Positions 1 through 64,000 of a stretch of DNA of 64,000 nucleotides are shown here, one piece after another (position 1 is the first letter of the stretch; each line of letters opens with the position of its first letter). The position numbers and the translations under genes were made by a program. The stretch covers positions 434,001-498,000 of the forward strand of contig CDRNST010000015.1 of the NCBI GenBank assembly GCA_977016875.1, written 5' to 3'. The stretch comes from Pavona decussata (taxonomy: Eukaryota). Below the pieces are notes generated by a model. It worked only from the letters and a program-made list of their open reading frames with translations. It ran no database searches and was not told where the DNA came from.

Positions 1-819
1 ATGGAGTAAAGTGTTGAACAAGGTCTTAAAAAGCAACATGAAAGTCTGGGCGATTCTGCAACAGTTTGCCCTAATGGAAAGAATTCTAATAATCGAAATC
101 AATCATTTAAAATTTTTTTCATATACAGACCATCAAAATAATTTTCCCTGTTGCAAAATGTCACCTTGAACATTCATGAGTCTTTATTTACTAGTTACCA
201 TCACAAGGCGTGTATGATTTGCAAACTTGTGGCGGCAAATACAATTTGATGTATGTTAACATTAGAAAAAGAGACATTAACTAACATTTTGGCACAATAT
301 TTTTCACATACTCTAATTGTATTTGTCAATACAAGTCTGCAAGCGATAATTAATTAATTAAATCAATTCATTAACTAAAGAAAATGAGAAAATAAAAGAC
401 AAGAAATTGAAACATCGGCTTTGTGTGAGTGTAACTTTTATCGTTTCTTTTCCTTGGTAAATGTACAATATTGATATATTAACTAGCCTAAGTAATAAAC
501 ACAATAATATAAATTTGACCTTAAAAATTAAAAAAAAAAACGCCGCATCCGTATTTTGAGTGCCCGTATTTTTTCTAAGTATTTTGGCGGGAAAATTCAT
601 CGTTTTCCACGGCGATGTTAACAGCACGGAAAATTTAAAAAAAGGGCGCATGCGTATTTTAGACGCCCGTATTTTTTCTAAGTTTTTGGTGGGAAAATTC
701 TGAAAATTTAAACAGCCCATTACGACTAAACTCAAAATATTTAGCGGTTTTTTCTTTTTGGACAAAACGTCTACTAAACTTTCACAAGGTGTTTAGAGGA
801 TCAAAAAATCAAATAATGA

Positions 820-1565
820 TCAACTGTCAGGGGTTTCGACGTGTAAAACTCCCCTGGAAACCTAAAAAGTGTCTAAGGGGACGTTTTTGGACACACTGAT
901 TCGATTGGAAGCTTATAAAAGAATATTTGTATTTCGCCTATGGTTTTTGGCCAAACGTGACCAAATTTTGAAGTCCTCATTTTTCACTTGTGTATGTCTC
1001 TAGGATCTCTGCATGTCGTAAAACTCCCTTGGAAACCTAAAAAGTGTCTCAGGGGACGTTTTCGGACACACTTATTTGATTGGAAGTTTTGAAAAAATAT
1101 TTTTATTTCGTCCAGGAATCGACTTTCTTCCAAGTGGTAAGGGCATGGTTTTTGGCCAAAAATGACCAAATTTTGAAGTCAGCATTTTTCACTTTTTTTA
1201 TGTCTCTAGGGATCTCGGCGTGTCGTAAAACTCCCTTGGGAATTATTTTAAAGGGTAAGTAACGCCCTGACAAGGAACTTTCTGCTTAACCCTTACCCTG
1301 ACTCCATCTCTTGTGGGCTATTTCTTTGTCCCTGGTCCCTTGGGAGGCCTTAAAAGTGTCTCAAGGGACATTTTCGGACACACTGATCCGACTGTAAGCT
1401 TTTAAAAGAATATTTGTATTTCGTCCAAAACTCGACTTTCTTGCAAGGGGTAAGGGCATGGTTTTTGGCAAAAAAATTACCAAATTTTGAAGTCGGCATT
1501 TTTCACTTGTTTATGTCCCTAGGGATTTTGGCGTCTTAAAACTCCCTTGCTAACCTAAAAAGTGT
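820..1565. repeat. Tandem/satellite-like repeat, ~175-205 bp units (copy B at ~44035..44760)
   Basis: Motifs GTAAAACTCCCTTGGAAACCTAAAAAGTGTCT, GGACACACTGAT and ACCAAATTTTGAAGTC each recur 3-4 times. Confidence 0.8.
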
Positions 1566-1621
1566 TTGATTGATATTTACACATAATTAATCTTATGTAA
1601 ATATCTATCAGCATTGCGGAG

Positions 1622-2755
1622 CAGCAATGATTCAAGATAATCTGGGAATTCAGTAAGGAATACATTTGTAGTGACAGGATGGCTCTCGGAGTCACGGGGT
1701 GGTCTGTAGATAATTGCGATGCGAATGCTGTACCAGCCAGATTTAATAATCCATTCTGAGAATTCATACGAATATCGCACAATTACACCAGCGTCAATCA
1801 TTGTTGCATTCAGCGACTCGTGATAGATGATTCCAGTCCCCCCTTTACGTTGATCTGGTCTCGTGCGATCTAAGATTTTGTAACCATTGGGGCAAAGCTC
1901 AGCTCTTACTGAAGAGTCTAGATCGGTTAGCCAATGTTCCGTAAAGGCTAGTTTCCATATGATCGCGGATAGCAGATCGCAGATCGCAATAAGGTCTGCG
2001 ATCGTCTGCGATCATATGGAAACATACTTCTGCGATCGTCTGCGATCCTGCGATCACGATCACAGACGATCGCAGACGATCGCAGAAGATAGAACTATGT
2101 TCTATCTCCTGCGATCGTCTGCGATCATCTGCGATCATTTGCGATTGTGCGATTATATGGAAACCAAAGTTTTGCGATCCGCGATCGAAACGCATCCCAT
2201 AATATTTCGAGTTCTCTCCCACGATTCAACGCTCGTGTGTTCGATTCTAGGAACGGTCTTCGTTATGAATGTGTTTATTATCGCAGTCGCAGAGATTTTA
2301 ACGGCAAGAACAATAAGGCCAGCTATTGGGACAAAATCGGGCAGAAGATTCATTTATCGGCCGAAAAAGCGGAGGCCAAATTTCTCCAACATAAGAACTG
2401 CATACGGTCGTTATCGAATCCAAAACCGATGTTTTCGACGGTTTTAGAGCTGGCGACGACTAGCTTAATTATGACATACAGAAGAAGTAAATTTGCTTGC
2501 AGCAAAATTTCCGCTCTTCCACGTTCGCGATGTTGTTTGCTTTTCAGCCTACACGCGCGTGTATATTTGATCTTTTCGCTGACCAAAATGTATGCCTACG
2601 GTCGGCTCTGCGATCGTTGCGATTATATGGAAACAGCCTTTTTTTGCGATCGTCTGCGATTGTTTGCGATCTGCGATCTGCGATCGTCTGCGATCATATG
2701 GAAACCAGCCTTAAGATTAACAATGGCAGGTGTATGATCGCAAATATATTTTGGA
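1622..2755 (-). mobile_element. LINE (L2/CR1-like) AP-endonuclease fragment, interrupted by a Harbinger element (copy B ~44814..45925)
   Basis: Minus-strand translation across the insertion gives YICDHTPAIVNLTEHWL..ELCPNGY..RKGG..SYEFSEW..IRIAIIYRPP..FLTEFPDYLESLLL. These match APE motifs TETWL, GGG and YRPP. Frameshifted. Confidence 0.8.
1945..2711 (+). mobile_element. Non-autonomous PIF/Harbinger element with MADF (Myb/SANT) remnant
   Basis: TIRs AGGCT(A/G)GTTTCCATATGATCGC / GCGATCATATGGAAACCAGCCT, TAA TSD at 1942-44 and 2712-14, GCGATC-rich subterminal repeats. Internal RYECVY..KASYWDKIG..AEAKF/NIRTAYGRY is MADF-like. Confidence 0.9.
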
Positions 2756-2759
2756 TGGA

Positions 2760-3125
2760 GTTTCTGTTCCATTGGAGTTGTTAGATTCTCTCTATTGTGT
2801 TCATTTTAACAATAGTTATGGAGTTGGATCTAATAAATCATTGTGCCTGTTGAATTTGGACGCTGGAATTAAGGTCTTTCTCTCACATTCTCTCATGTGG
2901 ATATGCAAAACCAAGATTCGCACTTCTTTCATTAACCAAGGTCAAGTCAACAAAGGAGCTTTGTACGCAAGTCTTTTATTAACGTCGTTAAAGTATCCAT
3001 TTATTCACTATTTAAAAGCTGTAACATTTTAGTATTATAAGAATTGTAATGCAAAGCGCATTAGATCATATAGCCATGTATTTTGCGCTACATAAATAAT
3101 AAAGTTATGTTTTGTTTATGTTTAA
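2760..3125 (+). mobile_element. Degenerate LINE (L2-like) 3' end (copy B ~45930..46292)
   Basis: Decayed ORF2 C-terminus followed by TGTAATGCAAAGCGCATTAG...TGCGCTACATAAATAATAAA and a short TTATG-type tail, typical of L2-clade 3' ends. Confidence 0.5.
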
Positions 3126-3774
3126 TACGTAAAAATGACAGTTTTCAAAATTTGTTGGAAGTGCCGAATATTCATTAATCATGCCATTGAGCGCGTAAAA
3201 AACGCTTGAGACGATGATCTTAAAACTCGTCTCCTCAAGGACTTACCACCAATTTGAAATATATGGTTGAAACTGACGTCTCGAATAAAATTGAAGTGTA
3301 AATATGTAAATATCTATCAGCATTGCGGAGAATATTTTTGTATTTGTACTCTAAGGTTTAATGTTTTCTACTCAGCCAGGAGAATTTCTTGGAGTTGTCC
3401 CCAATGCTTCAGTTTACAGCTGTAGTTTAGTAAAGTTAGGGACTTTTAAAAACATGTACAGGGTAATGAAATGCCATTTTAGCATTCAAAGTAATTAAAA
3501 ATTATATAGTTTTGTCGAAACCGAACTGGACTTTTGCTTCCATTTTCCATATAATTATAAGGTAGTAGCCCACGCAAATTTGCGTGTATCCGCGCAGGTT
3601 TATGACGTGAAGGGTGGCACAATTTTTTTCAAAAAATAGATTTTTTGCTACAAGACATGGGGACGCGTGGAACCCATGCTTACGGTCTCCATCCCTGATT
3701 ATTGCTCCTGGTAGTACTCACCACTGATGTCAACAGTAAAACAACAACAACCTATAAATCCTATAAATGCGTGA

Positions 3775-3903
3775 CAATTGCAGTTGTGTACTGTAAGTGA
3801 CTTAAACAGCTGCGAAAAGAAAGCCTTAAAAACGTTAGCGATTGAACGAGATTCGAACCAATGACTCTGCGATACCAGTACAGAGCTCTTAATTAACTGA
3901 GCT
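3775..3903 (-). mobile_element. Degenerate tRNA-derived SINE (copy B ~46938..47053)
   Basis: Reverse strand reads AGCTCAGTTAATTAAGAGC (A-box-like) ... GGTTCGAATC (B-box), followed by a non-tRNA body. Confidence 0.65.
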
Positions 3904-4768
3904 GTCGTACTGGCTGCGGGAATAGCAGCATTATTCGCGTGCACCATACGTGGAAATCCTCCATATTGCGCTTAAAATACTGGGAGCTGCACATTTTCTG
4001 AATTTGTGATTGGCATCAGTGATACCCATAGAAGTGAGGAGATGTCAGTGAAACATTTGAATTTCAATCATAGACAACAGTAATGTTGGAATAGTTGCAG
4101 TGACAACAGTTAGAAGTGAGTGTCTGATTGCCGCTCTTGATAGTCTGAAGAAAATAGCAGAAAGACCCTCGCAGTTCTTATTGTTTACCATATTGATCAT
4201 GTTAAAAGGAAAAAACAACATTAACAGCACTGGTCGGCATGTGATTAGTATGGGAGTAATTACCTACGCCATTGTGAAATTGCACTTGTTTGACTTTAAT
4301 GTAATATATTAAACACGAGGGGAGAGTGTTTCAAGCCATTTCCAAACACCGAGAATTTGGTTGAAAAAGAGGCGGTTGAGAGAGAGCGGAGGTCCTTGTA
4401 TTACGACAGCCGTGGAAAACTTGAAGCTAGCATAGCGCAGAAGTGTTTGTACAAAAACGCAAATATTCTACTGTGGACAGATTTCAAGTTCCCGTTGAAT
4501 GGAGCCATTTTTAACAAAAATATTTATAACTGATAGTTAAAACGTTTCTCTGGTGGTAAAATTCATTAATTATTCATCAAAGTTATGACCAAACAATACG
4601 GCAGAATTTAAGTCACGTGTACACCTCCGGTAAACCCCAATACAAATCAATGAATTATTAGACAGTAGAATTGACTTTTGGTACAAACCCCTGCTCAACT
4701 AATTAGTATTCATTAACTTTCGTTACAGATCTCTACTGATTAAAATTCTAAACACAATACATTCAATT

Positions 4769-4812
<44 letters not shown>

Positions 4813-5074
4813 GATATCTGTAAAAACGCCCATACAGATCTCCCGCTCATAATTAAAAATATGTAAACGTATAAAAAAATCAAATGCTTACAAAAAAAAA
4901 TAAAAAGAAAGAAAGAAAACGACCCCGTTTGGCTGTTCCAGGCGAGGTCTGTGATTGGAAAACGAAACAATAGGTAATAGGATATGAAACAATAAACCCT
5001 CGGCTGAGAACAATAGCGGCTACAGGATATAGGGACCACTTAAAAAAAGAAGTCTGAAAGAGCTACGGGACGAC

Positions 5075-5125
5075 CGAAAAAAACACAACTTTTCGGCCAA
5101 AACTTCAGCCTTCATCAGAAGAAAG
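5075..5125 (-). ncRNA. Minimal hammerhead-ribozyme-like core, Penelope-type (copy B 48215..48262)
   Basis: Minus strand CTGATGA-A-GGCT(GAAGTTTT)GGCC-GAAA gives both core boxes and stem II. Stems I/III are weak, so it is probably decayed. Confidence 0.45.
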
Positions 5126-6540
5126 CGATAAGAATTTACAAAATCTTGTCTCAAATGCACTGGATATGCACGTTTTTGTCAACAAGGCAAACATGCGGAG
5201 AGCAGCGAACATTTTGTACCCACCCAGAAAGCGGCTTCGTGGGGAAATACATGGCTGATGGCTACAGAGATGCTCTATAGTACATCAACAATAGCCAGCT
5301 GAATTATAGAATTTTTGGCTTCACACTAATTACTGTACACTGTTCACAGTGCCCTTTTTTCTTTGGTGGGACTTTTGAGACTTGTACGCTTCGATCGAAC
5401 TCCCACCATCTTCGTTTGTAACGGCGAGTATCAATGGCTTCTGATGCTCTCCATAGGATGATCGAAGGCCCCTGGCAACAACCATAAGAATTTCAATGCC
5501 GTGCTTGTTGTCCCCACTAACGACACCAAGTACACGAAAGATTCCGTATTTCGAGTCTGGGGACCACACTTCTGCATGATATGGGCTGCAGCGTTGAAAC
5601 AACGGTTCCTAATAAACCGCCCAAATAAAATTCATGATGTTGTTGCGCGGGGCGGGTCAGTTGTTCCTCGGTAAACGACCTGGTGTGTCAGGAATTCCTG
5701 CAGCCAGTTTCCCATCTGCGAGGATTTGACGGAAATTACTATTAACATCCACTTCATAGCAAATGTTAGGTAGCTCTTTATTCTTCCTCTTGTTATGCTC
5801 AGAAATGGCAACCATGGTCTTTTCCAGTATTCAAATGGAAATTAGAGCCTAATTGAATCTATCCTTAATTTTTTGTCATTCCCGTGCAAAGTAGCTAAGA
5901 GCACTGAGAAATCAAAACAAAAACAAAAAAATCATTCATGGACAATACAATATCCTGCGTTATCTTCCATCTGAACAAATGTTTCTGTTTGAAAAACTAC
6001 AACTGCTCACAATTAAGGGATTCATGATCTGATCATCACGCCATGTTAAAATGCGCGTTACAAGTATTAAGTATTTATTTTTTATTTATTTTATTCATAA
6101 TCGTGCTATCACTATTTTCTTTACTTTGTCTATATTGCCATATTCTCTTATCATAGAATACTGTGCTCTAGTAAAGCGTACATCAGTTGATTGAGTAAAA
6201 CTGATCGTCATATTGTGCTAAAACAAACTGATTGCGGTCTGACATCTTATCTGTCTTCGTTATGCTAAATGGGCTGACTTCTCGGCTATAATTATTGGTA
6301 TATTTTTCTCCTTAAAAATCAAAAGGAATTATTTTCTTACTTTATTACCTCAAAGGGCAATACAGTCAAAAATAGAACGTTGTGGCTTAACTAAATCTCT
6401 CTCTCTCTCTTTTTTTACTAACAAAATTTTTGCACTAAAAAACAAATTGGGAAAAAAGAATCAACGTACTAAAAGTTTGTGATTACGGTTCAGTCAGGCA
6501 ACAAATCGCTTGCTCCTTCCTAATCATCAGTGACGTCACT

Positions 6541-6939
6541 TCATGCCTGAACTTTGTGGCAGATATTTCCGATGTACTTGACATCAACGTATTTTCCTCT
6601 CTCTTCATGAATGACAAATGCAATTCTCAGTCCACATTCGGGACGCCTGCATTCACCAGCCCCTCTGAAAAACGGTGCAGAGTGCCTCTTACGGGAATTG
6701 GCCGATCTCACGTGGTTGTTCTTGAAGCGCAAATCGCACCATGGGTTGCTATTCTTCACTTTGATGGAGAAGATTCGGGTCCAGTCCCCACCTAGCAATC
6801 GCCCACCGCTAGGAAACGTACTGAGGGGAATCCTATCCCAGTCCTCCTTAGCGAGCTTGAATCGGGTTAGCTTCCCATTCATGGCCCGTCGGAAATATTC
6901 TTCTTCTTCAGAATCGTCAGAGTCTGGATCATCTTCGTT
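6541..6939 (-). CDS. Terminal coding exon, copy A (NEDDPDSDD...GNICHKVQA*)
   Basis: Acceptor at 6940-6942, open frame includes ORF 6541..6882. Confidence 0.7.
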   Translation of the reverse strand, partial: NEDDPDSDDSEEEEYFRRAMNGKLTRFKLAKEDWDRIPLSTFPSGGRLLGGDWTRIFSIKVKNSNPWCDLRFKNNHVRSANSRKRHSAPFFRGAGECRRPECGLRIAFVIHEERGKYVDVKYIGNICHKVQA

Positions 6940-7410
6940 CTATAGCAAAGAACACAAATTGATAACTATCAAGTACTGAGCAGTTTTCAATTGAGAGTCG
7001 TAAAACCAAAGCCAAAACAATTACTCTGACACCTACTACGCAAAGAACCAATCAGAGTTCGAAGCAAGCACATGTAACTGGCGCCAAGAGCGGGAGCAAA
7101 TCGTAAACCATTTTCACTGTCATTACAACCACTCACTGCCTTTACTGGGAGGCGAGATTTTGCGAAGATAGAAGGTCGTAAGACAAGGAAACGGAAAGTA
7201 GGACACGTCGCCGAAGGGGAGGTGGGTGGGTAAAGAAACATTCTGAGATCCCAGAACGGCGTAACTTGGCGAGAAGGACCAAAGAGCAGGAATAGTTTGC
7301 TTAAATAGGCAGATGAAGTCCCACGAGACATGGGTGGCATTGACTTTAAAACACCGAGGAGTTACAAACATACCAGCGTTGCGCGCGCAAGCTGGTTTCG
7401 TGGTTATTTA

Positions 7411-8416
7411 GGCTATGTTCACAAGGGACCGTCCCAAATAGATCCGACCCTATCCTGGAACAGAACACTTCTGTTGACAAGGCACCGTTCCGTTTATCAA
7501 CGTCAGGCCACACGGGACCGGTCCGTTATGGTTCGGTACTCAATCGAAGTAAGAAAAGCAGCTGTTTCTACCAGTTAAGCATCCGCAGAATACACGTTGG
7601 CGCCGAAGAAGGCTAATTCAATAGAGGAAGGAGATAAAGCCTTCAGCTAGACGGACGATGAATTCCCTTCTCTTAAAAGTTATTACAGATTACAAAGCCT
7701 ATGAGGTTTCAAATGGAAAAGATTGGGAAACTGTTCAAAGAAAATATGAAGACATCATTAAAAGGTTTCTCGAAAGATATCCTTCTAAGATTTCCGATGG
7801 AATATTGTATTAACAGCCATTTGGAGGACGGTCAGCTGCCTTAAGGCAGTTAAACCAAGAAGTATGCCGACCAAAACAACGGCTTTTTGCCTCCTCATGT
7901 ACTTCTAGACCGAAGTACGATAAATTCAACTAGTACCCAAGCTTAACTGCGCTCCTAGTACCAAAAGGAACCGGTCCAGATGTTTACACGGTGACAGATC
8001 CATTTGGGACCGAAACGGTTCCAAAACTGGACCTGCTTTTCTTGAGGTCCAGTTATCGAACCTGGGAAACGTTTCTCGAAAGTCCCAGTAACTTATCGGG
8101 CCCGATAAGTGATTTTGGTGATAAATGTTTCTTAAAAGAAGTCAATTTTTGTTAGCTTTGAATACTAAATTTTAGAATCTTATAATTCTGTGAAAACATT
8201 GGCCAAGTACCATCTGTTTAATTATTGTGTAACCGGCGAAAAAACATTTAAAACAAAACTTATCGGGCCTGGTAAGTTACCGGGACTTTCGAGAAACAGG
8301 CCCCTGATCGGGAACGGATTGACCGTACGGTGAGCAGGTCCCGTGTGAACAAAAGGTCTATCCGCCACAATTTTTAGACCGTAACCATTTGGAACCGGTC
8401 CCGTGTGAACATAGCG
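7411..8416 (+). mobile_element. Non-autonomous PIF/Harbinger element with Myb/SANT-like remnant
   Basis: TIRs GGCTATGTTCAC / GTGAACATAGCG, TTA TSD at 7408-10 and 8417-19. Internal TDDE..LLLKVITDYKA..GKDWETVQRKYEDII..FLERYP at ~7650-7785. Confidence 0.85.
8065..8303. mobile_element. 239-bp MITE (Harbinger-like, CTG TSD), copy A only
   Basis: ~45-bp TIRs GTTTCTCGAAAGTCCC.GTAACTTA.C.GGCCCGATAAGT, CTG duplicated at 8062-64 and 8304-06. Copy B has a single CTG. Confidence 0.9.
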
Positions 8417-8933
8417 TTAGATAGTGAGAATAGGGATTGGTTTTGGTTCAATTGCTTCTCATGGCTTGAGGAAGAAGCGCGACTTTGAATTGAACTTCTA
8501 ATTTCATTGGACCTGTATATCACGCAGCTCCATTGTTTCACAGTTAGTGAGGGACCATTGTTTTTGTCGTTTGTTGATTGCTCCGCTTTTGTTTTTGTCA
8601 GCCAGTCCTGTGAGCCGCTCTAAGGGCTGCGTATTGCTCTGCTGAGCCAATCACAGAGCGAAGTAAAGTAAAACCAAAGCAAACGGAAACTACTTTCGAC
8701 CCCCAAATGAAAGCTGGTTAAGAAAAAAAAAATGGTTACAAAATATGTTAAATGAAGCCAAGATTTTCAAGAAATAGTTTTGATTACATTTCAGAGGCGC
8801 AAAGAAAGGTTGTAGTGATCGCTTACCACAGTGTTGTCTCTAAAAGAAAGACTGGATTAAGATCTGGCTGCCAGTCATCAAACAAATACATGTCACGTTA
8901 ATGCAATATGTTGTGTCGAGTTGTGAGCGTTTG

Positions 8934-9091
8934 AATGGACCAATCTTGATATATTGAAATTCAGCCAGAAACAATAAACATCACTGCGAGGCTCCAGGGA
9001 ATAAACCCATATAAACGCTACAATTTATTTCCCGGCGCCTCGCAGTGATGTTGTTTCAGGCTGAATTTTAATATATCAAAATTGGGCTATT
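8934..9091. mobile_element. Short palindromic MITE (copy B 52044..52204)
   Basis: Inverted arms GATATATT.AAATTCAGCC.GAAACAA..ACATCACTGCGAGG / CCTCGCAGTGATGTTGTTTCAGGCTGAATTTTAATATATC. Confidence 0.75.
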
Positions 9092-10709
9092 TGTTTAGCA
9101 TCTTATTTCAAAGTTCTTCGTATTATTATATAAACATTAAAGTTATACATTACATAACCAGAGAGAAGATAAAGAAAAAATGCATACGACAGTACCTTCC
9201 GGCATGAGAAAAATTGCCATTTCGCTCAAGGACAGGTGAGAAAAAGAGCTACCAACAATTCCAGCTTATAGTCTTACGGAAGTGGAACGGGAGAGGGGAA
9301 AAAAGAAGGAGAGAGGGGCATGATCGTAAAGGTCCTAGCATGGGCTATAGGAAAAATGGGTTTCGACTAAATAAAAATCTCAAATAAAGTTTCATTATTC
9401 GATTCTAGTAGTTTCTCCATATATATTTCTTATAGAAAAGCTTGAAAAACGCTCCACTTGTTTCAAAACTATGCCGCCAGTATTCATTTAGGCTTAGTAA
9501 CCGGGCGTCCCAGGCGTGGGCGCTAAGTGCACGAGAGTTAACTCATAATACCCCCTGGGTAGGAACCAAACTCGATCAGTCGTACAAAGCTCGTAAGAAG
9601 TTACAATGCCCATCTCCATATAAGGAAGCAAATTGTGCCCGCTTCCGGGAGTCTGAAAAGGCGCTGCAAGTCACAGGTAACGAAAAGGGGTGTGGGAGGG
9701 ATTTCGGTCAAGATGGTCAAGAGTTGCTACGAAGTAAGTGGATAGTTGGAAGATGTTTTCATCGGAATATTTCGTTTTTTTGTTTTGAATCCCTTGCCAT
9801 GGAATGACAAACTAACTTCCTTTCAGGTTCGGAGAAAAATATCGTCGTTTAAAATCCATTTACTTGCGTTCAGTGCTTGAAAGCTGTTTCTAGTGTTCGA
9901 TTTGTATTCAGCATTGCATGGTTTGAAAAGCGATTGCTGTGATTTCATCGCTTAATCGAGCTTCATCCGACATTGAAGCCATCCAAATTAAAGAGGCCGG
10001 AGTTGGCGCTCTCTCGAGCTAAGAAGAAACTGAAATTCAACAAGTAATGTTTGCGAAAGTCCTAAATAAAATCTTATGTATGCAAATTTTTGCTTTGTTT
10101 GTCTACTTCTACCCACTACATCCAACTGAAAACATTTGTCATTGATTTCAAAAAACAGTTAGCCCTACAGCAATCCAACAAACGAAGCATATTTCAAAGC
10201 CCAAATGTATCAGTCGGGTCATAGTTATGTTATTTCAAAATGGTATATTTTATCAATATTTCATCAAACTGTTTTCGACTCCTTTCCTGTTGGAAGAGTC
10301 ATCTTTCTGTCACATTTTGCAACTAGCAAGGGGTAGAAGGAGTTTGTTCCACTTACCAGCTGAGAAGGAATTTGAAAAACAATATCTATTGTATTTTACC
10401 CCCAGTAATTGGCCAGTAGCTCAAATCTCCTAGCAACAGTTAAACCGTTTCCCGCGCAGTCGTTTTTTTGGGCATAACAGCAAGCGCTTAGCCACCGCGC
10501 CTTGGCTACGAAGGAAACGCTTGGTTACCAAGACGACTGTTTGTTTGAGACCTATAGCCCATAGTTCAACATCCATTATTCACATGTTATTGATTACACC
10601 GTTATTGTAAATACAATGTTAGTCCCGTCATCTCACATTGTGTTTGGATTATACGAGGACAAAGGTATCATAAATAAATAAATTCTTTCAAGAAATTGAG
10701 CATACTCAT

Positions 10710-10810
10710 GCGTTTTCACCTGTCGTCCACACTAAAACGCTCGAAAACGCCGATGAAATCGGAGACTTTTGAAAACGCTTCGTTTCTAGTGTGGATGGGT
10801 GAAAACAGAG
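10710..10810. mobile_element. Palindromic DNA-transposon fragment (copy B ~53215..53345)
   Basis: TTTTCACCTGTCGTCCACACTAAAACG ... CGTTTCTAGTGTGGATGGGTGAAAA inverted repeat with GAAAACG repeats. Confidence 0.55.
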
Positions 10811-10842
10811 ACAGGAGAAAAATCTAGTTTTCCAGTACTTAC

Positions 10843-10902
10843 CATTTGGTTAGTTCTCCGCTCCGTGGAGATTCCCGAGGGCTTGAAAAGGTGGCCATCA
10901 AT
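10843..10902 (-). CDS. Coding exon 3, copy A (IDGHLFKPSGISTERRTNQM)
   Basis: AG acceptor and GTAAGT donor, 60 nt. Confidence 0.6.
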
Positions 10903-11277
10903 CTGTTTAAAATAAAGTTTTTTACAATATAGCTGAGTTAGCACTGTTACAATCCTGTCACTCCTTTAGAGTCAAATTTTGAGGCAGTCAATGTTTGTGA
11001 GTTTTTTTGCCGGATCTTTACATAAAGTCATTAACGGGACCGTTGGCTGGAAGCTACTGAACACCTATTGCTGGTCTTTCTTATGGCCTAAACATTGGTA
11101 TTTCGAAATTAAAGAAAAAACAACAAACAAACAAAACAATTATAGTTTTACCTCTGCTTTCACGCAAACATTTTTAGGGCGAAATATTTTTTGTCCTGGG
11201 TCACAAGACTTTCTTCCTGTTCCGTTGGTTTTATTTCATTGTGAACAGTTAACAAGAAATTTCTCATGCTCCTTTAC

Positions 11278-11689
11278 CTGTAAAGGGACATGAGTCACAA
11301 TCGAAGTTGCTTCATTCCCACGGTTCACGGGCGTCATAATTACACAGGGACGCTGGTTTTCCTCATCAAAGACTGCCAAGTTAGAATAAAAGGCTTGAAG
11401 ATGACACGTGGCAAACACAGGGGCACCTGGCAGGGCAACTGTAGTTATTAGGATCAGCGCTACTGATTGAAGCGTGAATAGACTGCTGTGGATCCTGTTG
11501 GTATCCCCGTGGACGGTAACCACCACTGTAATTATATAACGGTTGGTAGACCGCCGGTGCTGCGCTGTTTTTGATGCCTTGCATCTGGAAGCTTGTTGTT
11601 TGCATCTGGTTACTTAAGTGGTACAGAGGCAATTTGGCTTTACAAGTCACATGAGTTACTGGACTGTCTTCATCTTCAGAGACGATTTC
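11278..11689 (-). CDS. Coding exon 2, copy A (frameshifted)
   Basis: Acceptor TTCCTGTGTAG, donor CAG|GTAAAG. Split between ORFs 11381..11650 and 11236..11526 in the track. Confidence 0.6.
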
Positions 11690-12200
11690 CTACACAGGAA
11701 ACGATAAATTAGGTGGTACCAGATCGATTGATTGATTGATTGTTTGATTGATTAGTCAAGACTCTTCTCACTCACTCTTAATACAGTTCAATTATAACAG
11801 AATTGTAATTAAATTATAATCAGACAGTTCAAGCCAGCTAATTTTATTCCTGGATTAAATCGTCCACACTCAAAGTTTTCTTGCCTTGAATTCACATTCT
11901 TGTAACATTTGTGCAATTAGAAGTTTTCGCGAAAAGTTACGATAATATCAATGGATAAAGTTATATTGCCTTCCACTAAAAGGTTGACAGCAGTTTTTCC
12001 ACAAAAAGAAAACCACAGTTTTTAATTCTGTCGGCAATATTTTTCTTATCTTTTTGCGTTTTTTTTCTTTGTTAAGCTGTTGAAATTTCCATTTAACTGT
12101 ATTTTTTAAAACAGCTGTCAGAAGGCTGTCATAACATGTCTTACCGAATTATATAACTTGTTGTATGGAGAAGAAGAACGCCTTAGGAGTGTTACTAAAA

Positions 12201-12499
12201 NNNNNNNNNNNNNNNNNNNNNNNNNNNNNNNNNNNNNNNNNNNNNNNNNNNNNNNNNNNNNNNNNNNNNNNNNNNNNNNNNNNNNNNNNNNNNNNNNNNN
12301 NNNNNNNNNNNNNNNNNNNNNNNNNNNNNNNNNNNNNNNNNNNNNNNNNNNNNNNNNNNNNNNNNNNNNNNNNNNNNNNNNNNNNNNNNNNNNNNNNNNN
12401 NNNNNNNNNNNNNNNNNNNNNNNNNNNNNNNNNNNNNNNNNNNNNNNNNNNNNNNNNNNNNNNNNNNNNNNNNNNNNNNNNNNNNNNNNNNNNNNNNNN
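12201..12499. other. Assembly gap over a (CAAT/CCAA)n microsatellite
   Basis: Run of N. The paralogous position in copy B (54745..54945) is the microsatellite. Confidence 0.9.
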
Positions 12500-12850
12500 T
12501 TAATCAACCAACCAATCAATCAATCAAATACGGGAATAATTTTCATGCTCCATAAAATACTGAAGCCCGGTGACACATCCTTTAGATAGATGTGGATTGG
12601 AAAGCATGGAGAGGAGATAGTGCCCAAGAGCAGTAACACCCTAACGTAACGGTAATGAAACGTTGTTCACTGTAGGGAAAACATTTAAGCTAAAATATCT
12701 ACAATGAAATGGTAGCTAAAAAGTTGGAGAAATAGCCACGCATTGGCGGACTCCACTGTCATCTCAGGACCTTAAGTTTAAGTTGTTCCTTGGTCCTTGT
12801 TCCTGGTGATTTCATTGAGCTTTACATAAACACTTGGATAAGATTCTCAC

Positions 12851-13213
12851 CTCTATCTCTACAGGGTACATTGACCTGAAAATGCGCTCCTGGATCCTAG
12901 TACCAACTTCTGTCATCGGTGGCAGTTGAACAAAGCGCCTATCAATCTGGTTCTCGCTGAATTCTTCATAGAAATCGTCAGGTAAAGATCCGCAGACATT
13001 GGTTATTTTTATACAACCCAAAGGGTCTGTATAGGGGTTTGGACCCTGTGGCAATGGAGCGGTGTGATGATAGGTCGCTTGGGAGAATGACTCTCCCTTT
13101 TCCTGTTTCACAGGCGTCCCACTTGTAATCATTAATGCGTAGTGCTGGTTATTTTCAGTGGTGTCTACATCCATCTTCCAGTCACAATCAAATAATTCTT
13201 TAAAAGAGAACAT
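12851..13213 (-). CDS. Coding exon 1, copy A
   Basis: ATG 13213, donor GTGAG at 12850, acceptor at 13269. 3 substitutions versus copy B. Confidence 0.7.
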
Positions 13214-13741
13214 CTCAAATTCGTGTGCCTTTTAACACCAACGTTAAAGCGTTAAAAAATAGAGAAGTCTGTAAAAGAAAATTAAAAAACAATCAATCAA
13301 TAACATGTCATCATTTTTGTCCCCAGTACCGCGACTCTTTTGGCCAGCGCCCATTCTCGTACCCAGAGTCCTCTGGCTCTTTGGCTTGCGGTTGCTCGCC
13401 AGGAGAGACTCTAGAGAACTAAAAAAAAAAAATACATTTTACTTTTTCATCGTGAATTTTAAACGGAAAAACTCTGAAGAAGCACTGGCGTTACTTTCAA
13501 ACTAGGCAAAGTTTGTGAACTTTGATGTTTTGCTTCAACATGTTTTACAGCTTTCGTCTTGTTCAACCAATCAAATTGTTTGAAGCATTCTAACAAGGAT
13601 TGTGATTGGCTTATTTTAGCGTAATTTATGAGGGAGATGAGAGTACAGATGCACGCTGACGCCACTACTGTTCGTTTGGAAAAGAAAGTTTGTTTTGAAA
13701 ATGAGCGTGAATGCGTGGAGAAATAAAATGATTCTTTATCA

Positions 13742-13940
13742 TAAAACAAATGAAGAAGCCTCGACTGTCCTTTGTGCTGTTGTAAAGCACTTAGGAAGCG
13801 GCTGGAGCACTCAAGAAGTAGGGGGAAACACTCGACTACGTACGTCTCGTGTTTCCATGTACACTTCTTTCGTGCTCAAGACGCTTCCTGCGTGCTTTTT
13901 ACAATAGAACAGAACACGGTCGAGGCTTCTTTATTTGTTA
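13742..13940. mobile_element. Palindromic MITE (copy B 56204..56402)
   Basis: Inverted arms AACAAATGAAGAAGCCTCGACTGT..GGAAGCG..GAGCAC / GTGCTC..CGCTTCC..ACGGTCGAGGCTTCTTTATTTGTT. Confidence 0.7.
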
Positions 13941-14746
13941 AACCGATCGTTTTCACGGAAAGGTCAAGTTCCTACTAATTTAACTCAGACAATACTCAGT
14001 GCACGTTCTCATCACATGAGCTTCAGCTGCCTGTGCTTCGACGCCCGCTCATTGACGATCAAAGGTCCGCTCTTTGTGCATGAGTGGTCATGCCTTTTGT
14101 TTTTGCTTTCTGGTTTGTTGAATAGGGATCAAATCCACCATAAGTAATACAACAAGTACATACTGTGCTGAACTAAAGAATTCCCTATCCAAAGCGGATT
14201 TTGCTCTGTCACTGGCCGGTAGTCCTCATATGAGTACCGGAACATGCACATATTCCAGCGGTTCATTTATATCCTCATTGTAGTTCTCTTTTTTTTGTCA
14301 ACGATCGCTGCTCAGTTTTAAAAATTTGGATTCTTGCTATTTGACCTACCTACTTACCTAATTATCACCTTTCTAGCATTTATTTATTGGTTTTCATAAA
14401 ATTTGAGTTAATTTGGATGGTTTTCTCCAGTTTTAAAGAAATCGAGACTTCCAAGATAGTAAGATAGTAAGCAAAAGCTGATCCAAGATGGCAGCTTTTC
14501 AAAATAAATTTTATATGTCACTAGGTGATATGTTTTCGGCAATGGTTCAATGGCAAGGATCCATTATTGATTTCCTGTTTTGTCTCGTGATTCGAGGCAG
14601 ATTCTTGCCAACAAGGCTTTGTCTCACGGAAACTTTAGAGACATCGGGTCATGGCTGTGAATTTCTGGCACTGACATTATCAGAAAAAACGATCAGTTGT
14701 GTGCGTTCTTGTCATGTCAAACTCCCATGTGTCAACTCTACTGAAA

Positions 14747-14948
14747 TTAACCCCTTAAGCTTCAGTATCAACATCCAAATTCTCCTAATTGTTCCACATA
14801 TATTCCCTTTGGTACCAGTTGGGAGAATTTGCTTAAATACCCATGCATTTCATGTTTGTTGATCATGCCTTTAATTCTCACTAAATACATGTTTGATCAA
14901 GTAGTGATGTCTAAGGGAGAAACCTGATGCTGATCACTATTGGAGCCC
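14747..14948. mobile_element. Degenerate piggyBac-like MITE (copy B ~57205..57405)
   Basis: TTAA-CCCC left end with an imperfect inverted subterminal match (ATCAACATC..TTCTCCT / AGGGAGAA..GATGCTGAT). Right end decayed. Confidence 0.4.
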
Positions 14949-17900
14949 AGCCCAAAGAACGCAAAGAACGATGAGCAGTCGTTGGACCACGACAAAAAGC
15001 ATGTTCTTGCTTCTGCATGGAATGATCGTCATACGGTTCCTTAAAGTCATATATACGACAAATATAAGGACGTGGCATGGCATATTCAGAAGGGCAAGAA
15101 AGTGTACGGATCTTATAGACTTGTAACAGGAATTTCGTATTCCGGATAACTGAAGGGAGAACTTTAACGCCCAGCGTCCACACACATAAGTATATCTCGC
15201 CGTAAGCTTGATGCCGGTTTGACCAGCTAACCACGATAGCGCAATTAGAAAGCGCAAATTAACTGATTTTCAGTTGCCGGGCAACTGAATCAGTCACCTT
15301 GGCTCTATCGGACATTAACTGAAGTTACATGTTTACTTTGGAAGCTTACTTGCCAGCGAAATGGCAACTGAAGTCGGCTGTTGCCTCGATCTAGCCAGTA
15401 CTACATGGCGTAAAGTCATTTGGAGCATTTGCTGTTAGTCGATACGAAAAATTTGGCTGCCTTGAAGATATCGCGTGGAAAGAATCGTGCAACTTCCAAA
15501 GTTGTGGTTGACATCAGTTTATTCAATGCACGTGGCTTGGCTTACTACTGCTAACAGAACACGAGAGTTGGAACAGCGAAAGCAACAGAAATGCAACTTG
15601 GGAAAAGCTTAGCAGAGAAGCTACATTCACTGCATGGCATCATTTTGTTGTAAAGTAAGCAAATATACGTTTTCTTCTCTCCTCACATGTAGACAATAAG
15701 TACTCGTTAATTGTTGAATGTTAACATTCAAATGTATGTAGCCGTAGTAGTTTTAAATGGGTAAACTTACTTGTTTCATCTCAGATTTCAATACATACTA
15801 CATGGTTTTTGGATTACACTTTCACAAAATGCTGCAGATTTATTTACTCAAATGATGGCATTCGAAAAACTAAGCCTTGTGGCCGAAATTAGAAATGTGA
15901 CTGAGTAATTTGTGACTGATCACAACCTTGACACCGAAATGACCTCACAAAAGAGACAGTACCGAATTATTCAGCTTCAAACTATTGCCTGTACTGTCAC
16001 AACTTTTCTTTCAAAATAGAAGAGCTTACTAGGATTTAATAAGTGTTTCGAACTCGAAAGCAGGCTTCACGGGAAGAGATCTACCTCGCAGAGCAACAGC
16101 GCAAGAGGAAAATAAAACAAAAATGATATAAAAAGATAAAGATGAAGTAAATATATAATTTAAAAAAAATATAGAGTTTATGATCGTTTTGGAAATTGCA
16201 GCTTCTTCTCTTAAAATACTAAAAGACCTGGCATGAGGGTTTCAAAATTATCAACCAGTATTTTTTTTTTCTTTTTGTTACTCCACTTTCTTTGAAACTA
16301 TACCATCACTAACACAGACTTCTAGACCGATTCAGAGAAGGCCGTGAACTCAGAATTTAGACCCTGTTCGAAGTTGTCAGTTCTCGTTCACGTTATATTT
16401 AAAGGCAAGAAATTGTGTAGAAATAAATAGAGCCCAGAAGATATTTGTTTTTAAGCGTCCGGCTTGAAATGAAGTTTGCTGCACAAATTGTTGGATAGTC
16501 GCAGAACAACAAATAGTAATCGGTGAATATGCTTATATTGAATGTCCAGAAAGGCACGCTAATGAGATTCATGAACTGTATGATAGACATCACAAGGTGG
16601 CCCCTAACCTTAATTCTTATTAAAACACAAATAATTCTGTCAAACATAAAGTAATACGAAAGTGACAAAAAGGTCTGTTTTTTTATGAAGTACCCAAATT
16701 CAGGGTAAGGTGTATTTCTGGACATAAGTGTATATTGGAGATATATTGACATACTTAAAAGAAAATTTTAACCACATCGAGATCAAGTTTTGTGGAAGTT
16801 GAAAATGAAGGTAGCCCAGAAATCATTCTGTATCTGTAATTGAATGTGGTTGTTGAAGAATTGTTCCATTTGCTGGCCATTGACTAGGTGAGGTGATTGG
16901 CATGTTTATACTGCTAAGGATTTTGTTATAATTTAGTCCGAAAAACAGGTCGCAAATTTGACAGACAATTTGACAAATTTGACAGGACGCAAATTAGATC
17001 AAATTCTTCTGACAAAGACCGGACCACAAAGACAGCTTGCATGCTTCTTTGATACAGAGTCGTGAACGAGAGGTCAAGTGGGTTATTTACAGAGCTCTGA
17101 AAGAAAAACCGAGACGAAATGCTGAAGGAAATGTTTTTGTAACGCAGTTATTCTCTTTTCCTTGACATCTTTTCACGTCGTATGGTGATCCGAATCATGA
17201 TTTTCTGTAATTCCCTAACCTTGAATTATTTATACTATTGCGTTTGTGCCTTCACTGAAACACTGATGCCATTAAATGCGTTTAACAATGATAGGTTTGT
17301 GCCAAAAAAAAGCAACATGTTTTGATTTGTGTAGAGTTCAAACTTGCGCGATATTTCCAATAAAGGCTTCCCCCGGAACTTTACTAAGACGTTGAAATGA
17401 AAATCGCATATTAAGTTTACAAATGGATGGAAATTAGAGAAGTTTTTTTGGTATTTATTTATAGAATATGATTTGCTGTTTGATTATCGAATTTTAAGTT
17501 TGATTCTACAGCCAGTACAAGGCCGAGCCGGAGGTCTATATAAAAAGGGGAAATAAACCTGGGGGGTGGTATTATTGCACAGCTTTTTTCGCGACCGATT
17601 ATAGCTACAGAAGAATTCTCAGTCGTCTTTTGTGAATAAACTTCAGCAACTATGTTTACAATACACGACTTATGGAAGAAGAGGACGATTCGAGATAAGT
17701 TTGCGGTGGTGAAAACATTTCATTAGCTAGTACTGTTACAAGAAATTAAATGCCATGAATTGAATGTAGAAGTGCAGATAGATTTATTAATAGAGAGCTT
17801 GCTTCAGTTGTAGTATCGACTGTTGCTCGCTTTCTGACTTTGTTAAACTCTTTCATTCGTTTTGTGGCTTCATAAATTCTTCCCAGTTGACTTCTATTTA

Positions 17901-20900
17901 AATGACTGTGACTTTACCAAAGCTTTACAAAATAGTGTTTGGGTCATAGTAGCACAAGGACATTAATTACATGCTTTTTTATTATCAGTATTTATTATTT
18001 GGGAGTAAAAGCATAGACCACCGAATTTTTCGGTAATATTCAGTTGTACAAGTACTAGCGTTCAGTGACTATTGGAGTCAGGTGACTCCTACAAATATTT
18101 TGGGATATTTTTTTTAAGAAGCTGGTACTAAAGTGTATAGCATGAATACTTGTGCGATTTTTGCATCGACTTATATATTGCATTGTGATGCCATAATTAG
18201 GACACCAAGACCTGCTTCTGCGCTGGTGTGTTGCACGTTTGATTGAAACATTTCATCTCAGTCTACAACTGCTAACTTTTATTCGCTTTATAGTAATTTT
18301 CATTTGAAGAATTTGTAGTAATCAGTGGTGTTTACCCTTCTGACCGCGTTGCAAATGTTAAATCAGTCAAATGATTGTGAGCTGCAGCAACTACTAAAAG
18401 AATCACAATCAACAAGTTTCCTCTGTACTCAATCGAAAACTTAACATGGTCTATAGGCTACAACTTCCCTGCTTTCTTTATACAGCATGTAAACAAAGCC
18501 ATGATTTTATGAATAACTGTAGAAACATTAACATTGTTAGCATAGCAGAGTGTAATCTATAATCGAATCCCTTGAATCAGTGCAGTATCACGGCAGAAAT
18601 GTTTCCAAGTGCCGTAACTTAATTTGCTGCTGGCTGGCAGCCCAAAAGCAACATTGATCTAGCCGACGCCGCAAAATGAAGTTTAGTTCGAAACAGTTTG
18701 CCAAGCACTCAACATAACAAATCGATAGTGTAGGTGAGCAGTTCTATTTCCGGAATGCCGGAGGACAGTTTTTGGACAACATGGCGTATGTCATGCTGGA
18801 AACAGCGAGTTGTAATTAGGACTACTTAAGAGTTGTTTTTAAATTGATTGGACTCCGTTGCCATTAAAATGTTAAAACTTTGTTGGCCCGCTATGCTAGA
18901 TTTTAAGCTGACAGATTTTATGTAAAGCAATCGAATAGCTAAAGTGCAAGGTTTACTTGCTCTTTGCAGACTTTAGAATGAAATGACTTTAATAGATGAA
19001 ATTTAAAATGATCAGAATTAAAGAACACTGGTTTTGACTGCTCATAAAATATTGGTGTTATTTTCAAAGTCACACGACTTTAGCGGTCGTAAACGTACAC
19101 CACCAGAGCAATGATATAGTCGGCAAAATTCGGAGCGTTGATTCTTGTTATATAATATATTGAATTGGGCCAATTTATGGCCTGGAATCCACTACCACGG
19201 TGAAAGGGATCCCTCGATCCGTATAATGTGGGATATATCTATGCGAAGAAATTGAACCTTGCCGCACACCTTGCCGCAAAAATTATTTTAAAAACGAACA
19301 CCTTTAAATGTTTACAGAGTAGAAGCGGGGCTTTTCTCTCAAACGGTTCCCAGAAGGATTAACGGGTTTTCATATTCAGTGTTGTCTCTGTACGGGTTCC
19401 ATGTAACACAAATTAAGGCCCGAGGAAACAGGTAGTTTATGCCTCATTGTCTTGTTCAGTGGTGTTTAGATAGAGAGATGGGTGGAAACCTTCATATTAA
19501 GAAGTAAGTACTGCGAGAAGAGCCTGCCGTGACATGACAACATAATGAATCAGGATGAGGCGCTTGCGAAAGCACGTTGTTATCTACACTGACCTCCTGA
19601 AGGAGGAAAACATATTACAAAAAAATAGTTTTTATTAGGACTGTTTGTTGGGTATATGATTTGTCGCTTGCGTGGCGCAAAGTTCATGTCAATTGACGTT
19701 AGAAAAAGAAGATTCTTTTGTCTCAAAACGGCAAACTTTCTTCTCAGGATCATCTGGCTCTAAAAGGATGGTATCATTACGACTCTTCTTAGGTTATAAT
19801 CTTCATGTTCGGGTGGAAATTCCCTTGCGGCGGTATTCATTTTTTCGTACTTTCAATCTCACATTTCTCCTTCGTTTATCAGAGTAGCTAAATTGAACTG
19901 ATTTAGGGGAAAGCGCGGACGGAGAATGTACTTCTATCGTTGATTTCAAGTCGAAGATATGGAGAACCAACTAGGATTCCATTCAGTGAAGCTCTCCATG
20001 AGTTTTTTTTCCCATGGTTTAGGATATAATTAGCTTCATTGACGAATTCTATATTAGTTCATAATTTTTCCTTTGAAGATCGATCTGCGGAATGATGCCG
20101 TAATATAGCAAATGGCATGTAAGATTACAATGTTTTGCATTGGGTGCCCATTAAGTGTTGACCTAATAAAATCTGACTTCGAAAGGATTTAAACATCAAT
20201 CGAAGTAGCTTAATGTTATTTAAACTTTCTTGCATTTTGGTTCCATTAAATCCATTATTGTTTCACGATTGACTATTTTCTTTTGATATTTCCGTTGCAG
20301 TTATAAAATGAAATGAAATGAAGCAAAACAAATTCATTTAATGTAATTCTGAAGCTGCGATGTCGCCTCCATTCCGCATGATGGAAACTTGGATGGATTT
20401 TAGGTTAGTGAGCTTTTTGGTCTCCATATCCTTTGTGTAGATACAACCCGACGGCAGAAAATACGTCACTTGTCCCATCCCCATGTGTGCAATCCAACGG
20501 ACAAAGTTCAATTTTACAACAGACGACAGATTTCTCAACTCAATAAGTACTTACTTTCTTATTACAGGGAGGAAGACTAAAATGGTGGATGTTGTAAATA
20601 CAGCAAGATGATATGTCCGGCGTCGAAACCTAACCAACGCGAAGGTAAGCAGATATTTCTGAAACAAAGAGCAATATACGCTCTCGCAGCCTTATGGAAC
20701 TTACAAGACTTTCATTGATTGTTATAACCATCTTGTAATTTTGACGAGAGTGCCGTTTGACTTTTGTACCTCACTCTGTATACAGACAACAGGTAATTTT
20801 ACGACAGCACCAGGTTGTATAAACCAAACCAGACTTGAGTAAATCTTTGATCGACTTTTTGTATGATCGCGAATTATGCGCAATGTGTTTAATGCCGAAG

Positions 20901-23355
20901 AACCTGTTCTTGTTAACCATCGGAAAGAGAGACGATTTTTATTTTTATTCAAGATGATTGGTGTGGCTGAATTATAATTTCTCAAATAGTTCAAACAACC
21001 TGATTTATCATCTGGTTTACGCAGCATGTGAGCTAACTCTCTTGTATGTGAATAAATTTTTTTGGGGAAAGGTATAATTGCACGGTCAAATAGCCTAACT
21101 AAATCCCCATGCTTACTGGGTTAATTGAACTCACCTTTCGTAGAGAAAGATTGTTTGGATAATTGATCTTAATTTTTCTAGCTCGCGTGATTGCCCATTA
21201 AGTCAAAACTTTCTTCTGAGGTTAAATTATCTTATTTTACTTGCCGCTTTTTTCAGTCCTTCATGTTTTTGGTTAAGTAGAGTATATTTTATTGTAGTTT
21301 AGGTGGCGGTGCACTATTAAAATTTAACAGCCCGAACTTAGGCATCGACAAAATCAGTGCTGCTACGTAACTGAACCACATACAGCCACCTCTGTAGCGA
21401 CGGACGGACGGACGAGAAGGAGGAAGGGTCGCTTTTTTTCAGATGTTTAGACAACTCAGAGGATGAACCAAAAAGCTATTTCCCGGTAGAGCAGTATTGC
21501 TGACTACGAAGATTCCATGGAAATAAATGCATGCCCACGGACTGAGGTAAGCGTCTTCCTCATCCGCAGCCGTGATCCAAAACGTGTAATCAGTGGAAAA
21601 ATGGCTACAGGTTGTGACGCTTCCAAGAAGCTATAAATTTGTCGTGATGATGATCTTGCAATTTGCAATGCTGGTCCTTGTAGAGTGAATAACTTTGATA
21701 ATTCAACAGACAATGAAAGGTAAATGAAGGCTAACTCGATCGTTCTGGCTGGCCCTGAACAGCAAGAGCAAATGGTTTGTAATTAAGCTTATAGATAGTC
21801 CGCTTTCACTTTCGATTTCACAATTTGGAATACTTGTTTAATTTTCCCAAATGTGTTAAGGTGACTTTAAATTTATAAAAAAAAAAACTCACTTTATTGG
21901 GAAGGATTACCCAAGGACAGTGGACATATTCGTCAATTTGCGGGGTACAGTGGCGGTCATCAAATGACTTTATTCATCACGGTCGACTCATTTACGCTGC
22001 CTTTCTAAAATTTTCACTGGTTACCTCATTTAAATCCATGCCATCTACATCGTCTAAATGTACAAAAAGTAGTCGTGATTTTAAGCCGGCAATTTCTCAT
22101 GGAGCTCCACGAAACATTACAGTGGAAAATAAAACGTACGTTTCATCTCCAAATAGAGGAAACATTAACAGGACCGTATGCTAGACTCGATTCGTCGGAT
22201 CTTCAGGCTTTTCTTTTTGTCCCATGCCGTCTTGACAAGCTAAACATTTCAGCTTTCTCGATACAAGAACTTTCTAAAATTTAAGACATTCGTTAGGTAC
22301 AAGCAGCTGGATCAAAATGACAGCTGGGAAAAGACTGTGAAATGTTGCATTGTCGACTGTCTGACAATGGCTATCATAATGTCTTTTGCTGTATCCGTGA
22401 TCATACGTATAATCAAGTTGATGGTCAACTACAGATAGACGCATTAAGTTCACCAATTTTTGCTGGAGTAATCTTTTAATGTAGAATTTTCTTGCAAAAG
22501 CAAATTAAATTAGTGTCTCATTTTATAGTGTGTCTGTTGAAAGACGCTGAAAACTCGTGAACTTGCAGCATCAAAGTAACGATTTGTTGTACAAAATACG
22601 TAGATCACATGTGTAATTGTTACAGTTTAATCTTACTGATTGTGGAAACGAATACACAGAATGTATAATCAATGACACGAAGGAGAAACCTTGTGAACTG
22701 AAATAGTTCTCAAATATAATTTTTGCGTTCTAACTGCTGTAATCAAGATTTCAGAGCATTTGACGCTTACTGTCATATTGTAAAGGATCTAAAACCAATT
22801 TATGGAAGGTTTAATACTGTAACACGATCTGTTGGCAGTCGGTTAACTCACTGCGGCATCGCGTTATGTTCGAATCGGTTCGATTTGGTAAGGAAGTTCT
22901 GAAACAGGCTTAATTAGACCAAAGTCATACCCCAATCTTGAACGAACGAAATTGATCATGTCCGTAACCTAGAAACCCTAGGCCTGGTAGGCTCTTTCAG
23001 TTTTGTTTCGTTTTCTTGGTGGAGGGCTTTCTTTAAGTTTGTTTCTTTTCATTAATAGAACTGATCACTTTCAGTTAATAGTATTGTGTGCGATAGTTGA
23101 AAAGGATCAGTTGTAGATTCTAACCTTGCACCTAACCTCCATAAATTGGAAAATAGATTTTAGAAAACAAGTTAAAATACGATAGCTTCCTTCCTAACAG
23201 TGTAACAGTTAGTTACTGAAAACCCATGCCATATGACTTTCGAAGTGAAGTTAAAGCTCGTGTACCCCTGTCAGAATAAGCAGCCGTAAAAGTCTGCTTC
23301 CATTAGATCAATTGAACAGACTTGTTCGTTGTGATAAATTCACAGATAATCATGG

Positions 23356-24166
23356 ACTCGACTCCTTGGAGTTGTTATGTTGAGTTTCTGTTAATGTTAA
23401 CACGAACTGGATTGACTTTCAGTTTCGTGCTCCTTGAGTGTATTGTCTCCCAGTTCTATCATGATCAGGGAATTTAATGACAACAGGTCAGCGATGCCGT
23501 CAAATCTTCGGCGGTTTTCATACCAGTGGTTACTTTAAGTTAATTCAGCAAGCAAGCCGATTTACTTTCTACGTAATTAACCAGTAACGCTATGTTCACC
23601 TTTTGGTGGATGAATGATCCAGCGTATGAGCACTAAATGGTGTCACCCAAAAACAGCCCTTCGATTCAAATACGCGTTTTACCGTGCAAATTTTCCTTAC
23701 TTTTCCCGCGTTAGTTTGATTTCATGAAAAGTCAAGAGCTTGCTAAGAAGTGTTGTGAATCGACTTCTTGGAGTAATTGTAATGTTGAGTTTCTGTCAAT
23801 GTTAACACAAACTGGATTGACTTTCAGTTTCGTGCGCCTTGAGTGTATTGTCTCCCAGTTCTATCATGATCAGGGATTTTAATGACAGCAGGGCAGCGAT
23901 TCCATCAAGTCTTCGGCGGTTTTCATACCAGTGGCTACTCCAAGTTAATTCAGCAAGCAAGCCGATTTACTTCCTACATAATTAACCAGCAACACTATAT
24001 TCACCTTTTGATGGATGAATGCTCCAGTGTATAAGCACTAAATGGTGTTACCCAAAAACAGCCCTTCGATTCAAATACGCGTTCGACCGTGCACATTTTC
24101 CTTACTTTTCCCGCGTTAGTTTGATTTCATGAGCAGTCAAGATCTTGCTAAGCAGTGTTGTGAATC
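23356..24166 (+). repeat. Head-to-tail tandem duplication of a ~405-bp unit
   Basis: 23356-23756 and 23757-24166 align throughout (e.g. AACTGGATTGACTTTCAGTTTCGTGC; CCCAAAAACAGCCCTTCGATTCAAATACGCG). Confidence 0.9.
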
Positions 24167-27100
24167 AAACGTTTTACTCGAATTGTTTCTGACGCCGCCG
24201 TTTTTAAACCCACAATGAAGACCCGTCAATGAAGACAATTTAGCTTCTTGTATCCATACATTTCTTTGTTTGATCAACGATTGTAACAGACTCTCATGCA
24301 CTGGCCATGGCATTCTCTTCGTGATTGTGTTAAAGATACATACTATACATAGAGAGTGAGGAAGACAGAGAGAAAGAAAATCTTAAATCCCAGTCAGGGG
24401 CCCGAATGGATAAGTGCGTTGAATCTATACCAGAAAACCGAAACAAGCTGATTGATCATCGGATAGCCAGCGAAGTTGGCACACTGAATGTCATGGGAAC
24501 ATCCGGCAAAGGAATTTCCACAAGCGAATCTTAAGGATGATTGAATTGGAGAATAGCTTCTCCACGTTCCAATGAGCTTAATTAGTGCAACCTAAATTAT
24601 GATGATGAACACAACTTCATTTTACCCATAGATTTTCCTCAAGGTTGTGTATATCAGTGGGATCAAAAGCTAATGGCCTCTAATTTAAGTAGCACGCAAT
24701 CAAGGAACGCGGCCGTGTGTTGCTATTCTTCAGTTTCAGTTACGGCACTGGTCTTTTTGTGAAGGAAGAGCAAGAATTAGAAAAGAACTTATTCCAAGCT
24801 GTGTCTAACCAAATATGAGAGAATAATTCAGCGAAAGGATGAATTATTTAATCGAGCAGTGTTGATAAGCAAGATTTTTGACATATTCAGGGGCCGGGCA
24901 ATTAATGATTCCGGAATAATAAACATCCATGAACTTAAGACCCGGAAAATCTCGAAAGGATCGACATGCAATTTATTGTCGATCTGTTATATCGTTCCTT
25001 ATAGATTTTAGTACGTTTGGAACACTTATTTTAAATTAAACTGACTGGTTGGTCAGCACTAATAATGAATGGTAACTGAAGCTATATCTGTTGATGTTAA
25101 CCCAGTCATGGACTGTAATTGTCTTAATTGTCTAGCAAGGGAATGCTAATTGCTTTCGACCTCAGACATGACTGATAGAATTCTTCTTGCTTCCTCGAGA
25201 GCGTGCAATATTATGGAAATCATAAAGCGTGCTTTATTATGGAAATTAGCTTTGTGAGGCCTGGTTCATGGTTCAGATAAATATCCGGATAGGATTGGGT
25301 AAGCACAATGAAGAACTTACCATTTAGCAATCCTTGTGATCATGAGGCACAGCAGAGTTCAAGTAAGAATAATCATTCCAATCCACTGGCAAAAAGAAAC
25401 CGCTACAAACGTTGAATTCCGCCATTTTGAACTAACGTTGTGAAGTTTCAGAAATTCAAGCTGAATTCACTGCGCAGGTCAATTCCCGCTAAAATTGATC
25501 GTCTAATTCGATTCTTTCGTTGAACGCTGTGTGGAGCCTACAGTGGTGTTTAAGAAGAAAGCCAGGGATTCGGCTCCGCAGCAACATGTATGTACTGTTG
25601 GCGCTAAGAAAAGCAAGCTCTGTCACGGAAATGGTTGTCATTGAATTGGTAGCCAGAATCTCAAAAAGTTTGATTATTGCGACCATCAATGAAGCCAACA
25701 GGTACAGACAAGAGTAAGAACAAGACCGGATCGAAAACTCTGTCACAAGATCAATTTAATGTTCGAAGGTGTGTTGGGCATCTTAACATAACTTTAATGG
25801 CTACTTCCCTGATAGCCTGAAACCCTGCTGGGCTCCTGTTGGTGCCTTTGTTGCTGAGTTGTTTTCATCGAAGAAAACCACATAATATTTGGTGTGCATT
25901 ATTTTACAATGGCAAATGTTAACCCTAGTCGCTGACCTCCGCAAGAATACAAGCGGAGTGGAAACGAATAGATTTTAGAATGCTGGATAACATTTAGAGC
26001 CATAATCTGGATTAATCATTCCCGCCAGAGTTACTAGATTGTAAATTCACGAAAATTCACGTTTTTTAATAGTTCTTTTTTTCTGTCACGAACAAATTAT
26101 ATATCCGTCTGTCATGAGATAGCCTTTTCGGTAAAAGAAATATTTAGCATTCACGAATACTCACTGAATATATGGCTCTTTATTGTCTTTGCTATCTTCA
26201 ATGTCAAACGTTTCCAGTTGCCAAGAAAAATGCCAGAAAAATCTCAAATCTAACCCGTGTCAACCTCAACAGCTAACCCGTGTCAGTATGATTTTACTTC
26301 GTAGTATTCGAAGATGTGTGGAAGGATATTAAATCTACGTGCAAATCTATATTTTCTACACTAGTGCACAGAAAGATGAGTATGAATATTTACAAAGGGA
26401 CGGTAAACGAAGGTTTTTGTTTTCGTGACGATGAACTGGGCTGTTCAGACTACGGTTGGGAACGCTCAGCACCACCTTTAAGTCACCAAGGAACTGTTTT
26501 GCAGTATTTTCCAGCATTTTCGGATCGGTGATATTGGAAAAAATTATGTCATAATCAAAACTTTAAACTTTAAACTGAATCTTTCGCCTGATCCGGTTTC
26601 CGCCCTACATGCTTTTGCAAACTGTACTAGAGATATTTCAACCTCAATCGTTGCCACCAGACAGGAAGAAATGCAAGCTGTTCTTCGTAACCGGAGCATG
26701 AATTGTTTTCAGACTGTTACTGTTCAGTTAACCTTCCTCAGCTTAAAATTCTTTAAGCTTATCCCCAAAGTTTCATCTATGCACTATTATTCTCTAATGA
26801 AGCTTTTGCAGTCTGTATTACTAAAATTAATAATGGCACTAAAGCTCGATTCATGGTATTTTTTTTTCTTCACTTTTTTTTTTCTATCCTCTGGCATTTA
26901 CTGGGAGAACGAAAACTCAGACCCAAGGATATACGAAGGTCGAATGGGGATATTAATTATCAGTTTTACTCTAACCTGCGTTTGTCAGCAACGAAAATTC
27001 ACTGTTATGATCCTATCCTTGCGTAGCAAGGTGTCACTTCATTAACGGATGTTTGGTTATGGGTTAGTTTGCAACGTCTCCAGTAGGACCCCGTACGCCA

Positions 27101-29807
27101 ACTACTGTCAACTTATGTCAACTACTGAGGGACGACCTAACAATGAACCCACGTGCTCAAGAGGATAAGGTGTGTGTCGCAAAGAGCCCGACTCAGAGTG
27201 CCCAAAATTTTCATAGGAGCTACGAGCGAGCCTTTACTGTCTGCATTACAATGCACTCACGGCCAGAAAGGATTTTATGATGCTAGATGGCAACACAGTT
27301 GTTTTGAATCAAACTTAAGTGTTTCATTCTAGGTCACTGCGGGCTCATTTGCAAAGGCTAGTCAGTATGATAGGACCGATGGTTTCCTAGCTTCTTGTAG
27401 GGGGTGAGGGGCGGGGCGGGGGAGGATATATGCTATTAAGGAAAGAGGGAAGCGTCAATGTGCAACATTAAGTACTGTCGACTTTGATTATGTTTCCTGC
27501 AGCTTGATGTGTTGCAAGTCTAGCAAGTTGAGCGTATACTTTACCCTTTTCGAAACTTGTCTTGCAACAAAAATTGCGGTGTGAGCTACAGGGAAAGTTA
27601 ATTACAACGTAGTTCAAAAAATCTGTTATAGACCTCAAATAAGGGTCATTTCTGCTGATCTTCTATTAAATTTGTGTCCAAACAGTCAATACTTTCAATG
27701 GCTAAAATGAGTCTTAAAGAAAGTTGGAATGGCTTTTGAAGCCTATGTTGACAGTCATGAATAAGGACCAAAATGCGCCTAATGCCACGGTTCGAAATCC
27801 GTGTGCACCCAGGCAAGAGCTAGAATGGGCTGAGAGGGTCTTTGGTAGGGATGTTTAATGTTCCAAATTGTGACCAAAACAGGACAGGCTTTCTCCAACT
27901 TAACACAGTACCAGCTTCATCATTGCGTTGCTACTTGCAGGAAAACTTTACTCGTGTTAACTTATCCACCAAAAGCAAGGACGACCAAGATAATTTGGAT
28001 GGAACACACGTTTTCAGAAAAGAAAACTTGCAATGACCTTGTTTTTCTGTGTTTATTTTAAGGCTCAAAAAACTTGTTGTCTGTGTTAAGCTGTGGTGTT
28101 GTTTGATTCAATCAGATTAGACTAGTTGTCGTCATGCGTAATCTTCAGTCTGGTTGAACTCATTGATTCGCTGCATTTTTAGAATTTTAACCTTTCCGCT
28201 TCAAACACGGACATTTTTCACAACAACTTAAATCGTCTGTTAGCAAATCACACTGCATCTGCGATGATTGCTGCTAAATCAGGTCATCAGGTGGGAATTC
28301 GATGAACCAAAAAATCAGTTCGCTGAGAAGTTCCAACGGTAAAATGTAACTTAGTGGGCAAAACATGCATGTTTTAACATGGATTTATCATACGAACGAG
28401 CAATTTACTATACGAATATATACAATAAACAAGTATTATTTAATGTCTGACAACTAGCGCCAATCTTTTAAAGAGTAAGTCGTGCCAGCTGGCATATTTA
28501 GTCTACCTGATCTTTCAAATAAATTGCAGAGCTCTCGAAAGTTGATTTAATCTAACAAATTAAAGTAACTATGGTTGACTTAATTGACTTGAGAAGTTGT
28601 AATGATAGTGACTGAGAGGCTGTGTATAAACTTACAGTCACCCTTTCTTGTTCCTTACTCTGACTCATGACGATGATGATGATGATGACAACCAATATTG
28701 GTAAATATAATTAATATTTTGCCGTTTGAAATAAAATTACTGTGACTAATTTATTTCGACACGAATGAGGAACTTTGCCTGTGCCTTTTCGAGAACAAAA
28801 ACACAAACAAACCAATATGTGTAGCACCTTTAATAAGCCATCTGAAAGCAAAGGTCGCACTACACCTCTACGCGGTTTGGTGAGACACCCATTCAGGTGA
28901 CAATCCCATACTATCCTTGTGGTAGCTGGGAATGTACAACAGACTCGGCAATGCATGTGGAGAAATGGATCGCCTAAATTATAGGGATCTCGTGTAACGA
29001 CAAAAAGATGTCATAATAAACCACCTTAAAGCAATGCTCACACTACATTGCTCTGCGGTTTAGCCAGTCCCTCACGTACTGGGGGAACAAAAACTCAGAC
29101 CCACGGACATACAGAGGTCCAATGGGGATATTAATTATCAGTTTTACTCTAACCTAAGTTTATCTTAGCAACGAATATTCACTGTTATGATCCTATCCTT
29201 GCGTGTCAATGAATGGATGTTTGGTTATCGGTTAGTTTTCAACGGCTCCAGAAGGACCCCTGAATTGATGATAATCATGTCAGATTTGTTGGAATGTCAA
29301 CTACTAAGGAGGCCGACAATGAACTTACGTGTTCAAGGGCATAAAGTGTACGTCGCGAGCATAGATGTATTGTGAGCCTAACTCAGAGTGTCCCAAATTT
29401 CTTCCCTGAGGGCAGACCGTGTCTAAAATTGAACTCGGCATCTTCATGGTAGCTATAAAATCTGCACATTAATTACGCAGGATGCCCTCAGTGAAGACCG
29501 TGTCAAAATTTTCGGTCGCATTCCCTCCTTTTCTTCCTCGTAGTCACAAATTGCAATGAATAAATTTATTGAACCTGAATTACATTATTTTCTCTTCAAG
29601 AGAAGATATATTTGTCTTCTATTGTTCTCATTGTCTTCAACAAAAACGGCCCAATCAAAATCAATTATCTGGATGGAGAGGGAGGGGATCGACTCATCCC
29701 TATCTGTGTGTCGTCACATAGCCACTTGTCTTTCAAATTCGAGGTCATGTTGTTTACATATTTTTGACTTAAATATGCCGTTTTCTGGAAGAAAATTACC
29801 CCCTTTG

Positions 29808-31114
29808 AAGCAGTAAATTGAAAGAATAACTTCCAAGAAGTACTTAACACTTTAAACGGTGGTAATTGGAAAGTTCTTGGCGAAGAAATCACGCGTATTT
29901 TGACAGATTGTAGAAACACAATGCGTGGAGAAAAGGTCATTGATCAGCTTAAACACACATAACACCACTTTGTCGAACTGATGCCTAAACGCTACTGGAA
30001 ATACACTTCCCAAAAAAATGAAAGGTTTGATTTCCAATTTTTACTAAAAGTTTTCAATTTGGAAAGCTTTTTATCTGTTTTTTTTTTTTTTTTTTTTTTT
30101 CATTGATTAAACGAGTACAATTCTATAGGCCTTATCACGGTTTTCGACGCCATTTTGACGGGTAGGCAAACAGGCTTGAAATAACAGTGTTTGTATGGAA
30201 ATCCGATGTCAAATAATTTTCATAAAACATCGCTTCTGAAAAATTCATGAATTGGAAACTTTTGGCACTAGGAAAAGGATTTTAGGAACAAAATTGGAAG
30301 GATGTAGCTGTGACAGAAAGCGTTCAGTCGTGTTCATACATTTCCCTGTATTTTTTTCCCGCGAACTATTTTTAGTAGCAGCTCACGGCTGGTTCGCTAT
30401 ACAGGGAAATGTTTGGAAAGTTCAAAACACGGCTGGACGCTTTCTGTCACAGCTACATCCCTCTAATTTTGTTCTTAAAATCCTTTTTCTAGTGCCAAAA
30501 GTTTCCAATTCATGAATTTTTCAGAAGCGATGTTTTATGAAAATTATTTGACATCGGATTTCCATACAAACACTGTTTAATATTTCAAGCCCGTCAAAAT
30601 GGCGTCGAAAACCGTGATAAGGCCTATTGTAATCTGGCACTTACTGACATTACGTAACCAGAATAGAAAACGTGAACCAGGCCTGAATGTGTGTGGTCAT
30701 TAGGTTATCGCAAAAAAAAAAATTCCCTGTACGATAAGTAGGGTAACTCTAGCAGATGCTGAAACGGAAAGAAAGAAAACAAACCTTTCTTAAAGCAGTA
30801 AATCAAGACAATAACTCTTAAGTAGTACTCCACAGTTAAAACGGTGGAAATTGGAGAGTTTACGGCGAAGAAATTACGCTATGACAAACAGATCGAATAA
30901 TTCAATGCGAAGGAAACTAGACCAGAGATCATAACTTAAGATCATCTCTGGTGCGTGTCGCTGCGGACTTTGTCGAACTGATGCCTAAACGCTACTGGTA
31001 TTATTCGACTTAAGAAAACAAGTAAAGGTTTGATTGTCAATTTTTACTAGTTTTACAAGTTTTCATTTAGGAAAGCTTTGTGTCTGTTTGTCTTTCTGTT
31101 TTCTTGATGAAAAC
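29808..31114 (+). repeat. Diverged ~300-bp direct repeat (29808-30112 and 30793-31114) flanking a MITE
   Basis: Shared AAGCAGTAAAT, AAACGGTGG.AATTGGA and ACTTTGTCGAACTGATGCCTAAACGCTACTGG. Confidence 0.8.
30125..30627. mobile_element. Fold-back MITE with ~220-bp near-perfect inverted arms
   Basis: ATAGGCCTTATCACGGTTTTCGACGCCATTTTGACGGG ... CCCGTCAAAATGGCGTCGAAAACCGTGATAAGGCCTAT. Arms pair to ~30350/30399. Confidence 0.92.
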
Positions 31115-31489
31115 AACTTACTGATAGTGTGTAGCCAAAATATAATTAGCGCTGACGATAAGGTTAATAGTCCAGGCTCGTAACAATCACGATAAATGCC
31201 AGTACCTGACAGATTGCTGTTATCTTGTGGTATCATTAAGAGCCATGAAACTCGCTAGATAACTAACTGCTAAAAAGTCCTCATTTTATGCAATCAACGA
31301 TCTCGAACTCCAACAGGTAATCAGCAAAGTTAATGCTTACATCGACCCACGCATTCCGCGTAACTTATAAAAAAGCGTCTAGTTATGAAAGGAGCGATGA
31401 TGTCCTTGCTTTTTTTAGGGGGTGGGAGGGGGGGGGGAGGGTATATGTTATTAAGGAATGAGCGCGACATCAATGTGCAACATTAGGTA

Positions 31490-32065
31490 GAGGGTCCTGA
31501 AGGGGCGTACCAATTCCATTTCCCAGCCCAGTTTTTCCCCAAATCCCACTTCCCAGTATTCAAATCCCATTCCCACTAGCAGAATTCAGAAAAAATCCCA
31601 GTGTTGTACACTGCCCAGCTCTTTTCTCTTCGCATCCACAAAATTACGGTTTCTAAATATGACCCAACAAAGACCCAAAAATTCACCAGAATATGCGAAG
31701 ATGTTCTGATGAAAGGATCCTACTAATACAGAGGTATTTTTGCGCAGTTTGTTACAAGGGCTATTGAAATCCAAACAGAAAATTGGTTGTTAAGCCACGC
31801 ATTTTTTTTTAGAGATAATCAAGAAACAACAATTCTAAAAAGTGCTAGAATACAAAGCGATGTATGGCATTTTTTATCAAATTTTTAAAGGCTTTATTAT
31901 CTCTGAAAAAATGCATGGTTACCCCTAATTTCCTTTTTAAATACCATGAGCATTTGCTAAGTTCTGCTTTCTGCGCATAGTTTTAAACCGCGCAGAAATA
32001 TCCTTGTATTTTAAGGGGCACCACCAATAAGAAACCCGAGTATCTCGAGATGCGCAGAACGTGTG
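31490..32065. mobile_element. Fragments of non-autonomous DNA-transposon repeats inserted in tandem unit 2
   Basis: Absent from unit 1. Contains TCCC-rich subterminal repeats and an internal inverted repeat TACAGAGGTATTTTTGCGCAGTTT / AAACCGCGCAGAAATATCCTTGTA. Confidence 0.55.
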
Positions 32066-32348
32066 GCCAGAAACAAAAGAGCGCTGTCTACTTCTTCTTT
32101 GGAGTCACTGGCACCACAACTCTGCTCCCGCCATGTTGTTTCCATTATATTAATACGCATGCTCTGTAGTCTTTTGGCTTTACACGCACCACTGCACGAA
32201 ATCCGCGTGCACCCAGGTGAGAGCTAAAGTAAGTCCCAGAATGGGCTGACAGGCTCTTTGGTAGGGATGTTGAATGCCCCAAATTGTGACCAAAACTGGA
32301 CAGGCTTTTTCCAACTTAACACAGTACCATCGTCATCATTGCGTTGTA

Positions 32349-33225
32349 AGGGAGCTTACGAATCGACGACTTTCGCACGACGGCGCCGTTATGTCACCCT
32401 ATAGTCCCGCGTCGTCGTCCTGTAGAAATTTGAATTTACGATTTGCAGTAAAGACGACGACGTTTATGCGCGACCGACAAACTTTCCCGCCGTTTCTGAA
32501 GTTTGTTTTTATCTTTTGACAAGGCGAGTTGTTTAAACCAAAATACCTAACTTCAGAGAAACGAGAGCTTGTATCGCATACGCTTATGGAAACAACTTTA
32601 TAAACGAACAAGAATTTGTACTTTTGTACGACTGTCACAAGTCAACAAATCCAGAGTTTCCGTACTGGAACTACGACAGGTTCGATTTAGACAAATGCAA
32701 TGCCGAGTTTCGTTTCTACACCGAGGACATTTATAAACTTTGCTGAACAGCTACAGCTACCTGACGAGATAACAACTTAGTCCTTTCAAATTTATTGTAC
32801 AATAGAAAATGTCATGTTTCAGTGAAGCGTGATTAAAGTGAAAGATTTTTCAAACATTAATTTACTTTTCATTCATACCATGTCGTGCTTTGAACGCTTT
32901 CAGTGTAGGTTGAACTCATAGCGTTCGCCATGGCACTGTAGAAGGTCGTTTCATGAACGAAAACAGACAAAAAAATTAAAATTAAACGTCAAGGACATGC
33001 CCCTAATGTGATACTTAAATTATCTGGCAAATACCCGAAGTATCCAGAGCAACCTTTGTAAACTATTCTCACGTCCTCCTGTTTCCAAGACGCCGGGAAA
33101 TCGCTCTCACCAACGTCGTCGACTTTGGCGCGAAGCTGGTAAGTGCCCAGAAAGGCATGCGCAGAGAACTTGTCACGCAATCTAACGGCGGCGTCGTGCA
33201 AAAGACGTCGATTCGTAAGCTCCCT
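32349..33225 (+). mobile_element. Deleted ISL2EU/Harbinger-like DNA transposon with transposase N-terminal remnant
   Basis: TIRs AGGGAGCTTACGAATCGACG / CGTCGATTCGTAAGCTCCCT, empty site at ~27928 in unit 1, apparent 2-bp GT duplication. Remnant FPYWNYDRFDLDKCNAEFRFYTEDIYKL..QLQLPDEI at ~32657-32775 resembles DDE_Tnp_4-family transposase N-termini. Confidence 0.8.
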
Positions 33226-34630
33226 GTTACTTGGAGGAAAACTTTACTCGTTTAAAATGATCCACCAAAAGCAAGGACGACCAAGATAGTTTGGATTGAA
33301 CACACGTTTCCGGAAAAGAAAACTTGCAATAATCTTGTTTTTCTGTGTTTATTTCAACGTTGAAAAAACTAATTGTCTGTGTTAAGTTGTGGTGTTGTTT
33401 GATTCAATCAGATTAGACTAGCTGTTGTCATTCGTAATCTTCAGTCTGGTTGAACTCATTGTTTCGCTGCATTTTTAGAATTTTGACTTTCCGCTTCAAA
33501 TAGGGACATTTTTCACAACAACTTAAATCGTCTGTTAGCAAATCACACTGCATCCGTGATGCTTATTGCTAAATCAGGTTACTTTTTAGTCTCACCAAGT
33601 GGTAATTCGATGAACCAAAAAATAAGTTCACTGAGAAGTTCCAACGGTAAAATGTAACTTAGTAGCCAAAACATGCATGTTTTAACGTGGATTTATCATA
33701 CAAACGAGCAAAGAACTATACGAATATATACAATAAACAAGTATTATTTAATGATCTAGAAAATGCAAGTCGTTTACTAGTTTCGCATAGGTACATATAT
33801 GACTGAGTTTACAAACCAGCCATCACAATATCCACCTTCAGATTTTCTCCTTGTCTGACAACTAACGCCAATCTTTTGAAGAGTTAGTGGTACCAGCTGG
33901 CATATTTAGTCTACCTGATCATCCAAATAAATTCCAGAACTCTTGAAAGTTGATTTAATCGAACAAATTAAAGTACAAGAATATATAATGCCTTGATAAT
34001 AATTGAAAGGAACCTCCGGCAAAACAAGCAACCGATTTGCAAATACTTTTCTTTAATTTAACTGAGGTTGACTTAATTGATTTGAGAAGTTTTGATGATA
34101 ATGACTGAGGGGCTATCTATAAACTTATAGTTATCCTTCCTTGCTCGTTATTATCATTACGATGATCATGATGATGACAAATATTGGCAAATATAATTAA
34201 TATTTTGCCCTTGGAAATAATGTTACTGTGAAAGCAATTTTTTTTCCATCGAAGATGAAGAAATCGAAATTATTAAAAGAATTTATTTCGACACAAATGA
34301 GGAAGTTTAAATTTGCCTGTGCCCTCTTGAGAACAAAAATTCAAACAAACCAATATGCGGTAGCACCTTTAATAAACCATCTGAAAGCAAAGGTCACACT
34401 ACACCTCTACGCGGTATGGCTAGACACCCATTCAAGCCCCAGTGCCAATCTATCCTTGTGGTATCTGGGAATGTACAACAGTGCAATGCCTGTGGCGATA
34501 TGGATCGCCAAATTAATAGGAATCTCGTGTGACGACAGAAGATGCAATAATAAACCACCTTAAAGCAATGATCACACTACATTGCTCCGCGGTTTAGCCA
34601 GTCCTCCACGTAGGCTATGTAAGTACTTGA

Positions 34631-34920
34631 ATAGAAGAATCTTCAATTGAACGTCGAAAGTAATTTAGCGTTATCTTTGGTTTTGCTTTACTACGCTCTG
34701 TGATTGGTTGGCAACACGTGCCACTTTCTGAACCAATGAGTAACAAACCAAAAGCAATCGTCACTAATGCGAAATGTAATTTGTCCTAAGGGGGCGTGAT
34801 CGAACGCCTTTTCCAGAGCTTGGTACCTGCTTCGAAGGATTCCGACCAATTCAGTGAACTCTTTTTGTCTGTAATGATTGGCTAGAGTGGTCACTTTGCT
34901 GTCAAGTGAAAACTGGTCCA
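34631..34920. mobile_element. ~290-bp MITE
   Basis: Imperfect TIRs (TTCAATTGA / TCAAGTGAAAA) and TTTGCTTTACTACGCTCTGTGATTGG shared with 8645-8716. Confidence 0.65.
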
Positions 34921-36505
34921 ACATATCAATTAGTTCTACAGCTGGTACTCTCTCACACTGGTTAGGTGTTGAGGACTCTTTCTACCTCCTCCCTTTGCAG
35001 CTTGAAGAGCACTGAAGGTATTACAATGAAACATGTGGAGCATACAAAATACGTTCAAAACTGTTTCCTGAACCCACAATGTGGGATAATGATGTCATGC
35101 ATCATCCTTTTTGAACAGCCGCATCCTATGTCCACTGTCTTTGATTTCGTATTCCTCAAAAACCGTCGAAATAGACTGAAAGATAGTAAACATTTAAGTG
35201 ATATCAAACAGATGAAAACACTGCGGACCTTGGTAAAAAATATAATTGTCCAAAAATATGCCTGTCGAAATAGTGTTACCAATTAATATCGAGTCTCGTG
35301 AACAGAGATCACATTGCTGTCATGACTGAGGGCAATAAGAGTAAGAAGGGCATAAGGAAGGGTTTCAAAATGTACAACTTTTGCTGGTTTTGATAGTCTT
35401 TTGATGGACTCCAAATCTTTGACGTTTATACAGTAAATTTGGTCAGAAAAATTTTATTCCTACAGGCTTTTCGAGAATTCATGTCAACATTCTCATGACG
35501 CATTGTCGAATCATATCATTCGAATTATTAATAACATATGGCAATCTGTTGATACTCATTACAAAATTTTATCTTTCAGATGGAAATGAGTAAACCTGCT
35601 GTTACGATGCATTCCACTCTATTTAATAACGTCAAAGTAAGTAATAAAAAGCTTAATTGTTCCCTAACATGTCAATATCATTGACGCAATGCCCATCAGA
35701 CTTTATGAAGGCAAGAGTAACTCTGAGGAAAAATGTGTCCATTCATATCGTTTTAAACAGGGAAAGTAAAACGCAGAGGATTATACGAAACTGTAAAAGA
35801 TACTGCTTTCTTCCCGGGAGACATACGTGAATTTAAAATTGGAGGAATGACTTCCCTGCCTTAATAATGTGTAAATAGATATATATAAACATAATGTTGT
35901 TGTGCAAATAAAATCGCGTAAAGTCGTGTGATGTCAATTAGAAAAATCAGCAGTATGGTGGAGAAGATTTGAGCTTACAAACATCCTCCAATTAATACTT
36001 AGTTATCATGGTGACAAAAGACGAAAGATTCGCGCACTAAAACACAAACAAGTTGTTGTGCTTTTGAATCTTAATGATTATAATTTGTTGGGCTTAATGA
36101 CTAACTTCAAAAGAAGTGTGAATCGTTGACTACAGTGGAGCACCAGGCCGGTATTAATCTTTCTTAGCCTACATTGAACCCAAATAAAAATTTTCAATTG
36201 AGGGAACGCTTATCGTTTAACCAGAATTATTCGTTATTTAGGAGAGCATTTTTCCATGAGTCACGGTGATGCCAAAGAATATGTCTTTTGAAAAGAACGT
36301 TCTAGTGTACTCGACGTTTCTAGCCCTGGTGATTGTGTGAAATGCTAGGTAACTGTGATGTCAGCCTTAACACAGCTTCAACGATTTTTTTATTATCTTA
36401 TCTCTGATATGCGGCATCTCAGCAGTTGGAAGAAACGCGACCCTTCCTGTGGCTCTCAACAGAACAGCGACTATTCGAGGCCGAGCAAATCACTATTACA
36501 TTGTT

Positions 36506-36690
36506 AGAGAAAAAAATTGCGGAGTGGTCTATAAAATCCAGTGCGGCGATTGTCAAGAGGTTTATATCGGGGAGACGGCAAGACCCTTTGGATATGAGCT
36601 CCCCAACTTAATCATGTGACAAAAACGTCCAACACCACTTGACAAAGATTCCGTGAGGGAATCGAAAACTTGTGCTTGAACATAAATTTT
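36506..36690 (+). mobile_element. Penelope-like element remnant: GIY-YIG endonuclease fragment plus terminal region
   Basis: Frame from 36506 reads REKNCGVVYKIQCGDCQEVYIGETARPFGYELP (GVVY-CxxC-YIGET signature). It is followed by a hammerhead-like TTGACAAA-GATTCC/GGAATC-GAAA. Confidence 0.8.
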
Positions 36691-37299
36691 CGATCCTGAA
36701 AACGAAACCTTTTTATTTTATACTATTACATTGTTTTGGTTGCTCTTGCCGACTTCTTCATAGGCTTAACGATGACTCCCTTATACATTTGAGCTACGCT
36801 CTCGTGTATCTCCCTCCCTCATCGAGTTGATTGAGTATTCATTTCCGTGGAAAGCCTTAAAATAATTACATGTAAGTAGTACTGACACTAATTTTCCTTC
36901 GGGTGAAATGGTAAATTTTAAAAGCATCAGACAAACACGAAGCAGAGATGTATCCAACTTCTAACTTCTGTCGAACAGTTTAAGGTGATAAACTGTAACA
37001 AATTTCTTTGGTTTATATCGGTGTTAAGCTACAGTAAAATTTTCGTTGCCTCGTGTTGAGGTTTTTTGTGTCCTAATGTTTTCGCTTTGTCTCGGTCATA
37101 TCTTTTCCTCTCCAGCACAAATGTTACTAGGGGCGTTTAAATGGTGTTTTAATAATTTTTTTTGTGTGTACAATTGTACAGTTATATTTTGCTTTTTTTT
37201 GTCGAATTTGAAATAAAATTAATGTTTTCGTAATTAATTTCAAGCTTGAGTATAAAAAAAATGGTTGGTAGACATAGTTGAAAATCAGTCAAATGCTAT

Positions 37300-37460
37300 G
37301 TAAACAATATCCGTCATTAAAAGCAAAAATTCGCATGGATATTTGTATTCGGAGATTATCTGTAGTTTCTAGAAGCGAACAGACTGCCCACAGAAAAGCT
37401 CGACTAAAAATGTGAGCTCTAAGCGGAACAGATTATGTCCAAAAACAGGCATATTTTTTA
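37300..37460. mobile_element. Degenerate palindromic repeat next to the gap
   Basis: GGAGATTATCTGT ... ACAGATTATGTCC inverted arms. Confidence 0.45.
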
Positions 37461-37528
37461 AACCAAGCAAAGATTTATTGTGTTTTTGTCTTCGAAATGT
37501 TTTTGCTGAAAGCGAGCGTAGGATATCG

Positions 37529-37797
37529 NNNNNNNNNNNNNNNNNNNNNNNNNNNNNNNNNNNNNNNNNNNNNNNNNNNNNNNNNNNNNNNNNNNNNNNN
37601 NNNNNNNNNNNNNNNNNNNNNNNNNNNNNNNNNNNNNNNNNNNNNNNNNNNNNNNNNNNNNNNNNNNNNNNNNNNNNNNNNNNNNNNNNNNNNNNNNNNN
37701 NNNNNNNNNNNNNNNNNNNNNNNNNNNNNNNNNNNNNNNNNNNNNNNNNNNNNNNNNNNNNNNNNNNNNNNNNNNNNNNNNNNNNNNNNNNNNNNNN
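37529..37797. other. Assembly gap
   Basis: Run of N. Confidence 0.99.
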
Positions 37798-37943
37798 CTG
37801 ATAACAATTTTCTTTATTTCCTTTTCAGCAGTAAGACTTTCTTTCATCTTGAAGTTTTTCAAATAATGCCTTAAATCGTATGCAGCGGCTCAGCTTTTGA
37901 AACTGATATCATTTGATGAATATCATGAACTAGTTTAATGCTT

Positions 37944-38090
37944 AGCTCCCACGAGTCTCTTGTAGCTCAGTGGTAGAGCATCCAAACTAGTTATTGGAAG
38001 GTCTTAGGTTCGACTCCTGATAGAAGCACTCGGATTTCCTTTTTCCGAGTATGCCTGTGTCATTCACTGAGTAATACATCATTATCATCA
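37944..38090 (+). mobile_element. tRNA-derived SINE (not a functional tRNA)
   Basis: A-box TAGCTCAGTGG 37963-73 and B-box GGTTCGACTCC 38007-17. D and T arms pair, but the acceptor stem is unpaired and the anticodon loop is 8 nt. (CAT)n-like tail. Confidence 0.75.
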
Positions 38091-39681
38091 TATGATAAGT
38101 CACAGTTTTATCGGAGAAATAAACCAATCACATGCAGCGAAAATATGTTACAGATACCTCCCTTTAAAAATGAACCTCCTTGTTTTCTCTCATTTTTTTA
38201 ATTTCATTAATTGAAACAGAATTCTAAACAAACCTACATGTTCATTCGAGAAATATGACCTGTAGAAATGTGGCATCGAAAGGGTAACACAACTGACAAA
38301 TTGAAGTTTATCCTAGCCTTGTCAAAATTGGTGCATCGTAGCTCAACTATAATTATCCTTTCTGCGAAAGTTTTAGTGCTAGCTTAGCTCCATACTGTAG
38401 CGGGTTGCTGAAAGAAGAGGTTTAAGTCTGCAATTTAGAGAGCTAGAACAGAAACTAATATCAAATTGATAAATTAAGCTAAACGAATTGTGAGAAAATC
38501 GGAGCTCTAAGCCCTTTCCGTCTGTCAGAGAACTTGTTAGTGCTATGCTTTATTTTTTGAATTAAACTCAAATTTACCGGGATATTTGGCTTGTAATTTC
38601 TGTAAAGTCAAGTGTATGGTCACATACAAAAGGGACATGCCTGGAAATCTAAGCTTTTGATTACCTTCGTTTTCGAGGCTGCACGAGCAGGCTAAGGTGC
38701 AGGATGGAAAGGCAAACTGACCCCTCGAACGTTACTAGCTTTCGTTTTCAATATCGCGGAACAAACCACTTTTTTTCACTAGATTCTCCAAATTATATCT
38801 AGGGACAGAAAATTCGGATTTTTCCTGCTTTGCGTAAGTTTTGTTAAATTTCTTGCCATTTTGTACGCATTTTTTTAGCACAGAGTGTTGTTACAAAAGG
38901 TTTTCGTTATTCTGAGGTCATTTTAACATTCCTCAAATGTTGCGCTGTCAGTTTTGAATCCTGGGACGAGGTTAAGAAAGGCTGGCTAAGTTTAGAATCC
39001 ATTTCTTGGCAAAAACACCTGATAAAAGTCTCTAAGATTTTTGGGATTTGACTATCCTGCATGAGTGTACATATCATCGGCAGTAAATGCAGGCAATAGA
39101 TATAGAAAAACGCAGTCTACGTCAGGTTAATTAACTCGATCAGATTGTCTTCTTCAGTAAAGTGTGGTGAAACCCACCTTTTCACATTTTGATGCCCGTT
39201 TCGCCTTTGGAATTTAAATTTCGGGAACCGTTATTTTCTTTCATTGTAGTCCTGATCTTGAAGAACATCCGTTGCAATATGACTTTGGGGGATTATTAGT
39301 TTTCCCTGAATCTCTTCGTGGTAAATTCCGGTATATTGAAAATGACGTAGACATACAGTGTTAAATATTGTGAAGTAAAAACTGAACTGACATGTGTCAT
39401 TTTATTGGCGAAATAAGCTCGATTGTTTGGAATTGATTTAATTTTCACCTTTTTTTTTACTGTTTTTCTCCTAACCTCCCAATATATTTATCGCTGTTTT
39501 TATATAAAAAAGTTACATATTGGGATAAGCTATGCAAACTTGTGGATGCGAAAACTTTCCAAGAGCTAGCTACAGCTTGCTAGCCTACGGAAGGAGACGC
39601 CTTTTCTAGCTACAGATTTATTGTGTGACTGTGCGGAAATCAGAACCTCAGAAATATGAGTTTTAATTTTAATGCAAATAT

Positions 39682-39770
39682 GGGGCGCTTTTCATTAAGC
39701 TTAAATTATCGGTTTAAAATTTCGGAACTTTTGCGTGTCAAATGGATTTTGGCTTAATGGATGCGTCCCG
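39682..39770. mobile_element. Tiny Harbinger-like MITE remnant
   Basis: GGGCGCTTTTCATTAAGC / GCTTAATGGATGCGTCCC imperfect TIRs. Confidence 0.4.
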
Positions 39771-42700
39771 TCAGTATACTTATAGATAAATGTGAAAGCA
39801 TGTTCTATTTCTGGCATATCATGCATATTTATTATGTCATAGATTTTGCGTCAGACCGAACAACTTCCCGGCGAGTGAAGACATGCGAAGAAGGAATGTG
39901 CTCTTGATAAGTTCCCGAGAAGCGACTGAGAGGCTTTGGGAAGAAGCCCTTGCTTTAGTTAAGCAAATGGTGAGTACATTTGCCAGTGGTCTTCAGTGCT
40001 CAAACTTTTCTAACAAACACGTCCTGGAGTTTGGTCCCGTTGACGCGGTTCAGTTAATGGCGTTTTCCATACCACATATAATTTATAATTTTTATTTTAC
40101 CACATATAATATAAAATAATTTGTGAACGTTTAATTTGCAACAATAACATTTCAAAAGACTGTAGAAAAGTTCAAGAAGATGTATACTAAATGTCTGGCC
40201 ATTAAATAAAACATTCAATCGATCTTGCTTGCAATTGTTCCCTGAATCGTCATTTGCTTTTTACTCCGGACTAATTTGCAAATGGTCCATTGATGTTTTC
40301 CAGTGGTGGGATGAAAATATGGCACATTTTATTTTGTCTGGCACTTTTTCACTTCGAGAAAAAACGGCAGACTCGAATTGAATTGAATTTAACAAGGTTT
40401 TATTAAAATTTAGTTTCTAAATTCCAATTTTTCCATGATCGCCTGACTGATTGCATTTGAATTCGTTGGAGCGCTTTAGCCGTGTAAAGAAATCACTTCG
40501 TAAAATTAATTTAGTGTGGTGGTTAGATAGAATTTCCCTGGTTGTAAGTTTAATATCGGAGAGAAAACTCACCATATTCTTTATTTCATTTGCAGTGAGG
40601 ATATTTTCACAAGAAGGAACAATGCACAAGAGAAAGAAATGGACTTTGGGCGCGGCAGGAAACGGAATAAAGATAAGAACATTTGTTTTATTTTAAAAAT
40701 TGCCTTTGATAGATTATGGTTGTATACGTAAAAGTTAATGGCAATTCGCGAAAAATGTGTTCTAAAATACTTTCCTGTCTTGGATGTTTTTGCTTTTGCA
40801 TTGAGCACGTTTGGCTCCTGGAAAAATTGATAGGCCTAAAATACTGAAGCTAGAAAATTAAGCCGCCTTTTTTTTTTTTTTTTTCTGAAAATCATTTAAA
40901 TATAACAGCCATCATCTTGGAGAGGGAATTTAAAAATACTGCACGTTGACTTTGGGCGACCATTCCACGCTGACATTCTTTTCTGAGTTTGCTAGATAGC
41001 ATCTTTGAATTTTTGGTGGATTTGATATTCAATAAAACTTGAAGCTTCGCATAGGTTTTTCAGTTTTTTTAATAATTAGGGTTTATTGTTAAATAGGTCA
41101 AGTTACTTGATTTTATTGGTAAGTATGTCATTCAAATAATCGCTCGATGTCAACGTTTGCAGGGGTTTCTTATCAATTACAATTGTTAATCTGAGGTGGA
41201 ACTGTTAGCTATTATGGTTACGAAAACGAACATTTACTGGCTCGCGGTCACTAAAAGCTACTAAAGTTTTAAAAGAACTGATTGGTCAAAACTGAATCGT
41301 TATAAAGCTCTCTTTACTAGCTACTAGACGGACAGCTTCTTAGAAGGGGGTGTGATTGTGTGTGGGTGGGGTGGGGGGGGGGGAGTGGGGGCAGGTGTTC
41401 TCCTATCAATGAAAATGAGGACTGGAGGACAAAATTGTTAAGATCCTCCAATATTTTCAAAATTTTCCTTCTTCTTTCGGTGTTTCTGCCTCAGATTGCT
41501 ACTTTATAAAAAGAAAACAACAAACCAGCAAAAATGGGAAAATTCTTTGTGATCCCTTTCGTAATGGACAAGATTGGATATATAAGCTCACCAAAACAGA
41601 TTAAAAAAAAACGACTGATAAAAAATGCGAAAGGTTGCTAGATGAGCTATACAGAAAGAAATTTAAGAAACAATTATGACTATTATCCAATTGCCTATTT
41701 TATCTCGTACGAATCGAAAATTGATTAAATTATATTCAAGGGAAGAAATAAAATTTAGGGTACCTCCAATCTTCAAAAGCTTATTTTCCTGTAATGTGAT
41801 AGATATTTGTTGTTTTTTTTTTTTACTTAAAACTTCCTAAAACCACCTGCCCATTAAAAAGAGCATTGCACCTTTTTCAGTTGTGAAACCAATTGCCGGT
41901 TGGGAATTAGAGCGTCGAAATATAAATCGGTGTTCTTTTTTGAAACGCTTGGTCATCCAGAGTATGTGGCTAAAATTGCTTTGATATCCAGACAGTATTT
42001 GTTTTTACTTTTTGGCGGGGGGGGGGGGGGGAGAAAGGGAGGGGGGGCTGGGGCAGGGGAGGAGAATAGCACCCTCTATTTTGATTGAATAAGCCAAAGT
42101 TTAATACGTCAATTATGAGATTATAGCTTTAGATTTGGATCAGCTTCTAACTGAACTGATTTTCCATGATACCTGACAGTTCCACCTTAACTGCTTGTTG
42201 CTGTTAAGGGAACACAAGGCTTGAAAAGGGGTTCCTTATGGAAAGGAAAATGGACATTGCCAAGGAGTTACCGAAACATATCAATTTCAGTTTTTCTGTT
42301 TGTTTAGTTGTCGTCTAAACAAGAAACACGATTTGTTGAAGAAGAAAGGCTTTGAATATGAAACTACTTGAACGATTTTAGCAAATTTCTTTCATCATGT
42401 ATACATTTTGGGTAGGAAACAACGAAACGCTCCTTCAATACCTTGCGTTTTCTTTACATATAACAGATAATGGTTGAAATGATGTTGAAAAAACGGTTTT
42501 ATAACATTCTTCATTTCTATGAGATTTAATTGTTCAAGGTTTTCGGTACGCCTGTGCCAAAAATCGTATAGGGTACAACAGAATGTTGAATTTATACATT
42601 GCCAAGTAAATTGTAAAATAAGACTATATGAGAAATAAATGAAAAGAACAGTTTTCAGGGTCAGTAGAGTTTTGATCAAGGTACCATGTTTGTTTGCCTT

Positions 42701-45136
42701 TTTTAACCTAAATTCTTTTGAGCTGTCTCGGCAAAGGTATGCAAGCTTTTGCCTATATTTCCATCGTAAAAAACAGGTAAAATCCATTATTTTTAACCAG
42801 ACATCTGTAGTGTATCTGATGTATAATAGTGTTCAGAGCCTTGTTTAACTAATTCAGTGTTATGTGGGACGAGACATTTACACATAAATCGCATATTTTA
42901 TTTTCAATATGAAGTTGAGAATAAAGAAACGGAACGCTACTAAAGAAAAGTAGTTTTCAGTTGCTGTTTGAAAACCAAATCAAAGAAGCTTTTTATATTG
43001 GCCATCAAGTAACGTTCAGTGACAAACATCTTTCCTTGACAATTTAGATACAAAATTGGCTGCAAATAAATAATTAATTATGCGGGTTAATTATAACTCT
43101 GGACAATAGGCCATTTTGATGCTGTTTTCCTTTTTAAATTCAAATTTTTCGATCCCAGTTGTGAGCAAATATCAATAGCTTTGAAGGGTTTCTGATAGTT
43201 GGAGTAAAATGGAGTAAAGTGTTGGACAAGGTCTTAAAAAGCAACATGAAAATCTGGGCGATTCTGCAACAGTTTGTCCTAATGGAAAGAATACTAATAA
43301 TCGAAATCAATCATTTAAAATTTTTTTCCTATAGAGACCATCAAAATAATTTTCCCTATTGCAAAATGTCACCTTGAACATTCATGAGTCTTTATTTACT
43401 AGTTACCATCACAAGGCGTGTATGATTTGCAAACTTGTGGCGGTAAATACAATTTGATGTATGTTAACATTAGAAAAAGAGACATTAACTAACATTTTGG
43501 CACAATATTTTTCACATACTCTAATTGTATTTGTCAGTACAAGTCTGTAAGCGATAATTAATTAATTAATTAATTAATCAATTCATTAACTAAAGAAAAT
43601 GAGAAAATAAAAGACAAGAAATTGAAACATCGGCTTTGTGTGAGTGTAACTTTTATCGTCTCTTTTCCTTGGTAAATGTACAATATTGATATATTAACTA
43701 GCCTAAGTAATAAACACAATAATATAAATTTGACCTTAAAAATTAAAAAAAAAAACGCCGCATCCGTATTTTGAGTGCCCGTATTTTTTCTAAGTATTTT
43801 GGCGGGAAAATTCATCGTTTTCCACGGCGATGTTAACAGCACGGAAAATTTAAAAAAAGGGCGCATGCGTATTTTAGACGCCCGTATTTTTTCTAAGTTT
43901 TTGGTGGGAAAATTGTGAAAATTTAAACAGCCCATTACGACTAAAATCAAAATATTTAGCGGTTTTTTCTTTTTGGACAAAACGTCTACTAAATTTTCAC
44001 AATGTGTTTAGAGGATCAAAAAATCAAATAATGATCAACTGTCAGGGGTTTCGACGTGTAAAACTCCCTTGGAAACCTAAAAAGTGTCTAAGGGGACGTT
44101 TTTGGACACACTGATTCGATTGGAAGCTTATAAAAGAATATTTGTATTTCGCCTATGGTTTTTGGCCAAACATGACCAAATTTTGAAGTCCTCATTTTTC
44201 ACTTGTGTATGTCCCTAGGGATCTCTGCATGTCGTAAAACTCCCTTGGAAACCTAAAAAGTGTCTCAGGGGACGTTTTCGGACACACTTATTTGATTGGA
44301 AGTTTTGAAAAAATATTTTTATTTCGTCCAGGAATTGACTTTCTTCCAAGTGGTAAGGGCATGGTTTTTGGCCAAAACTGACCAAATTTTGAAGTCAGCA
44401 TTTTTCACTTTTTTATGTCTCTAGAGATCTCGGCGTGTCGTAAAACTCCCTTGGGGATTATTTTAAAGTGTAAGTAACGCCCTGACCAGGAACTTTCTGC
44501 TTAACCCTTACCCTGACTCCATCTCTTGTGGGCTATTTCTCTGTCCCTGGTCCCTTGGGAGGCCTTAAAAGTGTCTCAGGGGACATTTTCGGACACACTG
44601 ATCCGACTGTAAGCTTTTAAAAGAATACTTGTATTTCGTCCAAAAATCGACTTTCTTGCAAGGGGTAAGGGCATGGTTTTTGGCAAAAAAATGACCAAAG
44701 TTAAAGTCGGCATTTTTCACTTGTTTATGTCCCTAGGGATTTCGGCGTCATAAAACTTTGATTGATATTTACACATAATTAATCATATGTAAATATCTAT
44801 CAGCATTGCGGAGCAGCAATGATTCAAGATAATCTGGGAATTCAGTAAAGAATACATTTGTAGTGACAGGATGGCTCTCAGAGTCACGGGGTGGTCTGTA
44901 GTTAATTGCGATGCGAATGCTATACCAGCCAGATTTAATAATCCATTCTGAGAATTCATACGAATATCGCACAATTACACCAGCGTCAATCATTTTTACA
45001 TTCAGCGACTCGTGATCGATGATTCCAGTCCCCCCTTTACGGTGATCTGATCTCGTGCGATCTAAGATTTTGTAACCATTGGGGCAAAGCTCAGCTCCTA
45101 CTGAAGAGTCTAGATCGGTTAGCCAGTGTTCCGTAA

Positions 45137-45880
45137 AGGCTGGTTTCTTTATGATCGCGGATAGCAGATCGCAGATCGCAATAAGGTCTGCGATCGTCTG
45201 CGATCATATGGAAACATACTCCTGCGATCCTGCGATCACGATCACAGACGATTGCACTCGATTGCAGAAGATAGAACCATGTGCTATCTCCTGCGATCGT
45301 CTGCGATCATCTGCGATCATTTGCGATTTTGCGATCATATGGAAAGCAAAGTTTTGCGATCCGCGATCGAAACGCATCCCATAATATTTCGAGTTCTTCC
45401 CACGATTCAACGCTCGTGTGTGCGGTCTACGTTATAAATGTGTTTATTATCGCAGTCGCAGAGATTTTAACGGCAAGAACAAAAAGGCCAGCTATTGGGA
45501 CAAAATCGGGCAGAAGATTCATTTATCGGCCGAGGAAGCGAAGGCCAAATTTCTCCAACATAAGAACTGCATACGGTCGTTATCGAATCCAAAACCGATG
45601 TTTCCGACCGTTTTAGAGCTGGCGACGACTAACTTAATCATGACAAACAAAAGAAGTAAATTTGCTTGCAGCAAAATTTCCGCTCTTCCACGTTCGCGAT
45701 GTTGTTTGCTTTTCAGCCTACACGCGCGTGTATATTTGATCTTTTCGCTGACCAAAATGTATGCCTACGGTCGGCTCTGCGATCGTTGCGATTATATGGA
45801 AACAGCCTTTTTTTGCGATCGTCTGCGATTGTTTGCGATCTGCGATCTGCGATCGTCTGCGATCATATGGAAACCAGCCT
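45137..45880 (+). mobile_element. Same Harbinger/MADF element in copy B
   Basis: TAA TSDs at 45134-36 and 45881-83, same TIRs. Confidence 0.9.
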
Positions 45881-47901
45881 TAAGATTAATAATGGCAGGT
45901 GTATGATCGCAAATATATTTTGCCAGGAGCCTCTGTTCCATTGGAGTTGTTAGATTCTCTCTATTGTGTTCATTTTAACAATAGTTATGGAGTTGGATCT
46001 AATAAATCATTGTGCCTGTTGAATTTGGACGCTGGAATTAAGGTTTTTCTCTCACATTCTCTCGTGTGGATATGCAAAACAAAGATTCGCACTTCTTTCA
46101 TTAACCAAGGTCAAGTCAACAAAGGAGCTTTGTACGCAAGTCTTTTATTAACGCCGTTAAAGTATCCATTTATTAACTATTTAAAAGCTGTAACATTGTA
46201 GTATTATAAGAATTGTAATGCAAAGCGCATTTGATCATATAGCCATGTATTTTGCGCTATATAAATAACAAAGTTATGTTTTGTTTATGTTTAATACGTA
46301 AAAATGACAGTTTTCAAAATTTGGTGGAAGTGCCGAATATTCATCAATCATGCCAGTGAGCGCGTAAAAAACGCTTGAAACGATGATCTTAACTCGTCTC
46401 CTCAAGGACTTACCACCAATTTGAAATATATGGTTGAAACTGACTTCTCGGGTAAAATTGAAGTTTAAATATGTAAATATCTATCAGTATTGCAGAGAAT
46501 ATTTTTGTATTTGTACTCTAAAGTTTAATGTTTTCTACTCAGCCAGGAGAATTTCCTGGAGTTGTCCCCAATGCTTCAGTTTACAGCTGTAGTTTAGTAA
46601 AGTTAGACGGAGGGGCTTTTAAAAACAAGTACAGGGTTATGAAATGTCATTTTCGCATTCAAAGTATTTAAAAATTATATAGTTTCGTCGAAACCGAACT
46701 GGACTTTTGCTTCTATTTTCCATATAATTATAAGGTAGTAGCCCCACGCAAATTTGCGTATATCCGCGCGGGTTTATGACGTGAAGGGTGGCGCATATTT
46801 TTTTTTCTAAAAATAGATTTTTTGGTACAAGACATGGGGACGCGTGGACCCCATGCTTACGGTCTCCATCCCTGATTATGGCTCCTGGTAGTACTCACCA
46901 CTAACAGTAAAACAACAACAACCTAGAAATGCGTGGCCATTGCAGTTATGTACTGTAAATGACTTAAACAGCTGCGAAAAGAAAGCCTTAACAACGTTAG
47001 CGATTGAACGAGATTCGAACCAATGACTCTGCGATACCTTAATTAACTGAGCTGTAGTACTGGCTGCGGGAATAGCAGCATTATGCGGGTGCATCATACG
47101 TGGAAATCCTCCATATTACGCCTAAAATACTGGGAGCTGCACATTTTCTGAATTTGTGATTGGCAAGATACCCATAGAAGTGAGGAGATGTCAGTGAAAC
47201 ATTTGAATTTCAATCATAGAGAACAGTATTGTTGGAATACTTGCAGTAACAACAGTTAGAAGTGAGTGTCTGCTTGCCGCTCTTGATAGTCTTAAGAGAC
47301 CCTCGCAGTTCTCATTGTTTACCATATTGATCGCGTAAAAAAAGAAAAAACAACATTAACAGCACTGGTTGGCATGTGATTAGTGTGGGAGTAACTACCT
47401 ACGCCATTGTGAAATTGCACTTGTTTGACTTTAATGTAATATATTAAACACGAGGTAGAGTGTTTCAAGCCATTTCCAAACACCGAGAATTTGGTTGAAA
47501 AAGAGGCGGTTGAGGGAGAGCGGAGGTCCTTGTATTACGACAGCCGTGGAAAACTTGAAGCTAGCATAGCGCAAAAGTGTTTGTACAAAAACCCAAATAT
47601 TCTACTGTGGACAGATTTCAAGTTCCCGTTGAATGGAGCCATTTTTAACAAAAATGTTTATAACTGATAGTTAAAACGTTTCTCTGGTTGTAAAATTCAT
47701 TAATTATTCATCAAAGTTATGACCAATCAATACGGTAGAATTTAAGTCACATGTACACCTCTGTAAACCCCAATACAAATCAATGAATTATTAGACGGTA
47801 GAATTAGCTTTTGGTACAAGCCCCTGCTCAACTAATTAGTATTCATTAACTTTCGTTACAGATCTCTACTGATTAAAATTCTAAACACAATACATTCAAT
47901 T

Positions 47902-47945
<44 letters not shown>

Positions 47946-47954
47946 GATATCTGT

Positions 47955-47991
<37 letters not shown>

Positions 47992-49677
47992 ATACTTAAA
48001 AATATGTAAACGTATAAAAAATCAAATGCTTACAAAAAAAATAAAAAGAAAGAAAGAAAACGACCCCGTTTAGCTGTTCCAGGCGAGGTCTGTGATTGGA
48101 AAACGAAACAATAGGTAATAGGATATGAAACAATAAACCCTCGTCTGAGAACAATAGCAGCTACAGGATGTAGGGACCAGTAAAAATAGAAGTCTGAAAG
48201 AGCTACGGGACGACCGAAAAAACACAACTTTTCGGCCAAAACTTCAGCCTTCATCAGAGGAAAGCGATAAGAATTTACAAAGTCTTGTCTCAAATGGAAT
48301 GGATATGCACGTGCTTGTCAACAAGGCAAACATGCGGAGAGCAGCGAACATTTTGTACCCACCCAGAAAGCGGCTTCGTGGGGAAATACATGGCTGAAGG
48401 CTACAGAGATGCTCTATAGTACATCAACAATAGCCAGCTGAATTATAGAATTTTTGGCTTCACACTAATTACTGTGCACTGTTCACAGTGCCCTTTTTTC
48501 TTTGGTGGGACTTTTGAGACTTGTACGCTTCGATCGAACTCCCACCATCTTCGTTGTAACGGCGAGTATCAATGGCTTCTGATGCTCTCCATAGGATGAT
48601 CGAAGGCCCCTGGCAACAACCATAAGAATTTCAATGCCGTGCTTGTTGTCCCCACTAACGACACCAAGTACACGAAAGATTCCGTAGGACCACACTTCTG
48701 CATGATATGGGCTGCAGCGTTGAAACAACGGTTCCTAATAAACCGCCCAAATAAAATTCATGATGTTGTTGCGCGGGGCGGGTCAGTTGTTCCTCGGTAA
48801 ACGACCTGGTGTGTCAGGAATTCCTGCAGCCAGTTTCCGGTCTGCGAGGATTGGACGGAAATTACTAGTTATATCAACTTCATAGTGAAAGGTTAGGAAG
48901 CTCTTTATTCTTCCACTTGTTATGGTCAGCAATGGCAACCGTGGTCTTTTCCAGTATACAAATAGATATTAGAGCCTAATTGAACCTTTCCTTAATTTTT
49001 CGTCATTGCCGTGCAAAGTAGCTAAGAGTAGAAATCAAAACAAAAACAAAATAAATCATTCATGGACAGTACAATATTCTGCGTTATCTTCCATCTGAAC
49101 AAATATTTCTGTATGAAAAACTACAACTGCTAACAATTAAGGGATTCATGATCCGATATTCACGCCATGTTAAAATGCGCGTTACAAGTATTAAGTATTT
49201 ATTTTTTATTTATTTTATTCATAATCGTGCTATCACTATTTTCTTAACTTTGTCTATATTGCCATATTCTCTTATCATAAAATACTGTGCTCTAGTAAAG
49301 CGTACATCAGTCAATTGAGTAAAACTGATCGTCATACTGTATTGCGCTAAAACAAACTGATTGCGGTCAGACAATATGTTATCTGTCTCCGTTATCCTAA
49401 ATGGGCTGACTTCTCGGCTATGATTATTGGTATATTTTTCTCCTTAAAAATCAAAAGGAATGATTTTCTTCCTTTAAGGCCTTAAAGGACAATACAGTCA
49501 AAAATAGAACGTTGTGGCTTAACTAAATCTCTCTCTCTCTTTTTTTTTTTTTTACCAACAAAATTTTTGCACTAAATAACAAATTGGGAAAAAAGAATCA
49601 ACGTACTAAAAGTTTGTGATTACGGTTCAGTCAGGCAACAAATCGCTTGCTCCTTCCTAATAATCAGTGACGTCACT

Positions 49678-50076
49678 TCATGCCTGAACTTTGTGGCAAA
49701 TATTTCCGATGTACTTGACATCCACGTATTTTCCTCTCTCTTCATGAATGACAAATGCAATTTTCAGTCCACATTCGGGACGCTTGCATTCACCAGCCCC
49801 TCTGAAAAACGGTGCAGAGTGCCTCTTACGGGAATTGGCCGATCTCACGTGGTTGTTCTTGAAGCGCAAATCGCACCATGGGTTGCTATTCTTCACTTTG
49901 ATGGAGAAGATTCGGGTCCAGTCCCCACCTAGCAATCGCCCACCGCTAGGAAACGTACTGAGGGGAATCCTATCCCAGTCCTCCTTAGCGAGCTTGAATC
50001 GGGTTAGCTTCCCATTCATGGCCCGTCGGAAATATTCTTCTTCCTCAGAATCGTCAGAGTCTGGATCATCTTGGTT
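49678..50076 (-). CDS. Terminal coding exon, copy B (acidic linker + Cx4C...H domain)
   Basis: Acceptor TTCTTTGCTATAG, open to TGA at 49678. Only 6 substitutions versus copy A in 399 nt (3 synonymous, 2 R/K, 1 E/Q). Confidence 0.8.
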   Translation of the reverse strand, partial: NQDDPDSDDSEEEEYFRRAMNGKLTRFKLAKEDWDRIPLSTFPSGGRLLGGDWTRIFSIKVKNSNPWCDLRFKNNHVRSANSRKRHSAPFFRGAGECKRPECGLKIAFVIHEERGKYVDVKYIGNICHKVQA

Positions 50077-53000
50077 CTATAGCAAAGAACACAAATTGAT
50101 AACTATCAAGTAATGAGTAGTTTTCAATTGATTGTCGTAAAACCAAAGCCAAAACAATTACTCTGACACCTACTACGCAAATAACCAATCAGAATTCGAA
50201 GCAAGCACATGTAACTGGCGGCAAGAGCGGGAGCAAATCGTAAACCTTTTTCACTGTCATTACAACCACTCACTGCCTTTACTGAATTAAGGTATGGGAG
50301 GCGAGATTTTGCGAAGATAGAAGGTCGTAAGACAGGGAAACGAAAAGTAGGACACGTCGCCGAAGGGGAGGTGGGTGGGTGAAGAAACATTCTGAAATCC
50401 CAGAACGGCGTAACTTGGCGATAAGGACCAAAGAGCAGGAATATTTTGCTTAAATAGGCAGATGAAGTCCCACGAGACATGGGTGGCATTGACTTTAAAA
50501 CACCGAGGCGTTACAAACATACCAGCGTTGCACGCAGGCTGCTTTCGTGGTTATTTAGGCTATGTTCACAAGGGACCGTCCCAAATGGATCCGACCCTAT
50601 CCTGGAACAGAACACTTCTGTTGACAAGGCACCGTTCCGTTTATTAACGTCAGGCCACACGGGACCGGTCCGTTATGGTTCTTTACTCAATCGAAGTAAG
50701 AAAAGCAGCTGTTTCTACCAGTTAAGCATCCGCAGAATACACGTTGGCGCCAAATAAGGCTAATTCGATAGAGGAAGGAGATAAAGCCTTCAGATAGACG
50801 GACGATGAATTATCCCTTCTCTTAAAAGTTATTACAGATTACAAAGCCTGTGAGGTTTCAAACGGAAAAGATTGGGAAACTGTTCAAAGAAAATATGAAG
50901 ACATCATTGAAAGGTTTCTCGAAAGATATCCTTCCAAGATTTCCGATGGAATATTGTATTAACAGCCATTTGGACGACGGTCAGTTGCCTTAAGGCAGTT
51001 AAACCAAGAAGTATGCCGACCAAAACAACGGCTTTTTGCCTCCTCATGCATGTACTTCTAGACCGAAGCACGATAAATTCAACTAGTACCCAAGCTTAAC
51101 TGTGCTGCTAGTACCAAAAGGAACTGGTCCAGGTGTTTACACGGTGGCAGATCCATTTGGGACCGAAACGGTTCCAAAACTGGACCTGCTTTTCTGGAGG
51201 TCCAGTTACCGGACCTGATCGGGAACGAATTGACAGTACGGTGAGCAGGTCCCGTGTAAACAAAAGGCCTATCCGTCACAATTTTTAGACCAAAACCATT
51301 TGGAACTGGTCCCGTGTGAACATAGACTTAGACAGTGAGTCAGAATAGGGATTGGTTTTGGTCCAATCGCCTCTCATGGCTTTACAAAGAGGTGCGACTT
51401 TGAATTGAACTTCTAATTTCATTGGACCTGTATATCACGCAGCTCTATTGTTTCACAGTTAGTGAGGGACCATTGTCTTTGTCGTTTGTTGATTGCTCCG
51501 CTTTTGTTTTTGTCAGCCAGTCCTGTGAGCTGCTCTAAGGGCTGCGTATTGCTCTGCTGAGCCAATCACAGAGCGAAGTAAAGTAAAACCAAAGCAAACG
51601 GAAACTACTTTCGACACCCAAATGAAAGCTGGTTAAGAAAAAAAAATGGTTACAAAATATGGTAAATGAAGCCAATACCTACAAAAATTTAAGAGTTACA
51701 TCATGAGAACGCTACATCACTTTGGGAGACAAGTAGCTTAAATGTCGAAAATCTTATCTTAATTATTTAGTGGATGCTGTAATTCCGGAGTTTTGATTGG
51801 CTTAGCGGCGATGGTATATCAGCTGCAATACCATTCGCGAGAAATAACAGCTGAGATATTTTGATGGAAAATATTTTCAAAAAATAGTTTTGATTACATT
51901 TCAGGGGCGCAAAGAAAGGTTTTGGCGATTGCTTACGACAGTGTTGTCTCTAAAAGAAAGACTGGATTAAGGTCTGGCTGCCAGTCATCAAACAAATACA
52001 TGTCACGTTAATGCAATATGTTGTGTTGAGTTGTGAGCGTTTGAATAGACCAATTTCGATATATTAAAATTCAGCCTGAAACAATAAAAATCACTGCGAG
52101 GCTTCAGGGAATAAACCCATATAAACTCTACAATTTATTCCCCGGAGCCCCGCAGCGATGTTATTGTTTCAGGCTGAATTTTAATATATCAAAATTGGGC
52201 TATTTGTTTAGCATCTTATTTCAAAGTTCTTCGTATTATTATATAAACAATTAAAGTTTTACAGTACATAACCAGAGAGAAGATAAAGAAAAAAATGCAT
52301 ACGACAGTACTTAATCCGGCATGAGAAAAATTTCCATTTCGCTCAAGGACAGATGAGAAAAAAAGACTACCAACAATTCCAGCTTATAGTCTTATGGAAG
52401 TGGAAGGGGAGAGGGGAAAAAAGAAGGAGTGGGGGGCATGATCGTGAAGGTTCTAGCATGGGCTATAGGAAAAATGGGTTTCGACTACATAAAAAACTCA
52501 AATAAAGTTTCATTACTCGATTTTAGTAGTTTCTCCATGTATATTTCTGGTAGAAAAGCTTGAAAAACGCTCCACTTGTTTCAAAGCTATGCAGCCAGTA
52601 TTCGTTTAGGCTTAGTAACAAAGCGTCCCATGCGTAGGCGATAAGTGCACGAAAGTTAACTCATATTCCCCCCTGGGTAGGAACCAAACTCGATCGGTCG
52701 CAAGAAGCTCGTAAGAAGTTACAGTGCCCATCTCCATATAAGGAAGCAAATGGTGCCAGTGCCCCCGGGGGTCTGAAAAGGCGCTGCAAGTCACAGGTAA
52801 CGAAGAGGTGTGGGAGAGATTTTGGTCAAGATGGTCAAGAGCTGCTACGAAGTAAGTGGATAGTTGGAAGATGTTTTCATCGTACTATTTCATTTTTTTG
52901 TTTTGAATCCCGTGCCATGGGGCGACAAACTAACTTCCTTTCAGGTTTTGAAATAAATAGCGTCCTTTAAAATCCATTTACTCCGGTTCAGTGCTTGAAA

Positions 53001-54836
53001 GCTGTTTCTAGTGTTCGATTTGTATTCAGCATTGGTTTGAATAACGATTGTTGCGATTTAACCGCTTAATTGAACATCATCCGACATTGAAGCCATCCGA
53101 AGGGGCCGGAGTTGGCGCTCTCTCGAGCTGAGAAGAAACTGAGATTCAACAAGTAATGTTTGGGAAAGTCCTAAATAAAATGTTATGTATGCAAACTTTT
53201 GCTTTGTTTGTGTGCTTCGTTTGAAAACGCATACTTTTCCATGCGGTTTCACCTGTTGTCCACACTAAAACGCGCGAAAACGCCCATGAAAGCGGAGACT
53301 TTTGAAAACGCTTCGTTTCTATAGCGTGGATGGATGAAAACAGAGAAGAGAAAGAGAAAGAGAAAGAGAAAAGAGAAAAATCTAAATTTCCAGTACTTAC
53401 CATCTGGTTAGTTCTCCGCTCAGTGGAGATTTCCGAGGGCTTGAAAAGGTGGCCACCAATCTGTTTAAAATAACGTTTTTTACAATATAGCTGAGTTAGC
53501 ACTGTTACAATCCTGTCACCCCTTTTAGAGTCAAATTTTGATTTTTTTGTTGGATCTTCACATAAAGTCGTTAACGGTACCGTTGGCTGGAAGCTACTGA
53601 AGAGCTATTGCTGGTCTTTCTTAACATTGGTATTTAGAAATTAAAAAACAACAAAGAAACAAAAGCAATCATAGTTTTACCTCTGCTTTTACGCAAACAT
53701 GTTTAGGGTGAAACATTTTTTGTCCTGGGTCACAAGACTTCCTTCCTGTTCCTTTGGTTTTATTTCATTGTGAACAGTTAACAAGAAATTTCTTAGGCTC
53801 CTTTACCTGTAAAGGGACATGAGTCACAATCGAGGTTGCTTCATTCCCACGGTTCACGGGCGCCATAATTACACAAGGACGCTGGTTTTCCTCATCAAAG
53901 ACTGCTAAGTCAGAAGAAACGTTTAAAGATGACACGTGGCAAACACAGGGGCACCTGGCAGGGCAACTGTAGTTATTACCATCAGCGTTACTGATTAGAG
54001 CGTGAATCAACTGCTGTGGACCCTGTTGGTATCCCCGTGGACGGTAACCACCACTGTTATTATATAACGGTTGATAGACCGCCGGTGCTGCACTGTTTTC
54101 GATTCCTTGCATCTGGAAGCTTGTTGTTTGCATCTGGTTACTTAAGTGGTACAGAGGCAATTTGGCTTTACAAGTCACATGACTTACTGGACCGTCTTCA
54201 TCTTCAGACACGATTTCCTAAACAGGAAACGATAAATTAGGTGGTACCAGATTGATTAATTGATTGATTGATTGATTGATTGATTGTTTGATTGATTAGT
54301 CAAGACTCTTCTCTCTCACTCTTAATACAGTTGAATTATGAAAACTGAATTGTGATTAAATTATAATCATACAGTTCAAGCCAGCTAATTTTATTCCTGG
54401 ATTAAATCGTCCACACTCAAAGTTTTCTTGCCTTAAATTCACATTCTTGTAACATTTGTGCAATTAGAGGTTTTCGCGAAAAATTACGATAACTTTAATA
54501 GATAAAGTTATATTGCTTTCCACTAAAAGGTTGACAGCAGTTTTTCCATAAAAAGAAAACCACAGTTTTAATTCTGTCGGAAATATTTCTCTTATCTTTT
54601 TGCGTTTTTTTTCTTTGTTAAGCTGTTGAAATTTCCACTTAACTGTACTTTTAAAACACCTGTCAGAAGGCTGTCATAACATGTCTTACCGAATTATATA
54701 ACTTGTTGTATGGAGAAGAAGAACGCCTTAGGAGTATTACTAAAAAAGCCAATCGATCAGTAATTACTCAATCAATCAATCAATCAATCAATTAATCAAT
54801 CAAGTAAGCAATCAACCAATCAACCAACCAACCATG

Positions 54837-54871
<35 letters not shown>

Positions 54872-54956
54872 CCCACCAACCAACCAATCAATCGATCAAT
54901 CAATCAATCAATCAATAAACCAACCAACCAGTCAACCAATAAATTAATCAACCAAC

Positions 54957-54987
<31 letters not shown>

Positions 54988-55675
54988 ATACGGGAATAAT
55001 TTTCATGCTCCATAAAATACTGAAGCCCGGTGACTCATCCTTTATTAGATAGATGTGGATTGGAAAGCATGGAGAGGAGATAGTGCCCAAGAGCAGTAAC
55101 ACCCTAACGTAACGGTAATGATACGTTGTTCACTGTAGGGAAACATTTAAGCTAAAATATCTACAATGAAATGGTAGCTAAAAAGTTGGAGAAATAGCCA
55201 CACATTGGCGGACTCCACTGTCATCTCAGGACCTTAAGTTTAAGTTGTTCCTTGGTCCTTGTTCCTGGTGATTTCATTGAGCTATACATAAGCACTTGGA
55301 TAAGATTCTCACCTCTATCTCTACAGGGTACATTGACCTGAAAATGCGCTCCTGGATCATAGTACCAACTTCTGTCATCGGTGGCAGTTGAACAAAGCGC
55401 CTATCAATCTGGTTCTCGCTGAATTCTTCATAGAAATCGTCAGGTAAAGATCCGCAGACATTGGTTATTTTTATACAACCCAAAGGGTCTGTATAGGGGT
55501 TTGGACCCTGCGGCAATGGAGCGGTGTGATGATAGGTCGCTTGGGAGAATGACTCTCCTTTTTCCTGTTTCACAGGCGTCCCACTTGTAATCATTAATGC
55601 GTAGTGCTGGTTATTTTCAGTGGTGTCTACATCCATCTTCCAGTCACAATCAAATAATTCTTTAAAAGAGAACAT
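49678..55675 (-). CDS. Spliced gene (intact copy B), ~410 aa; low-complexity N-terminus plus C-terminal Cys/His domain resembling MULE/FB-NOF transposase DNA-binding (WRKY/GCM-like) domains
   Basis: Exons 55675-55313, 54217-53807, 53460-53401 and 50076-49678 (363+411+60+399 nt). All junctions have GT/AG sites, are phase 0, and join into one open frame. Extra exons cannot be excluded. The domain assignment is from remembered motif similarity, not a search. Confidence 0.75.
50558..51327 (+). mobile_element. Same Harbinger/Myb element in copy B, lacking the nested MITE
   Basis: Same TIRs, TTA TSDs, empty CTG site at 51215-17. Confidence 0.85.
53401..53460 (-). CDS. Coding exon 3, copy B (IGGHLFKPSEISTERRTNQM)
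   Basis: Acceptor TTTTAAACAG, donor ATG|GTAAGT, 60 nt, phase 0-0. Confidence 0.7.
53807..54217 (-). CDS. Coding exon 2, copy B (EIVSEDED...THVPLQ)
   Basis: Acceptor TTCCTGTTTAG, donor CAG|GTAAAG, 411 nt open frame, phase 0-0. Confidence 0.75.
54250..54298 (+). repeat. (ATTG)n microsatellite (shorter in copy A, 11725..11753)
   Basis: Directly visible. Confidence 0.9.
54749..54988 (+). repeat. Compound tetranucleotide microsatellite (CAAT)n/(CCAA)n
   Basis: Directly visible. Confidence 0.95.
55313..55675 (-). CDS. Coding exon 1, copy B (MFSFKELFDC...YPVEIE)
   Basis: ATG at 55675, donor GAG|GTGAG at 55313, upstream acceptor TTTCTTTTACAG (so a 5'UTR intron exists). Confidence 0.75.
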
Positions 55676-58600
55676 CTCAAATTCTTGTGCCTTTTAACAC
55701 CAACGTTAAAGCGTTGAAAAATAGAGAAGTCTGTAAAAGAAAATTAAAAAACAATCAATCAATAACATGTCATCATTTTTGTCCCCAGTACCGCGACCCT
55801 TTTGGCCAGCGCCCATTCTCGTGCCCAGAGTCCTCTGGCTCTTTGGCTTACGGTTGCTCGCCAGGAGAGACTCTGGAGAATTAAAAAAAAGAAATACATT
55901 TTACTTTTTCATCGTGAATTTTAAACGGAAAAACTCTGAAGAAGCACTGGCGTTACTTTCAAACTAGGCAAAGTTTGTGAACTTTGATGTTTTGCTTCAA
56001 CATGTTTTACAGTTTTCGTCTTGTTCAACCAATGAAATTGTTTAAAGCATTCTAACAAGGATTGTGATTGGCTTATTTTAGCGTGATTTATGAGGGAGAT
56101 GAGAGTACAGATGCACGCTGACGCCACTACTGTTCGTTTGGAAAAGAAAGTTTGTTTTGAAAATGAGCGTGAATGCGTGGAGAAATAAAATGATTCTTTA
56201 TCATAAAACAAATGAAGAAGCCTCGACTGTCCTTTGTGCTGTTGTAAAGCACTTAGGAAGCGGCTGGAGCACTCAAGAAGTAGGGAGAAACACTCGACTA
56301 CGTACGTCTCGTGTTTCAACGTACACTTCTTTCGTGCTCAAGACGCTTCCTGCGTGCTTTTTACAATAGAACAAAACACGGTCGAGGCTTCTTTATTTGT
56401 TAAATCGATCGTTTTCACGGAAAGGTCAAGTTCCTACTAATTTAACTCAGACAATACCCAGTGCACGTTCTCATCACATGAGCTTCAGCTGCCTGTGCTT
56501 CGACGCCCACTCATAGACGATCAAAGGTCCGCTTTTTGTGCATGAGTGGTCATGCCTTTTGTTTTTGCTATCTGGTTTGTTGAATAGGGATCAAATCCAC
56601 CATAAGTAATACAACAAGTACATACTGTGCTGACCTAAAGAATTCCCTATCCGAAGCGGATTTTGCTCTGTCACTGGCCGGTAGTCCTCATATGAGTACC
56701 GGAACATGCACATATTCCAGCGGTTCATTTATATCCTCATTGTAGTTCTCTTTTTTTTGTCAACGATCGCTGCTCAGTTTTAAAAATTTGGATTCTTGCT
56801 ATTTGACCTACCTACTTACCTAATTATCACCTTTCTAGCATTTATTTATTGGTTTTCATAAAATTTAAGTTAATTTGGATGGTTTTCTCCAGTTTTAAAG
56901 AAATCGAGGCTTCCAAGATAGTAAGATAGTAAGCTGATCCAAGATGGTGGCTTTTCAAAATAAATGTTATATGTCACTAGGTGATATGTTTTCAGCAATG
57001 GTTCAATGGCAAGGATCCATTATTGATTTCCTGTTTTGTCTCGTGATTCGAGGCAGATTCTTGCCAACAAGGCTTTGTCTCACGGAAACTTTAAAGACAT
57101 CGGGTCATGGCTGTGAATTTCTGGCACTGACATTATCAGAAAAAACGATCAGTTGTGTGCGTCGGCTTGTCATGTAAAACTCTCATGTGTCAACTCTACT
57201 GAAATTAACCCCTTAAGCTTCAGTATCAACATCCAAATTCTCCTAATTGTTCCACATATATTCCCTTTGGTACCAGTTGGGAGAATTTGCTTAAATACCC
57301 ATGCATTTCATGTTTGTTGATCATGCCTTTCATTCTCACTAAATACATGTTTGATCAAGTAGTGATGTCTAAGGGAGAAACCTGATGCTGATCACTATTG
57401 GGGCCCTGCCCAAAGAACGCAAAGAACGATGAGCAGTCGTTGGACCACGACAAAAAGCATGTTCTTGCTTCTGCATGGAATGATCGTCATACGGTTCCTT
57501 AAAGTCATATATACGACAAATATAAGGACGTGGCATGGCATATTCAGAAGGGCAAGAAAGTGTACGGATCTTATAGACTTGTAACAGGAATTTCGTATTC
57601 CGGATAACTGAAGGGAGAACTTTAACACCCAGCGTCCACACACATAAGTATATCTCGCCGTAAGCTTGATGCCGGTTTGACCAGCTAACCACGATAGCGC
57701 AATTAGAAAGCGCAAATTAACTGATTTTCAGTTGCCGGGCAACTGAATCAGTCACCTTGGCTCTATCGAACATTAACTGAAGTTACATGTTTACTTTGGA
57801 AGCTTACTTGCCAGCGAAATGGCAACTGAAGTCGGCTGTTGCCTCGACCTAGCCAGTACTACATGGCCTAAAGTCATTTGGAGCATTTGCTGTTAGTCGA
57901 TACGAAAAATTTGGCTGCCTTGAAGATATCGCGTGGAAAGAATCGTGCAACTTCCAAAGTTGTGGTTGACATCAGTTTATTCAATGCACGTGGCTTGGCT
58001 TGCTACTGCTAACAGAACACGAAAGTTGGAACAGCGAAAGCAACAAAAATGCAACTTGGAAAAGCTTAGCAGAGAAGCTACAGTCACCGCATGTCATCAT
58101 TTTGTTGTAAAGCAAGCAAATATACGTTTTCTTCTCTCCTCACTTGTAGACAATCAGTACTTGTTAATTGTTGAATGTTAACATTCAAATGTATGTAGCC
58201 ATAGTAGTTTTAAATGGGTGAAATTTATTTGTTTCATCTCAGTTTTTAATTCATACTACATGGTTTTTGGATTACACTTTCACAAAATGCTGCAGATTTA
58301 TTTACTCAAATGATGGCATTCGAAAAACAAAGCCTTGTGGCCGAAATTAGAAATGTGACTGAGTAATTTATGACTGATCACCGCTTGACACCGAAATGAC
58401 CTCACAAAAGAGACAGTACCGAATTATTCAGCTTCAAACTATTGCCTGTACTGTCACAACTTTTCTTTCAAAATAGAAGAGCTTACTAGGATTTACTAAG
58501 TGTTTCGAGCTTCACGGGAAGAGATCTACCTCGCAGAGCAACAGCGCAAGAGGAAAATAAAACAAAAATGATATAAAAAGATAAAGATGAAGTAAATATA

Positions 58601-61600
58601 TAATTTAAAAAAAATATTGAGTTAATGATCATTTTGGAAATTGCAGCTTCCTCTCTTAAAATACTAAAAGACCTTGTATGAGGGTTTCAAAATTATCAAC
58701 CAGTATTTTTTTTTATCTTTTTGTTACTCCACTTTCTTTGAAACTATACCATGACTAACACAGATTTCCAGACCGATTCAGTGAAGGCCGTGAACTCAGA
58801 ATTTAGACCCTGTTCGAAGTTGTCAGTTCTCGCTCACGTTATATTTAAAGGCAAGAAATTGTGTAGAAATAAATAGAGCCCAGAAGATATTTGTTTTAAA
58901 GCGTCCGGCTTGGAATGAAGTTTGCTGCATAAATTGTTGGATAGTCGCAGAACAACAAATAGTAATCGGTGAATATGCTTATATTGAATGTCCAGAAAGG
59001 CACGCTAATGAGACTCATGAACTGTATGATAGACATCACAAGGTGGCCCCTAACCTTAATTCTTATTAAAACACAAATAATTCTGTCAAACATGAAGTAA
59101 TGTGAAAACGACAAAAAGGTCTGTTTTTTTATGAAGTACCCAAATTCAGGGTAAGGTGTATTTCTGGACATAAGTGTATATTGGAGATATATTGACATAC
59201 TTAAAAGAAAAATAATTTTAACCACATCGAGATCAAGTTTTGTGGAAGTTGTAAATGAAGGTAGCCCAGAAATAATTGAATATGCGGGTTGTTGAAGAAT
59301 TGTTCCATTTGCTGGCCATTGACTAGGTGAGGTGATTGGCATGTTTATACTGCTAAGGATTTTGTTATAATTTAGTCCGAAAAACAGGTCGCAAATTTGA
59401 CAGACAATTTGACAAATTTGACAGGGCGCAAATTAGATCAAATTCTTCTGACAAAGACCGGAACACAAACACAGCTTGCATGCTTCTTTGATACACAGTC
59501 GTGAACGAGAGTTTAAGTGGGTTATTTACAGAGCTCTGAAAGAAAAACCGAGACGAAATGCTGAAGGAAATGTTTTTGTAACACAGTTATTCTCTTTTCC
59601 TTTACATCTTTTCACGTCGTATGGTGATCCGAATCATGATTTTCTGTAATTCCCTAACCTTGAATTATTTATACTATTGCGTTTGTGCCTTCACTGAAGC
59701 ACTGATGCCATTAAATGCGTTTAACAATGATAGGTATGTGCCAAAAAAAAAAGCAACATGTTTTGATATGTGTAGAGTTCAAACTTGCGCGATATTTCCA
59801 ATAAAGGCTTCCCCCGGAACTTTACTAAGACGTTGAAATGAAAATCGCATATTAGGTTTACAAATGGATGGAAATTAGAGAAGTTTTTTTGGTATTTATT
59901 TCTAGAATATGATTTGCTGTTTGATTATCGAATTTTAAGTTTGATTCTACAGCCAGTACAAGGCCGAGCCGGAGGTCTATATAAAAAGGGGAAATAAACC
60001 TGGGGGGTGGTATTATTGCACAGCTTTTTTCGCGACCGATTATAGCTACAGAAGAATTCTCAGTCGTCTTTTGTGAATAAACTTCAGCAACTATGTTCAC
60101 AATACGCGATTTATGGAAGAAGAGGACGATTCGAGATAAGTTTGCGGTGGTGAAAACATTTCATTAGCTAGTACTGTTACAAGAAATTAAATGCCATGAA
60201 TTGGATGTAGAAGTGCAGATAGATTTATTAATAGAGAGCTTGCTTCAGTTGTAGTATCGACTGTTGCTCGCTTTCTGACTCTGTTAAACTTTATCATTCG
60301 TTTTGTGGCTTCATAAATTCTTCCCAGTTGACTTTTATTTAAATGACTGTGACTTTACCAACGCTTTACAAAATAGTGTTTGGGTCATAGTAGCACAAGG
60401 ACATTAATTATATGCTTTTTTATTATCAGTGTTTATTATTTGGGAGTAAAAGCATAGACCACCGAATTTTTCGGTAATATTCAGTTGTACAAGTACTAGC
60501 GTTCAGTGACTATTGGAGTCAGGTGACTCCTACAAATGTTTTGGGATATTTTTTTAAGAAGCTGGTACTAAAGTGTATAGCATGAATACTTGTGCGATTT
60601 TTGCATCGACTTATATATTGTATTGTGATGCCATAATTAGGACACCGAGACCTGCTTCTGCGCTGGTGTGTTGCACGTTTGATAGAAACATTTCATCTCA
60701 GCCTACAACTGCTAACTTTTATTCGCTTTATAGTAATTTTCATTTGAAGAATTTGTAGTAATCAGTGGTGTTTACCCTTCTGACCGCGTTGCAAATGTCA
60801 AATCAGTCAAATGATTGTGAGCTGCAGTAACTACTAAAAGAATCACAATCAACAAGTTTCCTCTGTACTCAATCGAAAACTTAACATGGTCTATTGGCTA
60901 AAACTTCCCTGCTTTCTTTATACAGCATGTAAACAAAGTCATGATTTTATGAATAACTGTAGAAACATTAACATTGTTAGCATAGCAGAGTGTAATCTAT
61001 AATCGAATCCCTTGAATCACTGCAGTATCACAGCAGAAATGTTTCCAAGTGCTGTAACTTAATTTGTTGCTGGCTGGAAGCCCAAAAGAAACATTGATCT
61101 AGCCGACGCCGTAAAATGAAGTTTAGTTCGAAACAGTTGGCCCAGCACTCAACATAACAAATCGATAGTGTAGGTGAGCAGTTCTATTTCCGGAATGCCG
61201 GAGGACAGTTTTTGGACAACATGGCGTATGTCATGCTGGAAATAGGGAGTTGTAATTAGGACTACTTAAGAGTTGTTTTTAAACTAATTGGACTCAGTTG
61301 CCATTAAAATATTAAAACTTTGTTGGCCCGCTATGCTACATTTTAAGCTGACAGATTTTATGTAAAGCAATCGAATAGCTAAAGTGTAAGGTTTACTTGC
61401 TCTTTGCAGAGTTTAGAATGAAATGACTTTAATAGATGAAATTTAAAATGATCAGAATTAAAGAACACTGGATTTGACTGCTCATAAAATATTGCTGTTA
61501 TTTTCAAAGTCAGACGACTTTAGCTGTCGTAACCAACACCACCAGAGCAATGATATAGTCGGCAAAATGCGGAGCGTTGATTCTTGTTATATCATATATT

Positions 61601-64000
61601 GAATTGGGCCAATTTATGGCCTGGAATCCACTACCACGGTGAAAGGGATCCCTCGATCCGTATAATGTGGGATATATCTATGCGAAGAATTTGAACCTTG
61701 CCGCACACCTTGCCGCAAAAATTATTTTAAAAACGGACACCTTTTTAAAAATGTTTCCAGAGTAGAAGCGAGGCTTTTCTCTCAAACGGTTCCCAGAGGG
61801 ATTTACGCGTTTTCATATTCAGTGTTGTCTCTGTACGGGCTCCATGTAACACAAATTAAGGCGCGAGGAAAACAGGTAGTTTATGCCCCATTGTCTTGTT
61901 CAGTGGTGTTTAGATAGAAAGTGAGATGGGTGGAAACTTTCATATTAAGAAGTATTACTAAGTACTGCGTGAAGAGCCTGCCGTGACATGACAACATATA
62001 ATCAGGATGAGTCGCTTGCGAAAGCGCGTTGTTATCTACACTGACCTCCTGAAGGAGGAAAACATATTACAAAAAAATAGTTTTTATTAGGACTGTTTGT
62101 TGGGTATATGATTTGTCGCTTGCGTGGCTCAAAGTTCATGTCAATTGATGTTGGAAAAGGAAGATTCTTTTGTCTCAAAACGGCAAACTTTCTTCTCAGG
62201 ATCATCTGGCTCTAAAAGGATGATATAATTACGACTCTTCTTAGGTTATAATCTTCATGATCGGGTGGAAATTCCCTTGTATTTATTTTTTCGTACTTTC
62301 AATCTCTCGTTTCTCCTTTGTTTATCAGAGTAGCTAAATTGAACTGATTCAGGGGCAAGCGCGGACGGAGAATGTACTTCAATCGTTGATTTCAAGTCGA
62401 AGATGTGAAGAACCAACTAGAATTCCATTCAGTGAAGCTCTCCGTGAGTTTTTTTTTTTCCATGATTTAGGATATAGTTAGCTTCATTGACGAATTCCTT
62501 ATTAGTTCATTATTTTTCCTTTGAAGATCGATCTGCGGAATGATGCCGTGATATAACAAATGGTATGTAAGATTACAATGTTTTGCATTCATTTGATTGC
62601 CCATTAAGTGTTGACCTAATAAAATCTGACTTCGAAAGGATTTAAACATCAATTGAAGTAGCTTAATGCTATTTAAACTTCCTTGCATTTTGGTTCCATT
62701 AAATCTATTATTGTTTCACGATTGACTATTTCCTTTTGATATTTCCGTTGCAATTATGAAATAAAATGAAATGAAATGAAACAAAACAAATTCATTTAAT
62801 GTAATTCTGAAGCTGCGATGTCGCCTCCATTCCGCATGATGGAAACTTGGATGGATTATAGGTTAGTGAGCCTTTTGGTCTCCATATCCTTTGTGTAGAT
62901 ACAACCCGACGGCAGAAAATACGTCACTTGTCCCATCCCCATGTGTGCAATCCGACGGACAAAGTTCAATTTTACAAAAGACGACAGATTTCTCAACTCA
63001 ATAAGCACTTACTTTCTTATTACAGGGAGGAAGACTAAAATGGTGGATGTTGTAAATACAGCAAGATGTCCGGCGTCGAAACCTAACCTACGCAAAGGTA
63101 AGCAGATATTTCTAAAACAAAGAGCAATATACGCTCTCGCAGCCCCATGAAAATTGCAAGACTTTCATTGATGGTTATAACCATCTTGTAATTTTGACGA
63201 GAGTGCCGTTTGACTTTTGTACCTTACTCTGTATACAGACAACAGGTAATTTTCCGACAGCACCAGGTTGTATAAACCAAACCAGACTTTAGTAAATCTT
63301 TGATCGACTTTTTGTATGATCGCGAATTATGCGCAATGTGTTTAATGCCGAAGAACCTGTTCTTGTTAACCATCGGAAAGAGAGACGATTTTTATTTTTA
63401 TTCAAGATGATTGGTGTGGCTGAATTATAATTTCTCAAATAGTTCAAACAACCTGATTTATCATCTGGTTTACGCAGCATGTGAGCTAACTCTCTTGTAT
63501 GTGAATAAATTTTTTTTGGGAAAGGTATAATTGCACGGTCAAATAGCCTAACTGAATCCCGATGCTTACTGGGTTAATTGAACTCACCTTTCGTAGGGAA
63601 AGATTGTTTGGATAATTGATCTGCATTTTTCTAGCTCGCGTGATTACCCATTAAGTCAAAACTTTTTTCTGAGGTTAAATTAAGTTATTTTACTTGCCGC
63701 TTTTTTCAGTCCTTGATGTTTTTGGTTAAGTAGAGTATATTTTATTGTAGTTTAGGTGGCGGTGCACTATTAAAATTTAACAGCCCGAACTTAGGCATCG
63801 ACAAAATCAGTGCTGCTACGTAACTGAACCACATACAGCCACCTCTGTAGCGACGGACGGACGGACGAGAAGGAGGAAGGGTCGCTTTTTTTCAGATGTT
63901 TAGATAACTCAGAGGATGAACCAAAAAGCTATTTCCCGGTAGAGCAGTACTGCTGACTACGAAGATTCCATGGAAATAAATGCATGCTCACGGACTGAGG

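Follow-up and report, generated by a model that had tools for sequence, protein, structure and literature searches.

The gene at 49678-55675 (copy A) of the window, by which we mean the whole 64-kb stretch of Pavona decussata DNA that was analysed, probably belongs to a host gene family of hexacorallian cnidarians which has domesticated the N-terminal DNA-binding domain, and no other part, of a NOF-FB/Rehavkus-like Mutator-superfamily transposase, and whose product would be a sequence-specific DNA-binding regulator (estimated probability roughly 0.7). The family would have been born by capture of this domain without the catalytic region of the transposase. The acidic, P/Q/S-rich N-terminal 290 amino acids may serve as an effector region, either activation-like or partner-binding. 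A function as sequence-specific regulator is suggested by the fold, by the charge of the two parts (+13 / -21) and by homology, and by analogy the protein might act as a transcription factor.

The gene model comprises four exons (Table 1). All exon junctions are in phase 0 with GT..AG borders on the minus strand, and the ATG of E1 is preceded, at a distance of 18 nt, by an in-frame TAA. Joined, the exons encode a predicted product of 410 aa. Its N-terminal 290 aa have a net charge of -21 (D+E 14%, P 8%, Q 7%, S+T 14%) and the terminal domain is basic, with a net charge of +13. Thus both the four phase-0 exons proposed in the first-pass annotation and its acidic/P/Q/S-rich region upstream of a terminal domain were confirmed, the exons also by canonical joints in contigs of three studies. 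A Pfam search with the three large exons gave no matches at E-values up to 10.

Table 1. Coordinates of copy A, its domain, the tandem paralog and the duplicated unit within the 64-kb window.
Feature	Position	Strand	Remarks
Exon 1 (E1)	55675-55313	minus	ATG at 55675, 121 codons, GAG/GTGAGA at the exon end; acidic N-terminal region
Exon 2 (E2)	54217-53807	minus	137 codons; Q/P/S/N-rich with Cys cluster CPARCPCVC
Exon 3 (E3)	53460-53401	minus	micro-exon, 20 codons
Exon 4 (E4)	50076-49678	minus	132 codons + stop; acidic linker (D/E/S run), then terminal domain
WRKY-GCM1-type putative zinc-binding domain core	49693-50034	minus	E4 residues 15-128; conserved Trp, Cys (NPWC), Cx4C, His
Copy B, tandem paralog	6541-13213	minus	E4 6541-6939, E3 10843-10902, E2 11278-11689, E1 12851-13213
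Second unit of the ~43-kb tandem segmental duplication	43209-64000		matches window 1-21000 at 86-99% identity

The locus represents a real, spliced coral gene with four joined exons. Spliced reads joining the exons had been named as a check of the model, and all three GT..AG joints were found in contigs: the E1/E2 joint (54216/55312, cut +1) in runs X1, X3 and X4, which come from three studies, and the E2/E3 (53460/53807) and E3/E4 (50076/53401) joints in X1 and X4. One X1 contig of 475 nt spans E2-E3-E4, with E3 lying between E2 and E4, and the X1 contig over E1 extends 51 nt further upstream as 5' UTR. This evidence is at the level of the gene cluster and the assignment to a particular copy is ambiguous. 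The diagnostic E4 bases of the 475-nt contig (49970T, 50024T, 50044T) are those of a third tandem copy, L003, located outside the window, and not those of copy A; splicing is therefore demonstrated for the cluster rather than specifically for copy A.

The terminal domain is predicted to adopt a basic, four-stranded fold of the WRKY-GCM1 type, an assignment supported by both structural comparison and sequence profiles. An AlphaFold model of the terminal ~115 aa, calculated from a 70-sequence alignment (pLDDT 94.5, pTM 0.85), places strands at 58-65, 79-85, 93-98 and 105-117, which form the core of a four-stranded antiparallel sheet, and a conserved beta-hairpin/helix extension precedes this module. 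A first model, from an alignment of 15 paralogs, had a pLDDT of 63 and was set aside. The structural check against WRKY/GCM-type folds suggested at the outset was carried out, and the seven best re-aligned PDB matches all belonged to the WRKY-GCM1 superfamily: WRKY18 (two entries), WRKY1, Aft2, RRS1-WRKY, WRKY33 and WRKY11. Their Z-scores ranged from 5.1 to 6.9, with WRKY18 best (Z 6.9, 78/80 residues); such values are modest, as expected at a domain size of ~70 residues, and middling Z-scores can arise by chance. The WRKY, Aft2 and RRS1 structures were covered over 72-78 of their 76-80 residues, and a Foldseek-independent structure search ranked Aft2 and WRKY33 first. Foldseek E-values taken alone were not significant (best 0.13), and weight was put on the consistency of the ranking, on the use of two aligners and on the sequence-profile match. 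In the latter, a HMMER comparison, the family profile matched WRKY1 (E 0.006) and WRKY4 (E 0.027) in the PDB with the Cx4C and His in register. A search of PDB sequences with the shallow 15-paralog profile gave no matches.

The motif of the terminal domain is present as first described, with the stop codon four residues after the His (H-K-V-Q-A-stop). An alignment of 70 relatives shows a conserved Trp, three conserved Cys and a conserved His. The pair C85-x4-C90, which corresponds to the first metal-chelating dyad of the WRKY-GCM1 superfamily (C-x4-5-C, following strand 2), is retained in at least 90% of the sequences. The single conserved His (H116) aligns to the second His of WRKY proteins, and the HxH forming their second dyad is not conserved. 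A further conserved Cys (C56, in NPxC) lies upstream of the Cx4C dyad, and C56 of NPWC may be the replacement fourth ligand. The three Cys and the His (C-x28-C-x4-C-x25-H) would then hold one zinc ion. In strand 1, where WRKY proteins have an aromatic residue (their W) that packs on the ligands, the consensus reads C-x-F-x-F-K-x-N-x-V and includes conserved Phe. By analogy with WRKY and GCM the first strands, with the conserved F-K-x-N-x-V...S-R-K, would contact DNA. The WRKY model of Pfam (PF03106) did not match the domain of the window at E-values up to 10, and it was matched by just one of the 70 relatives (E 0.045). The WRKYGQK motif is absent. A Pfam scan of these 70 members at E-values up to 1 gave matches to 43 families in all; FLYWCH (PF04500), GCM (PF03615) and FAR1 (PF03101) were not among the 25 most matched, which were those listed. 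Clusters of FLYWCH, FAR1, GCM and ZSWIM3_N proteins appeared as weak neighbours in language-model space (FLYWCH/GCM/FAR1 0.78-0.83). The domain family is unnamed, and Pfam holds no model for it.

A shared fold alone shows no function, and it might be thought that the WRKY-like module has been re-used for protein-protein or RNA binding, so that the protein would be an adaptor and not a DNA-binding regulator. The lack of the canonical WRKYGQK contact motif and of the HxH dyad would fit this idea, as would the precedent that WRKY domains can be protein-interaction decoys, RRS1-WRKY structures being among the matches. However, the domain is strongly basic, and the basic residues in those strands which contact DNA in WRKY and GCM proteins are conserved from the transposases to the host genes. 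Moreover, the transposase homologs carry the coral-type domain at the position where the element-end-binding domain of MULE transposases has been placed (PMC1702500). We consider an adaptor quite unlikely and prefer a DNA-binding regulator.

The domain shares homology with the one at the N-terminus of NOF-FB-like transposases, which by profile comparison are Mutator-superfamily-like. The predicted structure matched an ESM-Atlas cluster named "120.7 kDa protein in NOF-FB transposable element" with a TM-score of 0.81 (116/120 residues, 2.3 A), and language-model features gave 0.90 for NOF-FB and 0.86 for MULE. A profile search found 235 sequence relatives. In 34 of 213 classified proteins at least 300 aa follow the domain, which in these proteins is usually near the N-terminus. 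The long relatives (600-2100 aa) carry the domain N-terminally, followed by a region with D..D..CxxH..E motifs, and their tails are homologous to each other over ~600 aa with the consensus DATGS / D-S-A / H-C-x-x-H / TN-x3-EN-x-F-x2-LK. Neither Pfam nor PDB searches with full-length relatives recognised the catalytic region; the link of the tails to MULEs comes from hhalign comparison with canonical MULE ORFs of the same coral genome (probability 85.5%, E 5.7e-6). Together, the match to the NOF-FB cluster and this alignment bear out the proposed MULE/FB-NOF-type origin of the domain. A word search with P0026 yielded unnamed relatives, one sponge protein and one ant protein annotated as Ulp1-like protease. 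Around an 846-aa transposase-like ORF on contig L019 no terminal inverted repeats (TIRs) were detected within the contig, which showed minisatellite arrays only. Beyond the coral gene itself, the high-confidence model connects NOF-FB/Rehavkus-like transposases, which are poorly characterised, with the WRKY-GCM1 fold.

Given this origin it must be asked whether the locus is a host gene at all. It could instead be a remnant or captured fragment in a mobile element, whether a transposase gene in decay or a chimera of the Pack-MULE type, which is transcribed by chance. Besides the transposase origin of the domain, such a view could draw on the duplication of the locus, on the high-copy repeats in its introns and on the frame of copy B, which is broken by a 1-nt insertion in E2 near 11394. 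The features of an element are missing, however. When a profile built from full-length transposase relatives was run against all six reading frames of the 64-kb window, it matched only the domain and no DDE region, and no inverted repeats flanking the gene were found within 45000-60000; the only ones detected were intronic, namely GATT microsatellites (intron 1) and a palindrome of 44 nt (intron 3). The absence of a DDE domain and of flanking TIRs, both noted in the first-pass annotation, was thereby corroborated. Across the genome the domain profile found 18 loci only, and in every one the domain exon is open. The exon-intron structure is conserved across the paralogs, the dN/dS values given below are well below 1, the same architecture occurs in Nematostella, and what has been duplicated is 43 kb of ordinary DNA rather than an insert of element size. 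Homologs are likewise not confined to high-copy, TIR-bounded elements, as shown by the 18 intact copies and by relatives of the same architecture in other corals and in Nematostella. The locus thus displays the hallmarks of a domesticated gene, namely low copy number, intact frames and loss of element features. Interpretation as a mobile-element remnant is largely refuted and, in our opinion, highly improbable.

Stony corals and a sea anemone share this small, unnamed host gene family. A search among cnidarians had been recommended, and relatives that carry the domain C-terminally were found in RefSeq proteins of Montipora foliosa and M. capricornis, in a Tara coral-metagenome contig and in Nematostella (XP_048582703); in RefSeq, those of Montipora and of Nematostella bear the label "uncharacterized". 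In the Nematostella gene the last exon encodes the domain; the gene is accompanied by a tandem paralog, and no DDE region was detected within 24.7 kb. The Tara contig contains E4-like and E2-like exons and no DDE region was detected on it. In a phylogenetic tree the nine scleractinian domains fell into a single clade (SH-aLRT 97) within a wider set of transposase-borne domains. A more far-reaching proposal, to which we give even odds, is that these genes constitute a Hexacorallia-wide family of DNA-binding regulators in which the WRKY-GCM1 zinc site takes a variant C-C-C-H form; the domain would have been captured before the split of stony corals and sea anemones, and the family would later have expanded in tandem in acroporid corals. 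If so, acroporid corals would possess lineage-specific transcription factors or transposon-control factors of this type.

Copies A and B belong to a unit of 42-43 kb with at least three tandem repeats, indicating a recent lineage-specific expansion; the same contig carries the third unit, upstream of the window. E4 of copy A differs from that of copy B at 6 of 399 nt, three changes being silent and the others Q>E, K>R and K>R, in agreement with the earlier description of the difference as mostly silent or R/K, but this comparison says little because the paralogs are part of a recent segmental duplication, the non-coding DNA of which is also 86-98% identical. Paralog similarity was rejected as a sign of selection: since the duplication took in the whole 43-kb unit, information comes only from comparing exons with introns. 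Between copies A and B, E1 is 99.2% and E4 98.5% identical, compared with 86-94% for the introns. Elsewhere in the genome E1 occurs in seven open full-length copies and in four open copies with the match split in two; E2 also has paralogous copies, and most of the closer paralogs retain upstream exons.

Estimates of dN/dS, also part of the suggested follow-up, indicate that the domain is under purifying selection. Values were 0.1-0.2 in deep pairs, 0.04-0.15 within the Montipora-like subfamily and 0.04-0.35 for most pairs, with L009-L011 relaxed to near 1. The N-terminal exons gave values of ~0.5 (E2 ~0.3-0.75). Part of the expansion may be decaying, as suggested by L009-L011 and by the frameshift of copy B.

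A further question is that of the job of the protein. With the same molecular identity it might control transposons, the domain-only protein blocking or tethering NOF-FB/Rehavkus-like elements by occupying their ends or subterminal repeats. Truncated transposase repressors block elements in comparable fashion. Conservation of the domain between transposases and host genes, including the putative DNA-contact residues, would be in keeping with such a job, and a lineage-specific tandem expansion in which some paralogs have dN/dS values of 0.5-1.4 is compatible with an arms race. On the other hand, a target is not evident: a genome-wide search for the cognate catalytic region, using either one tail or a profile of 31 sequences, gave no matches with a tool whose first filter is loose, and canonical MULEs were found with the same tool at 52 or more places. 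Furthermore, the family has been kept under purifying selection since the stony coral/sea anemone split. Transposon control therefore seems unlikely to us, and we return to a host regulator as the preferred reading. If the family binds DNA, it would add a transposon-derived class of regulators whose origin lies early in the evolution of anthozoans. Nematostella, with two tandem genes (LOC116606246 and LOC125556674) and good genetic tools, makes the family open to study, and the recent expansion concerns reef-building corals.

Transposase DNA-binding domains have become host regulators many times, as in WRKY, GCM, FLYWCH, FAR1 and Aft. Cnidarian examples of such domestication are, to our knowledge, scarce. 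The closest known system is NOF of the Drosophila FB-NOF element together with Rehavkus/Phantom-like transposases, in which the whole 120-aa module is matched (TM 0.81), with HMM E-values down to 1e-12 for full-length relatives. NOF-FB-like proteins and the coral domain share the same signature of W, C, Cx4C, H and F-K-x-N-x-V...S-R-K. The former continue past the domain with ~600 aa containing D..D..CxxH..E, often followed by PHD, Ulp1 or UCH, whereas the coral protein lacks these parts and carries its domain C-terminally behind an unrelated acidic region. Plant WRKY proteins (AtWRKY18, 7z0r/7z0u; AtWRKY1, 2ayd) share the four/five-stranded sheet (Z 6.2-6.9, rmsd 3.0-3.2 A, 72-78 residues) and have the Cx4C dyad and the terminal His in register. 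The coral domain differs from them by its low identity (at most 22%), by the lack of WRKYGQK, by one His instead of HxH, by the upstream conserved Cys as putative fourth ligand and by the extra N-terminal hairpin/helix extension. The fungal iron regulators Aft1/Aft2 (4lmg) illustrate the service of a WRKY-GCM1 fold in a host transcription factor. Aft2 was the best match in the Foldseek-independent search (Z 5.7, 74 residues), but its identity to the coral domain is only 11%, and lineage and domain position are different. Finally, animal FLYWCH proteins (Mod(mdg4), FLYWCH1) and GCM and plant FAR1/FHY3 have WRKY-GCM1 DNA-binding domains which also occur in MULE transposases or descend from them (PMC1702500). 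FAR1/FHY3 retain the whole transposase body, whereas the coral gene retains the DNA-binding domain only.

The gene, whose product would be 410 aa long, comprises four phase-0 exons whose borders, in the minus-strand reading, are canonical GT..AG, and an in-frame TAA lies upstream of its ATG. Searches and folding were done exon by exon, with single exons as queries; the genome searched comprised 602 Mb in 1180 contigs, and RNA was drawn from a coral species and coral metagenomes. When four RNA runs were mapped on 49678-55675, the joints in contigs of three of them (X1, X3 and X4), from three studies, fell exactly on the borders of E1-E4. One 475-nt contig spanned E2-E3-E4, and a second contained E1 flanked by 51 nt of 5' UTR and 62 nt of E2. 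Because the E4 diagnostic bases of the spliced contig agree with L003, a third tandem copy outside the window, and not with the window gene (copy A), the splice pattern, and with it the exon structure proposed in the first-pass annotation, is established for the gene cluster and not specifically for copy A. Two stretches of intron 3 showed very high summed contig depth with many loose ends in all four runs, the maximum being about 34,650 (coral metatranscriptome X7). They are high-copy repeats transcribed elsewhere in the genome, probably transposon fragments. Intron 3 also contains an inverted repeat resembling a hairpin or a miniature inverted-repeat element.

Features of the window gene and its surroundings, with identity between copy A and the tandem copy B
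Feature	Position	Strand	Description	Identity A/B
E1	55675-55313	minus	121 codons, ATG at 55675	99.2%
E2	54217-53807	minus	137 codons	93.7%
E3	53460-53401	minus	20 codons	93.3%
E4	50076-49678	minus	132 codons + stop	98.5%
Introns				86-94%
1 kb upstream				97.6%
1 kb downstream				93%
Intron 3 high-copy repeats	50078-50277, 51478-51877
Intron 3 inverted repeat	52044-52204		44 nt, 95% complementary, 73-nt spacer
E2 of copy B	11278-11689	minus	1-nt insertion near 11394
Tandem repeat units	1-21000, 43209-64000		period 42-43 kb	86-99%
ORF in duplicated unit	45418-45903	plus	162 aa
Large inverted repeat	30183-30577		163-nt arms, 93% complementary, 69 nt apart

The duplicated unit takes in the gene together with its non-coding surroundings. 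Besides the two units in the window a third lies 42 kb upstream on the same contig (C15, at about 398000), giving at least three in total. The difference of only 6/399 nt between the E4 paralogs, to which attention had been drawn earlier, was counted correctly but is weak evidence because all DNA there has recently been duplicated. The informative contrast is that E1 and E4 are conserved better than the introns between copies A and B. The insertion in E2 of copy B breaks the frame and would give premature stops if the copy were spliced like copy A; its exons 1 and 4 are still intact. Copy B is either a young pseudogene or the product of an assembly indel. The ORF in the duplicated unit had a borderline Pfam match to MADF (Myb/SANT-like; 21.9 bits, cut-off 22), and a large inverted repeat is also present in the window.

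Pfam recognised no exon of the window gene. In an alignment of 70 sequences of the C-terminal domain one Trp, the Cys of NPxC, Cx4C and a His are conserved, as is the pattern F-K-x-N-x-V...S-R-K...P-F-F. Against the PDB, the profile of this alignment matched WRKY1 (2ayd, E 0.006) and WRKY4 (1wj2, E 0.027), in both cases with Cx4C and His in register; WRKY33 (E 0.75) was not significant. The AlphaFold model made from the alignment had a pLDDT of 94.5 and a pTM of 0.85. Ranked by probability, Foldseek placed WRKY18, WRKY1 and RRS1-WRKY on top, with E-values of 0.13 or more, and a Foldseek-independent search of 48,161 chains had Aft2 (Z 5.7) at the top, followed by WRKY33 (Z 5.1). After structural re-alignment the top seven were all WRKY-GCM1 structures (Z 5.1-6.9), WRKY18 aligning over 78/80 residues at 3.0 Å. 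These PDB structural scores are modest if taken singly; combined, the structural rankings and the sequence-profile match agree in assigning the modelled domain to the WRKY-GCM1 fold in the sense of Babu et al. 2006 (PMC1702500), as had been suspected. While the classical form has HxH, the coral domain has a single conserved His, and the conserved upstream Cys would provide the fourth zinc ligand. The paralog L018 (G000:C35:2858549-2858929) has Asn in place of the Cys directly preceding the conserved His, and therefore that Cys is unlikely to be a ligand.

When 1.84 billion representatives were searched with a profile, 235 proteins had an E-value of 1e-3 or better. The closest were ORFs from corals and, in RefSeq, proteins of Montipora foliosa and M. 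capricornis annotated as "uncharacterized protein". These Montipora proteins are 92-94% identical to the paralogs L012-L018, which assigns the genome to an acroporid-like coral; the window gene's own subfamily was represented in the databases by ORF fragments of 113-161 aa only. Next came Nematostella XP_048582703 (385 aa, domain 231-342, E 8.5e-21). Here too the domain lies in the last exon, preceded by a Ser/Asp/Glu-rich region, and two paralogs, LOC125556674 and LOC116606246, stand in tandem (L040:10001-14711, 21076-24711). The Nematostella terminal exon has about 30 more transposase-homologous residues past the domain than the coral genes. Among the relatives (P0063/P0073) were a Clytia hemisphaerica protein carrying the same domain at its C-terminus, annotated as 'gametocyte surface protein P230-like, partial', and a 1067-aa transposase-like protein assigned to a bacterial MAG (Sedimenticola sp.), into which eukaryotic DNA had probably been binned in error.

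The first-pass annotation proposed a transposase origin for the domain, with MULE/FB-NOF-type transposases as the model, and the analysis supports this. The best ESM Atlas neighbour was the cluster "120.7 kDa protein in NOF-FB transposable element" (TM 0.81, 116/120 residues, 2.3 Å), in which Ulp1 and PHD domains are common; the second was a WRKY cluster. Furthermore, 34/213 classified proteins extend at least 300 aa beyond the domain, and these tails are mutually homologous over about 600 aa, with the consensus L-Y-x-D-A-T-G-S, I-x-x-D-x-S-x-A-L-I, H-I-C-x-x-H and T-N-x3-E-N-x-F-x2-L-K, in which two Asp, Cys, His and Asn are invariant or nearly so. Some carry additional PHD, Ulp1 or UCH domains. 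Pfam and PDB sequence searches did not recognise the tail; its language-model features gave NOF-FB 0.90 and MULE 0.86, and profile-profile comparison with canonical MULE ORFs of the same genome gave a probability of 85.5% (E 5.7e-6) with D, D and CxxH aligned. In a domain tree of few columns and many unresolved forks, nine scleractinian sequences formed one clade (SH-aLRT 97), which was joined by Nematostella and a long-tailed protein of 610 aa (SH-aLRT 90); the rest of the tree consisted of transposase-borne domains.

Hallmarks of an element were absent around the gene, as first described. When the window was translated in six frames, the full-length profile matched the domain alone, and the same held for the Nematostella locus (24.7 kb) and a Tara coral contig (11.3 kb). 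No flanking inverted repeats of the window gene were found. Neither the catalytic profile nor a query with one tail matched anything in the genome, where the same tool detected 52 or more canonical MULE domains; given the loose first filter of the genome search, this does not prove absence.

The E4 protein matched 18 genomic places at 65-100% identity, every frame being open, and the 70-sequence profile found the identical 18 and no further ones; haplotig or segmental duplication probably accounts for several of them, because identical pairs occur on C198 and on C35/C110. E1- and E2-like exons lie beside most closer paralogs, and E2-like sequence adjoins the distant C35/C110 members too. Pairwise dN/dS (NG86) of the domain core was 0.1-0.2 between subfamilies (dS > 1), 0.04-0.15 within the L012-L018 subfamily, 0.11-0.35 for the window gene against L004, L005 and L007, and 0.5-1.4 in pairs with L009-L011; the median for the N-terminal exons was about 0.48. 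These ratios point to strongest constraint at the predicted DNA-binding end and to relaxed constraint in some of the recently expanded members.

With a net charge of +13 the domain is basic. It is preceded by 290 residues that are acidic (net charge -21), as first noted, and moderately P/Q/S-rich. The strands by which WRKY and GCM domains contact DNA (PMC1702500) contain residues conserved across the transposases and the host proteins. We infer that the window protein may be a regulator in which a zinc-stabilised domain would bind DNA in a sequence-specific manner and the acidic N-terminal part would serve as a putative effector region; transposon control as its job is a live alternative.

A metagenome contig (L019) carries an intronless 846-aa transposase-like relative (8001-10541) and, upstream of it, about 4.9 kb of 37/134-bp minisatellite arrays (1-4881). 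A search of the contig for TIRs found none. This arrangement is reminiscent of Foldback/Rehavkus elements; Rehavkus is a MULE-like group described in Repbase with a PHD finger and minisatellites as stated hallmarks (PMC6446971). The initial observation is confirmed and its first interpretation supported. We found no paper on this gene or family, and the coral case is apparently undescribed so far; the window gene is a further case of a WRKY-GCM1 DNA-binding domain domesticated from a Mutator-type transposase, a kind of domestication already known.
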